A stretch of DNA of 63,995 nucleotides, filler included. It is 9 parts of 9 records of this genome, joined end to end, with 100 filler letters (N's around TTAATTAATTAA, not from the genome) between each part and the next. Parts side by side here need not be neighbours in the genome. Positions count along the whole stretch, not along the records: positions 58,933 to 63,995 come from SRR31156797_22547; 8 more parts are not named here. The stretch is one strand, 5' to 3'. Shown piece by piece: positions 1 to 63,995 of this stretch. Positions within the stretch are counted from its first letter, which is position 1; each line of letters opens with the position of its first letter. Below the pieces are notes generated by a model, which saw only the letters and a program-made list of their open reading frames with translations, did not search any database and was not told the origin of the DNA. Both the position numbers and the translations under genes were made by a program.

Positions 1-828
1 ATTTAAATCAGCCATTCCTCTTCTATTTGATGAAGTGATATTAACACTTGCAATATCTTTTACAAATAAAGGATTAGCATCAAATGTCTTTATTGTAATA
101 TTTTCAATATCTTCAACAGTTTTTAGAAAACCTTTTGCTTGAACCATATGCTCAAAACCATTTTCTAAAATAATTCTTCCACCCTTTTCATCATTGTTTA
201 ATTCTAATGCTTTTTTCAAATCAGCAATTGAAACATCATATTGCACCATCTTATCTTGGTCAATTGTGATTTCATAGTTTTTAATAAATCCACCAATAGA
301 TGCAATCTCACTAACTCCATCAACACCTAAAAGTGCAAACTTATAATAGTAGTCTTGTAGTGTTCTTAACTCATCAAGGGATTTTGTATCTGATTTTAAA
401 GCATATTGATAAGCCCAACCAACACCTGTAGCATCTGGACCAATAGCTACATCAACACCTTCAGGGAAAGCACCTTGAAGTTGTGAAAGCTGTTCTAAGA
501 TTCTATTTCTAGAATCATAAAGATCTGTTCCATCTTTAAATATCACATAAATAAGCGCATTTTGAAATGAACTCATAGCTCTTACAGTCTCAATATTTGG
601 AAGACTCATAAGATTTGAAATAAGAGGATAAGAAACTTGTTCTTCTATAGTCTTAGGACTTTGCCCTGCCCACTTCACTTGCACAATTACTTGAGGAGGT
701 GAAAGGTCAGGAAGTGCATCTAAGCTTGTATTTTTGATAGCCCAAATAGAGCCAATAGCTAATACAAGCATTGCAAAGATTATTAAAAATTTGTTTTTTA
801 TACTTTGAGAAATAATTGATTCAACCAT
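1..828 (-). CDS. cusA: CusA/CzcA-family heavy-metal RND efflux permease, N-terminal part (runs off window start)
   Basis: Not in ORF track. Manual translation from ATG at 828 gives MVESIISQSIKNKFLIIFAMLVLAIGSIWAIKNTSLDALPDLSPPQVIVQVKWAGQSP..., with the DAxPDL and GPDATGVGW motifs of CusA. Lies downstream of the adaptor gene. Confidence 0.93.
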   Translation of the reverse strand, partial: MVESIISQSIKNKFLIIFAMLVLAIGSIWAIKNTSLDALPDLSPPQVIVQVKWAGQSPKTIEEQVSYPLISNLMSLPNIETVRAMSSFQNALIYVIFKDGTDLYDSRNRILEQLSQLQGAFPEGVDVAIGPDATGVGWAYQYALKSDTKSLDELRTLQDYYYKFALLGVDGVSEIASIGGFIKNYEITIDQDKMVQYDVSIADLKKALELNNDEKGGRIILENGFEHMVQAKGFLKTVEDIENITIKTFDANPLFVKDIASVNITSSNRRGMADLN

Positions 829-836
829 AATAAATC

Positions 837-1838
837 CTACCAGTCATCATCATCTGAACTATAAAGTCCATTTGTAATTGCATCTGAATCAAGTAAGAAT
901 AAAGCATTATTAATAACTCTTTGCCCCTCTTCTATTCCATCTATAATCTCATATTTATTTGAAGAAATTCTTTTTGCTGTAACTTCTATTGGCTCATACT
1001 CTGACTCAGAAAGGTATTGGAAAACATAATGTTTACTTCCTTTTTGTAAAACTGCTGTCTTAGGTAAAGTTAGAATTTCTCTATTGATTTGCTTTATATC
1101 AACTTTAGCAAACATATTTGGAGAGTACTTTAAATCCTTGTTATCTATCACAAGTCTTACATCAACACTTTTATTTGTTTCATCTATTGTAGGATAGATA
1201 TAATCAACTGTTGAGATAACTGGTTCAGCAAAACCATCAATATAAACTTTTGCTTTAAGACCTTTCTTTACAAAAGATAAATCCTTTTGATATACACTTA
1301 CGATAACCCAAAGTTTTTTTAATGATGCAAGTTGCACTAAAAGACTTCCTTTTTTTACAAAGCTTCCATTGTTTATCTCTTTTTTAATAACTACAGAATC
1401 ATAAGGAGCATAAAAGGCAATATCATGGATATACTCATTTGCCTCAATAATTCTTTTTATCTCTTTTTTATGAACTGCTAAAGCTTTTAATTTATTTACA
1501 TTACTTTCAACTAAACTTTTATTAAACTTTTTAGCAATATTAATCTCTTGAATAATTGAACTAACTTCATCTGAATAGATTGAAAAAAGTGCTTCATCTT
1601 TTTTTGCCATAGAATAAAGTTTATTAGCATCTAATTTTGTTATATATCCATCAAATCTACTTACAACATCAAAAACTCTTGACTCATCAAATGCTAGACG
1701 TCCATAAAAGCTTTTTAAAGGGCCTATTTGCTCTTTTTTAACTTCTGTGAGCTTTTTATTGAACAACTGCTTTACTTCAAGAATTTCAGCATTTAATATG
1801 CAAGCCCCTAAAAATAGGGCTAGTATGTACTTTTTCAT
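837..1838 (-). CDS. czcB: RND efflux periplasmic adaptor (CusB/CzcB family)
   Basis: Signal peptide, barrel-sandwich hybrid segments, PNMFAKV and LFLLDSD motifs; sits between the TolC-like gene and cusA. Confidence 0.85.
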   Translation of the reverse strand: MKKYILALFLGACILNAEILEVKQLFNKKLTEVKKEQIGPLKSFYGRLAFDESRVFDVVSRFDGYITKLDANKLYSMAKKDEALFSIYSDEVSSIIQEINIAKKFNKSLVESNVNKLKALAVHKKEIKRIIEANEYIHDIAFYAPYDSVVIKKEINNGSFVKKGSLLVQLASLKKLWVIVSVYQKDLSFVKKGLKAKVYIDGFAEPVISTVDYIYPTIDETNKSVDVRLVIDNKDLKYSPNMFAKVDIKQINREILTLPKTAVLQKGSKHYVFQYLSESEYEPIEVTAKRISSNKYEIIDGIEEGQRVINNALFLLDSDAITNGLYSSDDDDW

Positions 1839-3049
1839 TTATTAACCTTTGTAAAATAGATAGAATTTGATAAATTTGTGAAATATTTCTGTTTTTCATC
1901 AATCGCTTTTAGTTTATACTTGATTAATTCATTCAAGTTTCTAATTAACTGTTTTGAATCAATTTGCTTCAATGATGAAAATCTGTTATAACTTTCTAGT
2001 GTTTTTTGAATTTGATTGTATTTTGGAATTATGCTTTCATTTAATTTTTTATATGAATAAAAAGCATTATCTATATTGTCTTGTAAAATTTTAATTTGAT
2101 TTGTAAATTTTAGTTTTGAATCTTGTAAAAGATTTTTATATTCATTTGCTTTGAACTTTGCTTTTCGTGCTTTTATATCTTCACTTCCATAAATAGAAAG
2201 TGGAATTGCAACACTTATATTTATATAGTCTTCATACTTACTATCTCTTTGGAAATATTTAACTCCAAAGTTTATATCTGAGTTTTTCTTTTCCTCTTCA
2301 AATTTTGAAGTAGTGTTAAACTTCTCAATATTTTTTTCAATTTGCAAAATCTTAGGGTGTGAATCAATATTGTTTACTAAAGTAAGTTTTTCTAACTCAG
2401 TACTAATATCTATATCTTTAAACTTTGTATATGTTAGTTGTTCTAACTGAAGTTTAAAAACCCTAAGATTATTGTTTAGTTTTTGTTCGCTTATATCAAG
2501 CTCATCATATAAAGTTTGCACCTTTAATATGTCAATTTGGCTTGCTTTATTGTACTTATAAAACTCTTCTAAAAGTTTTTGTAGTTCTGCAATATTTTGT
2601 TTTAACTTAGAAAAAAGAGCAACTCTTTCTTCAACTAATTTTATATTGTATATATACTCATATATTTTTGATTCTAGTTCAAGCTTTTTATCAGCTAATA
2701 CTAACTTTGAAAGCTCATAGTCATCTCTTGCAATCTCTTCTTCTAACTCTTTTTTATCTCCTATTGGTATCATTTGATTAAGACCAATAAACTGCGCTTG
2801 CATAGGCTCTAAATCTCTTTTAGAAATATCATCAAACTGAATATCATTTGCACCAAAATTTAAAATCGGATTTTGCCATTTTCCTGCAAGGTTAATTTGT
2901 TCTTTTGCTAAAAGAATTGATTGTTCTAAAGCTTGTAGTGAACTATTTGTATTAATAGCTTCATTTACTACTTGCTTTACTTCCTTTGCATAAATAGAAC
3001 TTGTCAATAGACTTGACAACAAGATGAGAGTAAGAGATTGCTTTAACAT
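1835..3049 (-). CDS. TolC-family outer-membrane efflux protein (CrdB-like)
   Basis: Signal peptide, helical OEP-like repeats, operon position; 4-bp overlap with the adaptor gene. Confidence 0.85.
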   Translation of the reverse strand: MLKQSLTLILLSSLLTSSIYAKEVKQVVNEAINTNSSLQALEQSILLAKEQINLAGKWQNPILNFGANDIQFDDISKRDLEPMQAQFIGLNQMIPIGDKKELEEEIARDDYELSKLVLADKKLELESKIYEYIYNIKLVEERVALFSKLKQNIAELQKLLEEFYKYNKASQIDILKVQTLYDELDISEQKLNNNLRVFKLQLEQLTYTKFKDIDISTELEKLTLVNNIDSHPKILQIEKNIEKFNTTSKFEEEKKNSDINFGVKYFQRDSKYEDYINISVAIPLSIYGSEDIKARKAKFKANEYKNLLQDSKLKFTNQIKILQDNIDNAFYSYKKLNESIIPKYNQIQKTLESYNRFSSLKQIDSKQLIRNLNELIKYKLKAIDEKQKYFTNLSNSIYFTKVNK

Positions 3050-3429
3050 TATAAATTCACGCTAGATCTAAGTTTGTGTACTTTTCCATCAGCAGTTTTA
3101 AACATTAAATGATACTGCCATGTACCACTCATAGTAAAGTTGATTAACATTTTGTATTTACCATCAACTAACTTTGCTTTTCCAACATATTCCATATATG
3201 GCATACCAGGCATCTCAGGCATAAAGAATTTTGCTTTTACTTTTGCATCTGTTACAGGCTTACCATCTTTTGCTAATGTTACATAGAAAGTGTTGTCTCC
3301 AACTACTAATGACTTTTCAGACTTTAAAGTCACGTCATATCCGTTTTTGCTCCCATTTAAATCAATTGGGTCTGCATTTAAAACACCTATAAAAAGTGCA
3401 ATCATTGAAAAGATTTTCAATAGTTTCAT
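3049..3429 (-). CDS. crdA: CrdA-like copper-resistance periplasmic protein (FixH/YtkA-like)
   Basis: Signal peptide, Met-rich MPEMPGMPYM motif, first gene of the efflux operon as in Helicobacter crdAB-czcBA. Confidence 0.8.
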   Translation of the reverse strand: MKLLKIFSMIALFIGVLNADPIDLNGSKNGYDVTLKSEKSLVVGDNTFYVTLAKDGKPVTDAKVKAKFFMPEMPGMPYMEYVGKAKLVDGKYKMLINFTMSGTWQYHLMFKTADGKVHKLRSSVNL

Positions 3430-3456
3430 TTTGTCTCCTTAGATTTTATTCTAAGA

Positions 3457-3489
3457 AGTGTAGTTGTTAAATATGGAAAGTGTGTGGAA
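3457..3489 (-). promoter_or_regulatory. Putative response-regulator-dependent promoter of the crdA operon (tandem TTCCAY repeats plus -10 TACACT)
   Basis: Minus strand reads TTCCAC-N5-TTCCAT-N10-TACACT; the same geometry occurs upstream of the regulator gene at 4674-4706. Confidence 0.65.
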
Positions 3490-3491
3490 AA

Positions 3492-4640
3492 TTAAAATTT
3501 GAAAGTGAAAGTAGTCTCTTTTCTCTCTTGAGATTTTACATCAAAGCTTATTTCATACTCTTTGCAGATATTTTGAACAATATTAAGCCCAATACCAAAG
3601 CCACCCTGCTCTTTTGTGGCTCTATAGTATCTGTTAAAGATATCATTTAGTTTTTTCTTTTCAATCCCTATTCCTGTATCTTTTATACTAAGTATTGAGT
3701 TCTTTAAAGTAATAAAAACTTCACCCTCTTTTTTATTGTATTTAATTGCATTTGAAAGGATATTGTTAAACAATCTTATGAAGTCATTTTTATCTATTTT
3801 ATAAGAAAACTCTTCTAAATCTAGGTGAATAGTTATCTTTCTTTTTAAGGCTATTACTTCAAAATATTTTAGTTGCTCTTCTATTAAAGCTTTTAGTTCA
3901 AGTTCATGAACTACCCTATTTTCATCTTTCTCTTCTAAGAAGATATAGGTTAAATCACTATAAATTTCAGAGATTCTATGAACTGCTAGTTTTACTCTTT
4001 CAAGCTGTTTTTTTGTGAGATTATCACTTTCTGATGACATCAAAATAGCACTTATTGGAGTATTTAATTCATGGGTTGTGTCTTTGATAAAGTTGTTTAA
4101 CTTTTCTCTTTCATCTTTGATAGGTTTTATAAATAGTTTTGCTAAAAAGAACCCAATAAGGGCAATAAAAGAGTAAGTGATTAAAAATACTACTAATACT
4201 TTGTTTCTAGTGGTATGAACTAAAGAGTGGAAGAGTTTATCTTTTATTACTGTGTGAAAAATACCTAGATGTCCAAAGGTAGAGTTATCTACTAATATAT
4301 AGTTGCTATCTTTTTGATAAAAACCATTTTCTAATTTTATTTTATCATTAAAATTTCCAAGGATTTTTTTACCATCTCTATCATAAAAAGCGATTTCATA
4401 TTGCTTCATATTTAAATAATCATCAATATCTAGTTTTGAGTCCATCATATGTGAAAAGATGATTCTTGAAGATAATTGAGAAGAGATATTCTCCATTTTT
4501 GTTTTTGCTAAATCAAGATGCAAAGTCTTTTCATTTTGGTAATATAACAACGATAATAATAGTAATAAAATAAACGAAGCCCCTAAATATAAAGACAAAA
4601 ATCTTATAAAGGTTACTTTTTCACTTCTAGTTAAATCTAT
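3492..4640 (-). CDS. Membrane sensor histidine kinase (CrdS-like)
   Basis: Two TM segments, HisKA H-box (DTTHELNTP), HATPase N/G boxes (NAIKY, DTGIG, GFGIGL). Start is probably ATA at 4640 behind AAGGAG; the ORF track uses 4679. Confidence 0.9.
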   Translation of the reverse strand: MDLTRSEKVTFIRFLSLYLGASFILLLLLSLLYYQNEKTLHLDLAKTKMENISSQLSSRIIFSHMMDSKLDIDDYLNMKQYEIAFYDRDGKKILGNFNDKIKLENGFYQKDSNYILVDNSTFGHLGIFHTVIKDKLFHSLVHTTRNKVLVVFLITYSFIALIGFFLAKLFIKPIKDEREKLNNFIKDTTHELNTPISAILMSSESDNLTKKQLERVKLAVHRISEIYSDLTYIFLEEKDENRVVHELELKALIEEQLKYFEVIALKRKITIHLDLEEFSYKIDKNDFIRLFNNILSNAIKYNKKEGEVFITLKNSILSIKDTGIGIEKKKLNDIFNRYYRATKEQGGFGIGLNIVQNICKEYEISFDVKSQERKETTFTFKF

Positions 4641-4673
4641 GGTATACTCCTTTTGAAAATTGATTATAGCATT

Positions 4674-4706
4674 TTCCACATAACTTCCACGTGTAGTTTA
4701 TATACT
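4674..4706 (+). promoter_or_regulatory. Putative autoregulated promoter of the response regulator (tandem TTCCAC repeats plus -10 TATACT)
   Basis: TTCCAC at 4674 and 4685 (11-bp period), then 10 nt, then TATACT at 4701-4706. Confidence 0.65.
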
Positions 4707-4724
4707 TTATTATGGAGTTTAAAA

Positions 4725-5384
4725 ATGAAAATATTATTACTTGAAGATGATACCCTTTTACATGAAATTATTGAAGAGTTTTTAGAAGAGTTAGAGTATG
4801 AAACTGTTTCTACTTATGATGGGCAAGAAGCCTATGAGCTTATTTTTGAGCAGCACTTTGATTTACTGATTTTAGATGTAAATGTACCTTCTATAAATGG
4901 CTTTGATTTATTAAAAAACCTTAAAGCAAATTCAATAGATATACCAACTATTTTTATAACTTCACTTCACACTACAAAAGATATGGAAACAGGTTTTAAT
5001 GCAGGAGCCGATGATTATATAAGAAAGCCTTTTCACCTAAGTGAGTTAAAACTTAGAATTGACAATATCAAAAGACTAAGAAAAATAGAATCAAAGGAAG
5101 AGCAGAAGATAAATGATGAAATCTCTTACAACTATGATTTAAAAGCCATTCTTTTAAAAGATGAAAAATTTCAACTATCAAAGACAGAAGCAAAGGTTTT
5201 TGAATACCTTTTAAAACACTCAAACAAAGCAGTTTCTATAGAAGAGATAGCCCTTAACAATTGGGTTTATGATGAAGCCCCAACGGATACTACAGTTAGA
5301 ACATATATTAAAAACCTAAGAAAGATACTTGGCAAAGATTCTATTATAAATATCAAGGGTGTTGGCTATAAACTAGAGCTATAA
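4725..5384 (+). CDS. OmpR-family response regulator (CrdR-like)
   Basis: MKILLLEDD receiver start, LDVNVP phospho-Asp, GADDYIRKPF, C-terminal wHTH (GVGYKL). ATG at 4725 follows GGAG. Confidence 0.92.
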   Translation: MKILLLEDDTLLHEIIEEFLEELEYETVSTYDGQEAYELIFEQHFDLLILDVNVPSINGFDLLKNLKANSIDIPTIFITSLHTTKDMETGFNAGADDYIRKPFHLSELKLRIDNIKRLRKIESKEEQKINDEISYNYDLKAILLKDEKFQLSKTEAKVFEYLLKHSNKAVSIEEIALNNWVYDEAPTDTTVRTYIKNLRKILGKDSIINIKGVGYKLEL

Positions 5385-5475
5385 CTTAAATTTAGATAAA
5401 TTTTTATAACTAACTCTATAAACTTAAGAAAATAGTGGCTATACTTATTATTTAATTTGCTATAAAGGCCACAAA

Positions 5476-6330
5476 ATGGTAAAGAAACTACTGTTAATCT
5501 TTATTTTTAGCATCTGTGTTTTTGCTAATGAAAAAAATATGCCCTCAATAGTTGACCTAACTTGGTTAAAACAAAATATCTCAAATTCAAATCTTATATT
5601 ATTGGACTTAAGAAAAAAAGAGCTTTATGAAAAAGACCATATAAAAAATGCAGTTAATATCCCTGCTTTAGAGAATCTTTTTGCTGAAAAATTCTTTATG
5701 CCAAATATTGAACAACTCCAAGAACTTTTCTCTAATGCTGGAATCAAAAATGACTCTTTAGTTGTTGCATATGATGATGGAAGTTTTATCTGGTCAGCAA
5801 GACTTTATTGGATACTTGAAATTCTAGGACACAACAATGTTGGTGTTTTAAATGTAGGCTATAAAAACTGGGAAGAAAATGCCCTAACTCTTAGCTCTAA
5901 ACCTTTTATTCCTAAAAAGAGTAATTTCACTCCAAGAGTTGATAATACAAAAGTTCAAACTAAACTAAGTACCCTACTTTCTATTGGTAAAAAGACAATT
6001 ATTGATGGAAGAAAAGAGTCTCACTATTTAGGTAAAGAGTCTATTGCAAAAAGATTTGGACATATTCCTACAGCACAAAACTATGCTTGTACACAAAACT
6101 ACCAAGTTACTAGTACAGGTAATAAGATTAAAAATCTTGATGAGTTAAAAACTGTATATAAAGATATTCCAAAAGATAAAGAGATAATCCTTTATTGTGA
6201 CGGTGGAGCTGATGCTGCACTTAACTATATTGTGCTTCAAGAACTAGGATATAAAGCTAGTGTATATGATGGTTCATGGGCAGAGTGGGGAAATGACGAA
6301 GCTGTTCCTATAGATAACCCTTCATTATAG
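5476..6330 (+). CDS. Exported tandem-domain rhodanese / sulfurtransferase
   Basis: Signal peptide, HIKNA and GHIP motifs, catalytic-loop YCDGGADAA, C-terminal signature YDGSWAEW. Confidence 0.9.
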   Translation: MVKKLLLIFIFSICVFANEKNMPSIVDLTWLKQNISNSNLILLDLRKKELYEKDHIKNAVNIPALENLFAEKFFMPNIEQLQELFSNAGIKNDSLVVAYDDGSFIWSARLYWILEILGHNNVGVLNVGYKNWEENALTLSSKPFIPKKSNFTPRVDNTKVQTKLSTLLSIGKKTIIDGRKESHYLGKESIAKRFGHIPTAQNYACTQNYQVTSTGNKIKNLDELKTVYKDIPKDKEIILYCDGGADAALNYIVLQELGYKASVYDGSWAEWGNDEAVPIDNPSL

Positions 6331-6332
6331 TT

Positions 6333-8705
6333 ATGACACAAAAACAGTACAGAGGTTCAATAAAAAGAAGACTTACTTTAATGATTTTACTGGTTACTTT
6401 GATAACTGGTACAGTAGGATATTCTGGTTTTGTTTACTGGAATATGAAATCTCAGTACGACAAAACTATTGAACTATCTCGTACTGTTGCAAAAGTATTA
6501 AGCCAAGATATTGCAAAACTTATCTTGCTAAAGAAAGTAGCTGTTGCAGCAGATATTACAAGTAAGTTAAAATCTTTTGATAATATTGACTCAATGGTTC
6601 TTTATAAAACAGATAAAAAAGCTGTTTTCCAATATAATAAAGACAATAAAAACTTTGAAGCAAAACCTCTAAAAAATGATTTTGAAAGAATAAATAGCAT
6701 TAAAAACAACCTTTTAAAACTCTATGTTGATGCCACATATCAAGGTACAAAACTAGGAGTTGTTGAACTAAACTTCAAAGTAAAAAGTCTTGGGGATATA
6801 GTAAAAAGAGATATTCCTATTTTAATCTCTATTTCAATAGTTCTTTTACTTTTATCTTTTGCCCTTGCAAACTTCTTTGCAAAACGATTTACCAAACCTA
6901 TTTTAAAACTAGTATCTTTTTTAAGTAAGATTGATATTATCGATTCATTAAAAAATAGAGCCAAGACAAATGAAGATAATGAAATAGGCAAACTTTATGA
7001 TGAAATCAACTACATGCTTCAAAGAATTGAAAACTCTCAAAAAGCTGAAAAGATAGCTGCTGCTGCTTTTGAAACTCGAAGTGGTATGATGATTACCGAT
7101 GCAAAAGAAAGAATTCTTCAAGTAAATAAAGCCTTTACTAAAATCTCTGGATATGAAAAAGAGGAAGTTATAGGAAAAACTCCTAGTGTTTTGAGGTCTG
7201 GATATCAAGATGAAAACTTCTATAAAGAGATGAAAGAAAAACTAAATAAGTATAATCATTGGAGTGGTGAAATATATAATAAACACAAAGATGGAACAAT
7301 CTTTCCAGAACACCTAACTATCCAAGCAGTTTTAGATGATGATTTAAATGTGATTTATTATGTTGCTTCATTTATTGATTTAACTATTCAAAAAGAGACA
7401 GAAGCAAAGGTTGAATACCTAAAACAGTATGATTCTTTGACTGGATTAGCAAATAAAGAGATGCTTTTAAATGAAATACAAACTCACCTAGATAAAAAAG
7501 AGCAGTTTAGATGGGGATTACTTCTTTGTTTTGATTTAAAAGATTTTAAGATGATTAACGATGCTTATGGTTATAGTGTAGGAGATAAAGTACTTGAGGT
7601 AATCACTTCAAAAATAAAGAAGATATTTAACGATGCTTCAATCATAGCTAGAATAGCAGCCGATGAGTTTGCTGTATGGTTTCCGCATATTCACGAGCAT
7701 AAAAACCAAGCATCTATTGAAGCCAAACTTTTAACAGAGTTTTTAATATCTACTTTATCTGAGCAAATAAAAATAGAAGACAAAACAATAAACCCTATAA
7801 TCTACGCAGGACTATCTATTTATAACAAAAACTGCAACAATGCAAATAAGTTACTAAAACAAGCAGATACAGCTTTACATCAAGCAAAAAAAGAGGAAAA
7901 GAGCTTTTCATATTTTGATAAACAAGCACAGAATATGGCACAAAATCATCTTGATACTTATTCACAACTAATCAAAGCTATAAAAGAGGAGCATTTCAAG
8001 CTTTATTATCAACTACAATATGATGATGAAAATCGTGTATATGGAGCAGAAGCTTTAATCAGATGGATACATCCAGAAGAAGGAATGATTCCCCCTGATA
8101 CTTTTATTCCAACTGCTGAAAAGACTGGTTTGATTATTCCTATTGGTTCATGGGTTATAAAAACAGCTTGTAAACAGCTAGAAACATGGCAAAAAAGCAA
8201 AGAAACATCAAATTGGGTCATTGCTATTAATATTAGTGCAAAACAGTTTCTAGAGGAGGATTTTGTATCTGTTATTGAAAAGTATCTAAAACAATACAAT
8301 GTAAAATCAAATCTTCTAAAAGTAGAACTAACAGAATCAATACTTGCAAAAAGTCTTGAAGAGGTAAAAGATAAGATGCTTAAAATAAAAAAGTTAGGGG
8401 TTCAAGTCTCTTTAGATGATTTTGGAACTGGATACTCATCTTTACAATACCTAAGAGAACTACCTTTAAATCAAATCAAGATAGATAGGTCTTTTGTAAA
8501 CAATATCTTAGAAAACAAAGCTGATGAAGCTATTGTTAAAAGTATACTTCTATTTGCTGAGGCTTTAGACTTGCAAGTTGTTGCAGAAGGAATTGAGACT
8601 AAAGAGCAATATGACTTTTTAGTTAGCTTAGGTTGTAAGCTATTCCAAGGTTACTATTTTGCAAAACCTGTAAAGATAGAAGAAATAAATAGTTTTAGTA
8701 AATAA
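6333..8705 (+). CDS. Membrane sensor-HAMP-PAS-GGDEF(degenerate)-EAL protein, probable c-di-GMP phosphodiesterase
   Basis: Two TMs, HAMP, PAS (VNKAFTKISGY), AADEF in place of GGDEF, intact EAL, DDFGTGYSS and EGIE. Confidence 0.9.
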   Translation: MTQKQYRGSIKRRLTLMILLVTLITGTVGYSGFVYWNMKSQYDKTIELSRTVAKVLSQDIAKLILLKKVAVAADITSKLKSFDNIDSMVLYKTDKKAVFQYNKDNKNFEAKPLKNDFERINSIKNNLLKLYVDATYQGTKLGVVELNFKVKSLGDIVKRDIPILISISIVLLLLSFALANFFAKRFTKPILKLVSFLSKIDIIDSLKNRAKTNEDNEIGKLYDEINYMLQRIENSQKAEKIAAAAFETRSGMMITDAKERILQVNKAFTKISGYEKEEVIGKTPSVLRSGYQDENFYKEMKEKLNKYNHWSGEIYNKHKDGTIFPEHLTIQAVLDDDLNVIYYVASFIDLTIQKETEAKVEYLKQYDSLTGLANKEMLLNEIQTHLDKKEQFRWGLLLCFDLKDFKMINDAYGYSVGDKVLEVITSKIKKIFNDASIIARIAADEFAVWFPHIHEHKNQASIEAKLLTEFLISTLSEQIKIEDKTINPIIYAGLSIYNKNCNNANKLLKQADTALHQAKKEEKSFSYFDKQAQNMAQNHLDTYSQLIKAIKEEHFKLYYQLQYDDENRVYGAEALIRWIHPEEGMIPPDTFIPTAEKTGLIIPIGSWVIKTACKQLETWQKSKETSNWVIAINISAKQFLEEDFVSVIEKYLKQYNVKSNLLKVELTESILAKSLEEVKDKMLKIKKLGVQVSLDDFGTGYSSLQYLRELPLNQIKIDRSFVNNILENKADEAIVKSILLFAEALDLQVVAEGIETKEQYDFLVSLGCKLFQGYYFAKPVKIEEINSFSK

Positions 8706-8881
8706 AAAAATAGCTTAAGTATGCTGTTGTAAAGTAGCTAATACTCATACTTAGAAATAAAAATCCGCTCTCATATTTTAGTGTCATAACTTCCCCTTTT
8801 TTATATTTGATAAGATTATTTTATTAAGGGTTGGTTTCATTCAAGTTACAAAATAAAGAAAGGCTAAAGCCTTTAAAAGAT

Positions 8882-9080
8882 GATACTTTTTTGTTGAAAA
8901 AAGTATCGCAAAAAGCAACCACGGCTTCAAAGCTTGCTGGCGCAAGTACCTTCGTATTTGGAAACTATTTGCTATGTTGCGGAACTCATAAAAAAGAGTG
9001 AACTTATCACTCTTTTTTACTCAAACAGTCCTCACATATTTCGCAAATATTTTACAAATCCTTAGCTTTTGCAGATGTGG
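8882..9080. repeat. Long nested palindromic intergenic element (REP/MITE-like)
   Basis: GATACTTTTT..AAAAAGTATC hairpin; nested arms ATTTGGAAACTATTTGC/GCAAATATTTTACAAAT and TAAAAAAGAGTGA/TCACTCTTTTTTA. Confidence 0.6.
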
Positions 9081-9141
9081 AGAATAACAGCCTATTAAAT
9101 AGTTTTTAGATAAAATAAATCATTATTTTTATGGAGAAGAT

Positions 9142-10164
9142 ATGAAAGATATTGTTAACTCATTTAAAGCACACATGTACGAAAGAACTTCTAGCCCACT
9201 ATTAGGTGCATTTATTTTTTATTGGTTACTTTTTAATTATAAACTTGTAATGATATTGTTTGATGGTGATATGAACTTAAATGAGAAATTTAATTTAATT
9301 AAAACACTTTACCCTCAAGAAAAAATTACTTTTTGGGATGGATTTGATATTTATTATCTAGTTTTTTTAGGAAATGGTCTGCTCATTCCTTTATTATTCA
9401 CTTTAATATACATTCTAATTCTTCCCTTTGCAAGTAATTTTATTTTCAAACTATGGATAACTCACCAAAATAATCTCAAAGAAATAAGTAATGGAAAAGT
9501 CCTTACTAAAAAAGAGTTTGGAGAACTGCAGAGAAGATTTACTGAATTAGAACTTAGTTTTGATGAAACATTTAGCAAAAAAGATAGTGAAATACTTAAA
9601 CTTAAAGAATTAATTAACTCAAAAGATTCTTCAATACAGAAGTATCAAAATAAAAATAAAATATTTTTACAAAAAGAAGAAGAACTTTTAAAACAAATTA
9701 AAAGTCTCCAAGAAAATAAAAACTCAATTGAAGGACTTGAAAAAAAATTAGAAAATAAAGATAAAATTGTTGAATCATTAAGAATCAAAAATGATGAGCT
9801 AAATAATAAATTATCTATTCAAGTTAAAAACCTTATGGACGTAGAAAATTTAAAAGTAGAACTTATTAATTCAGAAGAAAAAATAAAATTATTAGAAGAA
9901 GAAGTGAAAGTTCTAAATAAGTTAAAACAAAACAAACTAAATCAAGAAGAAGAAATAATTATTAATATACTATTATTTTTAGCTAACCACAATGATATAA
10001 CTTTTAGTCAAATTAAAAGTCATTTAGATATTGATAATGCAAAACTAAGATATTTTATCAATACACTTATGAAGGAAAAACTAATAAAAATTAATGCTAT
10101 ACATGAAACCTATAATATTACCACTGCAGGAACGACATACCTATATGAAAAAAATGCACTTTAA
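9142..10164 (+). CDS. Hypothetical membrane protein (2 TM, coiled coil, possible C-terminal winged helix)
   Basis: 340-aa ORF with GGAG RBS, hydrophobic N-terminus, long K/E-rich heptads and a wHTH-like tail (YNITTAG). Confidence 0.75.
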   Translation: MKDIVNSFKAHMYERTSSPLLGAFIFYWLLFNYKLVMILFDGDMNLNEKFNLIKTLYPQEKITFWDGFDIYYLVFLGNGLLIPLLFTLIYILILPFASNFIFKLWITHQNNLKEISNGKVLTKKEFGELQRRFTELELSFDETFSKKDSEILKLKELINSKDSSIQKYQNKNKIFLQKEEELLKQIKSLQENKNSIEGLEKKLENKDKIVESLRIKNDELNNKLSIQVKNLMDVENLKVELINSEEKIKLLEEEVKVLNKLKQNKLNQEEEIIINILLFLANHNDITFSQIKSHLDIDNAKLRYFINTLMKEKLIKINAIHETYNITTAGTTYLYEKNAL

Positions 10165-10282
10165 TAGGTATTTTTGTCAAGGTTAAGGCGGAGGAGGTTT
10201 TTAGCGAAAGGAGCTTGCTCAGGTCAAGTGACTTGAGCTAAAGTTCTGCTCCAACGCAAAGATTGGTCTAAAAGACCTATTA
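10162..10282. repeat. 121-bp MITE-like element with 13-bp terminal inverted repeats
   Basis: TAATAGGTATTTT ... AAAAGACCTATTA (12/13 complementary), with internal imperfect palindromes. Confidence 0.65.
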
Positions 10283-10448
10283 AAAATCGTCGAAGTCTAT
10301 CGAACCCTTCGAGTAGTTTACTACGTTCCCTTCAAAGAAGTTAGTTCTCTGGTCATTAAATGATGCATACCCATCAACCCAAGGAATAGGATGCTTCACA
10401 TTATACTCAGGAGCATAACCAACAGCTTCAAGTCTTCTATCTGCAAGA
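10280..10448 (-). CDS. nrdB: Ribonucleotide reductase class I beta subunit, 3' end (partial)
   Basis: Manual translation gives [55 protein letters not shown], the typical R2 C-terminus. Confidence 0.9.
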
Positions 10449-10548
10449 NNNNNNNNNNNNNNNNNNNNNNNNNNNNNNNNNNNNNNNNNNNNTTAATTAA
10501 TTAANNNNNNNNNNNNNNNNNNNNNNNNNNNNNNNNNNNNNNNNNNNN
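10449..10548. other. Artificial contig spacer (N44-TTAATTAATTAA-N44); also at 16664, 24972, 30472, 35955, 47369, 52802 and 58833
   Basis: Identical 100-bp linkers with stops in all six frames; composition changes abruptly across most of them. Confidence 0.98.
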
Positions 10549-11139
10549 TTTCTTGAAAGCATATGTGTAGAAAATGGCAAAGCGCAACATCTTGATTTTC
10601 ATCAAGAGCGACTTGAAAGAACTTTCAAGCAAGCTTATGCTAAATCCGCTCCCTATTCACTGCAAGATGTGATCCGCTTGCCTGATGATATGCCGGCATA
10701 TAAAATAAAACTGAGATTTCTCTTTAATGAGCACTCGTATTCTTATGAATTCAAAAAGTATAAAACAAGAAATATCAAGACCTTACAGGTAGTAGAAAAT
10801 AATAATATTGACTATAGTTTAAAAAGAACAGATCGTCATGATATCGATGACTTGCTAGCTCAAAAATACGAGCGTGATGATATTCTTATCGTAAAGAATG
10901 GTTTTGTAACAGATTCTTCAACTGCCAATATTGTTTTTTGGGATGGGAAAGAATGGCTGACTCCGGACACTCCGCTTCTGAAAGGTACCTGCAGGGAACG
11001 CCTCTTGCAAGAAGGCACGATCAAAGAAGCGACAATTCGCACCGAAGATATTTCCAAGTTTGAATCATTCTGCCTTATCAACGCAATGCTTGAAGGATTT
11101 GATAATCCATTGCCAATATCATCAATAATTGGTATGTAG
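10549..11139 (+). CDS. Aminotransferase class IV / 4-amino-4-deoxychorismate lyase-like (5' partial)
   Basis: Frame is open from the contig start (FLESICVENGKAQHLDFHQERL...); VTDSSTANIVF and PLLKGTCRERL motifs. Confidence 0.85.
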   Translation, partial: FLESICVENGKAQHLDFHQERLERTFKQAYAKSAPYSLQDVIRLPDDMPAYKIKLRFLFNEHSYSYEFKKYKTRNIKTLQVVENNNIDYSLKRTDRHDIDDLLAQKYERDDILIVKNGFVTDSSTANIVFWDGKEWLTPDTPLLKGTCRERLLQEGTIKEATIRTEDISKFESFCLINAMLEGFDNPLPISSIIGM

Positions 11140-11166
11140 ATGTTTAAGAATTGAGAGTTCGACAAA

Positions 11167-11248
11167 GTTTTTAAAAGTTTAGGGGGAGTAGACCAATCGA
11201 TTAATCGAACAATCGATAAACCGAGCAATCGAATGATCGTATGATCGA
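11167..11248 (-). repeat. Composite 8-mer tandem repeat element, copy A (inverted)
   Basis: Reverse complement reads ...CGATCATTCGATTGCTCG...ATTGGTCTACTCCCCCTAAAC..., matching the copies at 13287 and 13707. Confidence 0.75.
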
Positions 11249-11355
11249 GGGTTTCGATAGACCTCTTCCAATCTCATCCATTATTCATCATTCATAATTC
11301 ATCATTATTTTTAAGTTTTCATACAATTTTAAATTCAAAATTCTTATATTGAAGC

Positions 11356-12255
11356 ATGTATTCCACTAAGGAACAAAGTTTGATCGACCGCATACTGAAA
11401 GCCAGTCTTGAACTTGCGCGGATGAAAGAGCGCAATACTTATGAAACTTATCTTAAAATGAACGATAAGTGCAAACCTCATCGACTTATTGAAAGAATCG
11501 TGAGTACAAGCTCCAAAGTGGTTGCAGGAAGAAAGGTATGGACTCTGGAACCGCGTCATGAAAAGAATGATCAGTATGTTCTTTTTCTTCATGGTGGGGC
11601 ATACGTTACGAATATGACTCCGGTTCACTGGTTTTATCTGGGTGCCATGATCCAAGAGCTGAAATGCACTGTTCTTGTCCCCGATTACCCTCTGCTTCCC
11701 GATCATCATGTCAAAGATGTATTTGACATGATCTTATCGGTCTATACAGATTTGATCGAGGAAAATGGTGCATCAAAAGTAACTATTATGGGCGATTCGG
11801 CAGGAGGTGGTATGGCTTTAGCCTTATGCCAATTATTACATGAAAAGCAAATGGAGCAAGCCTCAAGCCTTATTCTTTTATCACCATGGCTTGATGTTCA
11901 TATGAACAATCCCGGTATTCGTGAAGTTGATCATCTGGATCCAATTTTAAATATTCAAGGATTGGTTGATTCGGGAAGGGCATATGCAGGAGCGTTGGAA
12001 AGATCATCCTATCTTGTAAGTCCGATTTTCGGTTCTCTAAGCGGCTTGCCCGATACGGCTTTATTCGTGGGAACACACGAGGTAATGTTACCGGATTCAA
12101 GGAAATTAAAGATCGAAGCTGAAGAAGCCGGGCTTTTTCTTGAATACCATGAAATTGAAGGATTGATGCACAATGGTATGCTGTATCCGACTCCGGAAGG
12201 GAAGGTATGCCGTGAAAAGATATTCAATACACTAAAACGAAAATGGCAAATATGA
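11356..12255 (+). CDS. Alpha/beta hydrolase (HSL-family esterase)
   Basis: HGGAY oxyanion motif, GDSAGG nucleophile, C-terminal His. Confidence 0.92.
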   Translation: MYSTKEQSLIDRILKASLELARMKERNTYETYLKMNDKCKPHRLIERIVSTSSKVVAGRKVWTLEPRHEKNDQYVLFLHGGAYVTNMTPVHWFYLGAMIQELKCTVLVPDYPLLPDHHVKDVFDMILSVYTDLIEENGASKVTIMGDSAGGGMALALCQLLHEKQMEQASSLILLSPWLDVHMNNPGIREVDHLDPILNIQGLVDSGRAYAGALERSSYLVSPIFGSLSGLPDTALFVGTHEVMLPDSRKLKIEAEEAGLFLEYHEIEGLMHNGMLYPTPEGKVCREKIFNTLKRKWQI

Positions 12256-13271
12256 TCAAACTAATTAATATGCGTTGGACAGCTGTTAGGTACTGTTTGT
12301 TATTTCTTATGTTTCTACCACAGCTGTTAAGCACTCAAGAATTAAGCTCTCCGGATAGTTTGGAGGATTATATGACAGTGAAAAATGGTCAAAGTACAGT
12401 AGCACGCTGGATTGAAGATGCCATGCGTTCTTCAAATGTAAAAAGCGGCAAAAGCCGTCTTGCGGATTATATCAATAAACGAAATAAGCAGATACCTGCC
12501 CGTCCCTTGAACAGCATGTATCTGATGTTCGATATTGATGTGGATGATCGTTATGGACATAATGTATGGACATTGGAACCCCCGAAAGATATGAGTGACA
12601 AAGTGGTCATTTATCTTCATGGCGGTTCCTATAAATATAATTTTGTTTCACCTCATTGGATGTTTATTACGGGGATCATAAATCAACTGAAGGCTAAAGT
12701 AATAGCTCCCGATTATCCTCTGGCGCCGGAATACAATGTAACTCATGTTTTTGATCTTTTATTAAAAATATACAAAGATCTGATCAAAGATACCGATCCC
12801 AAACACATCAGTATTATCGGGGATTCGGCAGGTGGCGGCATGACCCTGGCTCTGGGACAGTTATTGCTTGAAAATAACTTGCCTCAGCCTGAACAATTGA
12901 TCTTGTTGGCACCCTGTGTCGATGTTACACTGATGAATTCCGACATTATCCAAGTAGACAAGGATGATCCTTTGTTGAATATTGACTCGATCGTTCAAGC
13001 AGGTATCGATTATGCCGGTCCACTGGATACACGTCATTATCTGGTTAGTCCGATCTATGGAAAACTAAATGGATTGGCACCTATTTCTTGTTATGTAGGG
13101 ACACATGATCTGCTGGTTGCCGATTGTCGAAAATTAAATATGATCGCTCAAGAACTTGGTATTGAATTTACTTATCATGAATATGAAGGACTTTTCCATG
13201 TGGGTATGTTATATCCCACACCCGAAGGAAGTGAAATTAGAAAAGAGATCTTTGAGGACTTAGCAGAGTAA
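12243..13271 (+). CDS. Alpha/beta hydrolase (HSL-family esterase), probably exported paralogue
   Basis: HGGSY, GDSAGG, hydrophobic N-terminal signal; clearly paralogous to the upstream gene. Confidence 0.92.
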   Translation: MANMIKLINMRWTAVRYCLLFLMFLPQLLSTQELSSPDSLEDYMTVKNGQSTVARWIEDAMRSSNVKSGKSRLADYINKRNKQIPARPLNSMYLMFDIDVDDRYGHNVWTLEPPKDMSDKVVIYLHGGSYKYNFVSPHWMFITGIINQLKAKVIAPDYPLAPEYNVTHVFDLLLKIYKDLIKDTDPKHISIIGDSAGGGMTLALGQLLLENNLPQPEQLILLAPCVDVTLMNSDIIQVDKDDPLLNIDSIVQAGIDYAGPLDTRHYLVSPIYGKLNGLAPISCYVGTHDLLVADCRKLNMIAQELGIEFTYHEYEGLFHVGMLYPTPEGSEIRKEIFEDLAE

Positions 13272-13286
13272 GGAGTAGGGAGAAAT

Positions 13287-13380
13287 TGATCATTCGATCA
13301 TTCGATCATTCGATTGCTCGATTAATCAATTGGTCTAAACCTCTAAACTACTAAACCACTAAACTTCTAAACCCTTAAAC
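13287..13380 (+). repeat. Composite 8-mer tandem repeat element, copy B
   Basis: (GATCATTC)n block, then ATTGGT, then six CTAAACNN-like units. Confidence 0.85.
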
Positions 13381-13390
13381 AGGAGTTATT

Positions 13391-13702
13391 ATGCCAAACG
13401 AAAAAGTATTTTTAGATTATATCTATGAACAGTTGGAGTCATTAGGTGGTATCGAGATCAAAAAAATGTTCGGTGGCGCTACCCTGTATTTTGATCAGAA
13501 GGTCGTAGGATTGATCACAAATAATCAGCTGTTCATCAAGCCGACACCGGCTGGGAAATCCTTTATCGGGGATGTTGTGGAAGCAGCACCCTATGATGGA
13601 GCCAAGGACTACTATTTGATCGAGGATATCGATAATAGTGAGTGGTTATGTGAATTGGTTCTTAAATCAGCCTCCGAATTACCGAAACCCAGGAAGAAGT
13701 AA
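13391..13702 (+). CDS. TfoX/Sxy N-terminal domain protein
   Basis: KKMFGG...LFIK...APYDGAK motifs; AGGAG RBS. Confidence 0.88.
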   Translation: MPNEKVFLDYIYEQLESLGGIEIKKMFGGATLYFDQKVVGLITNNQLFIKPTPAGKSFIGDVVEAAPYDGAKDYYLIEDIDNSEWLCELVLKSASELPKPRKK

Positions 13703-13706
13703 CCAG

Positions 13707-13768
13707 TGATCATTCGATTGCTCGATTGGTCTAAACCTCTAAACCTCTAAACTTCTAAACTACTAAAC
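13707..13768 (+). repeat. Composite 8-mer tandem repeat element, copy C
   Basis: TGATCATTCGATTGCTCGATTGGT followed by five CTAAAC units; direct repeat of copy B. Confidence 0.85.
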
Positions 13769-13823
13769 AACCCATAGGGCGTCTAAACGGCACGAAGTGC
13801 AATTAAACGGAGCAGTAGGCTCT

Positions 13824-14483
13824 TTAAACGTATTTCGACCCCTCTTTCACGCTCAAGGAATGTAACTCATTGTTATAAATAAAATTACGAACCCAATTGG
13901 GATTGGTCTTTGAGTATTCTCTTAATGCCCAGCCGATGGCTTTGTTGATAAAGAATTCTTTAGTGCCGCAGTTCGCCAGAATAGCTTTGCTTAGAAAATC
14001 CGTATCGGTATCCGCTTTGTATTTTAACTGATAGATGATGGAAATACGTTTCAACCATATGTTTTCTTCATGTATCCACCGTTCTATCACCCCGGATTGA
14101 AGTTCAGGGAAGCGTTTTACCAGCTTACCGGTCATGCCAACCGTGCCATCCACCGAATCCCACCATGATTTTGTAATAATGATCTTTTCGATCTTTAAAA
14201 TATCTTCTTTCACCATGAAATCGCTCATGGTCTCAAGATAGGCGAGAGCAAGGTATTGGAATTCCCGTTCGGGCTGATCCCAAAGTTTCCAAACGATCTC
14301 CCAATCCAGTGTTTTTGTTGCTTTTTGTTCTTTAAGGAAATCTTTTCTCAGCTGGGCCCGGATAGGTTTCTGTAGTCCAAGATACTTGAACTTATGTTTC
14401 ATATATGCTTTCATACCTGCAGCTTTTTCGGGATTGTACGCAGTACGATATACTTGCATGATCTTTCTCAATTCTTTGCTCAT
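13824..14483 (-). CDS. DNA alkylation repair protein (AlkD-like)
   Basis: MKAYMK, WWDSVD and EFFINKAIGWALREYSKT motifs. Confidence 0.9.
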   Translation of the reverse strand: MSKELRKIMQVYRTAYNPEKAAGMKAYMKHKFKYLGLQKPIRAQLRKDFLKEQKATKTLDWEIVWKLWDQPEREFQYLALAYLETMSDFMVKEDILKIEKIIITKSWWDSVDGTVGMTGKLVKRFPELQSGVIERWIHEENIWLKRISIIYQLKYKADTDTDFLSKAILANCGTKEFFINKAIGWALREYSKTNPNWVRNFIYNNELHSLSVKEGSKYV

Positions 14484-14595
14484 AATATTCTCCGGATTTT
14501 TCAATATTACATGAAATATCAAGGAAATAAAAGCTGATTTATTGCAGATCAATATATTAAAGTATATATTTGGGTATTAAATTTGGATAAACAGT

Positions 14596-15315
14596 ATGAA
14601 AAAACCGATTTTATTGATGCTAATTACTATTGTATTTTACTTTTCCTGCCATCATGATGAAAATGTTGAAGCACGATTTACACCTGCAGAAGGAAAATAT
14701 GGGACAATGGTCAAGGTGTTTGACCACGGCCTTGATTCGCTGAAACAATATCCTACTGTCTTTTTTCAAGGAATAGACGATTGGGTCAATACAGATAGCA
14801 TAAGATATGATACAGTCTATTTCACAATTCCTTTTGGAGTTGAGAGTGGCAAAATTCACATTTCCAGTTGGCCTGACTCGATCATTCTCAATGATTTTCA
14901 AGTGAACGAATTAGGATTTGATGATATTCAAATTAAATGGAGTGAGCTTAACTACACAATAAGCGAACATAGGGCAACAGTTACAATAGTTGAATCAAAT
15001 ACATTGAGTTGGAGTGTAGACATTCAGGATGATACTGTTCATGTGATCGGTGACTATCAAACCGGTGACGTGAGATATGAATATCATTTATTGCTCAAAA
15101 ATTTAGGCAACGATATACTCCCGGAAATTATTGATGCCTATACAATACTTTTTAATGATTGGGGTGGTTCTGGGTCAGTTGTTAATTTTCCCATGACGAA
15201 TGGACTTGTCTGTATACAGGATTGGAAACCGGAAGAAAAGATCAGTGGTCGCGTCATGGCATTACCTTGGTGGAAAAATAATTATATATTCTACTTCGAT
15301 TTCTCAGAAGATTGA
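14596..15315 (+). CDS. Hypothetical lipoprotein (IPT/TIG-like N-terminus)
   Basis: Lipobox-like FSC; FTPAEGKYGTMVKV...TIPFGVESGKI resembles IPT/TIG; paralogue of the next gene. Confidence 0.7.
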   Translation: MKKPILLMLITIVFYFSCHHDENVEARFTPAEGKYGTMVKVFDHGLDSLKQYPTVFFQGIDDWVNTDSIRYDTVYFTIPFGVESGKIHISSWPDSIILNDFQVNELGFDDIQIKWSELNYTISEHRATVTIVESNTLSWSVDIQDDTVHVIGDYQTGDVRYEYHLLLKNLGNDILPEIIDAYTILFNDWGGSGSVVNFPMTNGLVCIQDWKPEEKISGRVMALPWWKNNYIFYFDFSED

Positions 15316-15429
15316 TCAATATATTATTTGAATTTAACCTCAATCTTACTCTTTAATATTAACTTGATTATGCAATATAGCATCATTACATTATAAAAAA
15401 TAAAGACTTAATAAACTGGGAGGTGTGTA

Positions 15430-16242
15430 ATGAAAAGAGTATTTATGATTTTCATGATCATACTTTTAGCAGGTTTCACATCATGTATATTTGATGATCC
15501 GCCTGAAAATAATGATCCCGTTGATGTAACCAAATATGGTTATGTAACGCCGAGTGAGGCAAAACTGGGAACACGATTAAAATTCTTTACAACGGATTCA
15601 CTACCATATCCCATTGAGGAATATCAAATTCTTTTCTCGGGATTAGATGAATTTATACCCCCGGATAGCATAGTTAATGAAAATATTTATGTAACTCTGC
15701 CCTTTGGAACTGTTTCGGGCAAAGCGTACATGTTGCATGTGGAATATGACTCCAGTGATTTTACAGAAGGTCAATTTCCTTTGAAAAATACAGATACTGT
15801 CTTTATTTCTGCACTTCAAGTCGATGAGATCAGTAATCCTAAAGATATTCGCCTAACGTGGTCTAATTTTAATTACAGGATATATAAATCGCAATCGCAA
15901 TTCAGATATGGTGTTGGTTCAAGCCAGAATATTGAATGGCAGGGAGAGGTCAAGGGTGATACCACATTTTTATCGTCCTCTTACCAGATCGGGGATATCA
16001 CATATGAACACCATATCAGTTTTTACAGTATCAGAACGGATGATTATTTACCTGAATTTATGAGTGCGCGTAGTAGGAGTTCATATTCCTGGAGAGGTAT
16101 TGAGGTTGTTGAAAATGATTATTTTTATCAAGGTGTGATCAAATTACAGGATTGGGATCCCGATACCTTGGTCACCGGCAGGATCATTACCGATCGTGAT
16201 GATATGAATAATATCTATTTTTGGTGTGATTTCAGCGAGTAA
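15430..16242 (+). CDS. Hypothetical lipoprotein, paralogue of 14596-15315
   Basis: TSC lipobox; shares the YQxGDxxYExH and QDWxP..GR..DFSE motifs. Confidence 0.7.
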   Translation: MKRVFMIFMIILLAGFTSCIFDDPPENNDPVDVTKYGYVTPSEAKLGTRLKFFTTDSLPYPIEEYQILFSGLDEFIPPDSIVNENIYVTLPFGTVSGKAYMLHVEYDSSDFTEGQFPLKNTDTVFISALQVDEISNPKDIRLTWSNFNYRIYKSQSQFRYGVGSSQNIEWQGEVKGDTTFLSSSYQIGDITYEHHISFYSIRTDDYLPEFMSARSRSSYSWRGIEVVENDYFYQGVIKLQDWDPDTLVTGRIITDRDDMNNIYFWCDFSE

Positions 16243-16484
16243 ATTAAGTTCCAGGATCACTTGTCCGCCGAAGCTCGAAGAGCGAAGGAGGAAGATTAAG
16301 ATAGTGACTAGAGACTAGTGTTGAAGTAAATGTTTAAAAAAACGTGAAGCGTGTCTAAACCCATAAACTTCTTTACTTCTAAGTTCTCATTCTTAATTTT
16401 TAATTCTTAATTTCTTTGTTCTTTTGCCATTATTCTTTTATCTTTTATTTGTCTGGAAGGTATATAGCAAATAAAGGAAGGCTT

Positions 16485-16663
16485 ATGAACAAGATCGTTC
16501 GTTTATTGTTAATACCTGTTTTTTTTCTGGGCACACTTTTGGCGGATATTGATACGGTCAATACAAAACAACTATCCAAATACAAGATATATCCCGCTTA
16601 TAACAGCAAGAAACCTGCTTTGCCCTCGCCTTTTATTACAGAGAATGGTGAAGAATTTGTTGT
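16485..16663 (+). CDS. Hypothetical exported protein (3' partial)
   Basis: ATG after AGGAAGG, signal peptide, open to the contig end. Confidence 0.55.
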
Positions 16664-16906
16664 NNNNNNNNNNNNNNNNNNNNNNNNNNNNNNNNNNNNN
16701 NNNNNNNTTAATTAATTAANNNNNNNNNNNNNNNNNNNNNNNNNNNNNNNNNNNNNNNNNNNNTTAGAAGTTTAGCGCCCTGCGGGCTGTTTAGGGTTTA
16801 AAGTCGTAACTCGTGACGCGTGACTCGTAGTAACCCGTTACGTAAAACGCTATACCACAGTTCACCGTTTATTGTTTACTGTTCACAGAAAAACCTAAGC
16901 CGAAGG

Positions 16907-18175
16907 CTAGGTTTTTCTTTCCTTCTTCTTCGCTGCCGGAAACAAGATATTATTCAATATCAATCTATAACCCGGGCTATTTTTATGCAAGTCCAGGTTC
17001 GTAGGAGGATCCCCTACATAATGACGGTAATCCTCCGGATCATGTCCGCCATAATATGTGAAGGTGCCTTTTCCTGCATTGCCGTGAATATATTTGACTC
17101 TGTCGGTATTCTTAGTCTCCCCCATGATCAGTACATGTTCGCGGATCTTTTTGCGATCAAAAGAGGTGGTTTGTCCCATAAAACCTTTGATCAACGATTC
17201 GTGATTCTGTGTTAACATGGTCGGAACGGGATCAAATTTAGCAGAAAACTCAAAGAGCGAAAAGTAATCTCTGGCCGGATCCACCCTCAAGGCATCATAA
17301 CTGGGAGGTATATCAATATCGGAAAATTCGTACAAATACGGATCGGTTTTCAAATTGTAATCCTTAAAAGCAAATCCCATTTTAAAATCAAGCTTATTGG
17401 CATAATCGGGATCGATCCCATCGTGATCAAAAGCCGGATGGCAGATATCCGTATGTTCGGCCGACATGGCGATGTCGTAGGAATCCGTGGCCGCACACAT
17501 GGCAAACATAAATCCACCACTCAATACGTATTCGCGGATCCGCTTTGCGACTGCAAGCTTTAGTTCGGAGACCTTCTTAAATCCCATCTCACTCGCCAGC
17601 TGTTCCTGTGTCTGCTGTTCGGTAATATACCAGGTGGCATTCCGGTAATTTCCGTAAAATTTTCCATATTGTCCCGTAAAATCTTCATGATGCAGATGAA
17701 GCCAGTCGTAATCTTTTAATTTATACTGCAAAATATCCTTATCGTATATTTTGTCGTATGGTATTTCCGCATAAGTAAGCGCAAGAGTCACCGCATCGTC
17801 CCAGGGAAGCTTATTCGGCGGAGTATATACTGCGATCTCCGGTGCTTTTTCAAGTATGACCACTGACATATTCTTTGTTTCGATCTCGCGATTGATGGCC
17901 GCATAGTCTGAAGAAGATATTTTACTGTAGGTGACATCTCGAAGAATACATTCTTTTTCTAAATTATCACGATGATCAAGATGAAAAGAACCTCCGCGAT
18001 AGTTCAGCAACCAATCTACATTCATTCCCTGCTGAAGTGCATAATAGGCTATGCCGTAAGCTTTTAAGTGATTGGATTGTGTGTCATCCATCGGGATCAA
18101 AATACCGGCATGAAGCATAGCTGCAAACAGCTGAAATACAATCAAATACTTAAATATGTTAAATTTTATTTTCAT
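16907..18175 (-). CDS. Conserved exported FCB-group protein, class I glutamine amidotransferase-like (often labelled asparagine synthetase B)
   Basis: Signal peptide; LIPMD..Q.NHLKAYG, WDDAVTL, DWLHLHHEDFTGQYGKF, FAMC and GHDPEDY motifs. Confidence 0.75.
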   Translation of the reverse strand: MKIKFNIFKYLIVFQLFAAMLHAGILIPMDDTQSNHLKAYGIAYYALQQGMNVDWLLNYRGGSFHLDHRDNLEKECILRDVTYSKISSSDYAAINREIETKNMSVVILEKAPEIAVYTPPNKLPWDDAVTLALTYAEIPYDKIYDKDILQYKLKDYDWLHLHHEDFTGQYGKFYGNYRNATWYITEQQTQEQLASEMGFKKVSELKLAVAKRIREYVLSGGFMFAMCAATDSYDIAMSAEHTDICHPAFDHDGIDPDYANKLDFKMGFAFKDYNLKTDPYLYEFSDIDIPPSYDALRVDPARDYFSLFEFSAKFDPVPTMLTQNHESLIKGFMGQTTSFDRKKIREHVLIMGETKNTDRVKYIHGNAGKGTFTYYGGHDPEDYRHYVGDPPTNLDLHKNSPGYRLILNNILFPAAKKKERKT

Positions 18176-18261
18176 TGGAATGTAATGTAAATAAAAACAA
18201 TGAATAATGACAATAAAAAATACTTACTAATTACTCCGAAACTATTGAGGGGTAAAACAAA

Positions 18262-18378
18262 ATAATAACCCGAGGTTCAACCCCTCGACTAGCTCGGGGT
18301 TGTTTTCTTATACGCACTTTATCCCGGCGCTACGCGCCGGGTTATTACTTAGATAGACCTCTCCACAAGGTCGAGGTT
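18262..18378. repeat. Palindromic REP-like intergenic element
   Basis: AATAACCCG...CGGGTTATT outer arms with inner hairpins (CAACCCC..GGGGTTG, CCCGGCGC..GCGCCGGG). Confidence 0.6.
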
Positions 18379-18461
18379 CTTCTCCTACTCTGGTCTCCGA
18401 CCTCCGTACTCCCACACTTCTTTTACGTTTCACGTCTCACGATTTTTTATTATAATAACAT

Positions 18462-19307
18462 ATGAAAAATACGATCAAACTTTCCATCATCCTGCTCATG
18501 CTTGTTATGAGCTTTTTTATCACATCCTGCGACGTGGCGCCAAGTGCTGATATATGTGTCAGTATTGCACCGCAGGCTTATCTTGTTAAACGGCTTGCCG
18601 GTGAAAACACCCGGGTGACCATTATGATCCCACCGGGATCTGCTCCACCCACCTATGCGCCAACTGCTTCACAGGTCCGCGACTTGCATGAATGCAAGCT
18701 CTATGTGAAAAATGGACACCCTGACTTTCACTTCGAGAAAAAGCATATCAATCCCTATCTTGAGGGACATCCGGAAGTTCTGACGGTGAATATGGCCCGC
18801 GATCTTAATATCGTCCCCGGTGATGCACATATCTGGTTGTCACCAAAATACATGCGTATTGCAGCAGAGCGCATTTATGATCAGCTTATAATACTTTGGC
18901 CCGAACGACAGGAAGAATTAAAAGCTAATTTAACCGCTCTTCAACGCGATATCGGCAAACTTGACATAGAATTAGAACAGATGCTTTCCGCGCATCAAGG
19001 GAAGGAATTTCTGACCCTTCATCCCTCCTGGGGATATTTCTCACGAGATTACGGTATTGAGCAGGTCAGCATCCGGCATGAGCATAAGGCTCCCTCTACT
19101 CAGGAAATGGCACATCTGATAGAACACGCCAAGGAACATGAGATCCATATCATCTTTGTGCAAAAAGAATTCGCTTTCGAGCAATTGGAAGTCATTTCCA
19201 AGGCCATTGACGGTGAAATCGTTGCTCTGGATCCATTAAATCCCGACTGGCTGAATCAGATGCGTAAAACCGGGATAATGCTGGAGAAGGTCTTCAATGA
19301 ACGATAG
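18462..19307 (+). CDS. Metal ABC substrate-binding lipoprotein (ZnuA/TroA family)
   Basis: Lipobox, VSIAPQ, DAHIWLSP, HPSWGYF and LDPL motifs. Confidence 0.88.
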   Translation: MKNTIKLSIILLMLVMSFFITSCDVAPSADICVSIAPQAYLVKRLAGENTRVTIMIPPGSAPPTYAPTASQVRDLHECKLYVKNGHPDFHFEKKHINPYLEGHPEVLTVNMARDLNIVPGDAHIWLSPKYMRIAAERIYDQLIILWPERQEELKANLTALQRDIGKLDIELEQMLSAHQGKEFLTLHPSWGYFSRDYGIEQVSIRHEHKAPSTQEMAHLIEHAKEHEIHIIFVQKEFAFEQLEVISKAIDGEIVALDPLNPDWLNQMRKTGIMLEKVFNER

Positions 19308-20217
19308 ACCCGCAAAGATCCTGCTCTTTCTCGCATATTTTGTCAATATCTTCTTCTTCGGAAGTTCCTGGATGTTCAACAAAATGGTTTTAGTCGAAGG
19401 GGCTCCCCCACTTTGGGCTGCAGCTATGCGACAAGGCGTTGCAGCCATTGTTTTTATTATCGTTTTTTTGATCAAACGACCAAAATTCAAACTGACTCGC
19501 TCCCATATTATGCTCATCGTTATGTACGGTATTTTCATGATGGCCTTAGGGCATATCTTCTCACTTATGGGTCAACAGTATATCGATTCCGGACTAGCTA
19601 GCATTATTTTCAGCTTTTTCCCACTTGCAGTGATCCTGATCTCTGCAGTATTACTACCGAAACAAGAACCTTTCACGTTGAAAAAGCTCTTCGGAACACT
19701 GATCGGATTGATCGGTATAGCTTTATTGTTCTACACACAAAACATGCTTGAAGGGAACGGCAAGCAGGTATTGGGCATTGCTTTTATCCTGTTGTCTGTG
19801 CTGGTAAATTCTATTCCGAATGTCATCATTAAACGCGATGGCCGCGATCTTGATCCACTGGTCTTGAATACTGGTGGCATGTTACTTGCGGCAGTATTAT
19901 TACTGATCTCCGCCTTTGTTTTTGAGGGAAAACCCACATTCGAGATCACTCAAAAAATGACCTTTTCAGTCTTGTATCTTGGGATCATCTGCTCTGCAGC
20001 CGGATTCTTCCTGTATTTCTGGTTATTACGGCATATCTCGGTCTTTAGAATGGCAATTACGGCATATTTAACACCACTTGTAGCCGTTTTTCTGGGCTAT
20101 GTTTTTTATAATGAAATATTATCGCTAAATCATTATATTGGCATGCTTTTAATATTTACTGGTATATTTATTGCTGAATTTAACTTAAGAACTAAGTTTA
20201 AGATTAAGCAACATTGA
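19297..20217 (+). CDS. EamA/DMT family transporter
   Basis: About ten TM segments in two EamA repeats; IDSGLASII motif. Confidence 0.88.
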   Translation: MNDRPAKILLFLAYFVNIFFFGSSWMFNKMVLVEGAPPLWAAAMRQGVAAIVFIIVFLIKRPKFKLTRSHIMLIVMYGIFMMALGHIFSLMGQQYIDSGLASIIFSFFPLAVILISAVLLPKQEPFTLKKLFGTLIGLIGIALLFYTQNMLEGNGKQVLGIAFILLSVLVNSIPNVIIKRDGRDLDPLVLNTGGMLLAAVLLLISAFVFEGKPTFEITQKMTFSVLYLGIICSAAGFFLYFWLLRHISVFRMAITAYLTPLVAVFLGYVFYNEILSLNHYIGMLLIFTGIFIAEFNLRTKFKIKQH

Positions 20218-20306
20218 GAATTAAGAATTAAAAATGATTCTTAAACTGACATATTAAAGAAATTGTCAGACCTATTCATGAAATTAATTGTTTGAAATGA
20301 TTTATA

Positions 20307-20334
20307 GTAGGGACGCGATGCATCGCGTCTGTAC
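20307..20334. repeat. GTAG-family REP palindrome
   Basis: GTAGGGACGCGATGCATCGCGTCTGTAC. Confidence 0.75.
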
Positions 20335-20382
20335 AACAATTAGCTGCTTACATCATGTAAGAATCTTTTTTCGGGAGTTATT

Positions 20383-20871
20383 ATGCAAATCAACACATAC
20401 AATTCACCCATATGTAATCTCTCTATTGCACGAGACAATAATAAGATCATTGCGATATCCTTTTCGACATTGCTTGATGATTATTTCAAGAAACTTGCAA
20501 TGCATCCCGCTAAATTGATCAAAGGTCAGTCTGCAACTAAGCTGGAGAAGCAGTTAGATACCTATTTTTCAGGCAAAGATCCGCATTTTGATCTGAATCT
20601 TGAGCTTCATGGTACGGATTTTCAGAAAGCCGTATGGATCGCCTGCGCATCAATTCCTTTTGGCGAAACTCGCACTTACGGCGAATTAGCCAAAATGATC
20701 GGCAAGCCCAAAGCGGTGCGCGCAGTCGGCACGGCCTTGGGTGCCAATCCCATTCCCATTATCATTCCCTGCCACCGTGTGATCGGCAGTACGGGTAAAT
20801 TAACGGGATTTGCGGGAGGGTTGGATGTAAAAAAAGCGTTATTGGAATTGGAAAAATGCACTGAGCGCTGA
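20383..20871 (+). CDS. ogt: Methylated-DNA--protein-cysteine methyltransferase
   Basis: GTDFQKAVW, RAVG and the PCHRV active site. Confidence 0.95.
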   Translation: MQINTYNSPICNLSIARDNNKIIAISFSTLLDDYFKKLAMHPAKLIKGQSATKLEKQLDTYFSGKDPHFDLNLELHGTDFQKAVWIACASIPFGETRTYGELAKMIGKPKAVRAVGTALGANPIPIIIPCHRVIGSTGKLTGFAGGLDVKKALLELEKCTER

Positions 20872-21035
20872 GCACTGAGCGCTGGGAAGTTATGAGTGAT
20901 AAGTTATGAGTGATGAGTACCCAAGAATGAGGTTAATACTACACTCACAAGATGGCACCTAAAGATATTTCGGTTTACGCCGAGTAACGCGTTACGAGTC
21001 ACGAGTTACGAAATTCAACGCTTCAACGTTTCAAC
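20862..21035. repeat. Cluster of short (7-9 nt) tandem repeats
   Basis: TGAGCGC/TGAGCAC, GTTATGA/GTGATGA, CGAGTTA/CGAGTCA and TTCAACG units; the block at 20981-21011 is an inverted relative of 16804-16841. Confidence 0.65.
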
Positions 21036-21051
21036 TTTTAGAGGAAGGTAA

Positions 21052-23562
21052 ATGAAAAAGGGAATTTTATTGATGCTGGCGATTTTGATCCTAACGGCAT
21101 CATGCGGATTATTTCAGGAAAAAGAGACTCGGGCATGGATCCGGGTAAATCAGCTCGGGTATCAACCCGACGCTATTAAAGTACCGGTATTTTGCACTTT
21201 AGATAACGAAATACAACCGATTGTATTTCAGTTGGTTGATGCTATTACTCACGAAGTTGTTTTGGAGAGTAATGACATTGATTCCATTGGTGCATACGGT
21301 CCTTTTACCGGCACATACAGATTAAATTTAAGTGATTTCTCCGGGACGGGAACTTATTATATTCAAGCCGAAGAAGTCATATCCCCGAGCTTTAGAATTG
21401 CCGAAGGTATCTACGACGGTACAGCCGATTTTCTACTGAGATACATGCGTCAGCAGCGCTGTGGATTCAATCCCTATTTAAATGATTCCTGCCATGTCAA
21501 CGATGGTTTTATTGTCTATGAACCCGGTCGCGAAGGTGAGCGCATCGATGTCCTTGGCGGCTGGCATGATGCCAGCGATTATTTACAATATACCGCCACC
21601 TCGGCGAACGCCGTTTATCAGATGCTCCTTGCCTACCGTGAATATCCTAATTCTTTCCGTGATGCCTATAAAGCGAATGGATTACCTGGGTCAAATGGTA
21701 TTCCGGATGTGATCGACGAAGCAAAATGGGGCATGGACTGGCTTTGCCGCATGAATCCCTCGCCCGAACGTTTTTATAATCAGATCGCCGATGACCGCGA
21801 TCATGCCGGATTCAGACTACCGACAGAAGATACCATTAAATATCATGAAGAATACAAAGGACGACCTGTTTACTTCTGTTCAGGAGATATCCAGGGACTA
21901 TTTGACAATAAGAACCGTGCTACCGGAACCGCCTCAACTGCCGGCAAGTTTGCTTCCGCTTTTGCTGCAGGAACAGGCGTTTTGGATGAATTCTATCCCC
22001 GCTACGCCGCAACCCTGAAAGTCCGCGCACAATTGGCCTATGCCTTTGGCAAGCAGTATCCCGGAGTCTGCCAGACTGCTCCATGTAAGGCGCCTTACTT
22101 CTATGAAGAAGACAACTGGGTAGATGATATGGAATTGGCCGCTGCGGAGCTTTACCGCATGAACGGTAAGAAATATTTTAAATCCGAAGTCATGAAATTC
22201 GCTGAAATGGAACCGGTCACACCTTGGATGGGCGCAGATACGGCCCGTCATTACCAATGGTATCCTTTCTTTAATGCCGGACATTATTCGGCGGCTTCAG
22301 CTCCCGGTTTTGATAAAAGCAATGAACTGACCGAACTCTATGAAGACGGTTTGGAAGCCATTTACCGTCGTGGCAAGGACAATCCCTTTCTTATCGGCAT
22401 TCCCTTTGTCTGGTGTTCTAATAATTTCGTGACCGCGACCTTATCGCAAATATCACTTTATAAAAAACTTAGCGACGATCATCGATACGACGAAATGGAA
22501 GCCGCTTTACGTGATTGGTTATTCGGTTGTAATATCTGGGGTACATCCATGATCGTTGGATTGCCGGTCAATGGCGATACACCTGTAGACCCACACTCTG
22601 CCCTCACCCACCATCACGATATGCCTATTGACGGCGGATTGATCGACGGTCCGGTTTACGGCAGCATTTATAATAATCTTTTATGGTTGAATCTGCACGA
22701 TGAAGACGAATACGCGCCTTTTCAGTCCGATATTGCCGTCTACCACGACGATGTGGGCGATTACAGTACCAATGAACCTACTATGGACGGCACAGCATGC
22801 CTAATCTATTACCTGGCCTCTCTGGACAGCGGACAGCCCACCGAGCATGCAAAAGTCGATATCCACGGCGCCATTGTCAAAGGCGACCCAACAGAAAAGA
22901 AGATCGCCCTTGTATTTACCGGTCATGATCAAGGTGATGGCGGTCATATTATCGCCGATACGCTCAAAGCTCATGATGTGAAGGCCTCTTTCTTCTTTAC
23001 AGGGGATTTCTATAGAACTCATGAGTTCAAGCCATTTATTGAGCAATTGGTCGAAGACGGTCACTACATGGGCGCACACAGCAACAAGCATTTACTGTAC
23101 AACAAATGGAATTCACAACGAACCTTGAATGTCTCTGAAAAGAAATTCAAAGAGGATCTGCGCGCTAATTACGTCGAAATGGAAAAATACGGCATTAAAA
23201 AAGAAGATGCACATTACTTCATGCCGCCCTATGAATGGTATAATAAAGATATCGCCCTCTGGACCTATCAGGAAGAATTGCAGCTGATCAATTATAGCAG
23301 TGGCACTCTATCCCATACCGACTACACTACCCCCGATATGGGTGATAAATACCACGACAATAATGAGATCTATCAATCAATTAAGATCTATGAAGATAGA
23401 AATGGATTGAACGGTTTTATTTTACTGATCCACATTGGTTCCGCACCTGAGCGTGAAGAAAAGTTCTATACGAAATTAGACGAATTGTTGAATGAATTGG
23501 GTGCAAAGGGGTATGAGTTCGTAAGAATTGATGAATTGTTGGATAAAGCTTATCGAAAATAA
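21052..23562 (+). CDS. Lipoprotein: GH9 glycoside hydrolase fused to a NodB-like polysaccharide deacetylase domain
   Basis: RVNQLGY Ig-like start, GGWHDASDY, STNEPTMDG; C-terminal ASFFFTG, HSNKH, PPYEWY and LIH motifs. Confidence 0.88.
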   Translation: MKKGILLMLAILILTASCGLFQEKETRAWIRVNQLGYQPDAIKVPVFCTLDNEIQPIVFQLVDAITHEVVLESNDIDSIGAYGPFTGTYRLNLSDFSGTGTYYIQAEEVISPSFRIAEGIYDGTADFLLRYMRQQRCGFNPYLNDSCHVNDGFIVYEPGREGERIDVLGGWHDASDYLQYTATSANAVYQMLLAYREYPNSFRDAYKANGLPGSNGIPDVIDEAKWGMDWLCRMNPSPERFYNQIADDRDHAGFRLPTEDTIKYHEEYKGRPVYFCSGDIQGLFDNKNRATGTASTAGKFASAFAAGTGVLDEFYPRYAATLKVRAQLAYAFGKQYPGVCQTAPCKAPYFYEEDNWVDDMELAAAELYRMNGKKYFKSEVMKFAEMEPVTPWMGADTARHYQWYPFFNAGHYSAASAPGFDKSNELTELYEDGLEAIYRRGKDNPFLIGIPFVWCSNNFVTATLSQISLYKKLSDDHRYDEMEAALRDWLFGCNIWGTSMIVGLPVNGDTPVDPHSALTHHHDMPIDGGLIDGPVYGSIYNNLLWLNLHDEDEYAPFQSDIAVYHDDVGDYSTNEPTMDGTACLIYYLASLDSGQPTEHAKVDIHGAIVKGDPTEKKIALVFTGHDQGDGGHIIADTLKAHDVKASFFFTGDFYRTHEFKPFIEQLVEDGHYMGAHSNKHLLYNKWNSQRTLNVSEKKFKEDLRANYVEMEKYGIKKEDAHYFMPPYEWYNKDIALWTYQEELQLINYSSGTLSHTDYTTPDMGDKYHDNNEIYQSIKIYEDRNGLNGFILLIHIGSAPEREEKFYTKLDELLNELGAKGYEFVRIDELLDKAYRK

Positions 23563-23852
23563 TATATAAACTTGTTCAAAACGATCTGTCCTGATATCTA
23601 TGCAAAAGTTTCGGTGATAAAAATACTTCTTTTGGCATGATATAGTCTTTTTGTATCTGATAAAATATCTAAAACAAATGTTTGTTTGTGCTTGTTTATA
23701 AATTCCATTATTAACTTTACTTTAGTTTTTCATTTACATATCTTGGAAAGAATTATTTAATACTTCACAATAACCCGGTAAAATAAATGATATACTTTTA
23801 TTTTACATCAAAATGTAGTTTTACTTCCTTTATCAGTTAATCAGAGGTAATA

Positions 23853-24971
23853 ATGAAAAGATTATATGTTACTTTCATTTTATTGCTGTTAGGTGCCACA
23901 TTATATGCGCAATATCCCCTTCAATACGACGAAAATAACAAATATTCAGTTTCAACTCCTGTAAATACTGACAGCATGAATACGATCGCTTATTGGCCCC
24001 TAGATAATTTATATTCGTTTGATATAATTGATACAATTGCATATCTGGGGGGTAAAAACTATTTTAAAACTGCAAATTATTCAGATATTCTAAATCCTTA
24101 TGAAATTTCATCATTGATCTTATCCGGAAGTGTTTTAGAAATGACTGTCAATAATGACTATGCTTATCTAATGATCAAGGATACCGCATTCGTTGCTCCC
24201 CGCAAATTGTACATCATTGATATATCAGACCCATCAAGCCTTTCAATAGTAAGTTCAGGCCCTGTTCTAAATTCTTATTATATCGATTTTTCAGGGGCTC
24301 ATATCTATACCGGCTCCCATAGAATAGCATACAGTGACAATTATGTTTTTATAACTGACGGAGAGGCGGGAGGAGTGCATATTTATGATGTATCTGATCC
24401 TTTCGCTCCAATAGATACCGGTTATATCCATACAGGAAGCCGTGCATGGGATGTAGATGTTTCCGGGAATACTATGTACGTAACTGATCTTGATATTGGA
24501 AAATTGCACATTTACGATATAGAAGATCGGGGAAATCCAATTAAATTGACTGATATCCAAACGGATGCAATGGCTAATCAAGTTATGGTGTCCGGCAATT
24601 ACGCATATGTGTCAAGTGATAGAAGCGGTCTGTATATTGTTGATATTGCTGATCCTTCAAATCCATTTATTGCAGGTCATTTCAGAACTTACAGTGAGTG
24701 GAGTACTTCCATGGCAATTCAAGATAGTTTAGCATATATATGTGATGGTCCGGACGGATTAAAGGTCGCTGACATTTCCGATGTAACAAATCCTGTCCAA
24801 GTTGCTTATTATGAACCCGGGCATAATCTTCGTGATCTTCTCGCTTACGATAGTTATTTGTTTTACAGGTATTCCGGTATACGAATTATTCAATATGATC
24901 CAAATGAGCCACCCGAAGCTTTTTCTTATGATACAACAACTTATGAAGATCAAAGTTTAAATTTAATTTTA
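23853..24971 (+). CDS. Exported LVIVD-repeat protein (3' partial)
   Basis: Repeated YAYV...GL.IVDISDP units; signal peptide. Confidence 0.85.
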
Positions 24972-25071
24972 NNNNNNNNNNNNNNNNNNNNNNNNNNNNN
25001 NNNNNNNNNNNNNNNTTAATTAATTAANNNNNNNNNNNNNNNNNNNNNNNNNNNNNNNNNNNNNNNNNNNN

Positions 25072-25395
25072 TCTAGTTTTATTTTCTATAATCTCTTCTT
25101 TCATGTTCTCACTCTTTTTTATGGTTCCCAATACTTTTGGCTGAATTTTTTTCACTTTTTTGACTATCTTCTCTTTTGGAATTTTCTCCTCTGTTTTCTC
25201 TTCAATTATTTCATCTTGTTTTTCTATTAAATCTTTCTTTGCTAATACTTCGTTTGATTTTGAGAAAAAGCTCTGATTTTGTAATTCTAAAAAAAGAACC
25301 TTAGGTTTATCTATTCTTTTTTCACTTACATGATAATTAATCAAAAGAAAAATAAAGAGAATATGAATTCCAAAAGATAAACTTATATATTTCAT
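25072..25395 (-). CDS. TonB-like energy transducer, N-terminal part (3' partial)
   Basis: N-terminal anchor with SxxxH, K/E-rich linker, divergent from exbBD. Confidence 0.65.
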
Positions 25396-25756
25396 TTTTT
25401 CGCCACCTTTACAGTTTAATTTTGATTAATTTATATCACAAATTGCTTTGTGTGTCAAAATATATGTATTTTTTATTATTTTTAAATAATTTTATTTGTG
25501 TTGAAAAATAAGAATGTGACTTGGTCATAATTTTATACAAAATATGCTAATTACTTAAACTTATTATTAAAAAACCTTGTTTTTACTGATAATTAATAGT
25601 TATTTTTTTATATAGTTTTTTTGTTTAATTTTGTTAAAAAGTTATATGGAAACATTTCTTGATAAGTTTGGTCATAAAAAAAGGGGAAGACAGTAAAAGA
25701 AATAAGCAATATAATGATTTTGTTTTAAACGAAAAACTTATTATTTGGAGGCTTAA

Positions 25757-26353
25757 ATGAGATCAATATTAGAAAATGGAGGAACAGTTGTATATATTCT
25801 CCTTATCGCATCAACAATATCTTTAGCGGTTATTATCGAAAAAGCAATTTATTACTTAAGGCATGAAAAAAGATATAAACGAAAAATAATATCTGAAAAA
25901 TTTGGAAGTTTTAAAAATATTACTGGGAAAAACTCCATAGAAAAACTTATCAAACTACTTTTTGATGAAAAGGAGAAACAGAAAAAGATTGATTATGTTC
26001 ACTTAGAGGAGTTAGCAAGAGAATATACATTGGAAATTACACTAAAACTTGAAAATAAATTATGGCTACTGGCATTAATTAGTAATCTATCTCCATTATT
26101 GGGACTGTTTGGAACAGTAACAGGAATGATAACAGCATTTGATGTTATTGCAATTGCTGGTACAGGTGACCCGAAACTTTTAGCAGGTGGGATATCGAAA
26201 GCACTTATTACAACAGCTAGCGGACTAGCGGTAGCAATGCCGACAACAGTTTTCTTAAATTATTTCAGCAAAAAAAATGATGAACTTATCACTAATATGG
26301 AAAAAAGTGCTGTTGAATTTTTAAATGTATTGAGAAGTGAGCAAAATGGCTAG
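25757..26353 (+). CDS. exbB: MotA/TolQ/ExbB proton channel
   Basis: PLLGLFGTVTGMI and GISKALITTASGL motifs. Confidence 0.9.
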   Translation: MRSILENGGTVVYILLIASTISLAVIIEKAIYYLRHEKRYKRKIISEKFGSFKNITGKNSIEKLIKLLFDEKEKQKKIDYVHLEELAREYTLEITLKLENKLWLLALISNLSPLLGLFGTVTGMITAFDVIAIAGTGDPKLLAGGISKALITTASGLAVAMPTTVFLNYFSKKNDELITNMEKSAVEFLNVLRSEQNG

Positions 26354-26780
26354 AAAATTTGTAACGAAACATAAAAAGCAATATATGATGGACTTAACAC
26401 CATTAATAGATGTTGTATTTTTACTTCTAATATTTTTCATGGTTACTACAACTTTTAGTAAATTTTCATCGATGGATATCAAATTACCGCAAGCATCAGC
26501 AGAGCAAACTACAGCTGAACTTAAGTTAGTAGAGGTATTACTTAATTTTGAGAAAGAACTCTCTATCAGAACACAAATTAATGAGAAATCATCAATAGTT
26601 AATGTTGAAGAGAAGGAACTAAAAAACAGATTAAAAACAATTATAGATAAAAGTAAAACTAAAAACGTTTCATTGATTGCAGATGAAAAACTTGATTATG
26701 GTTATATCATAAAAATAATGTCTTATATAAAAGAAGCTAAAGCTGAGGGAATCAGTTTAAAAATAGAGAAGTCTATTTAA
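26346..26780 (+). CDS. exbD: ExbD/TolR biopolymer transporter
   Basis: DLTPLIDVVFLLLIFFMVT motif. Confidence 0.92.
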   Translation: MARKFVTKHKKQYMMDLTPLIDVVFLLLIFFMVTTTFSKFSSMDIKLPQASAEQTTAELKLVEVLLNFEKELSIRTQINEKSSIVNVEEKELKNRLKTIIDKSKTKNVSLIADEKLDYGYIIKIMSYIKEAKAEGISLKIEKSI

Positions 26781-26802
26781 TCAAAACAGAATGGAGAGAG
26801 TT

Positions 26803-28818
26803 ATGAAAAAAAGGATTATATTGTTGTCAGTATTGGCAATTTCTACAGCATATGCAGATGAATTTTATGAAAGTGATTCTGGGGTTATGCTAGAGGAAAC
26901 AGTTATTTCAACTACTGGATTTGAAGAAAGTTCACAAAACACTATGAGTACAGTTACTGTGGTCACATCGGAAGAGATTCAGGAGAAAAATTATAATAAT
27001 GTTACTGAAGTATTAAAAAGTTTAGGAAATGTTAATATGTTCCAAGAAACAGCATTAGGGACTCTTGTTGATATAAGAGGGCAGGGTGAAGATAGAGTTA
27101 GATCAAATGTTCAGGTTTTATTGGATGGTGTAAATCTTAATTCGCTTGAAACCAATTTTGGCGTATTTCCTTTAAATAGTATCAATATCAATAATGTTGA
27201 AAGAATCGAAGTTATCCAAGGTGGAGGTGCTGTTGTTTATGGTAGTGGAACTTCCGGTGGAGTTATAAATATCATAACTAAAGATAATAGCTTTGATGAA
27301 AAAACTTTCAGTGGAAATATTGGAATGAAAATCGGATCTTATGGAACGCATAGCCGTTCAATTGGATTAGCAACAAAACTTAGCGAGGATTTAGAATTAG
27401 GTTTTGATTTTATAGGATCAGGAACTAGCGGATATAGAGAGGATACTAAAAGCAATAATGAAACTTTCGGTTTAGGTTTAAAATATAGATTCAATGAAGA
27501 TCAAAAAGTTGTATTGAAGTATTCCAAGAGTGATAATTATTATCAAATCGCAGATATGTTAACAGAAGAGGAACTGGAAAAAGACAGAGAGGGATCAGTA
27601 ACAGATGATCCAAAAGAGAGAGAAACTTTAAGAGAAACATATTCAATTGATTATGATTACAAAATTAATGAAAACATTAATTTTACCGCCCTAACATCTT
27701 ATTATCGTTCTGATTTCGATAGAGATCAAAGTACATCAAGATCAACTAAAGTGTACAACACAAAAGAGAATAAACTAGCATTTAAGCCAAAAGTTAATAT
27801 AGCTTATACAAGCGGTTCATTAGTACTTGGATATGATTATGTTGAAGCAAATATGTTGAGGGATACTGTTGAATATACTTCAGATACTGCTATCAAAAAT
27901 TATGATATGACAAAAACTAGCAACAGTATTTTTGTTAGTAATAGCTACAATATCTCAGATTTTCAAATTATAACAGGTTACAGATATGAAAGCGCTGAAT
28001 TTGAAATAGAAGATCAAATAAACTATGGTGTTGAGGGAGATAATTTTGATAAATCCCACAATAATAGTGCATATGATGCTGGATTAAACTATCACTTTTC
28101 TGATAGTGGGAAAGTTTACGCTAAGTTAGAGAGTGGGTACACACTTCCTGACCCTAGACAGTATGTTAACCTAGAAGATAGTGTTGCTGTACTAAATGAT
28201 CTTAAAAATGAATCATTTATGACATATGAGCTTGGATTCCAAAACTATATAGTAAATACATTAGTAAAAGCAGCTGTATTTTCAACTAACAAAAAAGATG
28301 AGATAACATCTGAAGAAACAAAATCAAAAGTTAATGGACAATCTGTATGGTCAACAAGTTATTTCAATTTAGAAACAACAAGAAGAAGTGGTGGAGAGTT
28401 ATCCCTTAGCCATAGTTTCAATAAATTAACTGTTTCTGAGAGCTTATCATATGTTGATGCTGTAATAACTGAAGGAGAATATCAAGATAAAAAGATTCCA
28501 TACGTTTCACCATTTACAGCAGCGATTGACGCTGTTTATGATATCGATGAAAACCTTGATTTCGGAATTAACCTAACATATAAAGATGAATATTATGTTG
28601 ATAAGGCAAATGAAGGTGGAACGGTTAATAATATATTCGTAATGAATATTAACTCAAATTATTATATTACAAAAGATTTAAAAGTTTATGCAGGTATAAA
28701 TAATTTACTAAACCATGAGTATAGCAACAGAGTAAATTATGATTCTAGTGAAGATGAATATAGCTATGATCCTGCGCCAGAAACTAACTATTTTGTAGGA
28801 TTTAATTATAATTTTTAA
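26803..28818 (+). CDS. TonB-dependent receptor
   Basis: TonB box (EETVIS), plug (IRGQG, ERIEVI.GG.AV.YG...GGVINIIT), C-terminal Phe. Confidence 0.93.
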   Translation: MKKRIILLSVLAISTAYADEFYESDSGVMLEETVISTTGFEESSQNTMSTVTVVTSEEIQEKNYNNVTEVLKSLGNVNMFQETALGTLVDIRGQGEDRVRSNVQVLLDGVNLNSLETNFGVFPLNSININNVERIEVIQGGGAVVYGSGTSGGVINIITKDNSFDEKTFSGNIGMKIGSYGTHSRSIGLATKLSEDLELGFDFIGSGTSGYREDTKSNNETFGLGLKYRFNEDQKVVLKYSKSDNYYQIADMLTEEELEKDREGSVTDDPKERETLRETYSIDYDYKINENINFTALTSYYRSDFDRDQSTSRSTKVYNTKENKLAFKPKVNIAYTSGSLVLGYDYVEANMLRDTVEYTSDTAIKNYDMTKTSNSIFVSNSYNISDFQIITGYRYESAEFEIEDQINYGVEGDNFDKSHNNSAYDAGLNYHFSDSGKVYAKLESGYTLPDPRQYVNLEDSVAVLNDLKNESFMTYELGFQNYIVNTLVKAAVFSTNKKDEITSEETKSKVNGQSVWSTSYFNLETTRRSGGELSLSHSFNKLTVSESLSYVDAVITEGEYQDKKIPYVSPFTAAIDAVYDIDENLDFGINLTYKDEYYVDKANEGGTVNNIFVMNINSNYYITKDLKVYAGINNLLNHEYSNRVNYDSSEDEYSYDPAPETNYFVGFNYNF

Positions 28819-28884
28819 TTAGAAAACTAATAACAAATCTAATTTATAATGGTGTGCGTAAATTTTCGCATAAATTAAAAATCT

Positions 28885-28942
28885 GTAGGGGCAGGGTTTT
28901 CCTGCCCAGAGTCAGAGCTGGGTAGGAAAACCCTACCCTTAC
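28885..28942. repeat. GTAG-family REP doublet
   Basis: GTAGGGGCAGGGTTTTCCTGCCC ... GGGTAGGAAAACCCTACCCTTAC inverted pair. Confidence 0.75.
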
Positions 28943-29023
28943 AATTGATTATCATATTCCATGTCATTATTTTTACACATCACTATAATTCAATATTTAA
29001 AATGAAAAAAGTTAAGGAGCAAC

Positions 29024-29965
29024 ATGAAGAAAACAATTTATTTAATCATAATATTAATAATTTTATCTTTTATCTCTCTGGGGATAGGAGTAATCAATAT
29101 ATTTGATCTAAGCAATGGAATAGAAAAATCACACATGATACTTATTACAACTAGAATACCACGACTTGTTGCACTGATTCTATCAGCAATGGGATTATCT
29201 ATAAGTGGTGTTATCTTTCAGCAGATTAGTAGAAATAGATTTGTATCACCTAATACTGCAGGTACTATTGATGGTGCACAGCTTGGACTTGCATTATCAA
29301 TTATATTTTTCAAAACAGATACTGTTATTGGAAAGATAGGATTTTCTTTATTATTTGCACTATTAATCAGTGCAATTTTTATGGGAATCACATCAAAATT
29401 CAGAGCAAGAAAAACAACGTTTATACCTTTAATCGGTATTATGTTAGGTTCTTTTATTAGATCAATTACTGTTTTTTTGTCTTATAGATTTGATATTATT
29501 CAGACAGTTAGTTCTTGGTTTTATGGAGACTTTTCTAAAACAATTGCTGGTCAATATGAATTACTATATCTATCAATACCATTAATAATTCTTACATTGT
29601 ATTATGTTAATAAATTTACGATTGTTGCAATGGGAAGGGATTTTTCAGTTAATTTAGGAGTAAACTATAATTTATTCGTTAACTTAGGTTTAGTAGTAAT
29701 TGCGTTAATATCTTCCATTATAGTAATAATAGTAGGTAATGTTCCTTTTTTAGGATTGGTAATTCCTAATATTGTCTCAATGAGTTTTGGTGATAATATG
29801 AAAAATAATATAAAGTATGTTGCTCTCCTTGGAGCGTGTTTCTTAATATTTTGCGATATCATTGGTCGTATTGTGATATATCCATATGAAATCCCAATAG
29901 GTATTACAGCTGGAATATTTGGAGCAGTGCTTTTTATAACTATTATCTATAGGAGGACAAAATGA
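29024..29965 (+). CDS. Iron-siderophore ABC permease (FecCD family, FatD/YclN-like)
   Basis: TRIPRL, QQISRNRFVSP and FLGLVIPNIV motifs. Confidence 0.9.
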   Translation: MKKTIYLIIILIILSFISLGIGVINIFDLSNGIEKSHMILITTRIPRLVALILSAMGLSISGVIFQQISRNRFVSPNTAGTIDGAQLGLALSIIFFKTDTVIGKIGFSLLFALLISAIFMGITSKFRARKTTFIPLIGIMLGSFIRSITVFLSYRFDIIQTVSSWFYGDFSKTIAGQYELLYLSIPLIILTLYYVNKFTIVAMGRDFSVNLGVNYNLFVNLGLVVIALISSIIVIIVGNVPFLGLVIPNIVSMSFGDNMKNNIKYVALLGACFLIFCDIIGRIVIYPYEIPIGITAGIFGAVLFITIIYRRTK

Positions 29966-30471
29966 AAAGAAAACACTACATAATTTTAGCTTTTTTAATC
30001 ATGGCAATGTTATATCTTTTCCAAGGTTTAGATAGTGATACATTCTCATTTTTTATAGGCGGAAGAGTAGCGAAACTATTTCTTATGATAATCATAGGAA
30101 TAACTGTTGGGATATCATCAGGAGTATTTCAAACCCTTACTAATAATAGAATTTTAACACCTGGAATACTTGGAATAGATACTGTTTATCTATTTTTCAA
30201 CTTATTACTAATCTATTTTTCACCTAATGTTGAATCTATAATCAGTAAAAGTTATCTACATTTTTTCATTGTGTCGGTATTTACGATTTTATTTAGCTAT
30301 ATTATGTATACGATCATCTTTGGAAAACAAAATAGATCTATGAATACTGTTATTTTAACAGGAGTAGTATTTGGAACTTTATTAAAATCAATCTCATCTT
30401 TTCTGCAAATAATGCTTGACCCAAATGAGTTTTCACTCGTTCAAGATATGTCATTTGCAAGTATAAATAAT
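29962..30471 (+). CDS. Iron-siderophore ABC permease (FatC/YclO-like, 3' partial)
   Basis: FQTLTNNRILTPGILG and LDPNEF motifs. Confidence 0.88.
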
Positions 30472-30571
30472 NNNNNNNNNNNNNNNNNNNNNNNNNNNNN
30501 NNNNNNNNNNNNNNNTTAATTAATTAANNNNNNNNNNNNNNNNNNNNNNNNNNNNNNNNNNNNNNNNNNNN

Positions 30572-31041
30572 CCTGGGTACCCTGGATGGCACCGCTCTCC
30601 CGATCGATTCCCATCGGATTCGGGGTGGGCGCATTTTCCGTGGCTTTGGCCATTGGTACCCGGGGATATCTCGCACCGCTGGCCGAGGCCGGCACCATCT
30701 CGGCCGGTGCAGCTTTTGTCGTGCCGCTGATTCTGGCCTGGACCGTCGGCGTTTTGGCCTTCACCCCTCTTCTTTTCGGCAACTCGGCCAGCAACATCAA
30801 AACCCCAATCGTTCATGGGATGGGTATCATTGCCGCATTGAGCTATCTTCTTTTCGGAGAATCCATGAACCAGGACATGGCCATCATCATGGGGGCTGTG
30901 GTGGGTGTCCTTTATACCCTGCTGCAGGAGTGCATGGCCCGTCTTTTTTACAATCATGGCAGCAACCATGTGGACCCGCCGGCCTGCACGATTGCCACCG
31001 GCACCTTCATTTTAAACGGGATCAAACATTTCATCGGCTGA
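30572..31041 (+). CDS. Uncharacterised integral membrane protein (5' partial)
   Basis: Hydrophobic ORF ending HVDPPACTIA; co-oriented with the catabolic operon. Confidence 0.7.
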
Positions 31042-31218
31042 TGATGTGAAAGGACCTTCCTGGCGGAGAATTTGCCATGCTTGTCCCCCGATAATCACCC
31101 CAATGAGGGAGCAATTTTCCTTCTGTTGTGGGATTGCTTGACCTTACCCGGTTTGGTTTAATCGATAAATATCTTTTCTCATGAACACAACCCGACACTT
31201 TTAACCAAGGAGGCCATT

Positions 31219-32328
31219 ATGAGTCGTATGCTATTAGCACCCGGACGCTACATCCAAGGCGCCGGCGCCATTGATGAAATCGGTCAACATGCTGTTAAGT
31301 TTGGTACGAAAGCTTTGGTTACCGGCGGCCAGACGGCTTTGTCAATCTGTGCGGAAAGAATTTCCGCCAGCCTCGAATCAGCCGGCGTAGGTGCTATAAA
31401 AGAGAATTTTCTTGGCGAATGTTCCGATGAAGAGATTAATCGCCTGGTAAAGGTGGCCAAAGATGGGAGCTGTAATCTGATCATCGCGGCCGGCGGCGGT
31501 AAAATCATTGATACGGGAAAAGCAGTTGCCCATGACATGGGTGTGCCAGTGATCATCGTCCCTACCATCGCAGCGACCGATGCGCCTTGTTCAGCCCTTT
31601 CCGTTATCTATACTCCGGACGGCGTTTTTGAGCGCTACCTGGTATTACCTAACAATCCCCAGTGCGTATTGGTGGACACCAAGATTGTGGCCGAAGCACC
31701 GGCCCACTACCTCGTATCGGGAATGGGGGATGCGCTGGCTACCTTCTGGGAGGCAGACACCTGCGGCAAGAGCTGCAAACCGAATGCACTCACAGGTTCA
31801 ACGCCACCAACCATGTCGGCATTGGCGTTGGCTCGATTGTGTTACGATACACTGCTTGAACATGGTTTGAATGCCAAACTTGCCGTGGAACGTGATGTTG
31901 TGACCCCCGCAGTAGAAGCCATCGTGGAAGCCAATACCCTATTAAGTGGTTTGGGCTTTGAAAGCGGTGGGTTGGCAGGTTCGCACTCCGTTCACAACGG
32001 ATTGACGGTTCTTGAAAAATCCCATGGCAAATTACACGGCGAAAAAGTGGCTTTCGGTGTACTAACACAGCTAATCATGGAAGGGCGTCCTACGGAAGAT
32101 CTGGAAGATGTTCTTGATTTTTGCTTGAGCGTCGGTCTGCCGGTATGTTTCGAAGATTTGGGCATCACCAACCCCACTCAAAATGAGATTCGAGAAGTCG
32201 CTGAAGCAACAACCGCAGAGGGTGAAACAATTCATGCCACCTGGTTTGATGTAGACGCCGATAAAGTTGAAGCGGCTATTTGGACCGCAGATGCCATTGG
32301 TAGTCACTTTAAAAAGGAGGTGATGTAA
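31219..32328 (+). CDS. gldA: Glycerol dehydrogenase
   Basis: PGRYIQG, GGGK, PTIAATDAPCSALSV, SGLGFESGGLA..H and HGEKVAFG motifs. Confidence 0.92.
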   Translation: MSRMLLAPGRYIQGAGAIDEIGQHAVKFGTKALVTGGQTALSICAERISASLESAGVGAIKENFLGECSDEEINRLVKVAKDGSCNLIIAAGGGKIIDTGKAVAHDMGVPVIIVPTIAATDAPCSALSVIYTPDGVFERYLVLPNNPQCVLVDTKIVAEAPAHYLVSGMGDALATFWEADTCGKSCKPNALTGSTPPTMSALALARLCYDTLLEHGLNAKLAVERDVVTPAVEAIVEANTLLSGLGFESGGLAGSHSVHNGLTVLEKSHGKLHGEKVAFGVLTQLIMEGRPTEDLEDVLDFCLSVGLPVCFEDLGITNPTQNEIREVAEATTAEGETIHATWFDVDADKVEAAIWTADAIGSHFKKEVM

Positions 32329-32822
32329 TGGCGCTTCTCCCGGTCTCTGTTTCAATAGGTATTTTGTGCGCCATATGGTTCCATATCACCGTCTTGGTTC
32401 CATGGTTGATTGCATGGGTCGGTTATGCTGCCTGGGCAAGCTTTTATTACGCCGGGGGAGATGAAAAAGCCTTGCCCAAATCGCTTGCCGCCAACTTTGC
32501 GGGTATGATTCAGGGTGCACTCTTCTTTTGGCTCTGGACCCAGATCGGCGGGGGCAACATGATCGCGCTTTCCGTCATCATCGGGATCTTCTGTTTCGTC
32601 ATGACGATGGAGGGCAATATAGGTTTGCTGTCGGCCATTCCCGGGCAATTTGTTGGGGCAGCGGCCTATTTCGGTAATTTGGGGGCTCACGAAGGTGATA
32701 TCTGGGCTACGCTGATCAACACGCTAGTGTGCATGGCAATTGGCAACTTGGCCGGATTGCTGTCTGCAAAGCTACCGGCACTTTTCAAAAAGTCCGAACC
32801 TGCTGCAGAGTCTGTGGAATAG
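32328..32822 (+). CDS. DUF1097-like membrane protein
   Basis: WVGYAAWASFYYAGG and IPGQFVGAA motifs; stop/start overlap with gldA. Confidence 0.75.
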   Translation: MALLPVSVSIGILCAIWFHITVLVPWLIAWVGYAAWASFYYAGGDEKALPKSLAANFAGMIQGALFFWLWTQIGGGNMIALSVIIGIFCFVMTMEGNIGLLSAIPGQFVGAAAYFGNLGAHEGDIWATLINTLVCMAIGNLAGLLSAKLPALFKKSEPAAESVE

Positions 32823-33044
32823 AACTTAAAAAGCCGGGGCGCGGAAAGCCCCTAATTTGGATTTCATGTCTCCATTCGGATGGAGACCATGCTTCAGCAG
32901 GTTGAATTCCAGATGGATACATCCAGGGTCACCACCCACATTTTCTTAGTCGCTTCCAAAAAAGGGGGCGGCTTGAGAATCTTTTTGGATGTCAACCCGT
33001 TCGAGCTTAAACCCTATTTAATAATTTAATAAAGAGGAAAGATC

Positions 33045-33332
33045 ATGATTAAAGAAGCGTTGGGAATGATCGAAACAAAAGGCTTGGTGGCAAATATTGA
33101 GGCGTCGGATGCCATGGTCAAAGCCGCCAATGTCGTACTCGTCGGCCAGCGGCAGATTGGTGCCGGCCTGGTGACCACCATGGTCCGCGGGGATGTGGGC
33201 GCCGTGAAGGCTGCCACAGACGCCGGGGCAGCCGCAGCCGAAAAAGTCGGCTCCGTGGTTTCCGTGCATGTCATCCCAAGGCCCCATCAAGATGTGGAAT
33301 TGATTTTACCCACCGCCCCCACCGCGGAGTAG
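33045..33332 (+). CDS. pduA: BMC-H shell protein (PduA/PduJ/EutM-like)
   Basis: ALGMIETKG...DAMVKAANV...[10 protein letters not shown]...VHVIPRPH. Confidence 0.93.
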
Positions 33333-33385
33333 GGCCAAACCAAGTCATGTACTTCTTATAGGAGTTATTCAGGAGGAACAACCAG

Positions 33386-34204
33386 ATGGAAGAACAATTG
33401 ATTGAAAAAGTAATGCAGGAAGTCATGAAACGTGTTGGCGGCGGAGGAGCAGCGGAAGAACCGGCGAAGGAAGCCGCCAGTGACAACCCCGCCCCGGCAG
33501 TCCTCACCGAAGACTTGGTGCAGGTCACTGAATTTGTCGGTGCCGGCATCGGCGATACCATGGGGATTGTTATTGCCAATTTGGATTATACCATCCATGA
33601 AACCATGGGGTTCGACAAAAAATATCGCTCCATCGGTGTGATCGGTGGCCGCGTTGGGGCCGGTCCCCAGCTCATGGCGGCCGACGATGCCGTCAAAGCC
33701 ACCAACACGGAAATCATTCGGGTGGAAATGCCCCGGGATACCAAGGGCGGCGCCGGACATGGTAATCTCATTATTTTTGGAGCAGAGGATGTATCCGATG
33801 CCCGCCGCGCGGTGGAAGTGACCCTTGAAGTGCTGCCCAAATATTTCGGCGATGTGTATGCCAACGATGCCGGGTACACGGAAAACCAGTACTCCGCGAG
33901 AGCCAGTAAATGCCTCAATTTTGCACTCAAAGCCCCTGAAGGGAAGGCTTTTGGATTGATCCTGGGCGCACCTGCCGTGGTGGGCATGCTTATGATTGAC
34001 ACGGCCGTGAAAGCGGCCGATGTGGAGGTCGTCGGCTACGGATCCCCGGGCAACGGCACGTCAATGACCAACGAAGTGTTTATCTGGGTAACCGGAGACT
34101 CTGGGGCCGTTCGCCAGGCGGTGATCGCCGGACGGGATGTCGGCAACAAATTGTTGAGCGCCTGGGGCGAAGAGCCGAAAAGTATGACCACGCCGTATAT
34201 ATAG
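33386..34204 (+). CDS. pduB: BMC-T shell protein PduB
   Basis: TEFVG, PRDTKGGAGHG, QYSARAS and GDSGAVRQAV motifs; N-terminal amphipathic helix. Confidence 0.93.
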   Translation: MEEQLIEKVMQEVMKRVGGGGAAEEPAKEAASDNPAPAVLTEDLVQVTEFVGAGIGDTMGIVIANLDYTIHETMGFDKKYRSIGVIGGRVGAGPQLMAADDAVKATNTEIIRVEMPRDTKGGAGHGNLIIFGAEDVSDARRAVEVTLEVLPKYFGDVYANDAGYTENQYSARASKCLNFALKAPEGKAFGLILGAPAVVGMLMIDTAVKAADVEVVGYGSPGNGTSMTNEVFIWVTGDSGAVRQAVIAGRDVGNKLLSAWGEEPKSMTTPYI

Positions 34205-34217
34205 GGGGTAGAAGCAA

Positions 34218-35885
34218 ATGGCTAAACGACAAAAACGTTTTGAGGTACTGGCCGAACGGGCAGTTAATCAGGACGGATTCATAAAAGAGTGGGTGGATGT
34301 GGGCCTGGTGGCCATGGATAGCCCCAATGATCCTTCGCCCAGTATCAGGATTGAAAACGGATGCGTGGTGGAGATGGACGGCAAGCCCCGGGATCAATTC
34401 GATATGATCGATACCTGGATTGCCGATCATACCATCTCCACCGATGTGGCCGAAGAAGCCATGGGCATGGATTCCAATAAAATTGCCCGCATGCTGGTGG
34501 ACATCAATATCCCTCGGGAAGAGATTGTTCGCCTCTCGGTGGGGATGACCCCGGCCAAATATGTAGATGTCCTCAAGCAACTCAATGTGGTCGAGTTGAT
34601 GATGGCCATGCAGAAGCTGCGCAGCCGGCGGACACCCTCCAACCAGGCCCATGTGACCAATGTAAAAGACTGCGCGCCGCTGTTGGCCGCGGATGCCGCT
34701 GAAGCGACCCTAAGGGGTTTCGCCGAGATAGAGACCACGGTGGGAGTAGGACGCTATGCGCCCATGAACGCGCTCTCTCTGCTGGTGGGCGGTCAGACAG
34801 GCCGGCCCGGTGCCCTGGCCCAATGCGCCGTGGAAGAGGCTTTGGAATTGACCATGGGGATGAGGGGCTTGACGCATTATGCCGAAACCGTTTCGGTATA
34901 CGGCACGGAACAGGTTTTTGTGGACGGCGATGACACGCCCTGGTCTAAAAGTTTTCTCGCATCGGCCTATGCTTCCCGGGGGTTGAAAATGCGTTTTACC
35001 TCCGGCACCGGATCGGAAGTCCAGATGGGTTATGCCGAAGGCAAATCCATGCTCTACCTGGAAATCCGGTGTGTCATGGTTACCAAAGGTGCGGGGGTTC
35101 AGGGCCTGCAAAACGGCTCCATCAGTTGTGTGGGCGTTCCGGGCGCGGTACCCGCGGGTGTTCGGGCGATCCTGGCAGAGAATGTGGCCACGGTGCTCAA
35201 TGATCTCGAGGTGGCCTCTGGAAACGATCAAACCTTTACCCATTCTCCCATCCGTAACACAGCGCGTATGCTGATGCAGTTTCTGCCTGGCACCGATTTT
35301 ATCTTTTCGGGTTACAGCGCTTCTCCCAACTATGACAACATGTTCGCGGGATCCACCCACGATGTGGATGACTATGACGATATGCTGGTGCTCCAGCGGG
35401 ATCTGCAGACGGATATGTCTCTTCAACCGGTGAGCGAAGCCGATGTTATCGCCGCTCGTAACAAAGGGGTACGTGCACTTCAAGCCGTGTTTGAAGAACT
35501 CAATCTGCCGCCCATTACCGATGCTGAAGTCGAAGCGGCCACCTATGCCCATGGAAGTAATGATATGCCTGACCGCAATGTGCCGGAAGACCTGCGGGCC
35601 ATTGACGAGATGATGAATCGTGGGATCACCGGCCTGGATGTGGTACGGGCGCTGGCCAAACGTGGCTTCCAGGATGTGGCGGAAAGTGTGCTCAATATGC
35701 TCAAAGGAAAAGTCAGCGGGGATTATCTGCATACCTCGGCCATCTTCGATGCGGATTTCAACGTTATTTCTTCGGTCAATGATCTGAACGACTACACGGG
35801 ACCGGGGACCGGCTACCGGCTTGAGGGTGAGCGTTGGGAGAAATTGAAGGACATTCGTGCGGCCATCAGCCCTGAGGATGTTTAA
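34218..35885 (+). CDS. pduC: B12-dependent diol/glycerol dehydratase large subunit
   Basis: KRFEVL..R.VNQDGF, QAHVTN, ETVSVYGTE, DGDDTPWSK and MRFTSGTGSE motifs. Confidence 0.96.
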   Translation: MAKRQKRFEVLAERAVNQDGFIKEWVDVGLVAMDSPNDPSPSIRIENGCVVEMDGKPRDQFDMIDTWIADHTISTDVAEEAMGMDSNKIARMLVDINIPREEIVRLSVGMTPAKYVDVLKQLNVVELMMAMQKLRSRRTPSNQAHVTNVKDCAPLLAADAAEATLRGFAEIETTVGVGRYAPMNALSLLVGGQTGRPGALAQCAVEEALELTMGMRGLTHYAETVSVYGTEQVFVDGDDTPWSKSFLASAYASRGLKMRFTSGTGSEVQMGYAEGKSMLYLEIRCVMVTKGAGVQGLQNGSISCVGVPGAVPAGVRAILAENVATVLNDLEVASGNDQTFTHSPIRNTARMLMQFLPGTDFIFSGYSASPNYDNMFAGSTHDVDDYDDMLVLQRDLQTDMSLQPVSEADVIAARNKGVRALQAVFEELNLPPITDAEVEAATYAHGSNDMPDRNVPEDLRAIDEMMNRGITGLDVVRALAKRGFQDVAESVLNMLKGKVSGDYLHTSAIFDADFNVISSVNDLNDYTGPGTGYRLEGERWEKLKDIRAAISPEDV

Positions 35886-35911
35886 TAAAACCGGATAAAG
35901 GAGCACATACC

Positions 35912-35954
35912 ATGAAAATCACCGAAGAGATGGTCAAGGAAGTCATCCTCGAGG
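35912..35954 (+). CDS. pduD: Probable dehydratase medium subunit, start only (encapsulation-peptide-like MKITEEMVKEVILE)
   Basis: AAGGAG RBS, position directly after pduC, amphipathic helix; truncated by the contig end. Confidence 0.7.
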
Positions 35955-36054
35955 NNNNNNNNNNNNNNNNNNNNNNNNNNNNNNNNNNNNNNNNNNNNTT
36001 AATTAATTAANNNNNNNNNNNNNNNNNNNNNNNNNNNNNNNNNNNNNNNNNNNN

Positions 36055-36147
36055 GAGCAAATCGTAAGATTTGGCGGAGTTAATTAACCACATTTGTCGC
36101 AAAAGCTCGCTACGAGCACCTTTTGCTCTTTCGCAGGTGTTATATGC
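36055..36147 (-). mobile_element. attC-like cassette recombination site 1 (truncated by the contig end)
   Basis: The stop codon of the upstream gene lies in GCATATAAC, followed by N6-GAAAGAGC; the complementary arm TTTGCTC begins at the contig break. Confidence 0.6.
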
Positions 36148-37348
36148 TGGTTTTTTTAATCGTTAATCTATTCTTTTCCTCAGCAATTAACTTAGCAACA
36201 TCACTCGGAATTATATCTTGCTCCTCAGCTAGATTAAAATATTTAATCTTTAAGTCATTTAAAATAGTCAAATTGAAATCGTCAGCAATACAATGATTTT
36301 CATCAAGAATTGAGTCTAGAATTTTTTGTTGTTTGTCTTTTTCAATTCTATTCCATATACTAGGTTTAATAAACCAATGGTCTGAACCATAAATTAGACA
36401 GTTTTCAATTACACTCATCATCTTCAGTGGATTTTCAAATTGCGTCATAAAAGATTTGAGAGCATTATTATGTTTTTGTAAAGTTGAAAAGAATATATAA
36501 GTAGTATTAACATATGGAAGTATATTAATTACTACATATATTACTTTGTTATTAAAATAAAAATTGCCTTTCCCTGCAAGTGCGATTGGAATTTGTTCAT
36601 TAAAAGCTATGGCTACGCATGCAATTTTCTGAAATTTCTTTTTTTTCAAATCGTTTAATATATCATCACGATATGTATATAGGAATTTATTTAAGTTATT
36701 ATTGATTTTATTTAACTGTTTTTTAGCAAGTTTCAACCTATAATCCTCACTTTCAACATTTATATCATTAAACTTCAGATTCGGGTTATTTAAAACTTCA
36801 TTATCAAGATTTGAAATTATTGCATCTCTCATCATTTTATTACGAAATTTTAAATATCTTTTTATATCGTCTTTTATCGCCGCTATATGATGTTCACCTA
36901 TAACAATCTCTCGACAAACAGTTCTGTATAATTGTAATCCTATATGCTCTCCAGTGTTAAAATCTTTTTGGTTCTCAAACTCTCTAAACAGGTTTTCATG
37001 ATCCGAACAATAGCCCGGAAAAGTTGAAGCTTCATTAACTCCAACTGTTAACATTTCCATTTTTCCGTTCTTTAAATTAAAATTTGGTGTTAAAACATGA
37101 CTATTCTCGGCAAGTTCTTTTATTGAACTAGATTTTTGTATCGTATGGGATTTCTCAATGCTTTTTTTATTGCACCCATCAACAATACAAATTTGTTTCT
37201 TTTTCCAATATTTGAGTGCTTTAGGTCGACTATATTGGAACTTTAATCTCTCACGCTCATTGTCAAAAATAAAATCTGGATTAGACTGAAATTCGATCAA
37301 AGCCTTATCAATTGCAGCATTTATTTTATCACGTATCCTCTGTTCCAT
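36140..37348 (-). CDS. Hypothetical cassette protein with HNH-like/Zn motifs
   Basis: CxxxxC..SHTIQK and ASTFPGYCSDHE motifs; low GC; start MEQRIR lies just after attC-like site 2. Confidence 0.7.
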   Translation of the reverse strand: MEQRIRDKINAAIDKALIEFQSNPDFIFDNERERLKFQYSRPKALKYWKKKQICIVDGCNKKSIEKSHTIQKSSSIKELAENSHVLTPNFNLKNGKMEMLTVGVNEASTFPGYCSDHENLFREFENQKDFNTGEHIGLQLYRTVCREIVIGEHHIAAIKDDIKRYLKFRNKMMRDAIISNLDNEVLNNPNLKFNDINVESEDYRLKLAKKQLNKINNNLNKFLYTYRDDILNDLKKKKFQKIACVAIAFNEQIPIALAGKGNFYFNNKVIYVVINILPYVNTTYIFFSTLQKHNNALKSFMTQFENPLKMMSVIENCLIYGSDHWFIKPSIWNRIEKDKQQKILDSILDENHCIADDFNLTILNDLKIKYFNLAEEQDIIPSDVAKLIAEEKNRLTIKKTSI

Positions 37349-37367
37349 TTCTAAATCCGTGTTAAAC

Positions 37368-37502
37368 TTGCACATACGTTTGCGCTTAAAGAGTCGAGCC
37401 GACCTGGCAACAGTTCTCCGCTTTTTTAATGTTCCAAAGTAAAAATTTCTCACCGTCTTAAAAAAAGTATTTGAAGCATGCTCTTTCTAAGCGGTTGGCG
37501 GT
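37368..37502 (-). mobile_element. attC-like cassette recombination site 2
   Basis: Minus strand: ACCGCCAAC-CGCTTA-GAAAGAGC ... CTCTTTAAGCG-CAAAC-GTATGTGC, an imperfect inverted repeat with bulged bases that overlaps the upstream stop codon. Confidence 0.65.
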
Positions 37503-38803
37503 AGTTTTTTCTTGTGTTTATCCTCTTTATCCTCAATGATTCCAAGCTTTTGAAGATAATCATCGTCATACTTTATGTATTCATATTCTTCATTATAGAT
37601 GTCTTTGTAAACATCTTTAAACTTTTGTTCCTTTCGAATTTTATTAAACAGTGGCCATTCTTTGTATCCTACTTGAGGGAGTTCGTCTTCATCAACGCCA
37701 ATTTTTCTCATCAATTTATATACTTTATCATAATCGTCTAGCAAAACTGCCTTTGAAAGCTTAAATTTATCACTCATTGCAGACCAATCCATATTCTTCA
37801 TCATTTTTTCACATACTTCAGTTTGTTCATCCCACTTATATGCTTGTGCTTTATTTACATTAAACACAAGCTTAAACTCCTGTGAACTATGTTTTTTTAG
37901 AGTATTAGTTGCGAATTCAGACAAATTAATTGCAAGCTTATACTCTTTTCGTTGCAAAAGACGATAAATTATATCATTCAAATTTTCATCAGCTTCTTCA
38001 ACATCTTTTGGTAATAATTTCCTCCAAATTACTTGAGATAATTTAACTCCTATTTCAAATAGAACACTATATACTCTAGCAAGATATTTCTCATCAACAG
38101 TAAGCTCATCTCCTGTTGTTAAAACAGTTTCAAATTTTACATTATGTTTATTGCAGACGGAGATATATTGACTTGAAATAACACCATTCGAATGCACAAA
38201 TAAATTTCGTCGTTCAGTAATTTCAATAAAGTCACACCAAGAATCTAAATCTTTAGTTAAAACCATTCCAAGTTTATTTTCTAGCCATTTAAACTGGTTT
38301 GCATGGTTATCTCGAAGTACCGTTTCAATTTCTTTCTCAATAATATATTCTTTTGCCTCTTCGATAGAAGAATATTCTGTAAGTTTACTAAAAGTAAGAT
38401 TCTTATCTGAACTATTTAATAGTTCAGGTTTTAAGACAAATATTTTTCGAATTATGCTCCCAATATATGCATCAAATTGACTGACTAATGAAACAATGAA
38501 ATTACGTCTAATCAATTTTTGAGCTAAAAAAGAATTTTTAGCTTTTTTATCAAGGTCTAAATATTTGTTAATATGTTTAAATTCAATTTTTGTTGTTTCA
38601 TTGCCATCATCATCAGTTCCCACAATCCCTTTTTCCTGAATATATTCTTGTCGTTTTTTCTCTGAAGTCATTTGAGTAATTTTCAGTATCATATTGACCA
38701 AAGGATTTGTTTGGAACAAACTATCAATGTGATCAATAAATAAGTCGATTTCTTTTTTGAAACCATTTTTCATTTCGTCAGTATTATTATCTTCTTTCAT
38801 CAA
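37487..38803 (-). CDS. HEPN-domain protein (putative RNase / defence effector)
   Basis: IVSLVSQFDAYI helix, RxxxxH motif (ERRNLFVHSNG), helical C-terminal half. Confidence 0.7.
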   Translation of the reverse strand: MMKEDNNTDEMKNGFKKEIDLFIDHIDSLFQTNPLVNMILKITQMTSEKKRQEYIQEKGIVGTDDDGNETTKIEFKHINKYLDLDKKAKNSFLAQKLIRRNFIVSLVSQFDAYIGSIIRKIFVLKPELLNSSDKNLTFSKLTEYSSIEEAKEYIIEKEIETVLRDNHANQFKWLENKLGMVLTKDLDSWCDFIEITERRNLFVHSNGVISSQYISVCNKHNVKFETVLTTGDELTVDEKYLARVYSVLFEIGVKLSQVIWRKLLPKDVEEADENLNDIIYRLLQRKEYKLAINLSEFATNTLKKHSSQEFKLVFNVNKAQAYKWDEQTEVCEKMMKNMDWSAMSDKFKLSKAVLLDDYDKVYKLMRKIGVDEDELPQVGYKEWPLFNKIRKEQKFKDVYKDIYNEEYEYIKYDDDYLQKLGIIEDKEDKHKKKLPPTA

Positions 38804-39005
38804 TTCCCAGTATATTTTTTATATTTCACTATATAACACGATTTTTCCTTGCTTTATGAAAACACAACGTCGAACATCGCTAATTACCGCAACTAGAAGC
38901 TATCAGTAGTTACCTATCAATAGCCAACCACCGCTGGGTGGCTAAGTGTACCTTTGAGGTACGGTTATTCACTTCACGTCTATAAAAGTAGCAAAACAAT
39001 GCTAC

Positions 39006-39107
39006 AAAAACAACAGTCAATGAGTTAAATGATTATTTATTTAATTGGGGAACAATGAGCTTATAGGCACAAGCGGTACTTTGTCTAAGCTTAGTAACCA
39101 ATGCTTG
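39006..39107. repeat. ~100-bp direct repeat, copy 1
   Basis: Nearly identical to 41175-41275; contains the GCACAAGC...GCTTGTGT hairpin. Confidence 0.92.
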
Positions 39108-39172
39108 TGTCAGTTGGCGGAAGGGATTTAAACGGAGGCTTCAAGGACGCTTAAATTGCATACTTTGCCTTA

Positions 39173-39490
39173 TTATTGTAATAACTTGATTGCATACTCA
39201 AGTATCTCGTCTCTATTTTTCTTGACACCTTCTATTGTTTTTTGTACTTCAAAGTCCGGTTGTATACCAACTCCATGAAAAATATCGCCATTTTGATCCG
39301 TCACTTTTTTACCTGTCCAGGGAATCACGATATTTCCATAAAGAAATATGTTATTCGTATTGCCGGTGGATCCTGCGGTGCGTGTTCCAACAATTGTTGC
39401 GAGTTTGTAATGAGATATGATATTGAGAAAAGTCTCGGAATAGCTTATAGCACTTGCGTCAGTTAGGAATACTTTAGGTATTTCCAGCAT
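39173..39490 (-). pseudogene. C-terminal remnant of an S41-family peptidase
   Basis: AISYSE, VGTRTAG, GVGIQPD and DEILEYA motifs, but only 105 aa with no N-terminal part; abuts abiEii. Confidence 0.7.
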
Positions 39491-39514
39491 CGTTTTGTGT
39501 CTAAATTAAAGATG

Positions 39515-40306
39515 CTAAATTTTTTCAATCAATTCGTTAATCACCCATTCACTTGCTTCTTCCTGATTATACTTAATCCCCGCTCTCAACAATGCTTCCA
39601 TATCGCCTGTAAAATCAGAGTCATTTTGTTTTTGTTCAAAATTTAAAAGGAACTCCTTTTTGCTTGGTGGTCTTTTCCCAGTTGCAAATGTTGTATATTC
39701 TTTAAAACATTGAATTATTTGAGCTGTATCCAGTTCTAAATGCAATCGGGCATAGTCTAAATCAAACAAATCCCTTCCTTTGCTCCTTTGATATAGCGCC
39801 CTCAGTTTTGTTCCTAAAAGTTCGTTTATATCGTAAGTTTTAATATTTGCTTTACCAGAGAACCATTCGCTTTCAATTTCAAAAGGAAAGTCAACCCAAT
39901 CAAGTACATTGAAGTGTTCTTTGCAGTTTATCTCTAATTTTAAACGCATCCGTATTTCTTCATACTCCGAAGTAAAACGATACAATGCTTTTGCTCCATG
40001 TCCACGAACTTGTGTTGTCCTTTTTTCTTCGAAGAAGGTTATAACTTCATTTAACCTTTCCATAATGGGTTTTATAGGTCCTTCTTTAATTTGCACCAAA
40101 TCAATATCCTCTGAATATCGAGGTGCAGGATTAAGATAAAGTTTGTGTAATGCTGTGCCACCTCTGAAAGCAAGGTTTTCTCTCAGGAAATCATCAGTGA
40201 ATATTTCAACTAAGGTTCTGGAAATAATTAAATCCTGCTCAACCTGTGAAAATTCATTCCATGGTGCGTGTTCCTGCCACTTTGCTATATATGGTTTAGG
40301 TATCAT
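39515..40306 (-). CDS. abiEii: AbiEii/AbiGii nucleotidyltransferase toxin (type IV TA)
   Basis: LAFRGGTAL, RYSEDIDL and KLRALYQRSKGRDLFDL motifs. Confidence 0.92.
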   Translation of the reverse strand: MIPKPYIAKWQEHAPWNEFSQVEQDLIISRTLVEIFTDDFLRENLAFRGGTALHKLYLNPAPRYSEDIDLVQIKEGPIKPIMERLNEVITFFEEKRTTQVRGHGAKALYRFTSEYEEIRMRLKLEINCKEHFNVLDWVDFPFEIESEWFSGKANIKTYDINELLGTKLRALYQRSKGRDLFDLDYARLHLELDTAQIIQCFKEYTTFATGKRPPSKKEFLLNFEQKQNDSDFTGDMEALLRAGIKYNQEEASEWVINELIEKI

Positions 40307-41094
40307 AAATCGCTTTCTAATTTTACATTAACATCTACTTTCCACTTATTATCAACTGCACCTGGTTTCTCTTTTGATTTAGGACTTAATAAAACAGGGA
40401 AGAAATTTTTAGTCTTTAGCTCTGAATAAATCATTTCTTGAAATTCTTCTTCCATTCCTAGTTCTTCAAGCAAAAATCCAAATCTTTGCAAAGTACTTTT
40501 ATTGGGATACCAACTTAAAAGTTCTGATAAATCGGATTCAGTTAACTCTTCTGTGAGTTCCTCAATTGTAGCAAGCATTCTGTTTATTCCGCCCAATTTT
40601 GTCTGGTGATGTATTAAATCAACAATTGTTAAAGCAGGACTTGAAATTTTAAAAATCCCAGCATCTGATTTCTTCTGTAGAATATTTTTATCAGACCAGT
40701 TGGTTGTTGTAAAAAACCGAATGTCTATTGTGTTTTTTGAGATGTCGTTAAATTTTGGTTTCTCAGTTATTAAGTAATCTCGTTGAACCTGTTGGTGACT
40801 TGCTCCATGGAATTTAGCTGCGGAGAATAAGCCTACATAATAATTCCTATCCAGATGTTTAAATAATTTTTCACAGTAAAGTTGAAGTGGTAGTTTTTTT
40901 ACAGAAGAGTATCTGGGTGTTATAATTAAATAAAAACCCTTTCTGAGATTTACTATTTCTCCTTTCTCTGACAATCTATGGAGTTCGAATTTTAAAGAAT
41001 TACTGCTACCAGCTGTTTCTTGAGCAATCTCATCCAATGAAAATGAGTAGTTTTCAATTGATAACAGATATTTTATATATTCTTTCGCATTCAT
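40303..41094 (-). CDS. abiEi: AbiEi-family antitoxin (type IV TA)
   Basis: LRKGFYLI, YYVGLFSAA..HGA.HQ, SSPALT..D and LQRFGFLLE motifs; 4-bp overlap with the toxin. Confidence 0.9.
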   Translation of the reverse strand: MNAKEYIKYLLSIENYSFSLDEIAQETAGSSNSLKFELHRLSEKGEIVNLRKGFYLIITPRYSSVKKLPLQLYCEKLFKHLDRNYYVGLFSAAKFHGASHQQVQRDYLITEKPKFNDISKNTIDIRFFTTTNWSDKNILQKKSDAGIFKISSPALTIVDLIHHQTKLGGINRMLATIEELTEELTESDLSELLSWYPNKSTLQRFGFLLEELGMEEEFQEMIYSELKTKNFFPVLLSPKSKEKPGAVDNKWKVDVNVKLESDL

Positions 41095-41174
41095 ATCTAG
41101 TAAATATTCGATAAAAGTATCAAATTAATCTACCAATCTCAAATTATTACTATGCTTTCTTTGCACGATGGCAA

Positions 41175-41275
41175 AAAAACAACAGTCAATGAGTTAAATG
41201 ATATTTATTTAATTGGGAAATAATGAGCTTTTAGGCACAAGCGGTACTTTGTCTAAGCTTTGTAACCAATGCTTG
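41175..41275. repeat. ~100-bp direct repeat, copy 2
   Basis: Nearly identical to 39006-39107. Confidence 0.92.
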
Positions 41276-41313
41276 CACCATTTAAGGTGGACTTTAACTA
41301 TTATTTAGATATT

Positions 41314-42351
41314 TCACTTCCCAAAAGCTTTTAATACAACTACCAAACCTATGTAATCATCTCTATTGATGACTATCATGTCATTGAATGCCGTTTTTAT
41401 CCTTAATTTTCCGCCACCTTTTACCAAATCATAAATTTCAATGGTACCAGTATCTGCTTCTGCACGATGCGAGTTATGCACTAATACTGGTGCTTCTATC
41501 TTCACACATTTAGAACCATCGCTCATAAAGATTCTGGCCCCTTTCATGGTGGTTTTATCTCCATCTTTTTCAAGAGTCTCTGCGTGTATGAGGGTCTCTC
41601 CAGCTGGTCCAAAATCAGGCAGTTCTACTATTTCATTCTTATTCAAAACCCAGTCTTTGCCGGTTGAATCATACAATTGAATGGTATAATCGATTAGCTC
41701 TTGTCCGCCGGGTTTTCCGTGGCCGGGAATTACAACTTTAGCTTCGCCGTATGCTTTTTTAATGTTTTTAGCCGTTGCTGACCATGCTGCGAGATTGGCA
41801 TCTCCAATATTACCTACCCAACCATTGTAGTTTCGAATGCCATTTCCGGCAAACAGCACCTTCTTTTCAGGTACATAAACTACTATTCCATCATTGGTGT
41901 GGGCCTCTCCTAAAAAATGTGCTATGACCTTGCTCCCACCAACCTCTATCTCTAGTTTGGGATCAAAACCGTTTTCGGGCACAGGTAATCCCTTTTGCTT
42001 AGCGATGCTCCTGGTTTTCTCATAAGCATAAGTTGGAATTCCATTTTCCTGTACCACATCCAATCCTTCCATGGCATCAGTATGCCACCGATCAATAATA
42101 TAGCCTATGATATTTGCTTTTAGCTCTTTACGAACATAATCAATCAGGTTTTGTGTTTCAATATCGGATTCTGGAGTTGAAACAATAATTGCCTCATCTT
42201 CATTCACATAAACTAATCCATTATTATTTCCCTGGATATGCATGTAACAGTTTTCTGTTATATGATGAAGGCTTAAGTTTTCAGAGATTTCTATGGGTTG
42301 AGCAAATAGTCTAACAGACAATAGGCTAAAAAACAGCAGAAGTATTCTCAT
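41314..42351 (-). CDS. Exported subclass-B1-like metallo-beta-lactamase-fold protein with atypical metal ligands and a C-terminal extension
   Basis: NGL, GEAHTNDG, GNIGDANL..W and VIPGHG match B1 enzymes; DRWHTD and AGN replace HxHxD and GGC. Confidence 0.8.
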   Translation of the reverse strand: MRILLLFFSLLSVRLFAQPIEISENLSLHHITENCYMHIQGNNNGLVYVNEDEAIIVSTPESDIETQNLIDYVRKELKANIIGYIIDRWHTDAMEGLDVVQENGIPTYAYEKTRSIAKQKGLPVPENGFDPKLEIEVGGSKVIAHFLGEAHTNDGIVVYVPEKKVLFAGNGIRNYNGWVGNIGDANLAAWSATAKNIKKAYGEAKVVIPGHGKPGGQELIDYTIQLYDSTGKDWVLNKNEIVELPDFGPAGETLIHAETLEKDGDKTTMKGARIFMSDGSKCVKIEAPVLVHNSHRAEADTGTIEIYDLVKGGGKLRIKTAFNDMIVINRDDYIGLVVVLKAFGK

Positions 42352-42393
42352 ACATACATTATTTGCATTACTAACTTAAAAATTAGTGATTTA

Positions 42394-42711
42394 TTATAAA
42401 TAATCTTGTCTTGGTGGCGAAAAAATATCAATTACTTCGCCCGGCTCAATAACCTCCCAGGCATGATTTACATTTTCGGGTATTGAATAACTATCTCCTG
42501 CTTTTAGAATCTCTTTCACATCCGTATATTCCAGGATGTATTCTCCAGAAATTACATAACCACTCTGCTCATTAGGATGTTTGTGAATGGGGACTTTATC
42601 ACCTACTTTGTATTTCATTTTAGTGATCATAGATTTAATACCTGTAGCCAGTACTTCAAATGCTACTCCTTTAAAAACTCTATGTGTAGATTGTTCAGAT
42701 TTTACTATCAT
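42394..42711 (-). CDS. Cupin domain protein
   Basis: HKHPNEQ.GY..SG and IP.NV.H motifs. Confidence 0.9.
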   Translation of the reverse strand: MIVKSEQSTHRVFKGVAFEVLATGIKSMITKMKYKVGDKVPIHKHPNEQSGYVISGEYILEYTDVKEILKAGDSYSIPENVNHAWEVIEPGEVIDIFSPPRQDYL

Positions 42712-42770
42712 AAACAGTATTTTGATGAATTCCTATAACTTCTTTTTTTAATAAAGCACACAAATAGGAA

Positions 42771-44690
42771 TTAAGAATTATTTGCAAGTTTATATGGAAT
42801 AAAAACTCTGAAGGTTGAGCCAATTTCCTGTTCGGACTCTACTTTTATATCACCACCCAACATATCAGCATATGATTTTGAAATAGTAAGTCCCAATCCT
42901 GATCCCTCAAATACCCTTTTATCTTCTATATCAGATTGCTCAAAACGATTAAATATAGCTTCTAATCTGTTTTCCGGAATACCTATCCCAGTATCTTTCA
43001 CAAAAAACTCTAAAACTTCCTTTTTATCAAAGGTTTTCTTAACACAACCAAAAGTTACACTACCCTTTTCAGTAAACTTTAAAGCATTTTTTATCAAATT
43101 GGTAAGGATGGAATCCAATTTTGTTTTATCTGTTATTATCAGGGACTCTTCATCAGATAAAGTAGGTTTATAGATCAATTTCAACCCTTTAAATTCTGCT
43201 TCTTTTGAGAAAAAGGTATGATATTCCTCCAAAATATCATTCACACAAACTTCTTCATTATGCACTTTCACCTGGTCAGCTTCAATTTTTGAAATATCTA
43301 TAATATCGTTGATGGTATCAAGCATTCGTTTTCCGCTTTTTTCAATAATTTGAATATACTTATCCAGACTTTCACCTTTTAACTTTGGATTCTTTAACAG
43401 TTTAGTAAATCCAAGAATTCCATTCATTGGCGTTCGAATTTCGTGACTCATATTGGCCAAAAAAGCAGATTTTAGTCTATCACTCTCCTCTGCCATTTCC
43501 TTAGCCACCTCCAGTTGCACGTTCATTTCCTGCATTTTATCTATCGTACGTTGCTTGTCTTCCATTTGTTGATTAATCTCCTTGCTCATATTTGCAAAGG
43601 AATTAGCCAAAGATTTCAGCTCCACTACAGATGTCTCAGGAATTTTAAAATCAGCTCTATTAATGTTATAATGGTCAATTCCTATAATAATTTTCTGTAT
43701 GGGTATTAATACTTTACGACTAAACAGGAAAACCGTCAATAAAAGTAAAAATACTGCAGTGGCAGATAATAAAAGCGTTATATAAACTATCTTATTAAGC
43801 GGATCGTATACATCTGACATATAACCCGTTACAACCAAATAGAAACCAAACTCAGGTATAATTTCGGTGTAAGCATATTTTTTTTGTGGTTGTTTATCTT
43901 CAGGGTTTTTCCAGTCATACAATGTAATTTCTCCCGGTGAAGATAAAACACGGTCTATGGCCTCAGCCTGTTCAGTTAAAAATGATTCATCTTTATGTTT
44001 TTCAACCATTGGGTGGTAAATAAGATTTTTGCTACTATCATAAAGCAATGCATATCCTGATCCTTCTATTCTCTTTGAAGCCAATATCTTCTTTAAATCT
44101 TTCGTATTCAATAGTTGTGTAAATTCGCTTCTATATGAAGTTGCACCAAACACCCAGTTCCATTCAGGAAATTCTTTTACATAAGCCACTTTTTTTCGGT
44201 ATTTATTATCCTCCGGGTTTTTCCATGGATATTCGGCAAATCCATTTCGCACACTGTCCCAAACGTGGCATCCTATGGTTCCGGAACAATTTTCGTGGCG
44301 ACTATATGGATGGATATCCAACACAAGCACACCCTCTTTGTTCTCCACAGCTACAAGATATCCGGAAGTTCCAATAGTTTGCCTGCTGCAGTATTTTTGA
44401 ATAGCATCTTTGGCTTCAATCTCAGACATCTCCCCGGCCTTGAACTTTTCATAATAAGTTTTTACCACATCAAGATTAGCTTCTGTAATACCTCTTAAAT
44501 AATTTTCTATGGCTGAATTGAGTGAGTGTTGAATAGTATGATGAATCTCTTTACATTCTATTTTAAGGTCTTCTTCTGCTGTATGTATTAAATAATGTCT
44601 GATTAGTCCTAAATCTGTAGCAAAAATAGCAGCTATAATAAGCACCATATAGATACCAAAATACAACAATATCTGGCTCCTTAACTTCAT
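42771..44690 (-). CDS. Cache-domain sensor histidine kinase
   Basis: Two Cache-like Y.WKNP repeats, HAMP, FLANMSHEIRTPMNG and HATPase boxes. Confidence 0.92.
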   Translation of the reverse strand: MKLRSQILLYFGIYMVLIIAAIFATDLGLIRHYLIHTAEEDLKIECKEIHHTIQHSLNSAIENYLRGITEANLDVVKTYYEKFKAGEMSEIEAKDAIQKYCSRQTIGTSGYLVAVENKEGVLVLDIHPYSRHENCSGTIGCHVWDSVRNGFAEYPWKNPEDNKYRKKVAYVKEFPEWNWVFGATSYRSEFTQLLNTKDLKKILASKRIEGSGYALLYDSSKNLIYHPMVEKHKDESFLTEQAEAIDRVLSSPGEITLYDWKNPEDKQPQKKYAYTEIIPEFGFYLVVTGYMSDVYDPLNKIVYITLLLSATAVFLLLLTVFLFSRKVLIPIQKIIIGIDHYNINRADFKIPETSVVELKSLANSFANMSKEINQQMEDKQRTIDKMQEMNVQLEVAKEMAEESDRLKSAFLANMSHEIRTPMNGILGFTKLLKNPKLKGESLDKYIQIIEKSGKRMLDTINDIIDISKIEADQVKVHNEEVCVNDILEEYHTFFSKEAEFKGLKLIYKPTLSDEESLIITDKTKLDSILTNLIKNALKFTEKGSVTFGCVKKTFDKKEVLEFFVKDTGIGIPENRLEAIFNRFEQSDIEDKRVFEGSGLGLTISKSYADMLGGDIKVESEQEIGSTFRVFIPYKLANNS

Positions 44691-44981
44691 AATATTCAGA
44701 CAATTACTTAGTTGATAAAATCTTAAATATCACAATTGAAAGCATGACTAATTCAGGCTGGTTATGTTATTTAAGATGCAGTTTATTTGTTAAAAATCTT
44801 ACATCTGGAAATATCCAAATGAAAACTTATCGATACCTAAATTAAGATTTTTATAAACTGTATCAAAGTAAATTTGAATTGCAATCTATATTATTCTGAT
44901 ATAGAGATCGTAATAAACTATAAAAAATATGTTCGCACACTAAACAAATATGATTACACAAGCAATGTATTTAATCGCTTC

Positions 44982-45992
44982 CTACCTGCCACTACCTTGC
45001 CGTTCTAGCATCCAACCTGGATATTCAGGGTCAAGTTTACTTATTTCATCCAATTCTTTAAGCTCATTATCATCCAGCTTAACATCAACAGAACTTAAAT
45101 TATCTGCTAATTGCGCAGGTTTATTGGCACCAATAATGACTGTAGAAACCACAGGTTGATGCAATAACCAGGCGATGGCAATTTGGGCTACAGAAACACC
45201 TTTTTCATCTGCAATTTTTTTCATTACATCAACTATATCAAAGGCTTTTTCTTTATTGATTGGTGGAAAATCAAAATTAACCCTTCTACCATCCTTGTTT
45301 TTACCTTCGCGATCGTATTTCCCACTTAATAATCCTCCGGCAAGCGGACTCCAGACCATGAGTCCAACTTTTTGATCTAAAAGCAGTGGTATAAGCTCAC
45401 GTTCCAAATCGCGACCTGCAATAGTGTAATAAGCCTGAAGCGAAACAAACTTGCTTAAGTATTGCTGAGCAGAAATTCCAAGTGCTTTCATCAATTGCCA
45501 TGCGGCAAGGTTACTGGCGCCTATGTAACGTACTTTTCCACTTTTAACCAATATATCAAGCGCTTCAAGTGTTTCTTCTAATGGTGTTAACCTATCGAAT
45601 CCATGTATCTGATATAAATCAATATAATCCATGTTTAGCCTTTTCAAACTTTCATCGGCTTGTTGTAGAATATGTTTTTTACTTAACCCCACATTATTAG
45701 GGCCTTCCCCCATTTGCCCACGCACTTTAGTAGCAATCACCAAATCATCACGCTTTAGGCCTAAATCGCGAACCGCCTTACCTGTCATTTCTTCGCTTAA
45801 TCCTTCACTATAGATGTTAGCTGTATCGATAAAATTTATACCTCCGTCAACAGCTTGTTTTACCAAACTATTCACCTGATCCTGTGGTAAAGTTCCAATG
45901 GCAGTCCACATACCGCGCCCGCCAAATGTCATGGTTCCTAAACAAAGCTCTGAGACCAACAAACCTGTGTTCCCTAATAAGTTGTATTTCAT
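44982..45992 (-). CDS. Aldo/keto reductase
   Basis: LCLGTMTFG, DTANIY, IATK, DYIDLYQIH and WSPLAGG motifs. Confidence 0.95.
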   Translation of the reverse strand: MKYNLLGNTGLLVSELCLGTMTFGGRGMWTAIGTLPQDQVNSLVKQAVDGGINFIDTANIYSEGLSEEMTGKAVRDLGLKRDDLVIATKVRGQMGEGPNNVGLSKKHILQQADESLKRLNMDYIDLYQIHGFDRLTPLEETLEALDILVKSGKVRYIGASNLAAWQLMKALGISAQQYLSKFVSLQAYYTIAGRDLERELIPLLLDQKVGLMVWSPLAGGLLSGKYDREGKNKDGRRVNFDFPPINKEKAFDIVDVMKKIADEKGVSVAQIAIAWLLHQPVVSTVIIGANKPAQLADNLSSVDVKLDDNELKELDEISKLDPEYPGWMLERQGSGR

Positions 45993-46147
45993 AGAATTAG
46001 TGTTTTTATAGTAGAAATAATAATTTACAATTATTAACACAATTGAATTACATTAGTTCAATAATCTTTAATAAAACTATTTTTAGTCTATAATAAAAAA
46101 TTGTAACTTAGTCTACTAATCCAGTTGTGAAACTTAAAATCAAAGCT

Positions 46148-47368
46148 ATGAGAATAACATTATTATTTATTTTTTTTGTATTTGGTATTTCTGCCTTCGC
46201 GCAAAATTCAGAAAGTAAGGATGCTGTGCATATAAATGGACATGTAACTTATGGCCTTAATGCTTTAGATAGTATGAAAGTTACTATGGCCATTTTTGGT
46301 GAGGAAACAATTCTTACAACCTATACAGATACTACTGGTTGGTATGAATTTATTAATCCTGATCTTGTTCCCGGAGAAGATACAGTATTACTTTATGTAG
46401 CTGGACAAAACACAGTATATGGTACAATTGTAATAAGAAAAAAAAGAATTATTAATTCATATCAAATTACAGCTGATTTCATCGTGGCTCATAATAGTCC
46501 AAATAATACATGCATTGCTGCATTTGGGTTTAATTATGTAAGTGGAAATGTTGTTCAATTTATCAACCTTTCTTACGACACCGATTCAACAAATTATTAT
46601 TGGAATTTTGGCGATGGGAACTATAGTATTGAAAAGCATCCATTACACACATATAATGCCAACGGCGAATATAATGTATGGCTTTCCATGGAGCATGAGG
46701 AATGTTATGATTCATGGACAGAAGAAGTCGAAATTGATCAACCACCAATGTTTTCTGGTCAAATTTTATATGATGGAAGCCATGAAACAGAATTTATAGT
46801 TAGACTAATACCATTAAGTGATCCTAAAAGCAACTGGTACAATGGTGTTGTTGATGATAATGGGTATTTTAGTTTTATTGAAGTACCAACAGACAACTAT
46901 ATAATTGAAGCTATACCTACAAATATGTATACCTACATTTACCCAAAACCAATACCCACATACTATCCCAATAATCTATATTGGTCTGAGGCAAATATTG
47001 CGCAACCTAATGGTGAGCATGCCATTGAATTAATAACATCTAGTTTTATTCATAGCGGAGCGAATAATATTGAGTGTACAATTAATGACGCTGATTATTT
47101 ACTGGACAATAGACCCACTGTAATCCTAATGAATGAAAACTATGAACCATTAACTGTATCAACTATCTTTAGCGGGCTTAATTACAGCATAATTGACCTT
47201 CAGGAAGGAACCTATTACATATATCCACAATATGCAGGCAAAGGAACCATTCCTCAACAAGTTACTTTTGACAATTCCAGTGAACCTACTCAATACATTG
47301 AATTTGAAGTTACTGAAACTCACATTGCACCTCCGGGGATGAGTATTGATGAAGTATCACAGGGCTTT
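46148..47368 (+). CDS. Exported PKD-domain protein (3' partial, probable T9SS substrate)
   Basis: WNFGDG..S....P.HTY...G.Y.V.L PKD signature and PTYYP motif. Confidence 0.8.
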
Positions 47369-47468
47369 NNNNNNNNNNNNNNNNNNNNNNNNNNNNNNNN
47401 NNNNNNNNNNNNTTAATTAATTAANNNNNNNNNNNNNNNNNNNNNNNNNNNNNNNNNNNNNNNNNNNN

Positions 47469-48224
47469 TCCGAAGAAGATATCACTCTTATCACTTATTT
47501 CAATAGGATTTCCTGTGATATGATATGAATTTTCTTTTATGAAATTTAATAATTTTTTATAAGTAACATGAATATCATAAAAACTTCCGCTATGGATAAG
47601 AGTAGCATATAAATTTGAGTTGATTTTTTCAGCATTTTTTATTTTATGAAAAACTACAATTCCCAGAGTTGTAAAATCAATATAATTATCTTTTAGAACA
47701 CTGTCTAAATTAAGGGAACTAAAAACATAAAAATCATCTAAATTGTTCTTTTCAGCAATTACTCCTGTTTCCAGATAAGCTACTTCAGCACCATACTCTC
47801 TATCATATTTTTCCAGATTGATTTTTAGCAGATACATGTCATCAATAGTTTCAATTTTAGGTAAATCTTCCTCTTCTGATTTAAATTTATCAATAATTTC
47901 AATTCTATCATGTATTCTCTTTTTAGCCTTTTTTAACATTTTTATTTTTTTATCCAACTCTTTTTCTTTATTTATTAAAAACTTTTTTCCCTCGTCTATG
48001 TTTTTACTTAGAGTATATTTTTTAATATCATTTAAGGACAATCCCGCTTCTTTTAATAAAATTATAAAACTAAGATCACGTGCTTGTTCTAGTGAATAAT
48101 AACGATAAGCATTGTCTTTATCTATCTCCGCGGGCTTTAGTAGATCAATATTATCATAATATAATAAAGTTTGTCTGGATATATTAAATAATTTAGCTAA
48201 TTCACTGATTTTAAGTTTTCTCAT
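47469..48224 (-). CDS. MerR-family regulator with GyrI-like effector domain (3' partial)
   Basis: KISELAKLFNISRQTLLYYD...YRYYS; true start ATG at 48224 after GGAGG. Confidence 0.92.
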
Positions 48225-48243
48225 AAAAACCTCCAAAATAATC

Positions 48244-48275
48244 TTGACTGTATAGTTTACTATATAGTCTATACT
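48244..48275 (+). promoter_or_regulatory. MerR-type promoter/operator of the MATE gene
   Basis: TTGACT-N20-TATACT with the palindrome GACTGTATAGT-TT-ACTATATAGTC over the long spacer. Confidence 0.85.
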
Positions 48276-48309
48276 TATATCAAGAGAAATTAGTAAAAGG
48301 GGTAAAAAA

Positions 48310-49656
48310 ATGGAAAATAATAAAAGTATATTTGAAGGAAATTTACGTAAAGCATTTGCAAAACTGGCAATACCGAGCATAATAGGAATGCTGATTATAT
48401 CATCACAAATAATGATAGATGGTTTATTTATATCAAATTTCATAGGTTCAGATGGTTTGGCCGGGATAAATTTAGTGCTACCATTTATGAATTTACAGTT
48501 TGGGATAGTGATCATGATAAGTGTAGGAGGAGCTGTACTGGCTTCTACTTTTAAGGGGAAAGGTGAGCAAGAGAAAAGTAATGAGATATTCTCACTGACA
48601 TTTTATACTTATGTTATTTCAACTATTTTTATCTCAATATTAGCTCATATATTCAAAGAAAAAATCATATATTTTCTGGGGGCAAATGACAAAATATTTG
48701 ATGTAGTTAACGACTATCTTGGAATAATCATAATTTATTCTCTTTTTTTAAATCTCCCCATAGTGCTGGAAGCATTTATGCGAATTGATGAAAAGGCTAA
48801 TTTGATAGTTATTAGCGGAATAAGCGGTTTGATAACAAATATTATTATGAACTATATTTTGATAATTAAATTTGGTTTTGCATTAAAGGGTGCAGCTTAT
48901 GGAAGTGTTATAGCAGGTGCGGTATCAGGCTCGATTTTATTTTATAATTTGATTATCAAAGGTGAAAATTTTTATTTAGCAAAAATAAAAATTGATTGGA
49001 TTTCACTTAGAAATATTATCTATAATGGAAGCTCTGAGATGTTTACTATTTTGTCCTCTGCAATATCAGGTTATGTATTGAATTTACTATTGATGAAGAG
49101 AATAGGAGAACTGGGAGTTTCAGCTATGACAATTGTTTTATACAGCAGCGTATATGTAAATATTGTTTTGGTTGGTCTGAGTCAGGCACTTCAACCTATA
49201 GTATCATACAATGTAGGTGCCAAGAAAATAGATAAAATTAAAGAAGCCTTGAAACTTGCGCTGATAATCGGAGCAGGAATAGGTGTAAGTGCCTATATGA
49301 TTATGAGTAGTTATGCTGTGAATATAATTGAACTTTTTGCGAAAAACAATATAGAGCTAAAAAACTTAGCACTGGAGATAACCGGTTTATTTATATTTGC
49401 ATATCTGTTTTCTTTTATAAATGTGATCATTAGTACATTTCATACAGCGATTGAGAAACCAGTGGAATCATCAGTGATTGCCACGTCAAGAGCACTCATA
49501 TTTGTATTAATATTCCTGCTGGTACTTCCTATATTTATGGGAGATAAAGGTTTATGGCTCGCGACTCCTCTTGCTGAAGTAATGAGTGTAATAATCAGCC
49601 TTATATTATTAAATAAATCATATAAGGAATTAAAATTGAAACTAGTTAAAGCCTAG
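48310..49656 (+). CDS. MATE family efflux transporter
   Basis: AIPSIIGM, IDGLFI and QPIVSYN.GA motifs; about 12 TMs. Confidence 0.93.
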   Translation: MENNKSIFEGNLRKAFAKLAIPSIIGMLIISSQIMIDGLFISNFIGSDGLAGINLVLPFMNLQFGIVIMISVGGAVLASTFKGKGEQEKSNEIFSLTFYTYVISTIFISILAHIFKEKIIYFLGANDKIFDVVNDYLGIIIIYSLFLNLPIVLEAFMRIDEKANLIVISGISGLITNIIMNYILIIKFGFALKGAAYGSVIAGAVSGSILFYNLIIKGENFYLAKIKIDWISLRNIIYNGSSEMFTILSSAISGYVLNLLLMKRIGELGVSAMTIVLYSSVYVNIVLVGLSQALQPIVSYNVGAKKIDKIKEALKLALIIGAGIGVSAYMIMSSYAVNIIELFAKNNIELKNLALEITGLFIFAYLFSFINVIISTFHTAIEKPVESSVIATSRALIFVLIFLLVLPIFMGDKGLWLATPLAEVMSVIISLILLNKSYKELKLKLVKA

Positions 49657-49660
49657 AGTT

Positions 49661-49700
49661 AAATCCCTCTTTAAATTTTATGTTTAAAGAGGGATTTTTA
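49661..49700 (+). terminator. Rho-independent terminator
   Basis: AAATCCCTCTTTAAA..TTTAAAGAGGGATTT hairpin followed by a T tract. Confidence 0.85.
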
Positions 49701-49751
49701 TTTTAATTTAGTAAAATATAAGTAGAAAAAATTATGAACGGGGGAACCATA

Positions 49752-52700
49752 ATGAGAAAGCGATTATTTTTCTTTATTATATATCTGTTATTATTTTCTG
49801 CTATATTTGCAAACAGTTCTGATTTAAATCTATCACCTGAAGAAAAAGAGTTTATTAAAGCTAATCCCGAAATTACAGCAGGGATTTTTAATGTAGAGCC
49901 TTATACTTTTGTTAAAAATGAAGAAGTTAGTGGATTTACAATTGAGTTACTAAAAAAAATAGCTGAAAGAGCAGGTTTAAAATTAAATTTTAAAGTTTTT
50001 TATAATATTCCGGAACGAATAAAGAGTCTGGAGAATAACGAAGTTCAACTATTAACTTTTTTAATTTATTCAAAAGAAAGAGAGACGAAGTTTCAATATG
50101 GAAAGCAAAATATTGAGCTGAAATTCAGTATTTTTACTAACCAAAATTCAGCTGAAATTAGTTCCTTAAATGATTTTAGAAGGAAAAAAATAGCTATAAT
50201 AAAAGGGCATGTATTAAATAGATTAGTAAAAGAGCAATATCCGGAACTAGAGATTATAGAAACTGAGTCAGTTGAAGACGCACTTCACGCTGTTGAGAGA
50301 GATGAAGTAGATGCAACTATTCTTGATGAAACAGTTGGAAATTATAAAACAAGAAAACAGGGTTTAGAGAATATCAAAGTAATTCAAAATGATGGATTCT
50401 TAAGTGTAAAAAGACCTAAAATTTACGGTTATGCATCTACTCCTGATAATAAAATTTTAATATCAATATTAGACAAAGCTTTTGCTTTACTTGATAGAAA
50501 TGATATGTTAAATCTTCTCAGAGATTGGTCACTAAGTACACCTGTTTCTGAAATAAACAAAAGTATTGAATTTAATTTGACTCAGGAAGAGATTGAGTGG
50601 TTAGAGGGAAAAGAGTATCTGTCTGTAGGAGCTTTAAGCAGTTTTCATCCATTTAGTTATATTGAAGATGGAGAAGCTTATGGTTATAGTGTAGATACTA
50701 TGAAACTTATTGGGGAAGTACTTCAGAAAGATATTCGATTTGTAAAAAAAACCTGGAGTGAAGAACTGGAAATGTTGAAACGTGGTGAGATCGATATTAT
50801 GCCACACATTGCAGTAAATGAAATAAGAAAAGAGTTTGTAACATATACTGATTTTATTCATTTGACTTTTTTAATAGGTTTTATAACTCAAAAAAATATT
50901 GAATTGAATTCTATGAAAGATTTAGAAGGAAAAAAATTAGCTGTTGTAAACAGATATTATCTTCATGATTATTTAGAAGAAAAGTTTCCAAATTTAGAGC
51001 TACTTATTTTGGACTCAACGAAAGAAGTAGTAGAGGCTGTTGCTTACGGAAAGGCATATGCTGGAATAGATAATTTACCGACTTTGAATTATTTTATTCA
51101 AGAGGGATGGGTAAGTAATCTTAAAAGTACAACTGTATCGGATTTTGGGATACCTTTAATAACACAACTTCCAATGGGAGTAAAAAAAGAGAATTATATA
51201 TTAAAATCAATTCTTGAAAAAGCAAATGAAGCTCTATCAAGAGAAGAGATATCACAATTAAAACAAAAATGGATTAATACTGATTTGGATAATAGAATAA
51301 AGAGAGTAGAACTAACAGAAGAGGAGAAAGCATATCTTGATAAAAAATCTGAAATATTAATGTGTATTGATCCTGCGTGGTTGCCATTTGAGGCATTTGA
51401 AGGTGATGAGCATATAGGGATGTCGTCAGATTATTTTGATCTATTTGCACAAAGTATAGGCAAACCAATAAAAGTAGTAAAAACAGAAACTTGGGTAGAA
51501 TCATTAGAAGTAGGAAAAGCAAGAGAATGTGATATATTTTCCCTGGTAATGCCAACGAAAGAGAGAAGAGAGTATCTTGATTTTACAAAGCCTTATTTGA
51601 GAACACCGCTTGTTATAGCTACCCAACCGGAAGAAGTGTGGATTAGAGATCTAAATCTATTGGAGGGTAAAAAACTTGCCATAGTAGAGGGCTATGCATA
51701 TGTAGAGATACTTAGAGAGGAATATCCGCAATTAGAGTTGTTTGAAGTGAAAAATATACACGAGGGATTAGCCGGAGTAGAGGAAGGAAAGTTTTATGGC
51801 TTTGTCGGAGCGCTTTCAACAGTTGGATATAATATTCAAAATGATTATTTTGGTTTAATAAAAATTAGTGGAAAGTTTAAAGAAAAACTTGAATTATCGA
51901 TAGGTGTAAGAAATGATGAACCATTATTAACATCTATATTTAACAAAGCTATTTCGAACCTTAGTGACGGAGAGCATGTTAAAATTTTTAATAGATGGGT
52001 AAATGTACAACTAGAGGACGATCCGAATATATTAACTGACAAAGAGCTGGAATTCATAATAAATAATCCTGTAATACGATTTTTGGTGAGAAAAAGTCGT
52101 CCTCCGTTTGAGCTTGAACAGGACGGAAAAGCAGCAGGGATAGCAGTTGAATATTTACAAGAGATTGCAAAAAAAGTAGGGATTGAAGCAGAATTTGTTT
52201 TAGCGGATATCTCACTTCAGGAAGCATATGAGCAAATGGGTAAAACTAAAGATTTTGATACTTTAGTTTTTACTGTAAAAAACGAAGAACGAGCTAAGCG
52301 TTTTGCTTTCGGAGGAACATATTTATCGTATCCAATGATGATAATCACAAATAAAGAGTCCCCGTATATTGGTAAAACAGCAGATTTGATAGATAAAAAT
52401 GTGGCAATTGAAAAATCATTTTTAACAAATCAATGGTTAAAGAAAGATTATCCCGGAATAAATATTATTTCTGTTGATACAACAAAAGATGCTTTAGCGA
52501 TGGTTAACAGAGGAGAAGTTGATGCATATATTGGAAATTTAGCTGTTGCAAACTATATGCTGGTTCATGGTGGTATGAATAATCTGAAGATTCAGGCACC
52601 TTCAGATTATGGTAATATAAATTATAGCTTTGTTGCTCCTAAAGAATGGCCGGAACTAGTCTCTATACTTACCAAGGGTTATAATATGTTAAGTCCGCAG

Positions 52701-52801
52701 GAACATAACTTAATTCAGCAAAAATGGTTTTCTGTTCAGCTGGTTGAGAGATTTAATTATGAGTTGTTTTGGAGAATATTCTCATTTGCCATAGTTATCT
52801 T
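49752..52801 (+). CDS. Sensor protein with four tandem family-3 solute-binding domains (3' partial)
   Basis: Four ~240-aa repeats starting L(S/T)xEExxF/W/Y with P(F/Y)..G motifs, then a TM start at the contig end. Confidence 0.85.
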
Positions 52802-52901
52802 NNNNNNNNNNNNNNNNNNNNNNNNNNNNNNNNNNNNNNNNNNNNTTAATTAATTAANNNNNNNNNNNNNNNNNNNNNNNNNNNNNNNNNNNNNNNNNNN
52901 N

Positions 52902-53097
52902 TACAATTGATATGTTTAAAGCAGTAAAAGCCATGGCATTTATTAGAGGCAATAACTATGTTAGTCCTATTGATATTGCATTAGTTGCAAAAAGCGTATT
53001 AAGACACAGAATAATCTTAACTTATGAAGCAGAAGCTATGGATATAAAAGTTGATGATTTAATCCAAAAAATATTAGAAAAGATTGATGTTCCATAA
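52902..53097 (+). CDS. MoxR-family AAA+ ATPase, C-terminal part (5' partial)
   Basis: KAMAFIRGNNYVSP.D and VLRHRIIL lid motifs. Confidence 0.88.
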
Positions 53098-53100
53098 GAT

Positions 53101-53934
53101 ATGAACCAAGCATTAAAAAAAATACTAATCAAAACTAGAAGAAATGTTTTTTCTGAAATCATAGGAAACAACTCTTCACTTTTAAAAGGTGAAGGGTATG
53201 ACTTTTTAGAGTTAAAAGAGTATGAGTATGGAGAAGATGTTAAAAAAATTGATTGGTTAATCTCTGCAAAATTTAGAAAACCTTTTGTAAAAGTTTTTCA
53301 TGCACAAAAAGAGTTAAATATAAATATTGTTCCTATTTTAAATGGTTCTATGCATTTTGGAACATCTAAATTCAAACAAGAGTTAGCAACTGAAATTTGC
53401 TCTATTATTGGTTATTCTTGCATAAAACAAGGAGACCCTTTCTTTTCTTTTATTGCAAATGAGAGTGTAGAACTTTGTACAAAAAAGTCAAAAAGAAATT
53501 TTGCAGTTTCAATGATGACAGAAAAAATATTTGAGTATGATTGCTTAAAAAAACAAGCCAATATGAAAAAAATCACTGATGAACTTTTTAAAAAACTTAG
53601 AAAAAAATCTATCATCTTTTTAATTGGTGATTTTTTTGATATTGATAACTTAGATTTTAAACTTCTTAGTAGAAAACATGAAGTTGTTGCAATCATTACA
53701 AGGGATAAGTTTGAAGAAAACCCCTATGAACTTGGAAATGTTAACTTGATAGACCCGTCTACAAATAAAATTTTTGATGGGAATATTGATAGTTCAATTA
53801 TCAAAAAATACTCAAAAAAAGTAAAAGAAAATGACCACAAACTTTATGAACACCTTCAAAGATGTGGAATAAGGTTTTGTAAAATATATACTGAGGAAGA
53901 GCCACTTCCAAAACTATTGAGGTTAATGAGATAA
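53101..53934 (+). CDS. DUF58 domain protein
   Basis: GEGYDFLELKEYEYGEDVKKIDW motif; MoxR context. Confidence 0.9.
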   Translation: MNQALKKILIKTRRNVFSEIIGNNSSLLKGEGYDFLELKEYEYGEDVKKIDWLISAKFRKPFVKVFHAQKELNINIVPILNGSMHFGTSKFKQELATEICSIIGYSCIKQGDPFFSFIANESVELCTKKSKRNFAVSMMTEKIFEYDCLKKQANMKKITDELFKKLRKKSIIFLIGDFFDIDNLDFKLLSRKHEVVAIITRDKFEENPYELGNVNLIDPSTNKIFDGNIDSSIIKKYSKKVKENDHKLYEHLQRCGIRFCKIYTEEEPLPKLLRLMR

Positions 53935-54320
53935 TGAATGAATTGAAAATCAATGGAATAAAAGAGTTAGTTGATATTCCTGATTACTCTTTATATATCT
54001 ATATGTTTTTATGGATTATTGCTTGTCTTGTTTTCTTTGCTTTCATTTTTCTTATTATAAGACTAATTCTTAATAGGAAAAAAAATAAAAGAAAAATCTA
54101 TTATAAAAGATTAAAAGAGCTAGATTTAAATGATTCAAAAAATAGTGCCTATGAGATTACAAAATATGTAAGACTTCTTAGTAAAAGTGAGAGGGAAAAA
54201 CGTTTAGGATTTGAACTTATTGAAGAGTTAGAAAAATACAAATATAAAAAAGATGTTGCTTCATTTGATGATGATGTTAAAATTTTATTTGGTAGATATA
54301 TGGATAGTGTAGATGTTTGA
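53934..54320 (+). CDS. Small single-TM protein (DUF4381-like)
   Basis: One TM, ELEKYKY motif, position between DUF58 and VWA genes. Confidence 0.7.
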   Translation: MNELKINGIKELVDIPDYSLYIYMFLWIIACLVFFAFIFLIIRLILNRKKNKRKIYYKRLKELDLNDSKNSAYEITKYVRLLSKSEREKRLGFELIEELEKYKYKKDVASFDDDVKILFGRYMDSVDV

Positions 54321-55227
54321 TTATTTTATGACTTTAAAGTTTGAATACCCTTATTTTTTCTTACTTTTAATTGTATTTATTTTTTGTTTCATTTTTTGCA
54401 AAGCAAAAATACCAACTTTTCTAATTCCCCATTTAAATATATTTGAACAAACAAGAAAAAAAACACTTTTATTAACTACTATACTAAAATATTTAGTTGC
54501 AATTTGCTCTGTAATTGCATTGGCTTCACCATATAAACAACTTGATACTCAAATTATTAAAAATGATGGTATCGATATTGTATTGAGTCTTGATACAAGT
54601 GGTTCTATGAAAGAAAGAGGATTAAATAGAAGTAACACTGATGAAGATAGATTTAAAGTTGTAAAAGATATTGTAAAAGATTTTATTCCAAAAAGAACAA
54701 ATGATAATATTGCTATTGTTGTATTTGGTACTTCTGTTATGATGGCAACTCCTCTTAGTTTTGATAAAGAAGCACAAAAAGAGATTGTTGATTATTTAGA
54801 TGTTGGAATAGTTGGAGATAAAACTGCTATGTTAGACTCACTAGCTTCATCTGTAAATATACTAAAAGAATCAAAAGCAAAATCAAAAATTGTAATTTTA
54901 CTAAGTGATGGGGAAGATAATGCTAGTTCTATCCCTCTAGAAGTGATTATAAAACTTCTAAAAAAATACTCAATAAAAGTTTATACGATAGGAATAGGAA
55001 ACTCAAACAAGATTATGCTAAATACTATTGCTTCTCAAACAAATGCAAAAGCATACACTGCATACTCAAAAGAAGACTTAAGTGGAATTTATGAACAAAT
55101 TGATTCTTTAGAAAAAAGTAAAATAGAAAACAACAAAATTACACTAAAAGAGTATTTATTTTTCTATCCACTCTTTTTAGCTATTATTTCACTGATTTTA
55201 TACATTTATTTGAAAAATAGAGAATAA
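54313..55227 (+). CDS. BatA-like VWA domain protein
   Basis: FEYP start, MIDAS DTSGSM, LLSDGEDN, terminal TM. Confidence 0.9.
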   Translation: MFDYFMTLKFEYPYFFLLLIVFIFCFIFCKAKIPTFLIPHLNIFEQTRKKTLLLTTILKYLVAICSVIALASPYKQLDTQIIKNDGIDIVLSLDTSGSMKERGLNRSNTDEDRFKVVKDIVKDFIPKRTNDNIAIVVFGTSVMMATPLSFDKEAQKEIVDYLDVGIVGDKTAMLDSLASSVNILKESKAKSKIVILLSDGEDNASSIPLEVIIKLLKKYSIKVYTIGIGNSNKIMLNTIASQTNAKAYTAYSKEDLSGIYEQIDSLEKSKIENNKITLKEYLFFYPLFLAIISLILYIYLKNRE

Positions 55228-55235
55228 GGAATATT

Positions 55236-55919
55236 TTGGAAGATAATAATCAACCAATAAACAACACAGAACAATTAGAAAAAAATCTTAAAGAGAAGAT
55301 TGCTGCTGCTTCAAAAAATAGAGAGCAAAAAAGAACTAATAATATAAATACAAATAAAAAACTTGAGCCTAAAAAAATACCAACAAAACTAAATTTCAAT
55401 CAATTATTAATTATACTTCTAGGTATAACTACAGTTTTAATATTTATTACAATCTATCTTTTTAATAATAATGGCAATAGTAGCAATGTAACTCTTAATA
55501 AAAATACCAAAGAGCAATCTTTATTCAAAAAACTATACAACTCAAAAAACTATGATACTTTTAACTGCTACTCATTTGAAGCAGGGAAAATCTCTTTTCC
55601 AATTCAACAATGCAAACAAAAACTTGATAGCTTTTTGTTGAAAAATAAAAATGCTAATAGATTTGAAATAGTTCCAATAATCTCTAAAGATGATGGCAAA
55701 ATCTTTGAAAGCATAAAAAAAAATTTATTTTATGAAAATAAAAAGATGAGAAAGAAAATTGAAGAGTATTTGTTTATTGGTTTATCAACTGAAAGAATTT
55801 TAGAAAGCATCTGGTATATAAAGAAAACTTTAGGAGAAAATACCATAGTTACTTCATCTCAATACTTTGTAAAATCAGATAACAATAATAGAGGTGTAAT
55901 CATCAGAGCCTATCACTAA
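55236..55919 (+). CDS. Single-TM protein with divergent OmpA-like C-terminal domain
   Basis: TM, then CYSF..G...CK, LSTER and NNRGVIIRAY; paralogue of the next gene. Confidence 0.6.
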   Translation: MEDNNQPINNTEQLEKNLKEKIAAASKNREQKRTNNINTNKKLEPKKIPTKLNFNQLLIILLGITTVLIFITIYLFNNNGNSSNVTLNKNTKEQSLFKKLYNSKNYDTFNCYSFEAGKISFPIQQCKQKLDSFLLKNKNANRFEIVPIISKDDGKIFESIKKNLFYENKKMRKKIEEYLFIGLSTERILESIWYIKKTLGENTIVTSSQYFVKSDNNNRGVIIRAYH

Positions 55920-56018
55920 TTTCTAGTGTTGCAATTATTATTTTTTTTAAATATAATGTTTTTTCAATTAAAATAAATTACTAAGCTTTTATTTGCTATT
56001 AATATAAAAAGGGCAAAA

Positions 56019-56972
56019 ATGGAACAAGACAAGCAAGAACTACTTAAAGAAGCATTGAACAAAACACTATCAACAAAAGATATTCATAATAAACTGAAAA
56101 CGGAAAGAGATTCTTTATCTGCAAATAGTGAAAAAAAAGAACAAAATAAAACTTTTTCTTCAAAAGATGAAAAAGCTTATACTTCATCAGTTAAAAATAA
56201 AAGCAATGTCAACGAATCAAACATTGTAAAATTTCTTATACTCATTGCTCTGTTGCTTTTAGCGCTTGTAGTCTTTTTATTTATAAAAGAAGATAGTCTT
56301 TCAAAAGCTCTAGATGAAAACACTACAAATATACAAGCAGAAACTACCCCAAAAGTTATTGAAGAGAATAAAAAGCTCATAGAAAAAGAGAAAGAAAATA
56401 AAGAAGAGATTTCTAAAGATATAAATAAAGAAGAATTAAAAACTAATGCTGAAGAAAAAGTTGTAGAGAAAAAAGAAAAAACAAGTGAAAAAACTACTAA
56501 TGATGAACCTAAAGTAGAAACTAAAATTATCACAAAAGAAGTGATTAAAGAAAAAGTTATTAATTTAGAAAAAAGTGATTTCAAAAAATATTATAACTCT
56601 GAAAAATTCAATATAGTAAAATGTTACAACTTCAATGCAGGAAGTGTTATACCACCAAAACAGTGCAAAGAAAACATTAAAAAATTTATTGTTGACAATA
56701 AAGATGCACTTAGATTTGAAGTTATTCCTGTAATAGCTGAAGAAGATAATATAGTATTTGATAAATTAAAAAACAATATCAAAGATTTAGATAAATCATT
56801 TCAAGAGAAAGTAAAAGAGTATATGTTTAGAGGTTTCTCTAGAGAAAGAGTTTTAGAAACGACTTGGCAAATAAAAGAATTATCACCAAGAGGAACAATC
56901 ATAACTCCTACAAACTTTTATGTAAAATCAAAAAAGAATAATAAGGGAGTTATAATTAGAGCATATTATTAA
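56019..56972 (+). CDS. Single-TM protein, paralogue of 55236-55919 with long charged linker
   Basis: CYNF.AG...CK, RFEVIPVI, FSRER and NNKGVIIRAY motifs. Confidence 0.65.
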   Translation: MEQDKQELLKEALNKTLSTKDIHNKLKTERDSLSANSEKKEQNKTFSSKDEKAYTSSVKNKSNVNESNIVKFLILIALLLLALVVFLFIKEDSLSKALDENTTNIQAETTPKVIEENKKLIEKEKENKEEISKDINKEELKTNAEEKVVEKKEKTSEKTTNDEPKVETKIITKEVIKEKVINLEKSDFKKYYNSEKFNIVKCYNFNAGSVIPPKQCKENIKKFIVDNKDALRFEVIPVIAEEDNIVFDKLKNNIKDLDKSFQEKVKEYMFRGFSRERVLETTWQIKELSPRGTIITPTNFYVKSKKNNKGVIIRAYY

Positions 56973-58252
56973 ATATGCTTTAATACCTCATCTTTATCAA
57001 GAAGAGGGAATTTTTTGTCATATATGATTTGATAAGGCTCATCACCTTTTCCTAATATCAAAACAACACTGCTAGGATTTGCTTTCCCTAACTTTATAGC
57101 TTTTTCAATAGCTTTTTTTCTATTCACTTCAACTATTAAGTTTTCTTTATTTACAATTGCTGTACAAATATCTTCTATAATCTGGTCAGGGTCTTCAAAT
57201 CTTGGGTTATCAGAAGTAACAATAATAGTTTTAGCAAAGTTTGCAGCAATTTTCCCCATAAGAGGTCTTTTCTCTTTATCTCTGTCTCCACCTGCACCAA
57301 AAACTGTAATGATATCTTTATGATTGAAACTCTCAAATATCTTTTTCATTCCATCAGGAGTATGAGCAAAATCAACTATCACAAATGGGTCACTTGATAC
57401 AATCTCCATTCGACCTTGAACTCCTGCAAAGTTTTCTACAACTTCACATATTTCATCTAAAGAATTATCTGTTATCAAATCAACACCTGCAACAGCAGCC
57501 ATAATATTATAAATATTAAATATTCCCATTAAAGCAGATGTAAAAGAGTGAACTTTATCTATTTTTGTAAACATAACATTAGTACCATTTGTAAAGGAAT
57601 AAGCACTAACTTTATATGTTGATGGATTTTCAAGTCCATAAGAGTAAGCATTTTTAGAATTAAACTTAACTACACTATCATCTTTGTTTATCAATTTTTT
57701 TGATTCATCATTAAAAAATGAATTTTTAACATTGATATACTCTTCTATAGTTTTATGATAATCAAGATGGTCTCTTGTTATATTTGTATGAATTTTTAAT
57801 TCAAACTCTAGACCCTCTATTCTTTTTTGCTCAATTGCATGTGAACTAACTTCCATAATAAAGTATTCACATCCATTTTCTATAGCTTTTTGAATATGTG
57901 CAAAGTTACCAAGTTGAACAGGAGTTGTTAAAGTATAATCTTCAACTTTTTCATCATTTATATAAAAACCTCTTGTTCCTTGAAGTGCAACTTTATATCC
58001 TAAATCAATTAAAATAGAGTAGATAGCTGCAGATGTAGTTGTTTTACCATTTGTACCTGTAACACCAACTATTTTGATACTTGACATATCTAAATGTTCT
58101 TTTAAGTCTTTTGCTTCAACAAACTCTTTACACCCATTGTTTTTCGCATCATCTACAAATTTTTCATTTTGTTTTGAGATTACAAAAACTTTTGATTCAT
58201 CTACATCTTTTGAGTTATCAGTATAAACTCTATTATTTATGATTAGTTGCAA
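56969..58252 (-). CDS. murE: UDP-MurNAc-Ala-Glu--diaminopimelate ligase
   Basis: GVTGTNGKTT, MEVSSH, TRDHLDYH, DFAHTPDG, DNPR and GKG motifs. Confidence 0.96.
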   Translation of the reverse strand: MQLIINNRVYTDNSKDVDESKVFVISKQNEKFVDDAKNNGCKEFVEAKDLKEHLDMSSIKIVGVTGTNGKTTTSAAIYSILIDLGYKVALQGTRGFYINDEKVEDYTLTTPVQLGNFAHIQKAIENGCEYFIMEVSSHAIEQKRIEGLEFELKIHTNITRDHLDYHKTIEEYINVKNSFFNDESKKLINKDDSVVKFNSKNAYSYGLENPSTYKVSAYSFTNGTNVMFTKIDKVHSFTSALMGIFNIYNIMAAVAGVDLITDNSLDEICEVVENFAGVQGRMEIVSSDPFVIVDFAHTPDGMKKIFESFNHKDIITVFGAGGDRDKEKRPLMGKIAANFAKTIIVTSDNPRFEDPDQIIEDICTAIVNKENLIVEVNRKKAIEKAIKLGKANPSSVVLILGKGDEPYQIIYDKKFPLLDKDEVLKHI

Positions 58253-58826
58253 TTTTTTTATCTTCCAATTTTTTATATAATTCTTCTATTTTTGAGTCAT
58301 AAGAAAAATAATCATTAAATCCATCTAAATATGAATATGCTGTGCTATTGAAATTGTTATCAATCAATTTATTTACAAAATCAAAAAAATCCTCTTTTGT
58401 CTCAATAGCTACTTTTGTAGAAAACATTATATCTTCAAAAGCAACTCTAAAAGAGCCTCTACTTTTTATAAGCTCTTTAAAGTCTCCATATCTAATAGCA
58501 TCTAATGAATCTACAGATGACTCTGATAACTCTTGAAGAAGATCCATCATTTTATCAACATCTCCATCATAAACATTTACTACATCTTCGACATATGCTA
58601 TTGCTTCTTCGATATTATCATCTTTTGCTATAGAGAAATAATCAAACAGTGATTGTGCTTTATCCTCATCTTCTGATGCAATATCACAAAAAAGTGCATA
58701 TACTGGATACTCTTTATTGTCTGGAAAGTTTGATGATAGTTGTGAATATATAAACAAAGCTTTGTCAAATTTCTTCTCTACGAAAAAACTATTTGCTTCA
58801 TCAAATAATCTATTCTCATTTATCAT
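58233..58826 (-). CDS. Conserved Campylobacterota TPR-like hypothetical protein upstream of murE
   Basis: N-terminal TPR-like helix pair and FEDIMFSTKV motif; overlaps the murE start. Confidence 0.75.
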   Translation of the reverse strand: MINENRLFDEANSFFVEKKFDKALFIYSQLSSNFPDNKEYPVYALFCDIASEDEDKAQSLFDYFSIAKDDNIEEAIAYVEDVVNVYDGDVDKMMDLLQELSESSVDSLDAIRYGDFKELIKSRGSFRVAFEDIMFSTKVAIETKEDFFDFVNKLIDNNFNSTAYSYLDGFNDYFSYDSKIEELYKKLEDKKIATNHK

Positions 58827-58932
58827 TAAAGCNNNNNNNNNNNNNNNNNNNNNNNNNNNNNNNNNNNNNNNNNNNNTTAATTAATTAANNNNNNNNNNNN
58901 NNNNNNNNNNNNNNNNNNNNNNNNNNNNNNNN

Positions 58933-60681
58933 GACAAGTACGGGTTTCCCTGGAAACTTTTTCCCCATCCCCTGGATGACTCCTTCAACCGCTTCTTCAC
59001 TCACTTTCAGGGCCACCCCGCCCACATCGGTCTTATGAAGGATCTCAGGATCGCATATCTTGACAACATAGGGCGGAGCAAGTCCGGCGGATTTCAGGGC
59101 CGTAGAAATTTCTGTTTCCGGACCGATGAGGGCGCTTTTATGGACTGGGAGGCCTGCCTTTCTAAAAAGTTCCGAGGTCTCCCACTCGTCCGGTTTTCCC
59201 GGAACCTTCAGGTTTGCTTTCCATTCGGCAACTGCCGCTGCAAGCACCTCCCGATTTTTCCCTTCGGCCTCTTCACTACAGGGGCCTTCTTCCCGACACC
59301 GGAGCATATTTCCCCTTTCTACAAGGAAGCGGGCGGCCCGGACGGTCCGGCCGATGGACGGAAACCCCGGGGCACCCTCTTTGTAGAAGGCTCGGAGATA
59401 CTCATCGGTGTAGGGGCCGTATTCGGTGAAGATTAGAATTGGTTTAGCGGCTTTCCGGACCCGTTTCCCAATCTGGGCGATAAGGTTGTTGTTGATGGTC
59501 GGCGGGGCAAAGAAGGTGACGCAGATGATTATGTCTACTCCCCTGTCTTCGAGAAGGGCATCGAGGGCGGAGGTGAACATCCCGTTATCGGCACTGGCCG
59601 TCAGATCCACCGGGTTGTTTACCGCGGCGAAGGGAAGGGTTTCTTTCCGAATTCTTTCTTTCGTCTTTTCCGAGAGTTCCGCCATGGCGAGACCCGCCCG
59701 ATTGTCATCGGAATCGATATAGTCGGTACACATGACGCCGAATCCTCCGGCGGGTGTGATAACCGCCACCCGGTTCCCGGCGGCGGGGTTGAGCATCGAG
59801 AGGGCCAGGGCGGCGTCGCAGAGTTCCTCGTCATCAAAGGCCCGCTGGATGCCCGACTGCCGGAAGGCACCGTTGACGACTTTGTCTGATCCGGCCAGGC
59901 GTCCCGTATGACTCCCGGCAGCCGAAGCTCCGGCTGCGGTGCGTCCGGCCTTCAGAACGATCACCGGTTTGGTCTCCGAGACTTCCCGGCAGGCCTTCAA
60001 ATACTCCCGCTCCCCTTCGACGCTCTCTACGTAGATGGCCAGGCAGTTTGTTTTCTCATCCTTTCCGAAGTAGCGGATAAAATCCAGCTCGGTCAGATCG
60101 GTCTTGTTTCCTGTTCCTACAAAGGCCCGCATCCCGAAGCCCGTGTTGGAGGCCAGGCCCAGGGATTCCACTCCCACCGAACCGCTCTGACTGATAAAGG
60201 CGACGCTTCCCCCCTCGGCCAGGGCCTTGTCCCCGTGTTCCACGAAGATTGTATCCAGATCGTTTTCCGGAACAAAGACCCCGAGGGAGTTGGGTCCCAG
60301 GATCCGGGTCCTCCCTTCGGCGACAACCGCGCGGAGCCTCTCCTCAAGGGCTTTCCCTTTTTCCCCGATTTCACTGAAACCGCCGGCCACCACGATCAGA
60401 AAGGGGATTCCCTTTCTTGAGCAGGCCTCCGCCGCCTCGACCGAACGTTCCGCTCCCAGAGCCGCAACGGCCAGATCGACGCCTTCGGGAAGTTCGTCGA
60501 TGGAGGAATAGACGGGGATGTGCATCAGGTAGTCGAGTTTCGGATTCACCGGATAGAGCCGGGCTTTTGTCTTCCGGAGGTACTTCATTATCGTCGTCCC
60601 GGCCTTGTCAGGGGTTTCCGATGCCCCTATCAGGGCGATAGCTCGGGGATTAAAAAGTCTTTCAAGATCCGGGGTATTCAT
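58933..60681 (-). CDS. ADP-forming acetate/acyl-CoA ligase family protein (3' partial)
   Basis: FNPRAIALIGAS, GPNSLG, SQSG, SHTG phospho-His, NNPVDL and ATP-grasp HKTDVGGV; ATG at 60681 after GGAGG. Confidence 0.93.
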
Positions 60682-60826
60682 GGGCGGCCTCCTGTTTGTA
60701 CGCAATCGGAATTATAACACAACGGCGCACATTAAAAAAACCGCAGAGATTGAAACGCCCCTCTTCGTTGTTGAGGGAAAAAATAGATGAAACATATTTT
60801 TTAATGAACCCAGGAAGAGGGGTGTT

Positions 60827-61720
60827 TCAATCCTCCACGACCCCCTCTGCCTTCTCCTTCAAATAGGAGGAAAAGGATATTTTCGGGATCCCCCGGGCGG
60901 GTTTGGCTTCGACGGTCATCTCCTCGCCCGTAGCCGGATGGCGGACGACCCGGGGTTTCTGGGCATCCCGGGTTTTAATTGAGAATTTTCCCAGCCGGCC
61001 GATGGGGACCGATTCGCCCATCAGCATACCGGTTTCGATGAGGGTTATAAAATCTTCCAGGATCAGTTTTGCCTCCTGACCTGTCAGTCCGTGTTTCTTT
61101 GCCAGAAAACGGGTCATTGATTTCATTGTAAACTGATCGGGAACCGAGCCTGCATCAATAGCAAGGCTCTGATTGTACTTCATAAAACCGGCGGTAATGA
61201 AAATGGCACTCTCCCGGACCCGCTTGTCCTGCTCCTCTTCATCCAGCTCTGGCGGGCAGATGGCGATCAGGTAGGCGGGGCTCGTTGTCTTCACCTTCGA
61301 TCCCCCAAGGCTTACCGGTTTTCCTTCTGAAAGATCGGCGGCCAGGGATACTCCCTTATCCATAATAATATCCGGGACTTCGGTCCGTAGTTTAATGGAA
61401 GAGTACTCGATCCAGCGGCCCAGATTAAGGTTGGTGGTGGTCGGGAAAACGGGCCCTACGCAGAGGATTGATCCCGAATAGGTGAGGATCATCATCCCCC
61501 GGGTGTCCTTCAGGGAGACCTCCTCGGTCAGCTCCAATTTTACCGCTCCGATCTGCTTTCTGAACAGTTCTTCTTTTTTATTCCAGACGAAGGCAAGGGA
61601 ACCGACATAGTCGTCATCTTTACCCCGATCCTGCTCTTCGGCAATCCTTAGGATATGATTCCGGATTTTCTCCGGCAATTCGTTTATCGCTTTGTTCCAG
61701 GTCATAGTGTGCCTCTCCAT
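60827..61720 (-). CDS. Unknown ~180-aa domain fused to a C-terminal HU/IHF DNA-binding domain
   Basis: C-terminus ...GESVPIGRLGKFSIKTRDAQKPRVVRHPATGEEMTVEAKPARGIPKISFSSYLKE is HU/IHF-like; the N-terminus is paralogous to 61860-62399. Confidence 0.85.
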   Translation of the reverse strand: MERHTMTWNKAINELPEKIRNHILRIAEEQDRGKDDDYVGSLAFVWNKKEELFRKQIGAVKLELTEEVSLKDTRGMMILTYSGSILCVGPVFPTTTNLNLGRWIEYSSIKLRTEVPDIIMDKGVSLAADLSEGKPVSLGGSKVKTTSPAYLIAICPPELDEEEQDKRVRESAIFITAGFMKYNQSLAIDAGSVPDQFTMKSMTRFLAKKHGLTGQEAKLILEDFITLIETGMLMGESVPIGRLGKFSIKTRDAQKPRVVRHPATGEEMTVEAKPARGIPKISFSSYLKEKAEGVVED

Positions 61721-61859
61721 AATAAAAAGTAGAGCCTAATATGGGAAAAAACAATGTTTTTCTATATAATTTTCAAAAAAACCCGGAAAAAATGGTTTTA
61801 TTTTGAAAACGGGTATAGGATTACGGTTGCAGCTGCTTATAATTCTATTTAGGAGTACA

Positions 61860-62399
61860 ATGATGGGTGATAAATTTGACGGCCTCTTACCTGAGGTTAA
61901 AGAACATATAAAAAAACTGGTAAAGACGGCGGGGCTGGAAAACAGCGACGAATCTCTGGAAATGCTTTCCGCCGGATGGCTTGAAAAGCAGGAGTCCTTC
62001 TTCGAACAGACGAAGCAGAAGGAAATGGAGGAGACCGACGCTTTGAATGCCGATGATCTGCGGGGGGCTCTGGTTATGACCATTTCGGGTTCCCTTATAA
62101 ATATCGGTCCCGAGATTGAGGATATGCGTTCCGCTTCCTACTACTCCATCGGTTTAAGGAATGATGTCCCCGAATCGGCGGAAGAGGCGGGCTCTGTCCT
62201 GGCAAAGAGCGTTCTGAAGGGAGAAACGGTGGAGTTTGAAAAGGGGCCGATTGTGAAATCCAGTCCCGCCTTCGCCATTGCGGTTTTCAAGGAAGAGCTT
62301 GAGCTGGAGCCTGAAGCGGAAGAGGAACTGCTGGATGAGGTAACCATGATCGTGGCGGGTGATTTTGCATCGATCAACAAAACAACAATGCATGAATAG
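61860..62399 (+). CDS. Hypothetical protein, stand-alone paralogue of the N-terminal domain of 60827-61720
   Basis: AGGAG RBS at 61851; shares the W..K...F..Q, D.RG....T.SGS....GP, Y.SI.LR..VP and SPA..IA motifs. Confidence 0.85.
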   Translation: MMGDKFDGLLPEVKEHIKKLVKTAGLENSDESLEMLSAGWLEKQESFFEQTKQKEMEETDALNADDLRGALVMTISGSLINIGPEIEDMRSASYYSIGLRNDVPESAEEAGSVLAKSVLKGETVEFEKGPIVKSSPAFAIAVFKEELELEPEAEEELLDEVTMIVAGDFASINKTTMHE

Positions 62400-62411
62400 T
62401 TGAGGTAGAGT

Positions 62412-63428
62412 TTGAAAACAGAAAGTTCGGCCTGGAGGGAGACGGCTTCGCGCCTTAAGTTCATTTCAAGGCGTCGGGGTCTTCCCGGGAGTGAGGAGTT
62501 GAGAGAGGTTCTGGACCGGGGGATCGGTGCCCTTGGGACTGAAAATACCGGAATTCGGCCTTTGAACCGTCGGGGTCTGCCCGGCGGACTGGTCTATCTG
62601 AAACCCGGCGGTTATTTTCTCCTCCTTCCGGATCTCCATGGCAGGACGGACTTTTTTTACAATGCCCTGATGTATACGGGATATTCGGGAAATCCGGTGA
62701 TCGAGGATATGGATGCCGGACGGGCTCAGGTTGTCTGTGTGGGGGATGCCTTCCACTCCGAAGCCCGGGGGCGCAGCCGCTGGAAGAAGGCTTTTGATGA
62801 GTACACCAGGGGATTCAAATCCCGCCGGAATATGGATAAGGAAATGGCTGAGAATCTTGGGTTATTGGAGATGATAGCCCTGGTGAAATCGGCCTGGCCC
62901 CGGGGGTTTCATTTTCTAAAAGGGAACCACGAGAATATCGCCAACGAGGGGATTGAAGGAAACTTTCCGTTCCGAAAGTACGCCCATGAAGGGGAGATGG
63001 TAAAACTCTGGGTTCAGAATTTTCTGGGCATGGAACTCTTCGAGGCGATCTACCGCTGGGAAAAGGGACTGGCTCTGATGGCTGTGGGGGAGGATTTTCT
63101 GATCACCCACGCCGAGCCGGCCTTTACACTGACGCCGGATGAGGTTGTGAACTGCTACGAGGATGGGGATATCATCGCCGGCCTCACCTGGACCGATAAC
63201 GGCCGGGCGGAACAGGGCAGTGTGGAGGGGACTCTGGCGGCCTTCGGCATCGATTCCCCCGGGGGACGGATCTTCGGCGGCCACCGGCCTGTGCAGGGGC
63301 TTTACGATCTCCGGCAGGAAGGGCGGTATGTTCAGATTAACACACCAAATGACTGGACCGTCGGGGTTTTTGAGAATATGGCCGGCTTCAGGCCGGAAGA
63401 AAATATTATCTGCTTGAATCAGAGGTAG
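62412..63428 (+). CDS. Calcineurin-like metallophosphoesterase (PPP-like)
   Basis: DLHG, GDAFH, GNHE, THA and GH motifs. Confidence 0.88.
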   Translation: MKTESSAWRETASRLKFISRRRGLPGSEELREVLDRGIGALGTENTGIRPLNRRGLPGGLVYLKPGGYFLLLPDLHGRTDFFYNALMYTGYSGNPVIEDMDAGRAQVVCVGDAFHSEARGRSRWKKAFDEYTRGFKSRRNMDKEMAENLGLLEMIALVKSAWPRGFHFLKGNHENIANEGIEGNFPFRKYAHEGEMVKLWVQNFLGMELFEAIYRWEKGLALMAVGEDFLITHAEPAFTLTPDEVVNCYEDGDIIAGLTWTDNGRAEQGSVEGTLAAFGIDSPGGRIFGGHRPVQGLYDLRQEGRYVQINTPNDWTVGVFENMAGFRPEENIICLNQR

Positions 63429-63431
63429 GAA

Positions 63432-63995
63432 ATGGCGAAGATACCGGAACAAATCGATAAATACAAAATTGAGGCATTGGTGGCCACCGGCGGTATGGGT
63501 GCGGTCTTTAAGGGGATCCATCCGACCCTGAAACGGCCGGTGATTCTGAAAAAGCTCACCCTCCGGGGAAATGCTTCGGTCACCGAACGGTTCCGTCGGG
63601 AAGCCCGGATCCTTATGGATTTCCGGAACGATTACATTGTGGACGTACAGGATCATTTTATTCAGGGGAGGAGTCACTACATCGTCATGGAGTACGTCGA
63701 CGGCCTCTCGGTGAAGGACCTCATTGATGAGGAACGCTATCTGGACAACTGCTCCGCCGCCTACATTGCTCTCTACATTGCCCGGGCTCTGGCCTACGCC
63801 CATGCCAAAGGGGTTGTTCACCGTGACATCAAGCCGGGGAATATTCTGATCGCAAAGACCGGAGAAGTCAAGCTTGCTGATTTCGGCATCGCCTCGGCGA
63901 AAGATCTTGATTCCGGAGAGGATGAAGAACTGACCACCGACGGGATGACCCTGGGCACCCCGGCCTATATGGCCCCGGAGCAGTTTCAGAACTCC
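63432..63995 (+). CDS. Hanks-type Ser/Thr protein kinase (3' partial)
   Basis: Not in ORF track. Manual translation gives MAKIPEQIDKYKIEALVATGGMGAVFKG...ILKK...RFRREA...HRDIKPGNIL...DFG...GTPAYMAPEQ. Confidence 0.96.
   Translation, partial: MAKIPEQIDKYKIEALVATGGMGAVFKGIHPTLKRPVILKKLTLRGNASVTERFRREARILMDFRNDYIVDVQDHFIQGRSHYIVMEYVDGLSVKDLIDEERYLDNCSAAYIALYIARALAYAHAKGVVHRDIKPGNILIAKTGEVKLADFGIASAKDLDSGEDEELTTDGMTLGTPAYMAPEQFQNS

Follow-up and report, generated by a model that had tools for sequence, protein, structure and literature searches.

We analysed a window of DNA of 63,995 nucleotides and consider it likely that the stretch from 36055 to ~39170 is a fragment of an integron-like cassette array, served in trans by an N-extended Xer-like recombinase rather than by IntI, and that this copy is partly decayed. 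The array fragment probably extends up to ~41300. The source appears to be a marine Bacteroidales bacterium, Salinivirgaceae-like, and each cassette would consist of one gene, of which gene 1 is predicted to be HEPN-like and gene 2 belongs to a family without a Pfam domain. The initial annotation had proposed a divergent cassette system, either CALIN-like or dependent on a distinct tyrosine recombinase, and that proposal gains support from the family of site 2, from a recombinase-linked array in the complete Bacteroidales genome G558 and from the mobility of gene 1.

Anatomy of the probable array fragment

The window is made of nine joined contigs with linkers of the form N44-TTAATTAATTAA-N44, and position 36055 is a contig end. 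The two-gene fragment closes a contig of 11.3 kb, whose end cuts through a repeat (Table 1). GC content is 25-37% across 36000-41199, and gene 1, gene 2, AbiEi, AbiEii and the S41 fragment are all on the minus strand. The motif AAC-N6-GAAAGAGC, which the initial annotation had placed at the end of each of two genes, is present exactly twice in the 63,995 bases, once after each gene, against an expectation of 0.06 (the mean in shuffled sequences, 2/100 of which reached two matches). The gene 1 copy (AACCGCTTAGAAAGAGC, 37496-37480, minus strand) overlaps the stop codon and the gene 2 copy (AACACCTGCGAAAGAGC, 36141-36125, minus strand) lies just 3' of the stop; both open reading frames are intact. 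The reported lack of intI in the 8.5 kb upstream was confirmed, as no recombinase was found among the contig ORFs of at least 80 aa that were scanned, and tblastn of two array-linked recombinases against the whole window gave no match. Scans of the window for tRNA, tmRNA and Rfam families returned nothing, and the other eight contigs held no further copy of either site or of the 110-nt repeat.

Table 1. Features of the probable array fragment and of the stretch upstream of it, in window coordinates
Feature	Position	Strand	Details
Site 2, opening ~85 nt of a long site of attC type, cut mid-site	36055..36149	-	R'' CAGCATATAAC 36149-36139; L'' box ACCTGCGAAAGAGCAAAAGG; inner arm CCGCCAAATCTTACGATTTG
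Gene 2, cassette ORF, 402 aa	36140..37348	-	ATG at 37348; family with invariant C54, C59, H68, C114, H117
Site 1	37370..37505	-	Layout R''-L''-loop-L'-spacer-R': R'' ACTACCGCCAAC 37505-37494; L'' CGCTTAGAAAGAGC 37493-37480; loop ~80 nt; L' GCTCGACTCTTTAAGCG 37399-37383; spacer CAAAC 37382-37378; degenerate R' GTATGTGC 37377-37370 (GTATGTG)
Gene 1, cassette ORF, 437 aa	37487..38800	-	ATG at 38800; Rx4-6H HEPN-like motif (RRNLFVH)
Gene 1 cassette 5' boundary	38883..38893	-	R' remnant GTTGCGGTAAT
Non-coding stretch between S41 fragment and gene 1	38894..39172	-	Holds GTTTAAAT..CCGCCAAC (39120-39113), then ..TTGGCTA..GATAGCTTCTA before GTT
Direct-repeat copy B	38996-39107	-	Within the 38894..39172 stretch
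S41 peptidase C-terminal fragment, 105 aa	39173..39490	-	Matches only positions 88-165 of the 165 in Pfam profile PF03572
AbiEi/AbiEii toxin-antitoxin module	39515..41183	-	AbiEii 39515-40306, AbiEi 40303-41094, ~90 nt leader; Pfam and PADLOC
Direct-repeat copy A, ~110 nt	41165..41275	-	95% identical to copy B

The start of each cassette is complementary to the box downstream of its own gene, as initially described. The sequence GTTGCGGTAAT, starting at 38893, is the reverse complement of the gene 1 downstream box ACTACCGCCAAC, and GTATGTGC, starting at 37377, that of the gene 2 downstream box GCATATAAC, in both cases minus one base and with one mismatch. The complementarity alone carries modest weight. 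The 12-mer of cassette 1 was matched at an edit distance of 2 within the 197-nt leader, which 89/5000 shuffles equalled, and for cassette 2, tested with the 11-mer CAGCATATAAC, it did no better than chance (4998/5000 shuffles).

The length (138 nt) and layout of site 1 equal those of a short site class. Its arms CGCTTA/TAAGCG and AAGAG/CTCTT pair across ~80 nt with a 2-nt bulge; this long-range stem was not the minimum-energy fold in ViennaRNA, and single-site fold z-scores were unremarkable for all sites tested (+0.67 to -1.9). The imperfect inverted repeats that had been described after both genes are present after gene 1 as a long-range stem, while after gene 2 only a local hairpin is visible, the true partner arm lying beyond the contig end. 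A 151-nt contig from another study spans 37476-37625 with 4 differences (97-98% identity), which indicates that the R''/L'' junction of site 1 exists elsewhere.

Over its 85 nt, the truncated site 2 shares 92% identity with G558:C1:4433389-4433473; the full G558 site is ~190 nt long and ends in ..CCTTTCGCTCATTAGCAGGAGAC|GTT. The full site ruled out two readings, one in which the 3' arm of site 2 begins with the terminal GCTC of the contig and one of a short 64-nt site ending in GTTAATT. A custom covariance model had been suggested for these sites, and two models of related sites gave a mixed outcome. Model R1, of the GTATA type described below, had no match at the window sites (6.8 bits at site 1; the best match in the window, at E=0.49, fell inside gene 1). 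An nhmmer profile of seven other long sites, with the closest site left out, matched 36144-36058 at E=1.1e-10 and covered positions 4-88 of the 189 in the profile; this was the sole significant match in the window, with none at site 1 or in 38894-39172. In the likely source run, three contigs of similar depth cover 36105-36107, where the depth is 543.8 versus 158.5 for the contig. Runs X2 and X3 held small parts of the stretch only, at low depth, and run X4 gave none. Pattern searches were set aside: GAAAGAGC-N60-90-GCTCNNCTCTT-N7-AAAC, which follows the layout of site 1, gave 9 matches in 185,579 species genomes, where ~8 were estimated by chance, and none was site-like; AAC-N6-GAAAGAGC gave 6 matches in genome G304 versus 1 for a control pattern, all of which look like coding sequence.

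The R boxes of intact relatives are canonical (GCCTAAC / GTTAGGC), so that the departure of the cores from RYYYAAC/GTTRRRY, which had been pointed out and which holds locally, is mostly decay. Compared with the relatives, both local R' boxes are one base short and the R' before gene 2 lacks GTT. The suggestion that the one-base shortfall might lock the cassettes in has plausibility for the gene 2 junction alone, whose GTT is destroyed. For gene 1, and likewise for site 2 compared with G558, homology between the window and its relatives breaks at R'' (AAC|). Since AAC| is not the canonical crossover point, an extra event would be needed, such as recombination of the top strand or a deletion.

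Related cassettes and sites in other genomes

Gene 1 has no Pfam match and a weak PADLOC match to RTasHEPN (E=0.0027). It is 78-80% identical to the ORFs of loci L001 and L002, which extend ~32 codons further into their own attC, and gene 1 is 3'-truncated at R'' relative to these relatives; nucleotide identity drops from 66-86% to 35-43% directly past CTACCGCCAA. A TIR gene is present in L002. The gene 1 cassette recurs at ~80% identity elsewhere, its hosts being Aureibaculum luteum and a Cyclobacteriaceae MAG. Conservation among the relatives runs from TTGGCGG to ..AAACCG and so puts the boundary at G|TT, and the relatives carry (G/A)TTGGCGGTAAT at the 5' boundary, indicating that one G was lost in the local R'. 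One contig of 181 nt, recovered from a microbial-mat run, agrees with 38746-38890 and diverges in its final 30 nt, so that homology ends within ~3 nt of the predicted G|TT. From these comparisons, gene 1 is a predicted mobile unit that is bounded at G|TT in other genomes.

No Pfam domain was found in 90 gene 2 relatives of ~400 aa. Relatives lie within cassettes with attC-type sites in L003, L004 and L150, and stand without such sites in L144 and L145. A search of genome contigs with gene 2 as a single query gave 0 loci, and with an alignment as the query 62. Atlas returned weak leads only, for the gene 1 and gene 2 proteins alike. The contig's histidine kinase had one relative, on a 2.3-kb contig of G304, which is the only genome in which a relative of this kinase was found.

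The two copies of the direct repeat bracket the AbiE module and the S41 fragment. The non-coding stretch at 38894-39172 may be a disrupted long site, given its likeness, by eye, to the halves of the long sites of G558. The AbiE module was found at 15 places in 15 genomes among 401 Bacteroidales sampled (74-92% nucleotide identity), for the most part with the match beginning at the stop codon of AbiEii. In L170 the module lies 3' of an attC-type site and starts with G|TTGTGTTT; the start in L172 is also GTTGTGTTT. The sequence data make the AbiE module a widely shared, presumably mobile unit and a putative cassette in other genomes.

The long sites of G558 are arranged in arrays and bear R''..AAC and GTT..R' boxes. 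One array is downstream of an N-extended Xer-like recombinase without the IntI-specific insert, and another, recombinase-less, is 3.95 Mb away. We collected 14 long sites, comprising nine from the distal array of G558 (L181, L190), two from the recombinase-proximal array (L189) and three on one G304 contig. Our own detector of AAC..GTT stems gave many false matches at low threshold and was used only for picking sites inside known spacers. RNAalifold folded the 14 sites into one long hairpin with compensatory changes in 14/28 pairs. By our reading, the R' of one G558 site is the exact 9-nt reverse complement of the R'' of the next at 5/6 consecutive junctions in the distal array and at 4/5 in the proximal one. 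Site 2 is thereby assigned to a predicted family of ~190-nt folded attC-type sites with arrays in two Bacteroidales genomes.

A candidate recombinase and competing explanations

Sites with a GTATA core were found downstream of N-extended Xer-like recombinases in 17/19 fetched loci, where the regions fetched around the recombinases were almost all downstream; all 50 matches are on the co-oriented strand. When the 50 sites were aligned, 91.2% of cells paired, compared with 26-58% when slid, and 18/23 pairs covaried. The AAC/GTT triplets are kept in 46-48 of them, and a G.U wobble on the modelled bottom strand in 49/50. The alignment of the array-linked recombinases to the IntI model TIGR02249 (315 positions) is split into two pieces, at about 4-180 and 238-315, and scores below the model's cut-off; in 8/8 genomes with such arrays or cassettes no match to the model exceeded the 265-bit cut-off. 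The skipped positions, ~180-238, are where we would expect the IntI-specific insert. The catalytic core fits best with NF040815, a XerA-type model (239 bits for L074 versus a cut-off of 220), then with XerD and XerC. The recombinases carry an N-terminal extension of ~110-250 aa and are present in several copies per genome, at contig ends. Among the best 120 of the 6480 relatives found for the G558 recombinase there is no named Bacteroides protein; those listed include proteins from Carboxylicivirga, Marinifilum and Plebeiibacterium. As the window itself is without a recombinase, the recombinase link rests on other genomes.

In intact relatives a cassette starts with the TT.. of a GTT box (R') and ends in a long imperfect hairpin, R''(..AAC)-L''-loop-L'-spacer-G, its 5' end being the reverse complement of its own R''. 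We propose that a tyrosine recombinase would excise and insert cassettes by cutting G|TT in the folded bottom strand, as in integrons, with single-strand folding and circular intermediates. The enzyme would be not IntI but most likely an N-extended Xer-like recombinase that acts in trans and whose gene heads a co-oriented array in another part of the genome. On this reading gene 1 carries a foreign site body joined exactly at R''. The assembly breaks inside the repeated site 2.

The same anatomy, with R''-L''-L'-R' boxes bearing AAC/GTT, a G|TT boundary and a 5' end that matches R'', is exactly that of integron cassettes, and the fragment might be a classical integron remnant (CALIN) in which ordinary attC sites are served by a canonical IntI elsewhere in the genome; one review also lists Bacteroidota among the integron-bearing phyla (PMC8618304). 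We regard this as very unlikely, as no match to the IntI model passed the cut-off in the eight genomes with arrays or cassettes, the best ones being the array-linked recombinases that lack ~180-238, and as the IntegronFinder 2.0 paper records for Bacteroidetes only In0 elements and one Salinibacter integron (PMC9024848). A more serious contender, to which we give somewhat less than an even chance, is that the array has an integron-like origin and that these particular cassettes are now immobile. The short R' boxes and the missing GTT before gene 2 would agree with such a fossil, as would the fit of site 1 to neither site model, the 3' truncation of gene 1, and the peptidase fragment and 110-nt duplication just upstream. 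Against it, site 2 is well kept at 92% identity to an intact site and has at least three similar copies in the source sample, both ORFs are intact, and the gene 1 R''/L'' junction recurs at 97-98% identity in a sample of another study.

We also weighed whether the repeats could be intergenic hairpins, such as terminators, REP-like elements or regulatory RNAs, in a defence island whose genes move otherwise. The sites do lie 3' of stop codons, as terminators do, their fold energies are unexceptional, and gene 2 relatives lack such sites in L144 and L145. Terminators, however, leave unexplained the exact 9-nt complementarity between cassette starts and downstream boxes, the breaks of homology at G|TT in different genomes, and the linkage (17/19) and co-orientation with one recombinase family; no known RNA family was found in the window with Rfam. 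We hold this explanation to be very unlikely. Pure chance, with AT-rich DNA yielding a pair of similar 17-mers and some short complementary words, would accommodate the two exact motif matches seen in 2/100 shuffles and the chance-level complementarity of cassette 2; its probability is close to negligible, given that an independent profile finds site 2 at E=1.1e-10, that the site is 92% identical in another genome and that it is repeated in the source sample.

Comparison with known cassette and recombinase systems

Beyond the window, the chances appear about evenly balanced that several lineages of Bacteroidota carry an IntI-free analogue of integrons, in which an N-extended Xer-like recombinase without the IntI insert captures and shuffles single-gene cassettes through long folded attC-type sites cut at G|TT, with conserved G.T wobbles marking the recombining strand and rAID-1 of gut Bacteroides as one branch. 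If this is true, marine and soil members would stock the system with phage-defence genes, and hairpin-site cassette recombination would be independent of the IntI-specific domain. It would offer an anatomy for a rAID-1-like mechanism, consisting of R/L boxes, G|TT, a covarying hairpin, strand-marking wobbles, two site families and a candidate recombinase. If confirmed, systematic annotation of Bacteroidota cassette arrays would become possible, as would mining them for the defence genes they store, and whether folded-site recombination needs the IntI insert could be tested directly.

Integrons share with these arrays one-gene cassettes in one orientation, the R''(..AAC)-L''-loop-L'-R'(GTT..) layout, the G|TT boundary, a cassette 5' end complementary to its own R'', site families that are uniform within a host, arrays that can sit far from the recombinase gene, and a covarying, strand-asymmetric hairpin. 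Strand choice in integrons relies on extrahelical bases. The RYYYAAC/GTTRRRY boxes, imperfect palindrome and G|TT of attC are found in the relatives; in the window, site 2 shows R'' and L'' only, being cut off by the contig end, while the R' of site 1 is degenerate and its stem weak. By the measure of a CALIN (at least two attC sites and no integrase nearby), the window has two sites and no recombinase 8.5 kb upstream, in an array that leaves the contig and of which only site 2 is supported by a model. Unlike integrons, these arrays have a recombinase without the IntI-specific insert, below the IntI cut-off and with an N-terminal extension of ~110-250 aa, which is co-oriented with the array and near-contiguous with its first ORFs (a 6-nt gap in L074), and most of the sites span a long stretch of about 138-204 nt, with two of 61 nt in addition. 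The integron papers describe Bacteroidota as nearly free of integrons (PMC9024848; 10.1101/2024.07.02.601686), and the IntI insert is regarded as essential for integron recombination in a further paper (PMC8138268).

The XerC, XerD and XerA dimer resolvases resemble the array-linked recombinases in the catalytic core, which scores best with NF040815 and next with XerD and XerC. They differ in that the array-linked enzymes have an extra N-terminal region, occur in several copies per genome and are constantly linked to cassette arrays. Sites of the dif type have short duplex cores, not hairpins of ~140-200 nt.

Besides integrons, the closest described system in the literature searched, which comprised text outside subscription journals, is rAID-1, a form of interbacterial defence that is acquired and associated with a recombinase, and no other integron-like system in Bacteroidota was found there. 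Ross et al. (2019) describe rAID-1 as clusters of gut Bacteroidales, defined by a 5' XerD-like recombinase at least 44% identical to B. fragilis BF9343_RS08045 and by a cargo of orphan T6SS immunity genes. The integron-like look is noted and the mechanism left open in the rAID-1 papers, and a paper of 2025 still calls the biogenesis an open question (PMC12247911). The rAID-1 layout, of at least two co-directional genes with GC of at most 41% and repeated intergenic motifs, is seen in the window, where the motif is common to both sites, and in arrays of L074, L189 and others. In contrast to rAID-1, the cargo here resembles genes of phage defence or abortive infection (HEPN-like, AbiE, and TIR in L002), and the hosts are marine and environmental Bacteroidales, Flavobacteriia, Cytophagia and Sphingobacteriia.

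Organization and assembly of the array-bearing contig

The window joins nine contigs through N44-TTAATTAATTAA-N44 linkers, with GC contents from 26% to 54%. Two contigs (30572-35954 and 58933-63995) have about 54% GC, compared to 26-42% for the remaining ones, and the bin may therefore be mixed. The array is located at the low-coordinate end of a contig of 11,314 bp (36055-47368, 33% GC), so it runs off the contig and the window sequence to its left belongs to a different contig.

Features of the array-bearing contig, in minus-strand order, and of recombinase-adjacent ORFs in comparison loci
Feature	Coordinates	Strand	Remark
PKD-like gene		+	first in minus-strand order
Aldo/keto reductase		-	after PKD-like gene
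Cache histidine kinase		-	after aldo/keto reductase
Cupin		-	after kinase
Metallo-beta-lactamase-fold protein	ends 41314	-	weak Pfam match below cut-off
110-nt repeat, first copy	41165-41275		between metallo-beta-lactamase-fold gene and AbiEi
AbiEi + AbiEii		-	after first repeat copy
S41 peptidase C-terminal fragment	39173-39490	-	105 aa; after AbiEii
110-nt repeat, second copy	38996-39107		between S41 fragment and gene 1
Gene 1 (HEPN-like)	37487-38800	-	437 aa
Site 1 (attC-like)	37370-37505	-	after gene 1
Gene 2	36140-37348	-	402 aa
Site 2 (partial long site)	36055-36149	-	after gene 2; then contig end
Cys-rich ORF, L074	8127-8522	+	divergent from recombinase
Cys-rich ORF, L073	3424-3816	+	divergent from recombinase
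Cys-rich ORF, L076	1896-2240	+	divergent from recombinase

A sequencing run that may be the source contained a contig identical to that of the window and ending at the same base. There, a second contig of similar depth overlapped 36075-36142 with 7 differences in 68, and 36105-36107 were covered by three contigs at a depth of 543.8 versus 158.5. The three contigs and the raised depth indicate that site 2 is a multi-copy repeat in this run, which explains the assembly break. The other end of the contig (47281-47368) likewise shares an overlap with a second contig, of comparable depth and with 5 differences in 88; thus, both ends are repeats. Across the HisKA region of the kinase gene (43237-43614) the depth rose from 158 to more than 5000 with matches from many other contigs, a rise that comes from domain conservation in a complex sample and not from copy number. 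Gene 1 was also recovered at about 97-98% identity in short, low-depth contigs from two runs of another study. One of them bridges the junction of the attC-type boxes R'' and L'' (37476-37625); another matches 38746-38890, its similarity ending about 3 nt from the predicted G|TT cassette boundary.

The initial annotation had described two AAC-N6-GAAAGAGC motifs and two complementary cassette ends, and both pairs were located as described. The window holds two exact motif matches against 0.06 expected. The complementarity of cassette 1 was equalled by 89 of 5000 shuffles and that of cassette 2, tested with an 11-mer, was at chance level; by itself, complementarity is modest evidence. The annotation had also reported no intI in the 8.5 kb upstream of the array, and we found no recombinase on the contig or across the whole 63,995-nt window.

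Site 2 and the long-site family

Neither site was found in the window with R1, a covariance model of short GTATA-type sites (site 1 scored 6.8 bits). We searched 36055-41320 against 401 Bacteroidales genomes by BLAST. Site 2 (36058-36142) matched a complete genome (G558) at 92% identity and, at 75%, a Salinivirgaceae MAG (G304), the source of the only relative found for the histidine kinase of the contig. The G558 match is the R''-proximal half of a site of about 190 nt, AAC|ACCTGCGAAAGAGCAAAAGG...CCTTTCGCTCATTAGCAGGAGAC|GTTAAGTGC, which sits in an array where R'(n) is complementary to R''(n+1) over exactly matching 9-nt stretches at the junctions (e.g. GTTACCAGT/ACTGGTAAC, GTTGTGCAA/TTGCACAAC and GTTACCAAC/GTTGGTAAC).

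A profile built from seven such sites, leaving out the one closest to site 2, matched the window at 36144-36058 (E=1.1e-10) and nowhere else in it. The profile identified 14 full sites, nine in the distal G558 array, two in a second G558 array and three on one G304 contig, and none in the other Bacteroidota loci. RNAalifold folded the 14 sites into one long hairpin with compensatory changes at 14 of 28 pairs. The second G558 array, 3.95 Mb from the first, directly follows a gene for a 503-aa N-extended Xer-like recombinase and mixes long and GTATA-type sites. The classical integron integrase IntI was not found in the genomes searched, namely G558, G304 and three other array-bearing genomes.

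Gene 1, gene 2 and the AbiE module

Two loci carry relatives of gene 1 at 78-80% amino-acid identity. In a Cyclobacteriaceae MAG (L001) the relative is a lone insertion amid housekeeping genes; in Aureibaculum luteum (L002) it is flanked by genes for a TIR-domain protein and an M78 peptidase. Similarity between the two loci begins at TTGGCGGTAATTA, with G as the preceding base at one locus and A at the other, extends over the ORF plus a 137-nt site, and stops at ..ATACAAACCG, after which L002 reads TTGGTAG.. and L001 ATATC... These limits place the cassette boundary at G|TT, the position known from integrons. The site comprises R'' ACTACCGCCAA(C/A), a spacer, L'' GT(A/T)TAAAAG(C/T)AATGGCG, a loop, L' CGCCACT(G/A)CTCT(T/C)ATAC, the spacer AAACC and then G. 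At both loci the ORF extends by ~30 codons into the hairpin site itself (L001 7294-7430; L002 7273-7409), whose loop encodes the C-terminal ~30 residues of the protein. The L001 cassette (5960-7430), with the 3' junction ..AAACCG|ATATC, is inserted at a non-GTT site and does not form part of an array.

The window cassette retains R'' and, minus one G, the 5' end (GTTG-CGGTAAT). Its nucleotide identity to the relatives falls from 66-86% to 35-43% directly past CTACCGCCAA, while L001 and L002 remain similar through the entire site, indicating that window gene 1 has a shorter ORF and that the site body attached at R'' differs from that of its relatives. Judged from these sequence comparisons, gene 1 is a mobile unit whose ends are of the integron type.

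Gene 2 belongs to a family of ~400-aa proteins with no Pfam domain, present across many phyla. Relatives at three loci (L003, L004 and L150) lie in cassettes with matching ends, such as GTTAGGCAC... / ..GCACATAAC in L003 and GTTAGCGAAA / TTTCGCTAAC in L150, complementary at 10/10 positions; those in L144 and L145 lie outside cassettes. Compared to L003, the R' before gene 2 lacks one T (GT-ATGTGC), so that no GTT is left. The window copy of the array looks partly decayed.

Among the 401 Bacteroidales genomes, the AbiE module was matched at 15 places in 15 genomes (74-92% nucleotide identity), and most of these matches begin with the stop codon of AbiEii. In L170 the module follows an attC-type site and starts at G|TTGTGTTT, a start identical in L172; this cassette position suggests that the window array may extend to about 41300. 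The ~110-nt direct repeats flanking the AbiE module and S41 fragment are 95% identical, with no further copy in the window; a duplicated site centre, a promoter region and an insertion trace are candidate origins. Only the final ~80 profile positions are present in the S41 fragment, which begins 24 nt past the AbiEii stop, right after ..CACAAAAC|G. This sequence looks like an attC-type site at its 3' end, and it may mark a junction.

Recombinase-linked arrays and known systems

In a second A. luteum locus (L074), a gene for a 381-aa tyrosine recombinase is followed by at least 10 co-directional ORFs up to the contig start. Sites in this array carry R'' (e.g. GCCTAAC), L'' GTATATAAA.., L' ..TTCATATAC, a spacer and R' GTTRRRY, and each cassette start is complementary to its own R''. 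The recombinase has an N-terminal extension of ~110 aa before its Phage_int_SAM and Phage_integrase domains. Its best-scoring model was NF040815 (XerA-type); the IntI model (TIGR02249) matched in two pieces only (7-177 and 241-313 of 315), below cut-off. A Cyclobacteriaceae homologue is 57% identical over the full length. A small Cys-rich ORF (114-131 aa, no Pfam family) lies just upstream of the array-linked recombinase at three loci and may be its partner or regulator. A second A. luteum array (L002 1330-4900), without a recombinase, contains three ~200-nt direct repeats, each ending ..GGTTAT.C..ATGTT ahead of an ORF; the cassette that follows codes for a TIR protein of the CAP12/Pycsar type.

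A bottom-strand alignment of six sites supported an R stem and a 16-bp L stem, with 89% of cells pairing compared to 29-51% when slid, covariation at 10 of 23 pairs and two invariant G.U wobbles. Full-length relatives of the L074 recombinase were found in 20 of 301 sampled Bacteroidota genomes, including its own. We fetched 19 loci, mainly the 12 kb downstream of the gene with no equal-sized upstream control, and R1 identified 50 sites in 17 of them (none in L121 or L127). In this mostly downstream sequence, the strand of every site was such that array and recombinase gene point in one direction. In the alignment of 50 sites from 20 sources, which leans towards structure because it was fitted to the model, 91.2% of cells pair (26-58% when slid), with compensatory change at 18 of 23 pairs. 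AAC/GTT is retained in 46-48 of the 50 sites and one G.U in 49. These site families, with covarying hairpins and G|TT boundaries, are linked to one recombinase family.

We propose that the N-extended Xer-like recombinase moves the cassettes, that it would work on the folded bottom strand of the site, and that it may act in trans on distal arrays, including that of the window. Integrons are the model for this mechanism; integron surveys record almost nothing in Bacteroidetes (PMC9024848; 10.1101/2024.07.02.601686). Our literature search turned up no account of these sites as folded, attC-type elements built from R and L boxes; the figures and supplements of rAID reports, outside its scope, may bear on the point. 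The biogenesis of rAID-1 clusters was still termed open in 2025 (PMC12247911). These clusters of gut Bacteroidales, called 'reminiscent of integrons' in one report (10.1101/471110), have a layout in common with the arrays described here.

Follow-up and report, generated by a model that had tools for sequence, protein, structure and literature searches.

To our knowledge, no dedicated output has been described for most bacterial Hanks kinases, and Ser/Thr signalling in spirochaetes is barely described in the literature searched. In the PknG/PknB-GarA/OdhI switch, a soluble protein combines an N-terminal Thr with a canonical FHA domain; in such domains, phosphothreonine is bound by the Arg of GR, the Ser of SxxH and the Asn of NG. 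As for DNA-binding outputs, the arm Pro of HU/IHF proteins is the intercalating residue. The parts of the Arn network, which regulates the archaellum in Sulfolobus, are described as the FHA protein ArnA, the vWA protein ArnB, the kinases ArnC and ArnD, and PP2A (PMC5007285). Phosphorylation of HU by Hanks kinases was reported to lower its DNA binding in M. xanthus and M. tuberculosis (PMC6213207, PMC4754617).

The locus presented here would bring such parts together. It is probably an envelope-to-DNA phosphorylation switch, for which we estimate a probability of about 0.55, in which a domain here called X would act as soluble relay and an X-HU fusion as DNA-binding output. A phospho-switch with a DNA-binding output, as proposed by a first-pass annotation of this DNA, appears to be the best reading of the sequences compared.

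Gene content and conservation of the locus

The window, i.e., the whole stretch of DNA analysed, spans 63,995 nucleotides and joins nine parts, of which the last is the contig under study (58933-63995, 5063 bp, 54% GC). Since runs of N join this contig to unrelated pieces of 26-54% GC, the sequence left of 58933 gives no genomic context. The features of the locus are presented in Table 1.

Table 1. Features of the locus, numbered along the window
Feature	Position	Strand	Description
Gene A	60827-61720	-	297 aa; X domain (about residues 6-186) and HU/IHF domain (198-290)
Spacer	61721-61859		AT-rich, 139 bp; likely promoters back-to-back
Spacer element	61770-61809		conserved 40-bp pseudo-palindrome; candidate operator
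Gene B	61860-62399	+	stand-alone acidic X domain; heads the operon
Phosphoesterase	62412-63428	+	PPP-like metallophosphoesterase, second motif variant; likely protein phosphatase
Kinase	63432-63995	+	Hanks-type Ser/Thr kinase, truncated at the contig end

The layout first drawn was borne out, including the 139-bp spacer and the gaps of 12 nt (B/phosphoesterase) and 3 nt (phosphoesterase/kinase), and the gene calls held. A and B are paralogues (29% identity across 140 aa, E 2e-17), A is fused to HU/IHF (residues 200-290 against Bac_DNA_binding, E 5.9e-14, 52.5 bits for a cut-off of 22.4), and the Hanks kinase matched Pkinase (E 1.8e-37, 129.6 bits for a cut-off of 31.7). The window's own phosphoesterase gave no Pfam match, but Metallophos was matched by 7 of the 8 relatives scanned. 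The 179 aa of B are counted from the first of two adjacent ATGs, and relatives suggest the second.

Judged by sequence comparison, the four genes seen here open a conserved Spirochaetota cassette of six genes, which the contig end cuts short. In relatives, the gene order is X, PPP-like phosphoesterase, one-pass membrane Hanks kinase, multi-pass FHA protein (TM-FHA) and exported VWA/TM/FHA protein, plus X-HU, and the TM-FHA and VWA-TM-FHA genes would fall beyond the window end. The proposed linkage, with A divergent from B, phosphoesterase and kinase, was kept in 17/17 of the closest loci. TM-FHA came next in 16 of these and VWA-FHA in 15; where one was missing, the contig had ended. The system as originally noted grows by two membrane genes and, in many genomes, by a soluble FHA protein. 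No description of this cassette was found in the literature searched.

Every relative with a named source was a spirochaete, as had been supposed. Among 401 Spirochaetota genomes, X was found in 56, PPP in 87 and TM-FHA in 50. Co-occurrence was also observed when genome lists were compared within these same 401 genomes, with X in 50/50 TM-FHA genomes and PPP in 51/56 X genomes, which partly reflects shared descent, because the genomes are related and mostly incomplete. In the 64 loci with X directly before PPP/kinase, X-HU was placed divergently upstream in 28, convergently downstream in 7, in tandem downstream in 1, in tandem upstream in 1, and beyond the examined stretch in 27 (the arrangement of L014 was binned by hand). 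Adjacency was therefore kept in four gene arrangements, and the link between X-HU and the operon survives rearrangement. Three cassettes (L078, L085 and L104) were without PPP. X was also present away from kinase genes, as X-Y fusions and as distant X, and the distant stand-alone X directly preceded a free HU gene in 2/7 loci. A homologue of B (WP_013252717.1) occurs in the cultured Sediminispirochaeta smaragdinae DSM 11293, so that the claims on the cassette should be testable with a few purified proteins.

Predicted signalling proteins of the cassette

In relatives, the kinase is 520-700 aa long; it has a single membrane helix and, at its C-terminus, an outer domain. Among 46 kinases, HRD and DFG were each present in 45, APE/SPE in 42, and one membrane segment in 44. 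The outer domain was the most variable part (24% vs 59% for the kinase domain), with no family common to more than 1 of 42 members and a best PDB match at E 0.09.

GDxxDRG and (I/L/V)D(S/T)G are described as PPP motifs, the latter of bacterial PPPs (PMC2887360). The metal motifs DxH and GNHE of the cassette enzyme were preserved, with Asp74, His76 and Gly171-Asn-His in 101/101 sequences and Glu174 in 100/101. However, GDxxDRG was absent: 101/101 sequences have GDxxHxE instead, followed by an invariant Arg123. The (I/L/V)D(S/T)G motif was likewise absent, its matching place corresponding to Gln-x-(His/Asn)-x-Pro. Since these canonical motifs are missing, a different substrate is possible; a phosphatase-like function is read from the PDB search, in which 47 of 48 matches were named Ser/Thr phosphatases (best E 6e-4).

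The phosphothreonine-binding residues Arg, Ser and Asn were found in 3, 15 and 3 of 61 TM-FHA domains, respectively, and each in 0 of 56 VWA-FHA domains. From these alignments, the membrane FHA domains are degenerate and devoid of the phosphothreonine-binding residues. In contrast, the soluble FHA of relatives presented the Arg, Ser, His and Asn of the binding loops each in 42/42, together with an N-terminal Thr-Ile/Val in 42/42. This canonical protein occupied the slot of X before PPP in 26 of the 34 examined genomes (of 36) that carry PPP without X. In the close relative G001, soluble FHA gave no match at E<=1e-30, and, the membrane FHAs being degenerate, no phosphate reader was found in the window's clade. 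The VWA metal site (MIDAS, DxSxS and a downstream S/T-D-G) was present in 45/45, and two hydrophobic segments in 33/43 VWA proteins. Altogether, the cassette likely encodes kinase/phosphatase/FHA/VWA signalling with an HU-type output.

The X domain, its HU fusion and the spacer

X comprises about 175 aa. The shared domain had been left unassigned at first, and this stood: B gave no Pfam match at E<=1 and a single NCBIfam row at E 0.27, and X is, by these profile searches, uncatalogued in Pfam and NCBIfam. Foldseek matched neither the whole domain nor its core to any PDB entry at E<=0.001, a fold search of BFVD gave no match, and sequence searches of the PDB reached a best E of only 0.065-0.078. 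In the ESM Atlas, two X homologues scored at best 0.80 to unnamed clusters, with otherwise no usable match. VIA-align reached at best Z 4.9 with the whole domain and Z 5.8 with its core. These fold searches imply neither a new nor a known fold. In a comparison with the NucS N-terminal/Sm-like/PH-like beta fold, NucS chain 2vld_B aligned to the core at Z 5.8 (rmsd 3.9, 79 aligned) and to the whole domain at Z 4.5 (rmsd 3.5, 81 aligned). In viral contigs, a single-protein query, whose reach is close relatives, gave 29 pattern matches and no relative, and a search of sequencing runs listed no RNA run as carrying the query.

The TxSGS and SP motifs had been taken as phosphorylation sites, a claim that did not hold. 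First, they do not vary even where X is encoded far from kinase genes. Second, they are located at strand ends and in a hairpin turn of a confident model. Third, the Pro of SP is not conserved in distant X classes. Both look structural in the modelled fold. A Thr two residues after a conserved Asn was found in 62/67 B proteins, with Ser/Thr there in 44/49 A proteins, and the better candidates for phosphorylation would be Thr175 of X in B and Ser185 at the X-HU hinge in A.

Other residues would form a binding surface in a different proposal, in which X itself would be the reader, an invariant polar pocket binding a phosphopeptide or a phosphorylated small molecule in place of FHA, with X-HU still as the output. 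Lys43, Thr74, Ser76, Ser78, Arg90, Tyr94, Ser96, Arg100, Asp102, Ser/Thr134 and Ser135 are invariant or nearly so in all X classes, and X takes the gene slot of the soluble FHA as well as the usual place of FHA in one protein cluster (P0181), where it is fused to VWA-TM; moreover, phosphothreonine would not be readable by the membrane FHAs. However, X showed no profile similarity to the soluble FHA, and B is strongly acidic, with a median net charge of -17, so we consider a reader function of X rather unlikely.

The same charge, set beside -5 for the X part of A and +9 for the HU part, would suit B as an acidic anti-HU DNA mimic that blocks the basic arms of X-HU, the kinase acting mainly on other targets. 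Acidic mimics that bind HU are known, such as DMP12, as reported in PMC3643605. Nevertheless, this explanation is improbable, as it accounts neither for the X domain of A itself nor for the constant position of B as first gene of the kinase operon (64 loci).

Returning to the phosphorylation switch, its output would depend on the HU part of A. Among 54 aligned HU rows, which include a few free-standing HU matches, the arm residues Lys255, Arg257 and Pro262 were kept in 51, 52 and 48, indicating that the arms are intact. In a quick tree, the X-HU proteins fell into a single group (SH-aLRT 100) with a branching order that mirrors the one seen for B. Several observations count against the switch. 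All that ties X to it is gene context, the PPP-kinase pair occurs without X in 36 genomes, and the A-B distance correlation (0.60) was not above those of A-kinase (0.72) or B-PPP (0.66). A complex prediction of A (5-192) with B scored 0.00, in a run without alignments and with an uncertain partner fold, and speaks neither for nor against their pairing.

In the spacer, likely promoter hexamers were placed by eye on the alignment near 61726-61754 (minus strand) and 61793-61821 (plus strand), and the promoter reading gains no support from a consensus scan that returned 2 sites vs 1.9 expected. The 40-bp element displays four short invariant cores spaced by roughly one helical turn, with A/T tracts between them. 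Its pairwise identity was 79.5%, whereas fourfold-degenerate sites in the genes on either side reached 34-36%. It was found in 20 of the 137 loci scanned, confined to one clade, and when the leaders of more distant loci were aligned in sets of 9, 17 and 16, no such element was seen. No second full-length copy was detected in 10 genomes scanned, 8 of which hold the element. In a regulon scan in which 150 candidates were scored per genome, the 8 strong matches were training sites or a near-copy of one, and G337 carried eight identical partial matches, of which the 4 checked border a repeat of 1.5 kb or more. Rfam returned only miRNA models, far under their cut-offs. The element is proposed as a candidate operator for the window's clade only, and another regulator or RNA polymerase could be its binder.

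Proposed pathway and its relation to known systems

In the proposed switch, an envelope cue would be sensed by the exported VWA domain and the variable outer domain of the kinase, which two pseudo-FHA membrane proteins would scaffold. The kinase and the PPP-like enzyme would set the phosphorylation of the C-terminal Thr/Ser of X, at Thr175 in B and at Ser185 in A just before HU, and, where present, of the N-terminal Thr of the soluble FHA protein. B would pair with A through their like X domains and tune the HU-mediated DNA binding; in the window's clade, A would bind the spacer element, regulating both divergent promoters. More tentatively, X-HU might be a 'response regulator' for Ser/Thr signalling, in which X, phosphorylated by a membrane kinase complex that includes a VWA sensor, switches a site-selective HU dimer on the phased 40-bp operator. 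If true, eukaryote-type parts would here form a two-component-like pathway. The cassette would bring a complete pathway into a single locus, from a predicted sensor through a kinase and a variant phosphatase of PPP-like type to the uncatalogued X, the HU fusion and a candidate operator.

The cassette could instead mainly control the assembly of a membrane machine for secretion, adhesion or motility, in which pseudo-FHA domains would build structural rings, comparable to type III SctD or Esx EccC/EssC, with X-HU only autoregulating the operon. Yop-YscD_cpl was matched by 29/30 TM-FHA proteins, whose FHA domains are degenerate, the spacer element is single-copy, and an archaeal FHA/vWA/kinase/PP2A network is described as controlling motility genes (PMC5007285). 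Such a role is nonetheless doubtful, since no conserved secretion, pilus, flagellar or ATPase neighbour was found, the largest flanking cluster being generic and present in 7/64 loci. Least probable is a threat-sensing or anti-phage module like vWA-MoxR or Esr, the latter described with vWA, kinase, phosphatase and an FHA output of transcriptional effect (PMC13622651), for although the outer domain of the kinase is variable, PADLOC matched only the kinase, in its catalytic domain, and none of the other 6 of 7 cassette proteins, TM-FHA is single-copy in 49/50 genomes, the X-HU tree is that of one group branching like B, and no conserved MoxR or effector neighbour was seen, no flanking cluster exceeding 7/64 loci and no MoxR-type motif matching within the flanks examined. 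The defence role initially suggested has, in fact, no signature, given single copy, vertical inheritance and constant gene content; of that reading, the uncatalogued domain, the linkage and the spirochaete hosts stood, while the TxSGS/SP phosphosites and defence did not.

The phosphorylation switch resembles several systems described in the cited sources. Like the Arn network, it would join FHA, vWA, a Hanks kinase and a PPP-type phosphatase to a promoter-level output (PMC5007285). However, the cassette has all its parts in a single operon and would bind DNA through an HU fusion; Arn has a soluble ZnF-FHA that binds a phosphorylated cytoplasmic vWA, whereas the cassette VWA protein has hydrophobic segments and a degenerate FHA, being predicted as exported and membrane-anchored, and the membrane FHAs are without phosphothreonine-binding residues. 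With Esr and vWA-MoxR it shares vWA, a Ser/Thr kinase, a phosphatase and a phosphorylated soluble output altering transcription (PMC13622651, PMC7159879), but not conserved MoxR, beta-propeller sensor, transglutaminase or effector genes; its gene content is constant, and X and X-HU replace the variable FHA outputs. The soluble FHA protein of relatives recalls GarA/OdhI in its N-terminal Thr and canonical FHA domain, although it scored 38 bits against the OdhI cut-off of 200, is paired with a PPP-like enzyme, and is missing from the window's locus.

Regarding the output, HU is also fused to another domain in the HU-HIG and HU-CCDC81 clades (PMC5499826), under whose cut-offs A scores. Those proteins carry C-terminal wHTH, Ig, Gly-rich or TM-SPOR/LysM parts, whereas A carries an N-terminal X and a kinase context, neither of which was found for them in the available text of PMC5499826. 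Finally, as for Pkn2-HUalpha of M. xanthus and HupB of M. tuberculosis, phosphorylation is proposed here as a brake on HU-type DNA binding; unlike those general HU proteins, each one substrate among many, X-HU would be a dedicated HU paralogue, fused to X and genetically tied to one kinase.

Gene content of the cassette

The cassette is real and conserved. It lies on a 5063-bp contig that N runs join to unrelated DNA, and the four ORFs, the intergenic gaps and the divergent spacer described in the first-pass annotation all match the window sequence, as do the HU/IHF domain in protein A and the Hanks kinase encoded by the final ORF. The window itself consists of nine N-run-joined pieces of 26-54% GC, and more than one source organism is possible. 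Proteins A and B have a common domain, here called X (29% identity over 140 aa, E 2e-17), which belongs to no Pfam or NCBIfam family, in agreement with its earlier description as unassigned.

The four-gene linkage was borne out in the 17 returned GTDB loci, in all of which A (X-HU) is divergent from B, the phosphoesterase and the kinase. The kinase is followed by a protein that crosses the membrane several times and carries an FHA-like domain at its C terminus (TM-FHA, 16 of 17 loci), and then by a protein in which VWA, a membrane helix and an FHA-like domain lie behind a hydrophobic N-terminal segment (VWA-FHA, 15 of 17), and the loci lacking either gene are contig ends. Among 64 loci in which X heads the operon, TM-FHA or VWA-FHA is present in 57, the other seven being stopped by contig ends (six) or split (one, L101). 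X-HU adjoins the operon at 37 of these loci, where four arrangements occur, and in two genomes (G215 and G322) it is placed on the same contig but far off. A separate soluble FHA protein is also found in 15 X loci, or 18 counting three weak matches, and the flanks of the 64 loci revealed no further conserved neighbour. Three cassettes (L078, L085 and L104) lack the phosphoesterase, X being followed immediately by the kinase, and the rest of these genomes yielded no phosphoesterase either.

Coordinates of features in the window and in related loci
Feature	Location	Strand	Remark
NDP-forming acyl-CoA ligase gene	58933-60681	-	truncated at contig start; among the 17 closest loci, none showed it next to the cassette
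Inverted repeat	60748-60832		38-nt arms, 76% complementary, directly past stop of A; likely terminator of A
A (X-HU)	60827-61720	-	
A/B spacer	61721-61859		
40-bp candidate element	61770-61809		
Palindromic hexamer	about 61829-61835		3′ of likely B promoter; in 12/14 aligned spacers
B (stand-alone X)	61860-62399	+	
Phosphoesterase	62412-63428	+	
Kinase	63432-63995	+	stopped by contig end
X-Y fusion	L059:8194-9105		
X-Y fusion	L082:7128-8054		
X-Y fusion	L095:8439-9449		
X-Y fusion	L097:5077-5949		
X-Y fusion	L106:7646-8590		
Second kinase (G045)	L073:1276-2493		fused to canonical FHA, directly after cassette
Three-gene operon, example	L121:6699-9634		

A small core and its extension

Co-occurrence of X with its partner genes was scored in 401 Spirochaetota genomes, with counts of 56 genomes for X, 87 for the phosphoesterase, 50 for TM-FHA and 67 for soluble FHA. 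When the lists were compared, X was present in 50/50 TM-FHA genomes, and the six X genomes without TM-FHA comprised five with only distant or Y-fused X and one cut contig. The phosphoesterase occurs without X in 36 genomes, of which 34 were fetched: 26 presented soluble FHA, phosphoesterase and kinase, six the enzyme pair alone and two the phosphoesterase alone, with no X, TM-FHA or VWA-FHA near the phosphoesterase in any of them. These observations, together with the genome counts, indicate a small core that is extended in some genomes by X and the two membrane proteins, which arrive jointly.

The three-gene operon that encodes soluble FHA, the PPP-like enzyme and the membrane kinase (26 loci within L117-L145) belongs to smaller genomes without X and would form a compact GarA-like switch. 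Phosphothreonine-binding residues are kept in 42/42 soluble FHA proteins, whereas they are absent from the membrane FHA domains. All 42 soluble proteins also carry an N-terminal Thr-Ile/Val, and an N-terminal Thr combined with FHA is the design of GarA/OdhI.

Kinase and VWA motifs are both intact, and the kinase has a single membrane segment in 44/46 sequences and a variable outer domain. Metal ligands of the phosphoesterase are kept in 101/101 sequences, and its profile retrieved from PDB almost only PP1-, BSU1- and PP5-type phosphatases, as weak matches; however, it presents GDxxHxE where the PPP family has GDxxDRG, which is one of two PPP membership motifs, as defined in PMC2887360, that it lacks. 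Judged from sequence, the enzyme likely acts like a PPP phosphatase.

The X family and its candidate phosphosites

Word-seeded searches returned 78 relatives for B and 25 for the X region of A, and an A+B profile matched 212 clusters (E<=0.001) among 1.84 billion representatives, cluster details being those of the best 150 of the 212. All relatives with a source-given name, a minority of the total, are spirochaetes, the genomes searched being Spirochaetota only. The AlphaFold2 model of X is confident (pLDDT 92) and places an eight-strand core between three helices at the N terminus and a single long one at the C terminus. Four forms were distinguished: X by itself (B), X joined to HU (A), X joined to Y, and a distant stand-alone form. 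Y is a conserved, uncatalogued C-terminal domain of ~115 aa whose neighbours are not fixed. Free HU genes directly follow the distant stand-alone X in 2/7 loci, and one 701-aa cluster has X fused behind VWA-TM, which adds further links of X to these partners. P0250 (444 aa) is a distant X-like match (E 4e-8) with a differing composition and a long branch.

A quick 135-row tree placed all 50 X-HU rows together (SH-aLRT 100). Their branching order mirrors B's, a pattern that points to a single old duplication and to vertical descent; the B rows were not recovered as one group.

The TxSGS and SP residues had been proposed as phosphosites, a view that was not sustained. Thr74, Ser76, Ser78, Ser96, Ser/Thr134 and Ser135 show little or no variation in any X class, those far from kinase genes included, and in the model they sit at strand ends or a hairpin turn; they are read as putative structural or binding-pocket residues. 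A better candidate would be Thr175 at the terminus of the last helix in B (62/67), which aligns with Ser185 of A, directly ahead of the HU domain (Ser/Thr in 44/49). The basic arms are kept in the HU part of X-HU, and Hanks kinases weaken HU DNA binding in other bacteria, according to the accessible portions of PMC6213207 and PMC4754617.

Regulation, alternative readings and known systems

Fourteen aligned A/B spacers have in common a 40-bp element in which short invariant cores recur at intervals of one helical turn, with A/T tracts between them and inverted outer arms. Its identity between loci is 79.5%, versus 49% and 59% in the spacer flanks and 34-36% at silent sites. When 137 loci were scanned with a matrix of the 14 spacers, the element came up in seven more, alongside a single background match. 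The element overlaps the likely promoter of B and was found only in the window's clade, only at divergent A/B and in one copy per genome, a pattern that fits local autoregulation, with X-HU as the putative binder. In genome G337, a repeat of 1.5 kb or more that is near-identical between L193, L198, L203 and L207 is probably a mobile element; its edge shows partial similarity to the spacer element.

In the reading that we favour, at a probability of roughly 0.55 for the whole, VWA and pseudo-FHA proteins would pass an envelope cue to the membrane kinase, kinase and phosphatase would set the phosphorylation level of X and X-HU, and DNA binding of A would be tuned by B, first at its own promoter. 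That X is instead a phosphate reader seems unlikely, and we give still less credence, in equal measure, to B as a DNA mimic and to the cassette controlling a membrane machine. The defence role raised in the first-pass annotation is the least probable, since PADLOC matches are limited to the kinase domain, the cassette is single-copy with fixed gene content, and its descent appears vertical.

The cassette is not described in the literature searched; the supplement of the HU survey PMC5499826 might list the X-HU architecture. As far as the available portions of the sources describe them, the defining features of the Sulfolobus Arn network (PMC5007285) and of the Esr pathway (PMC13622651, PMC7159879) are absent from the cassette, although both systems are built from ingredients similar to its own.
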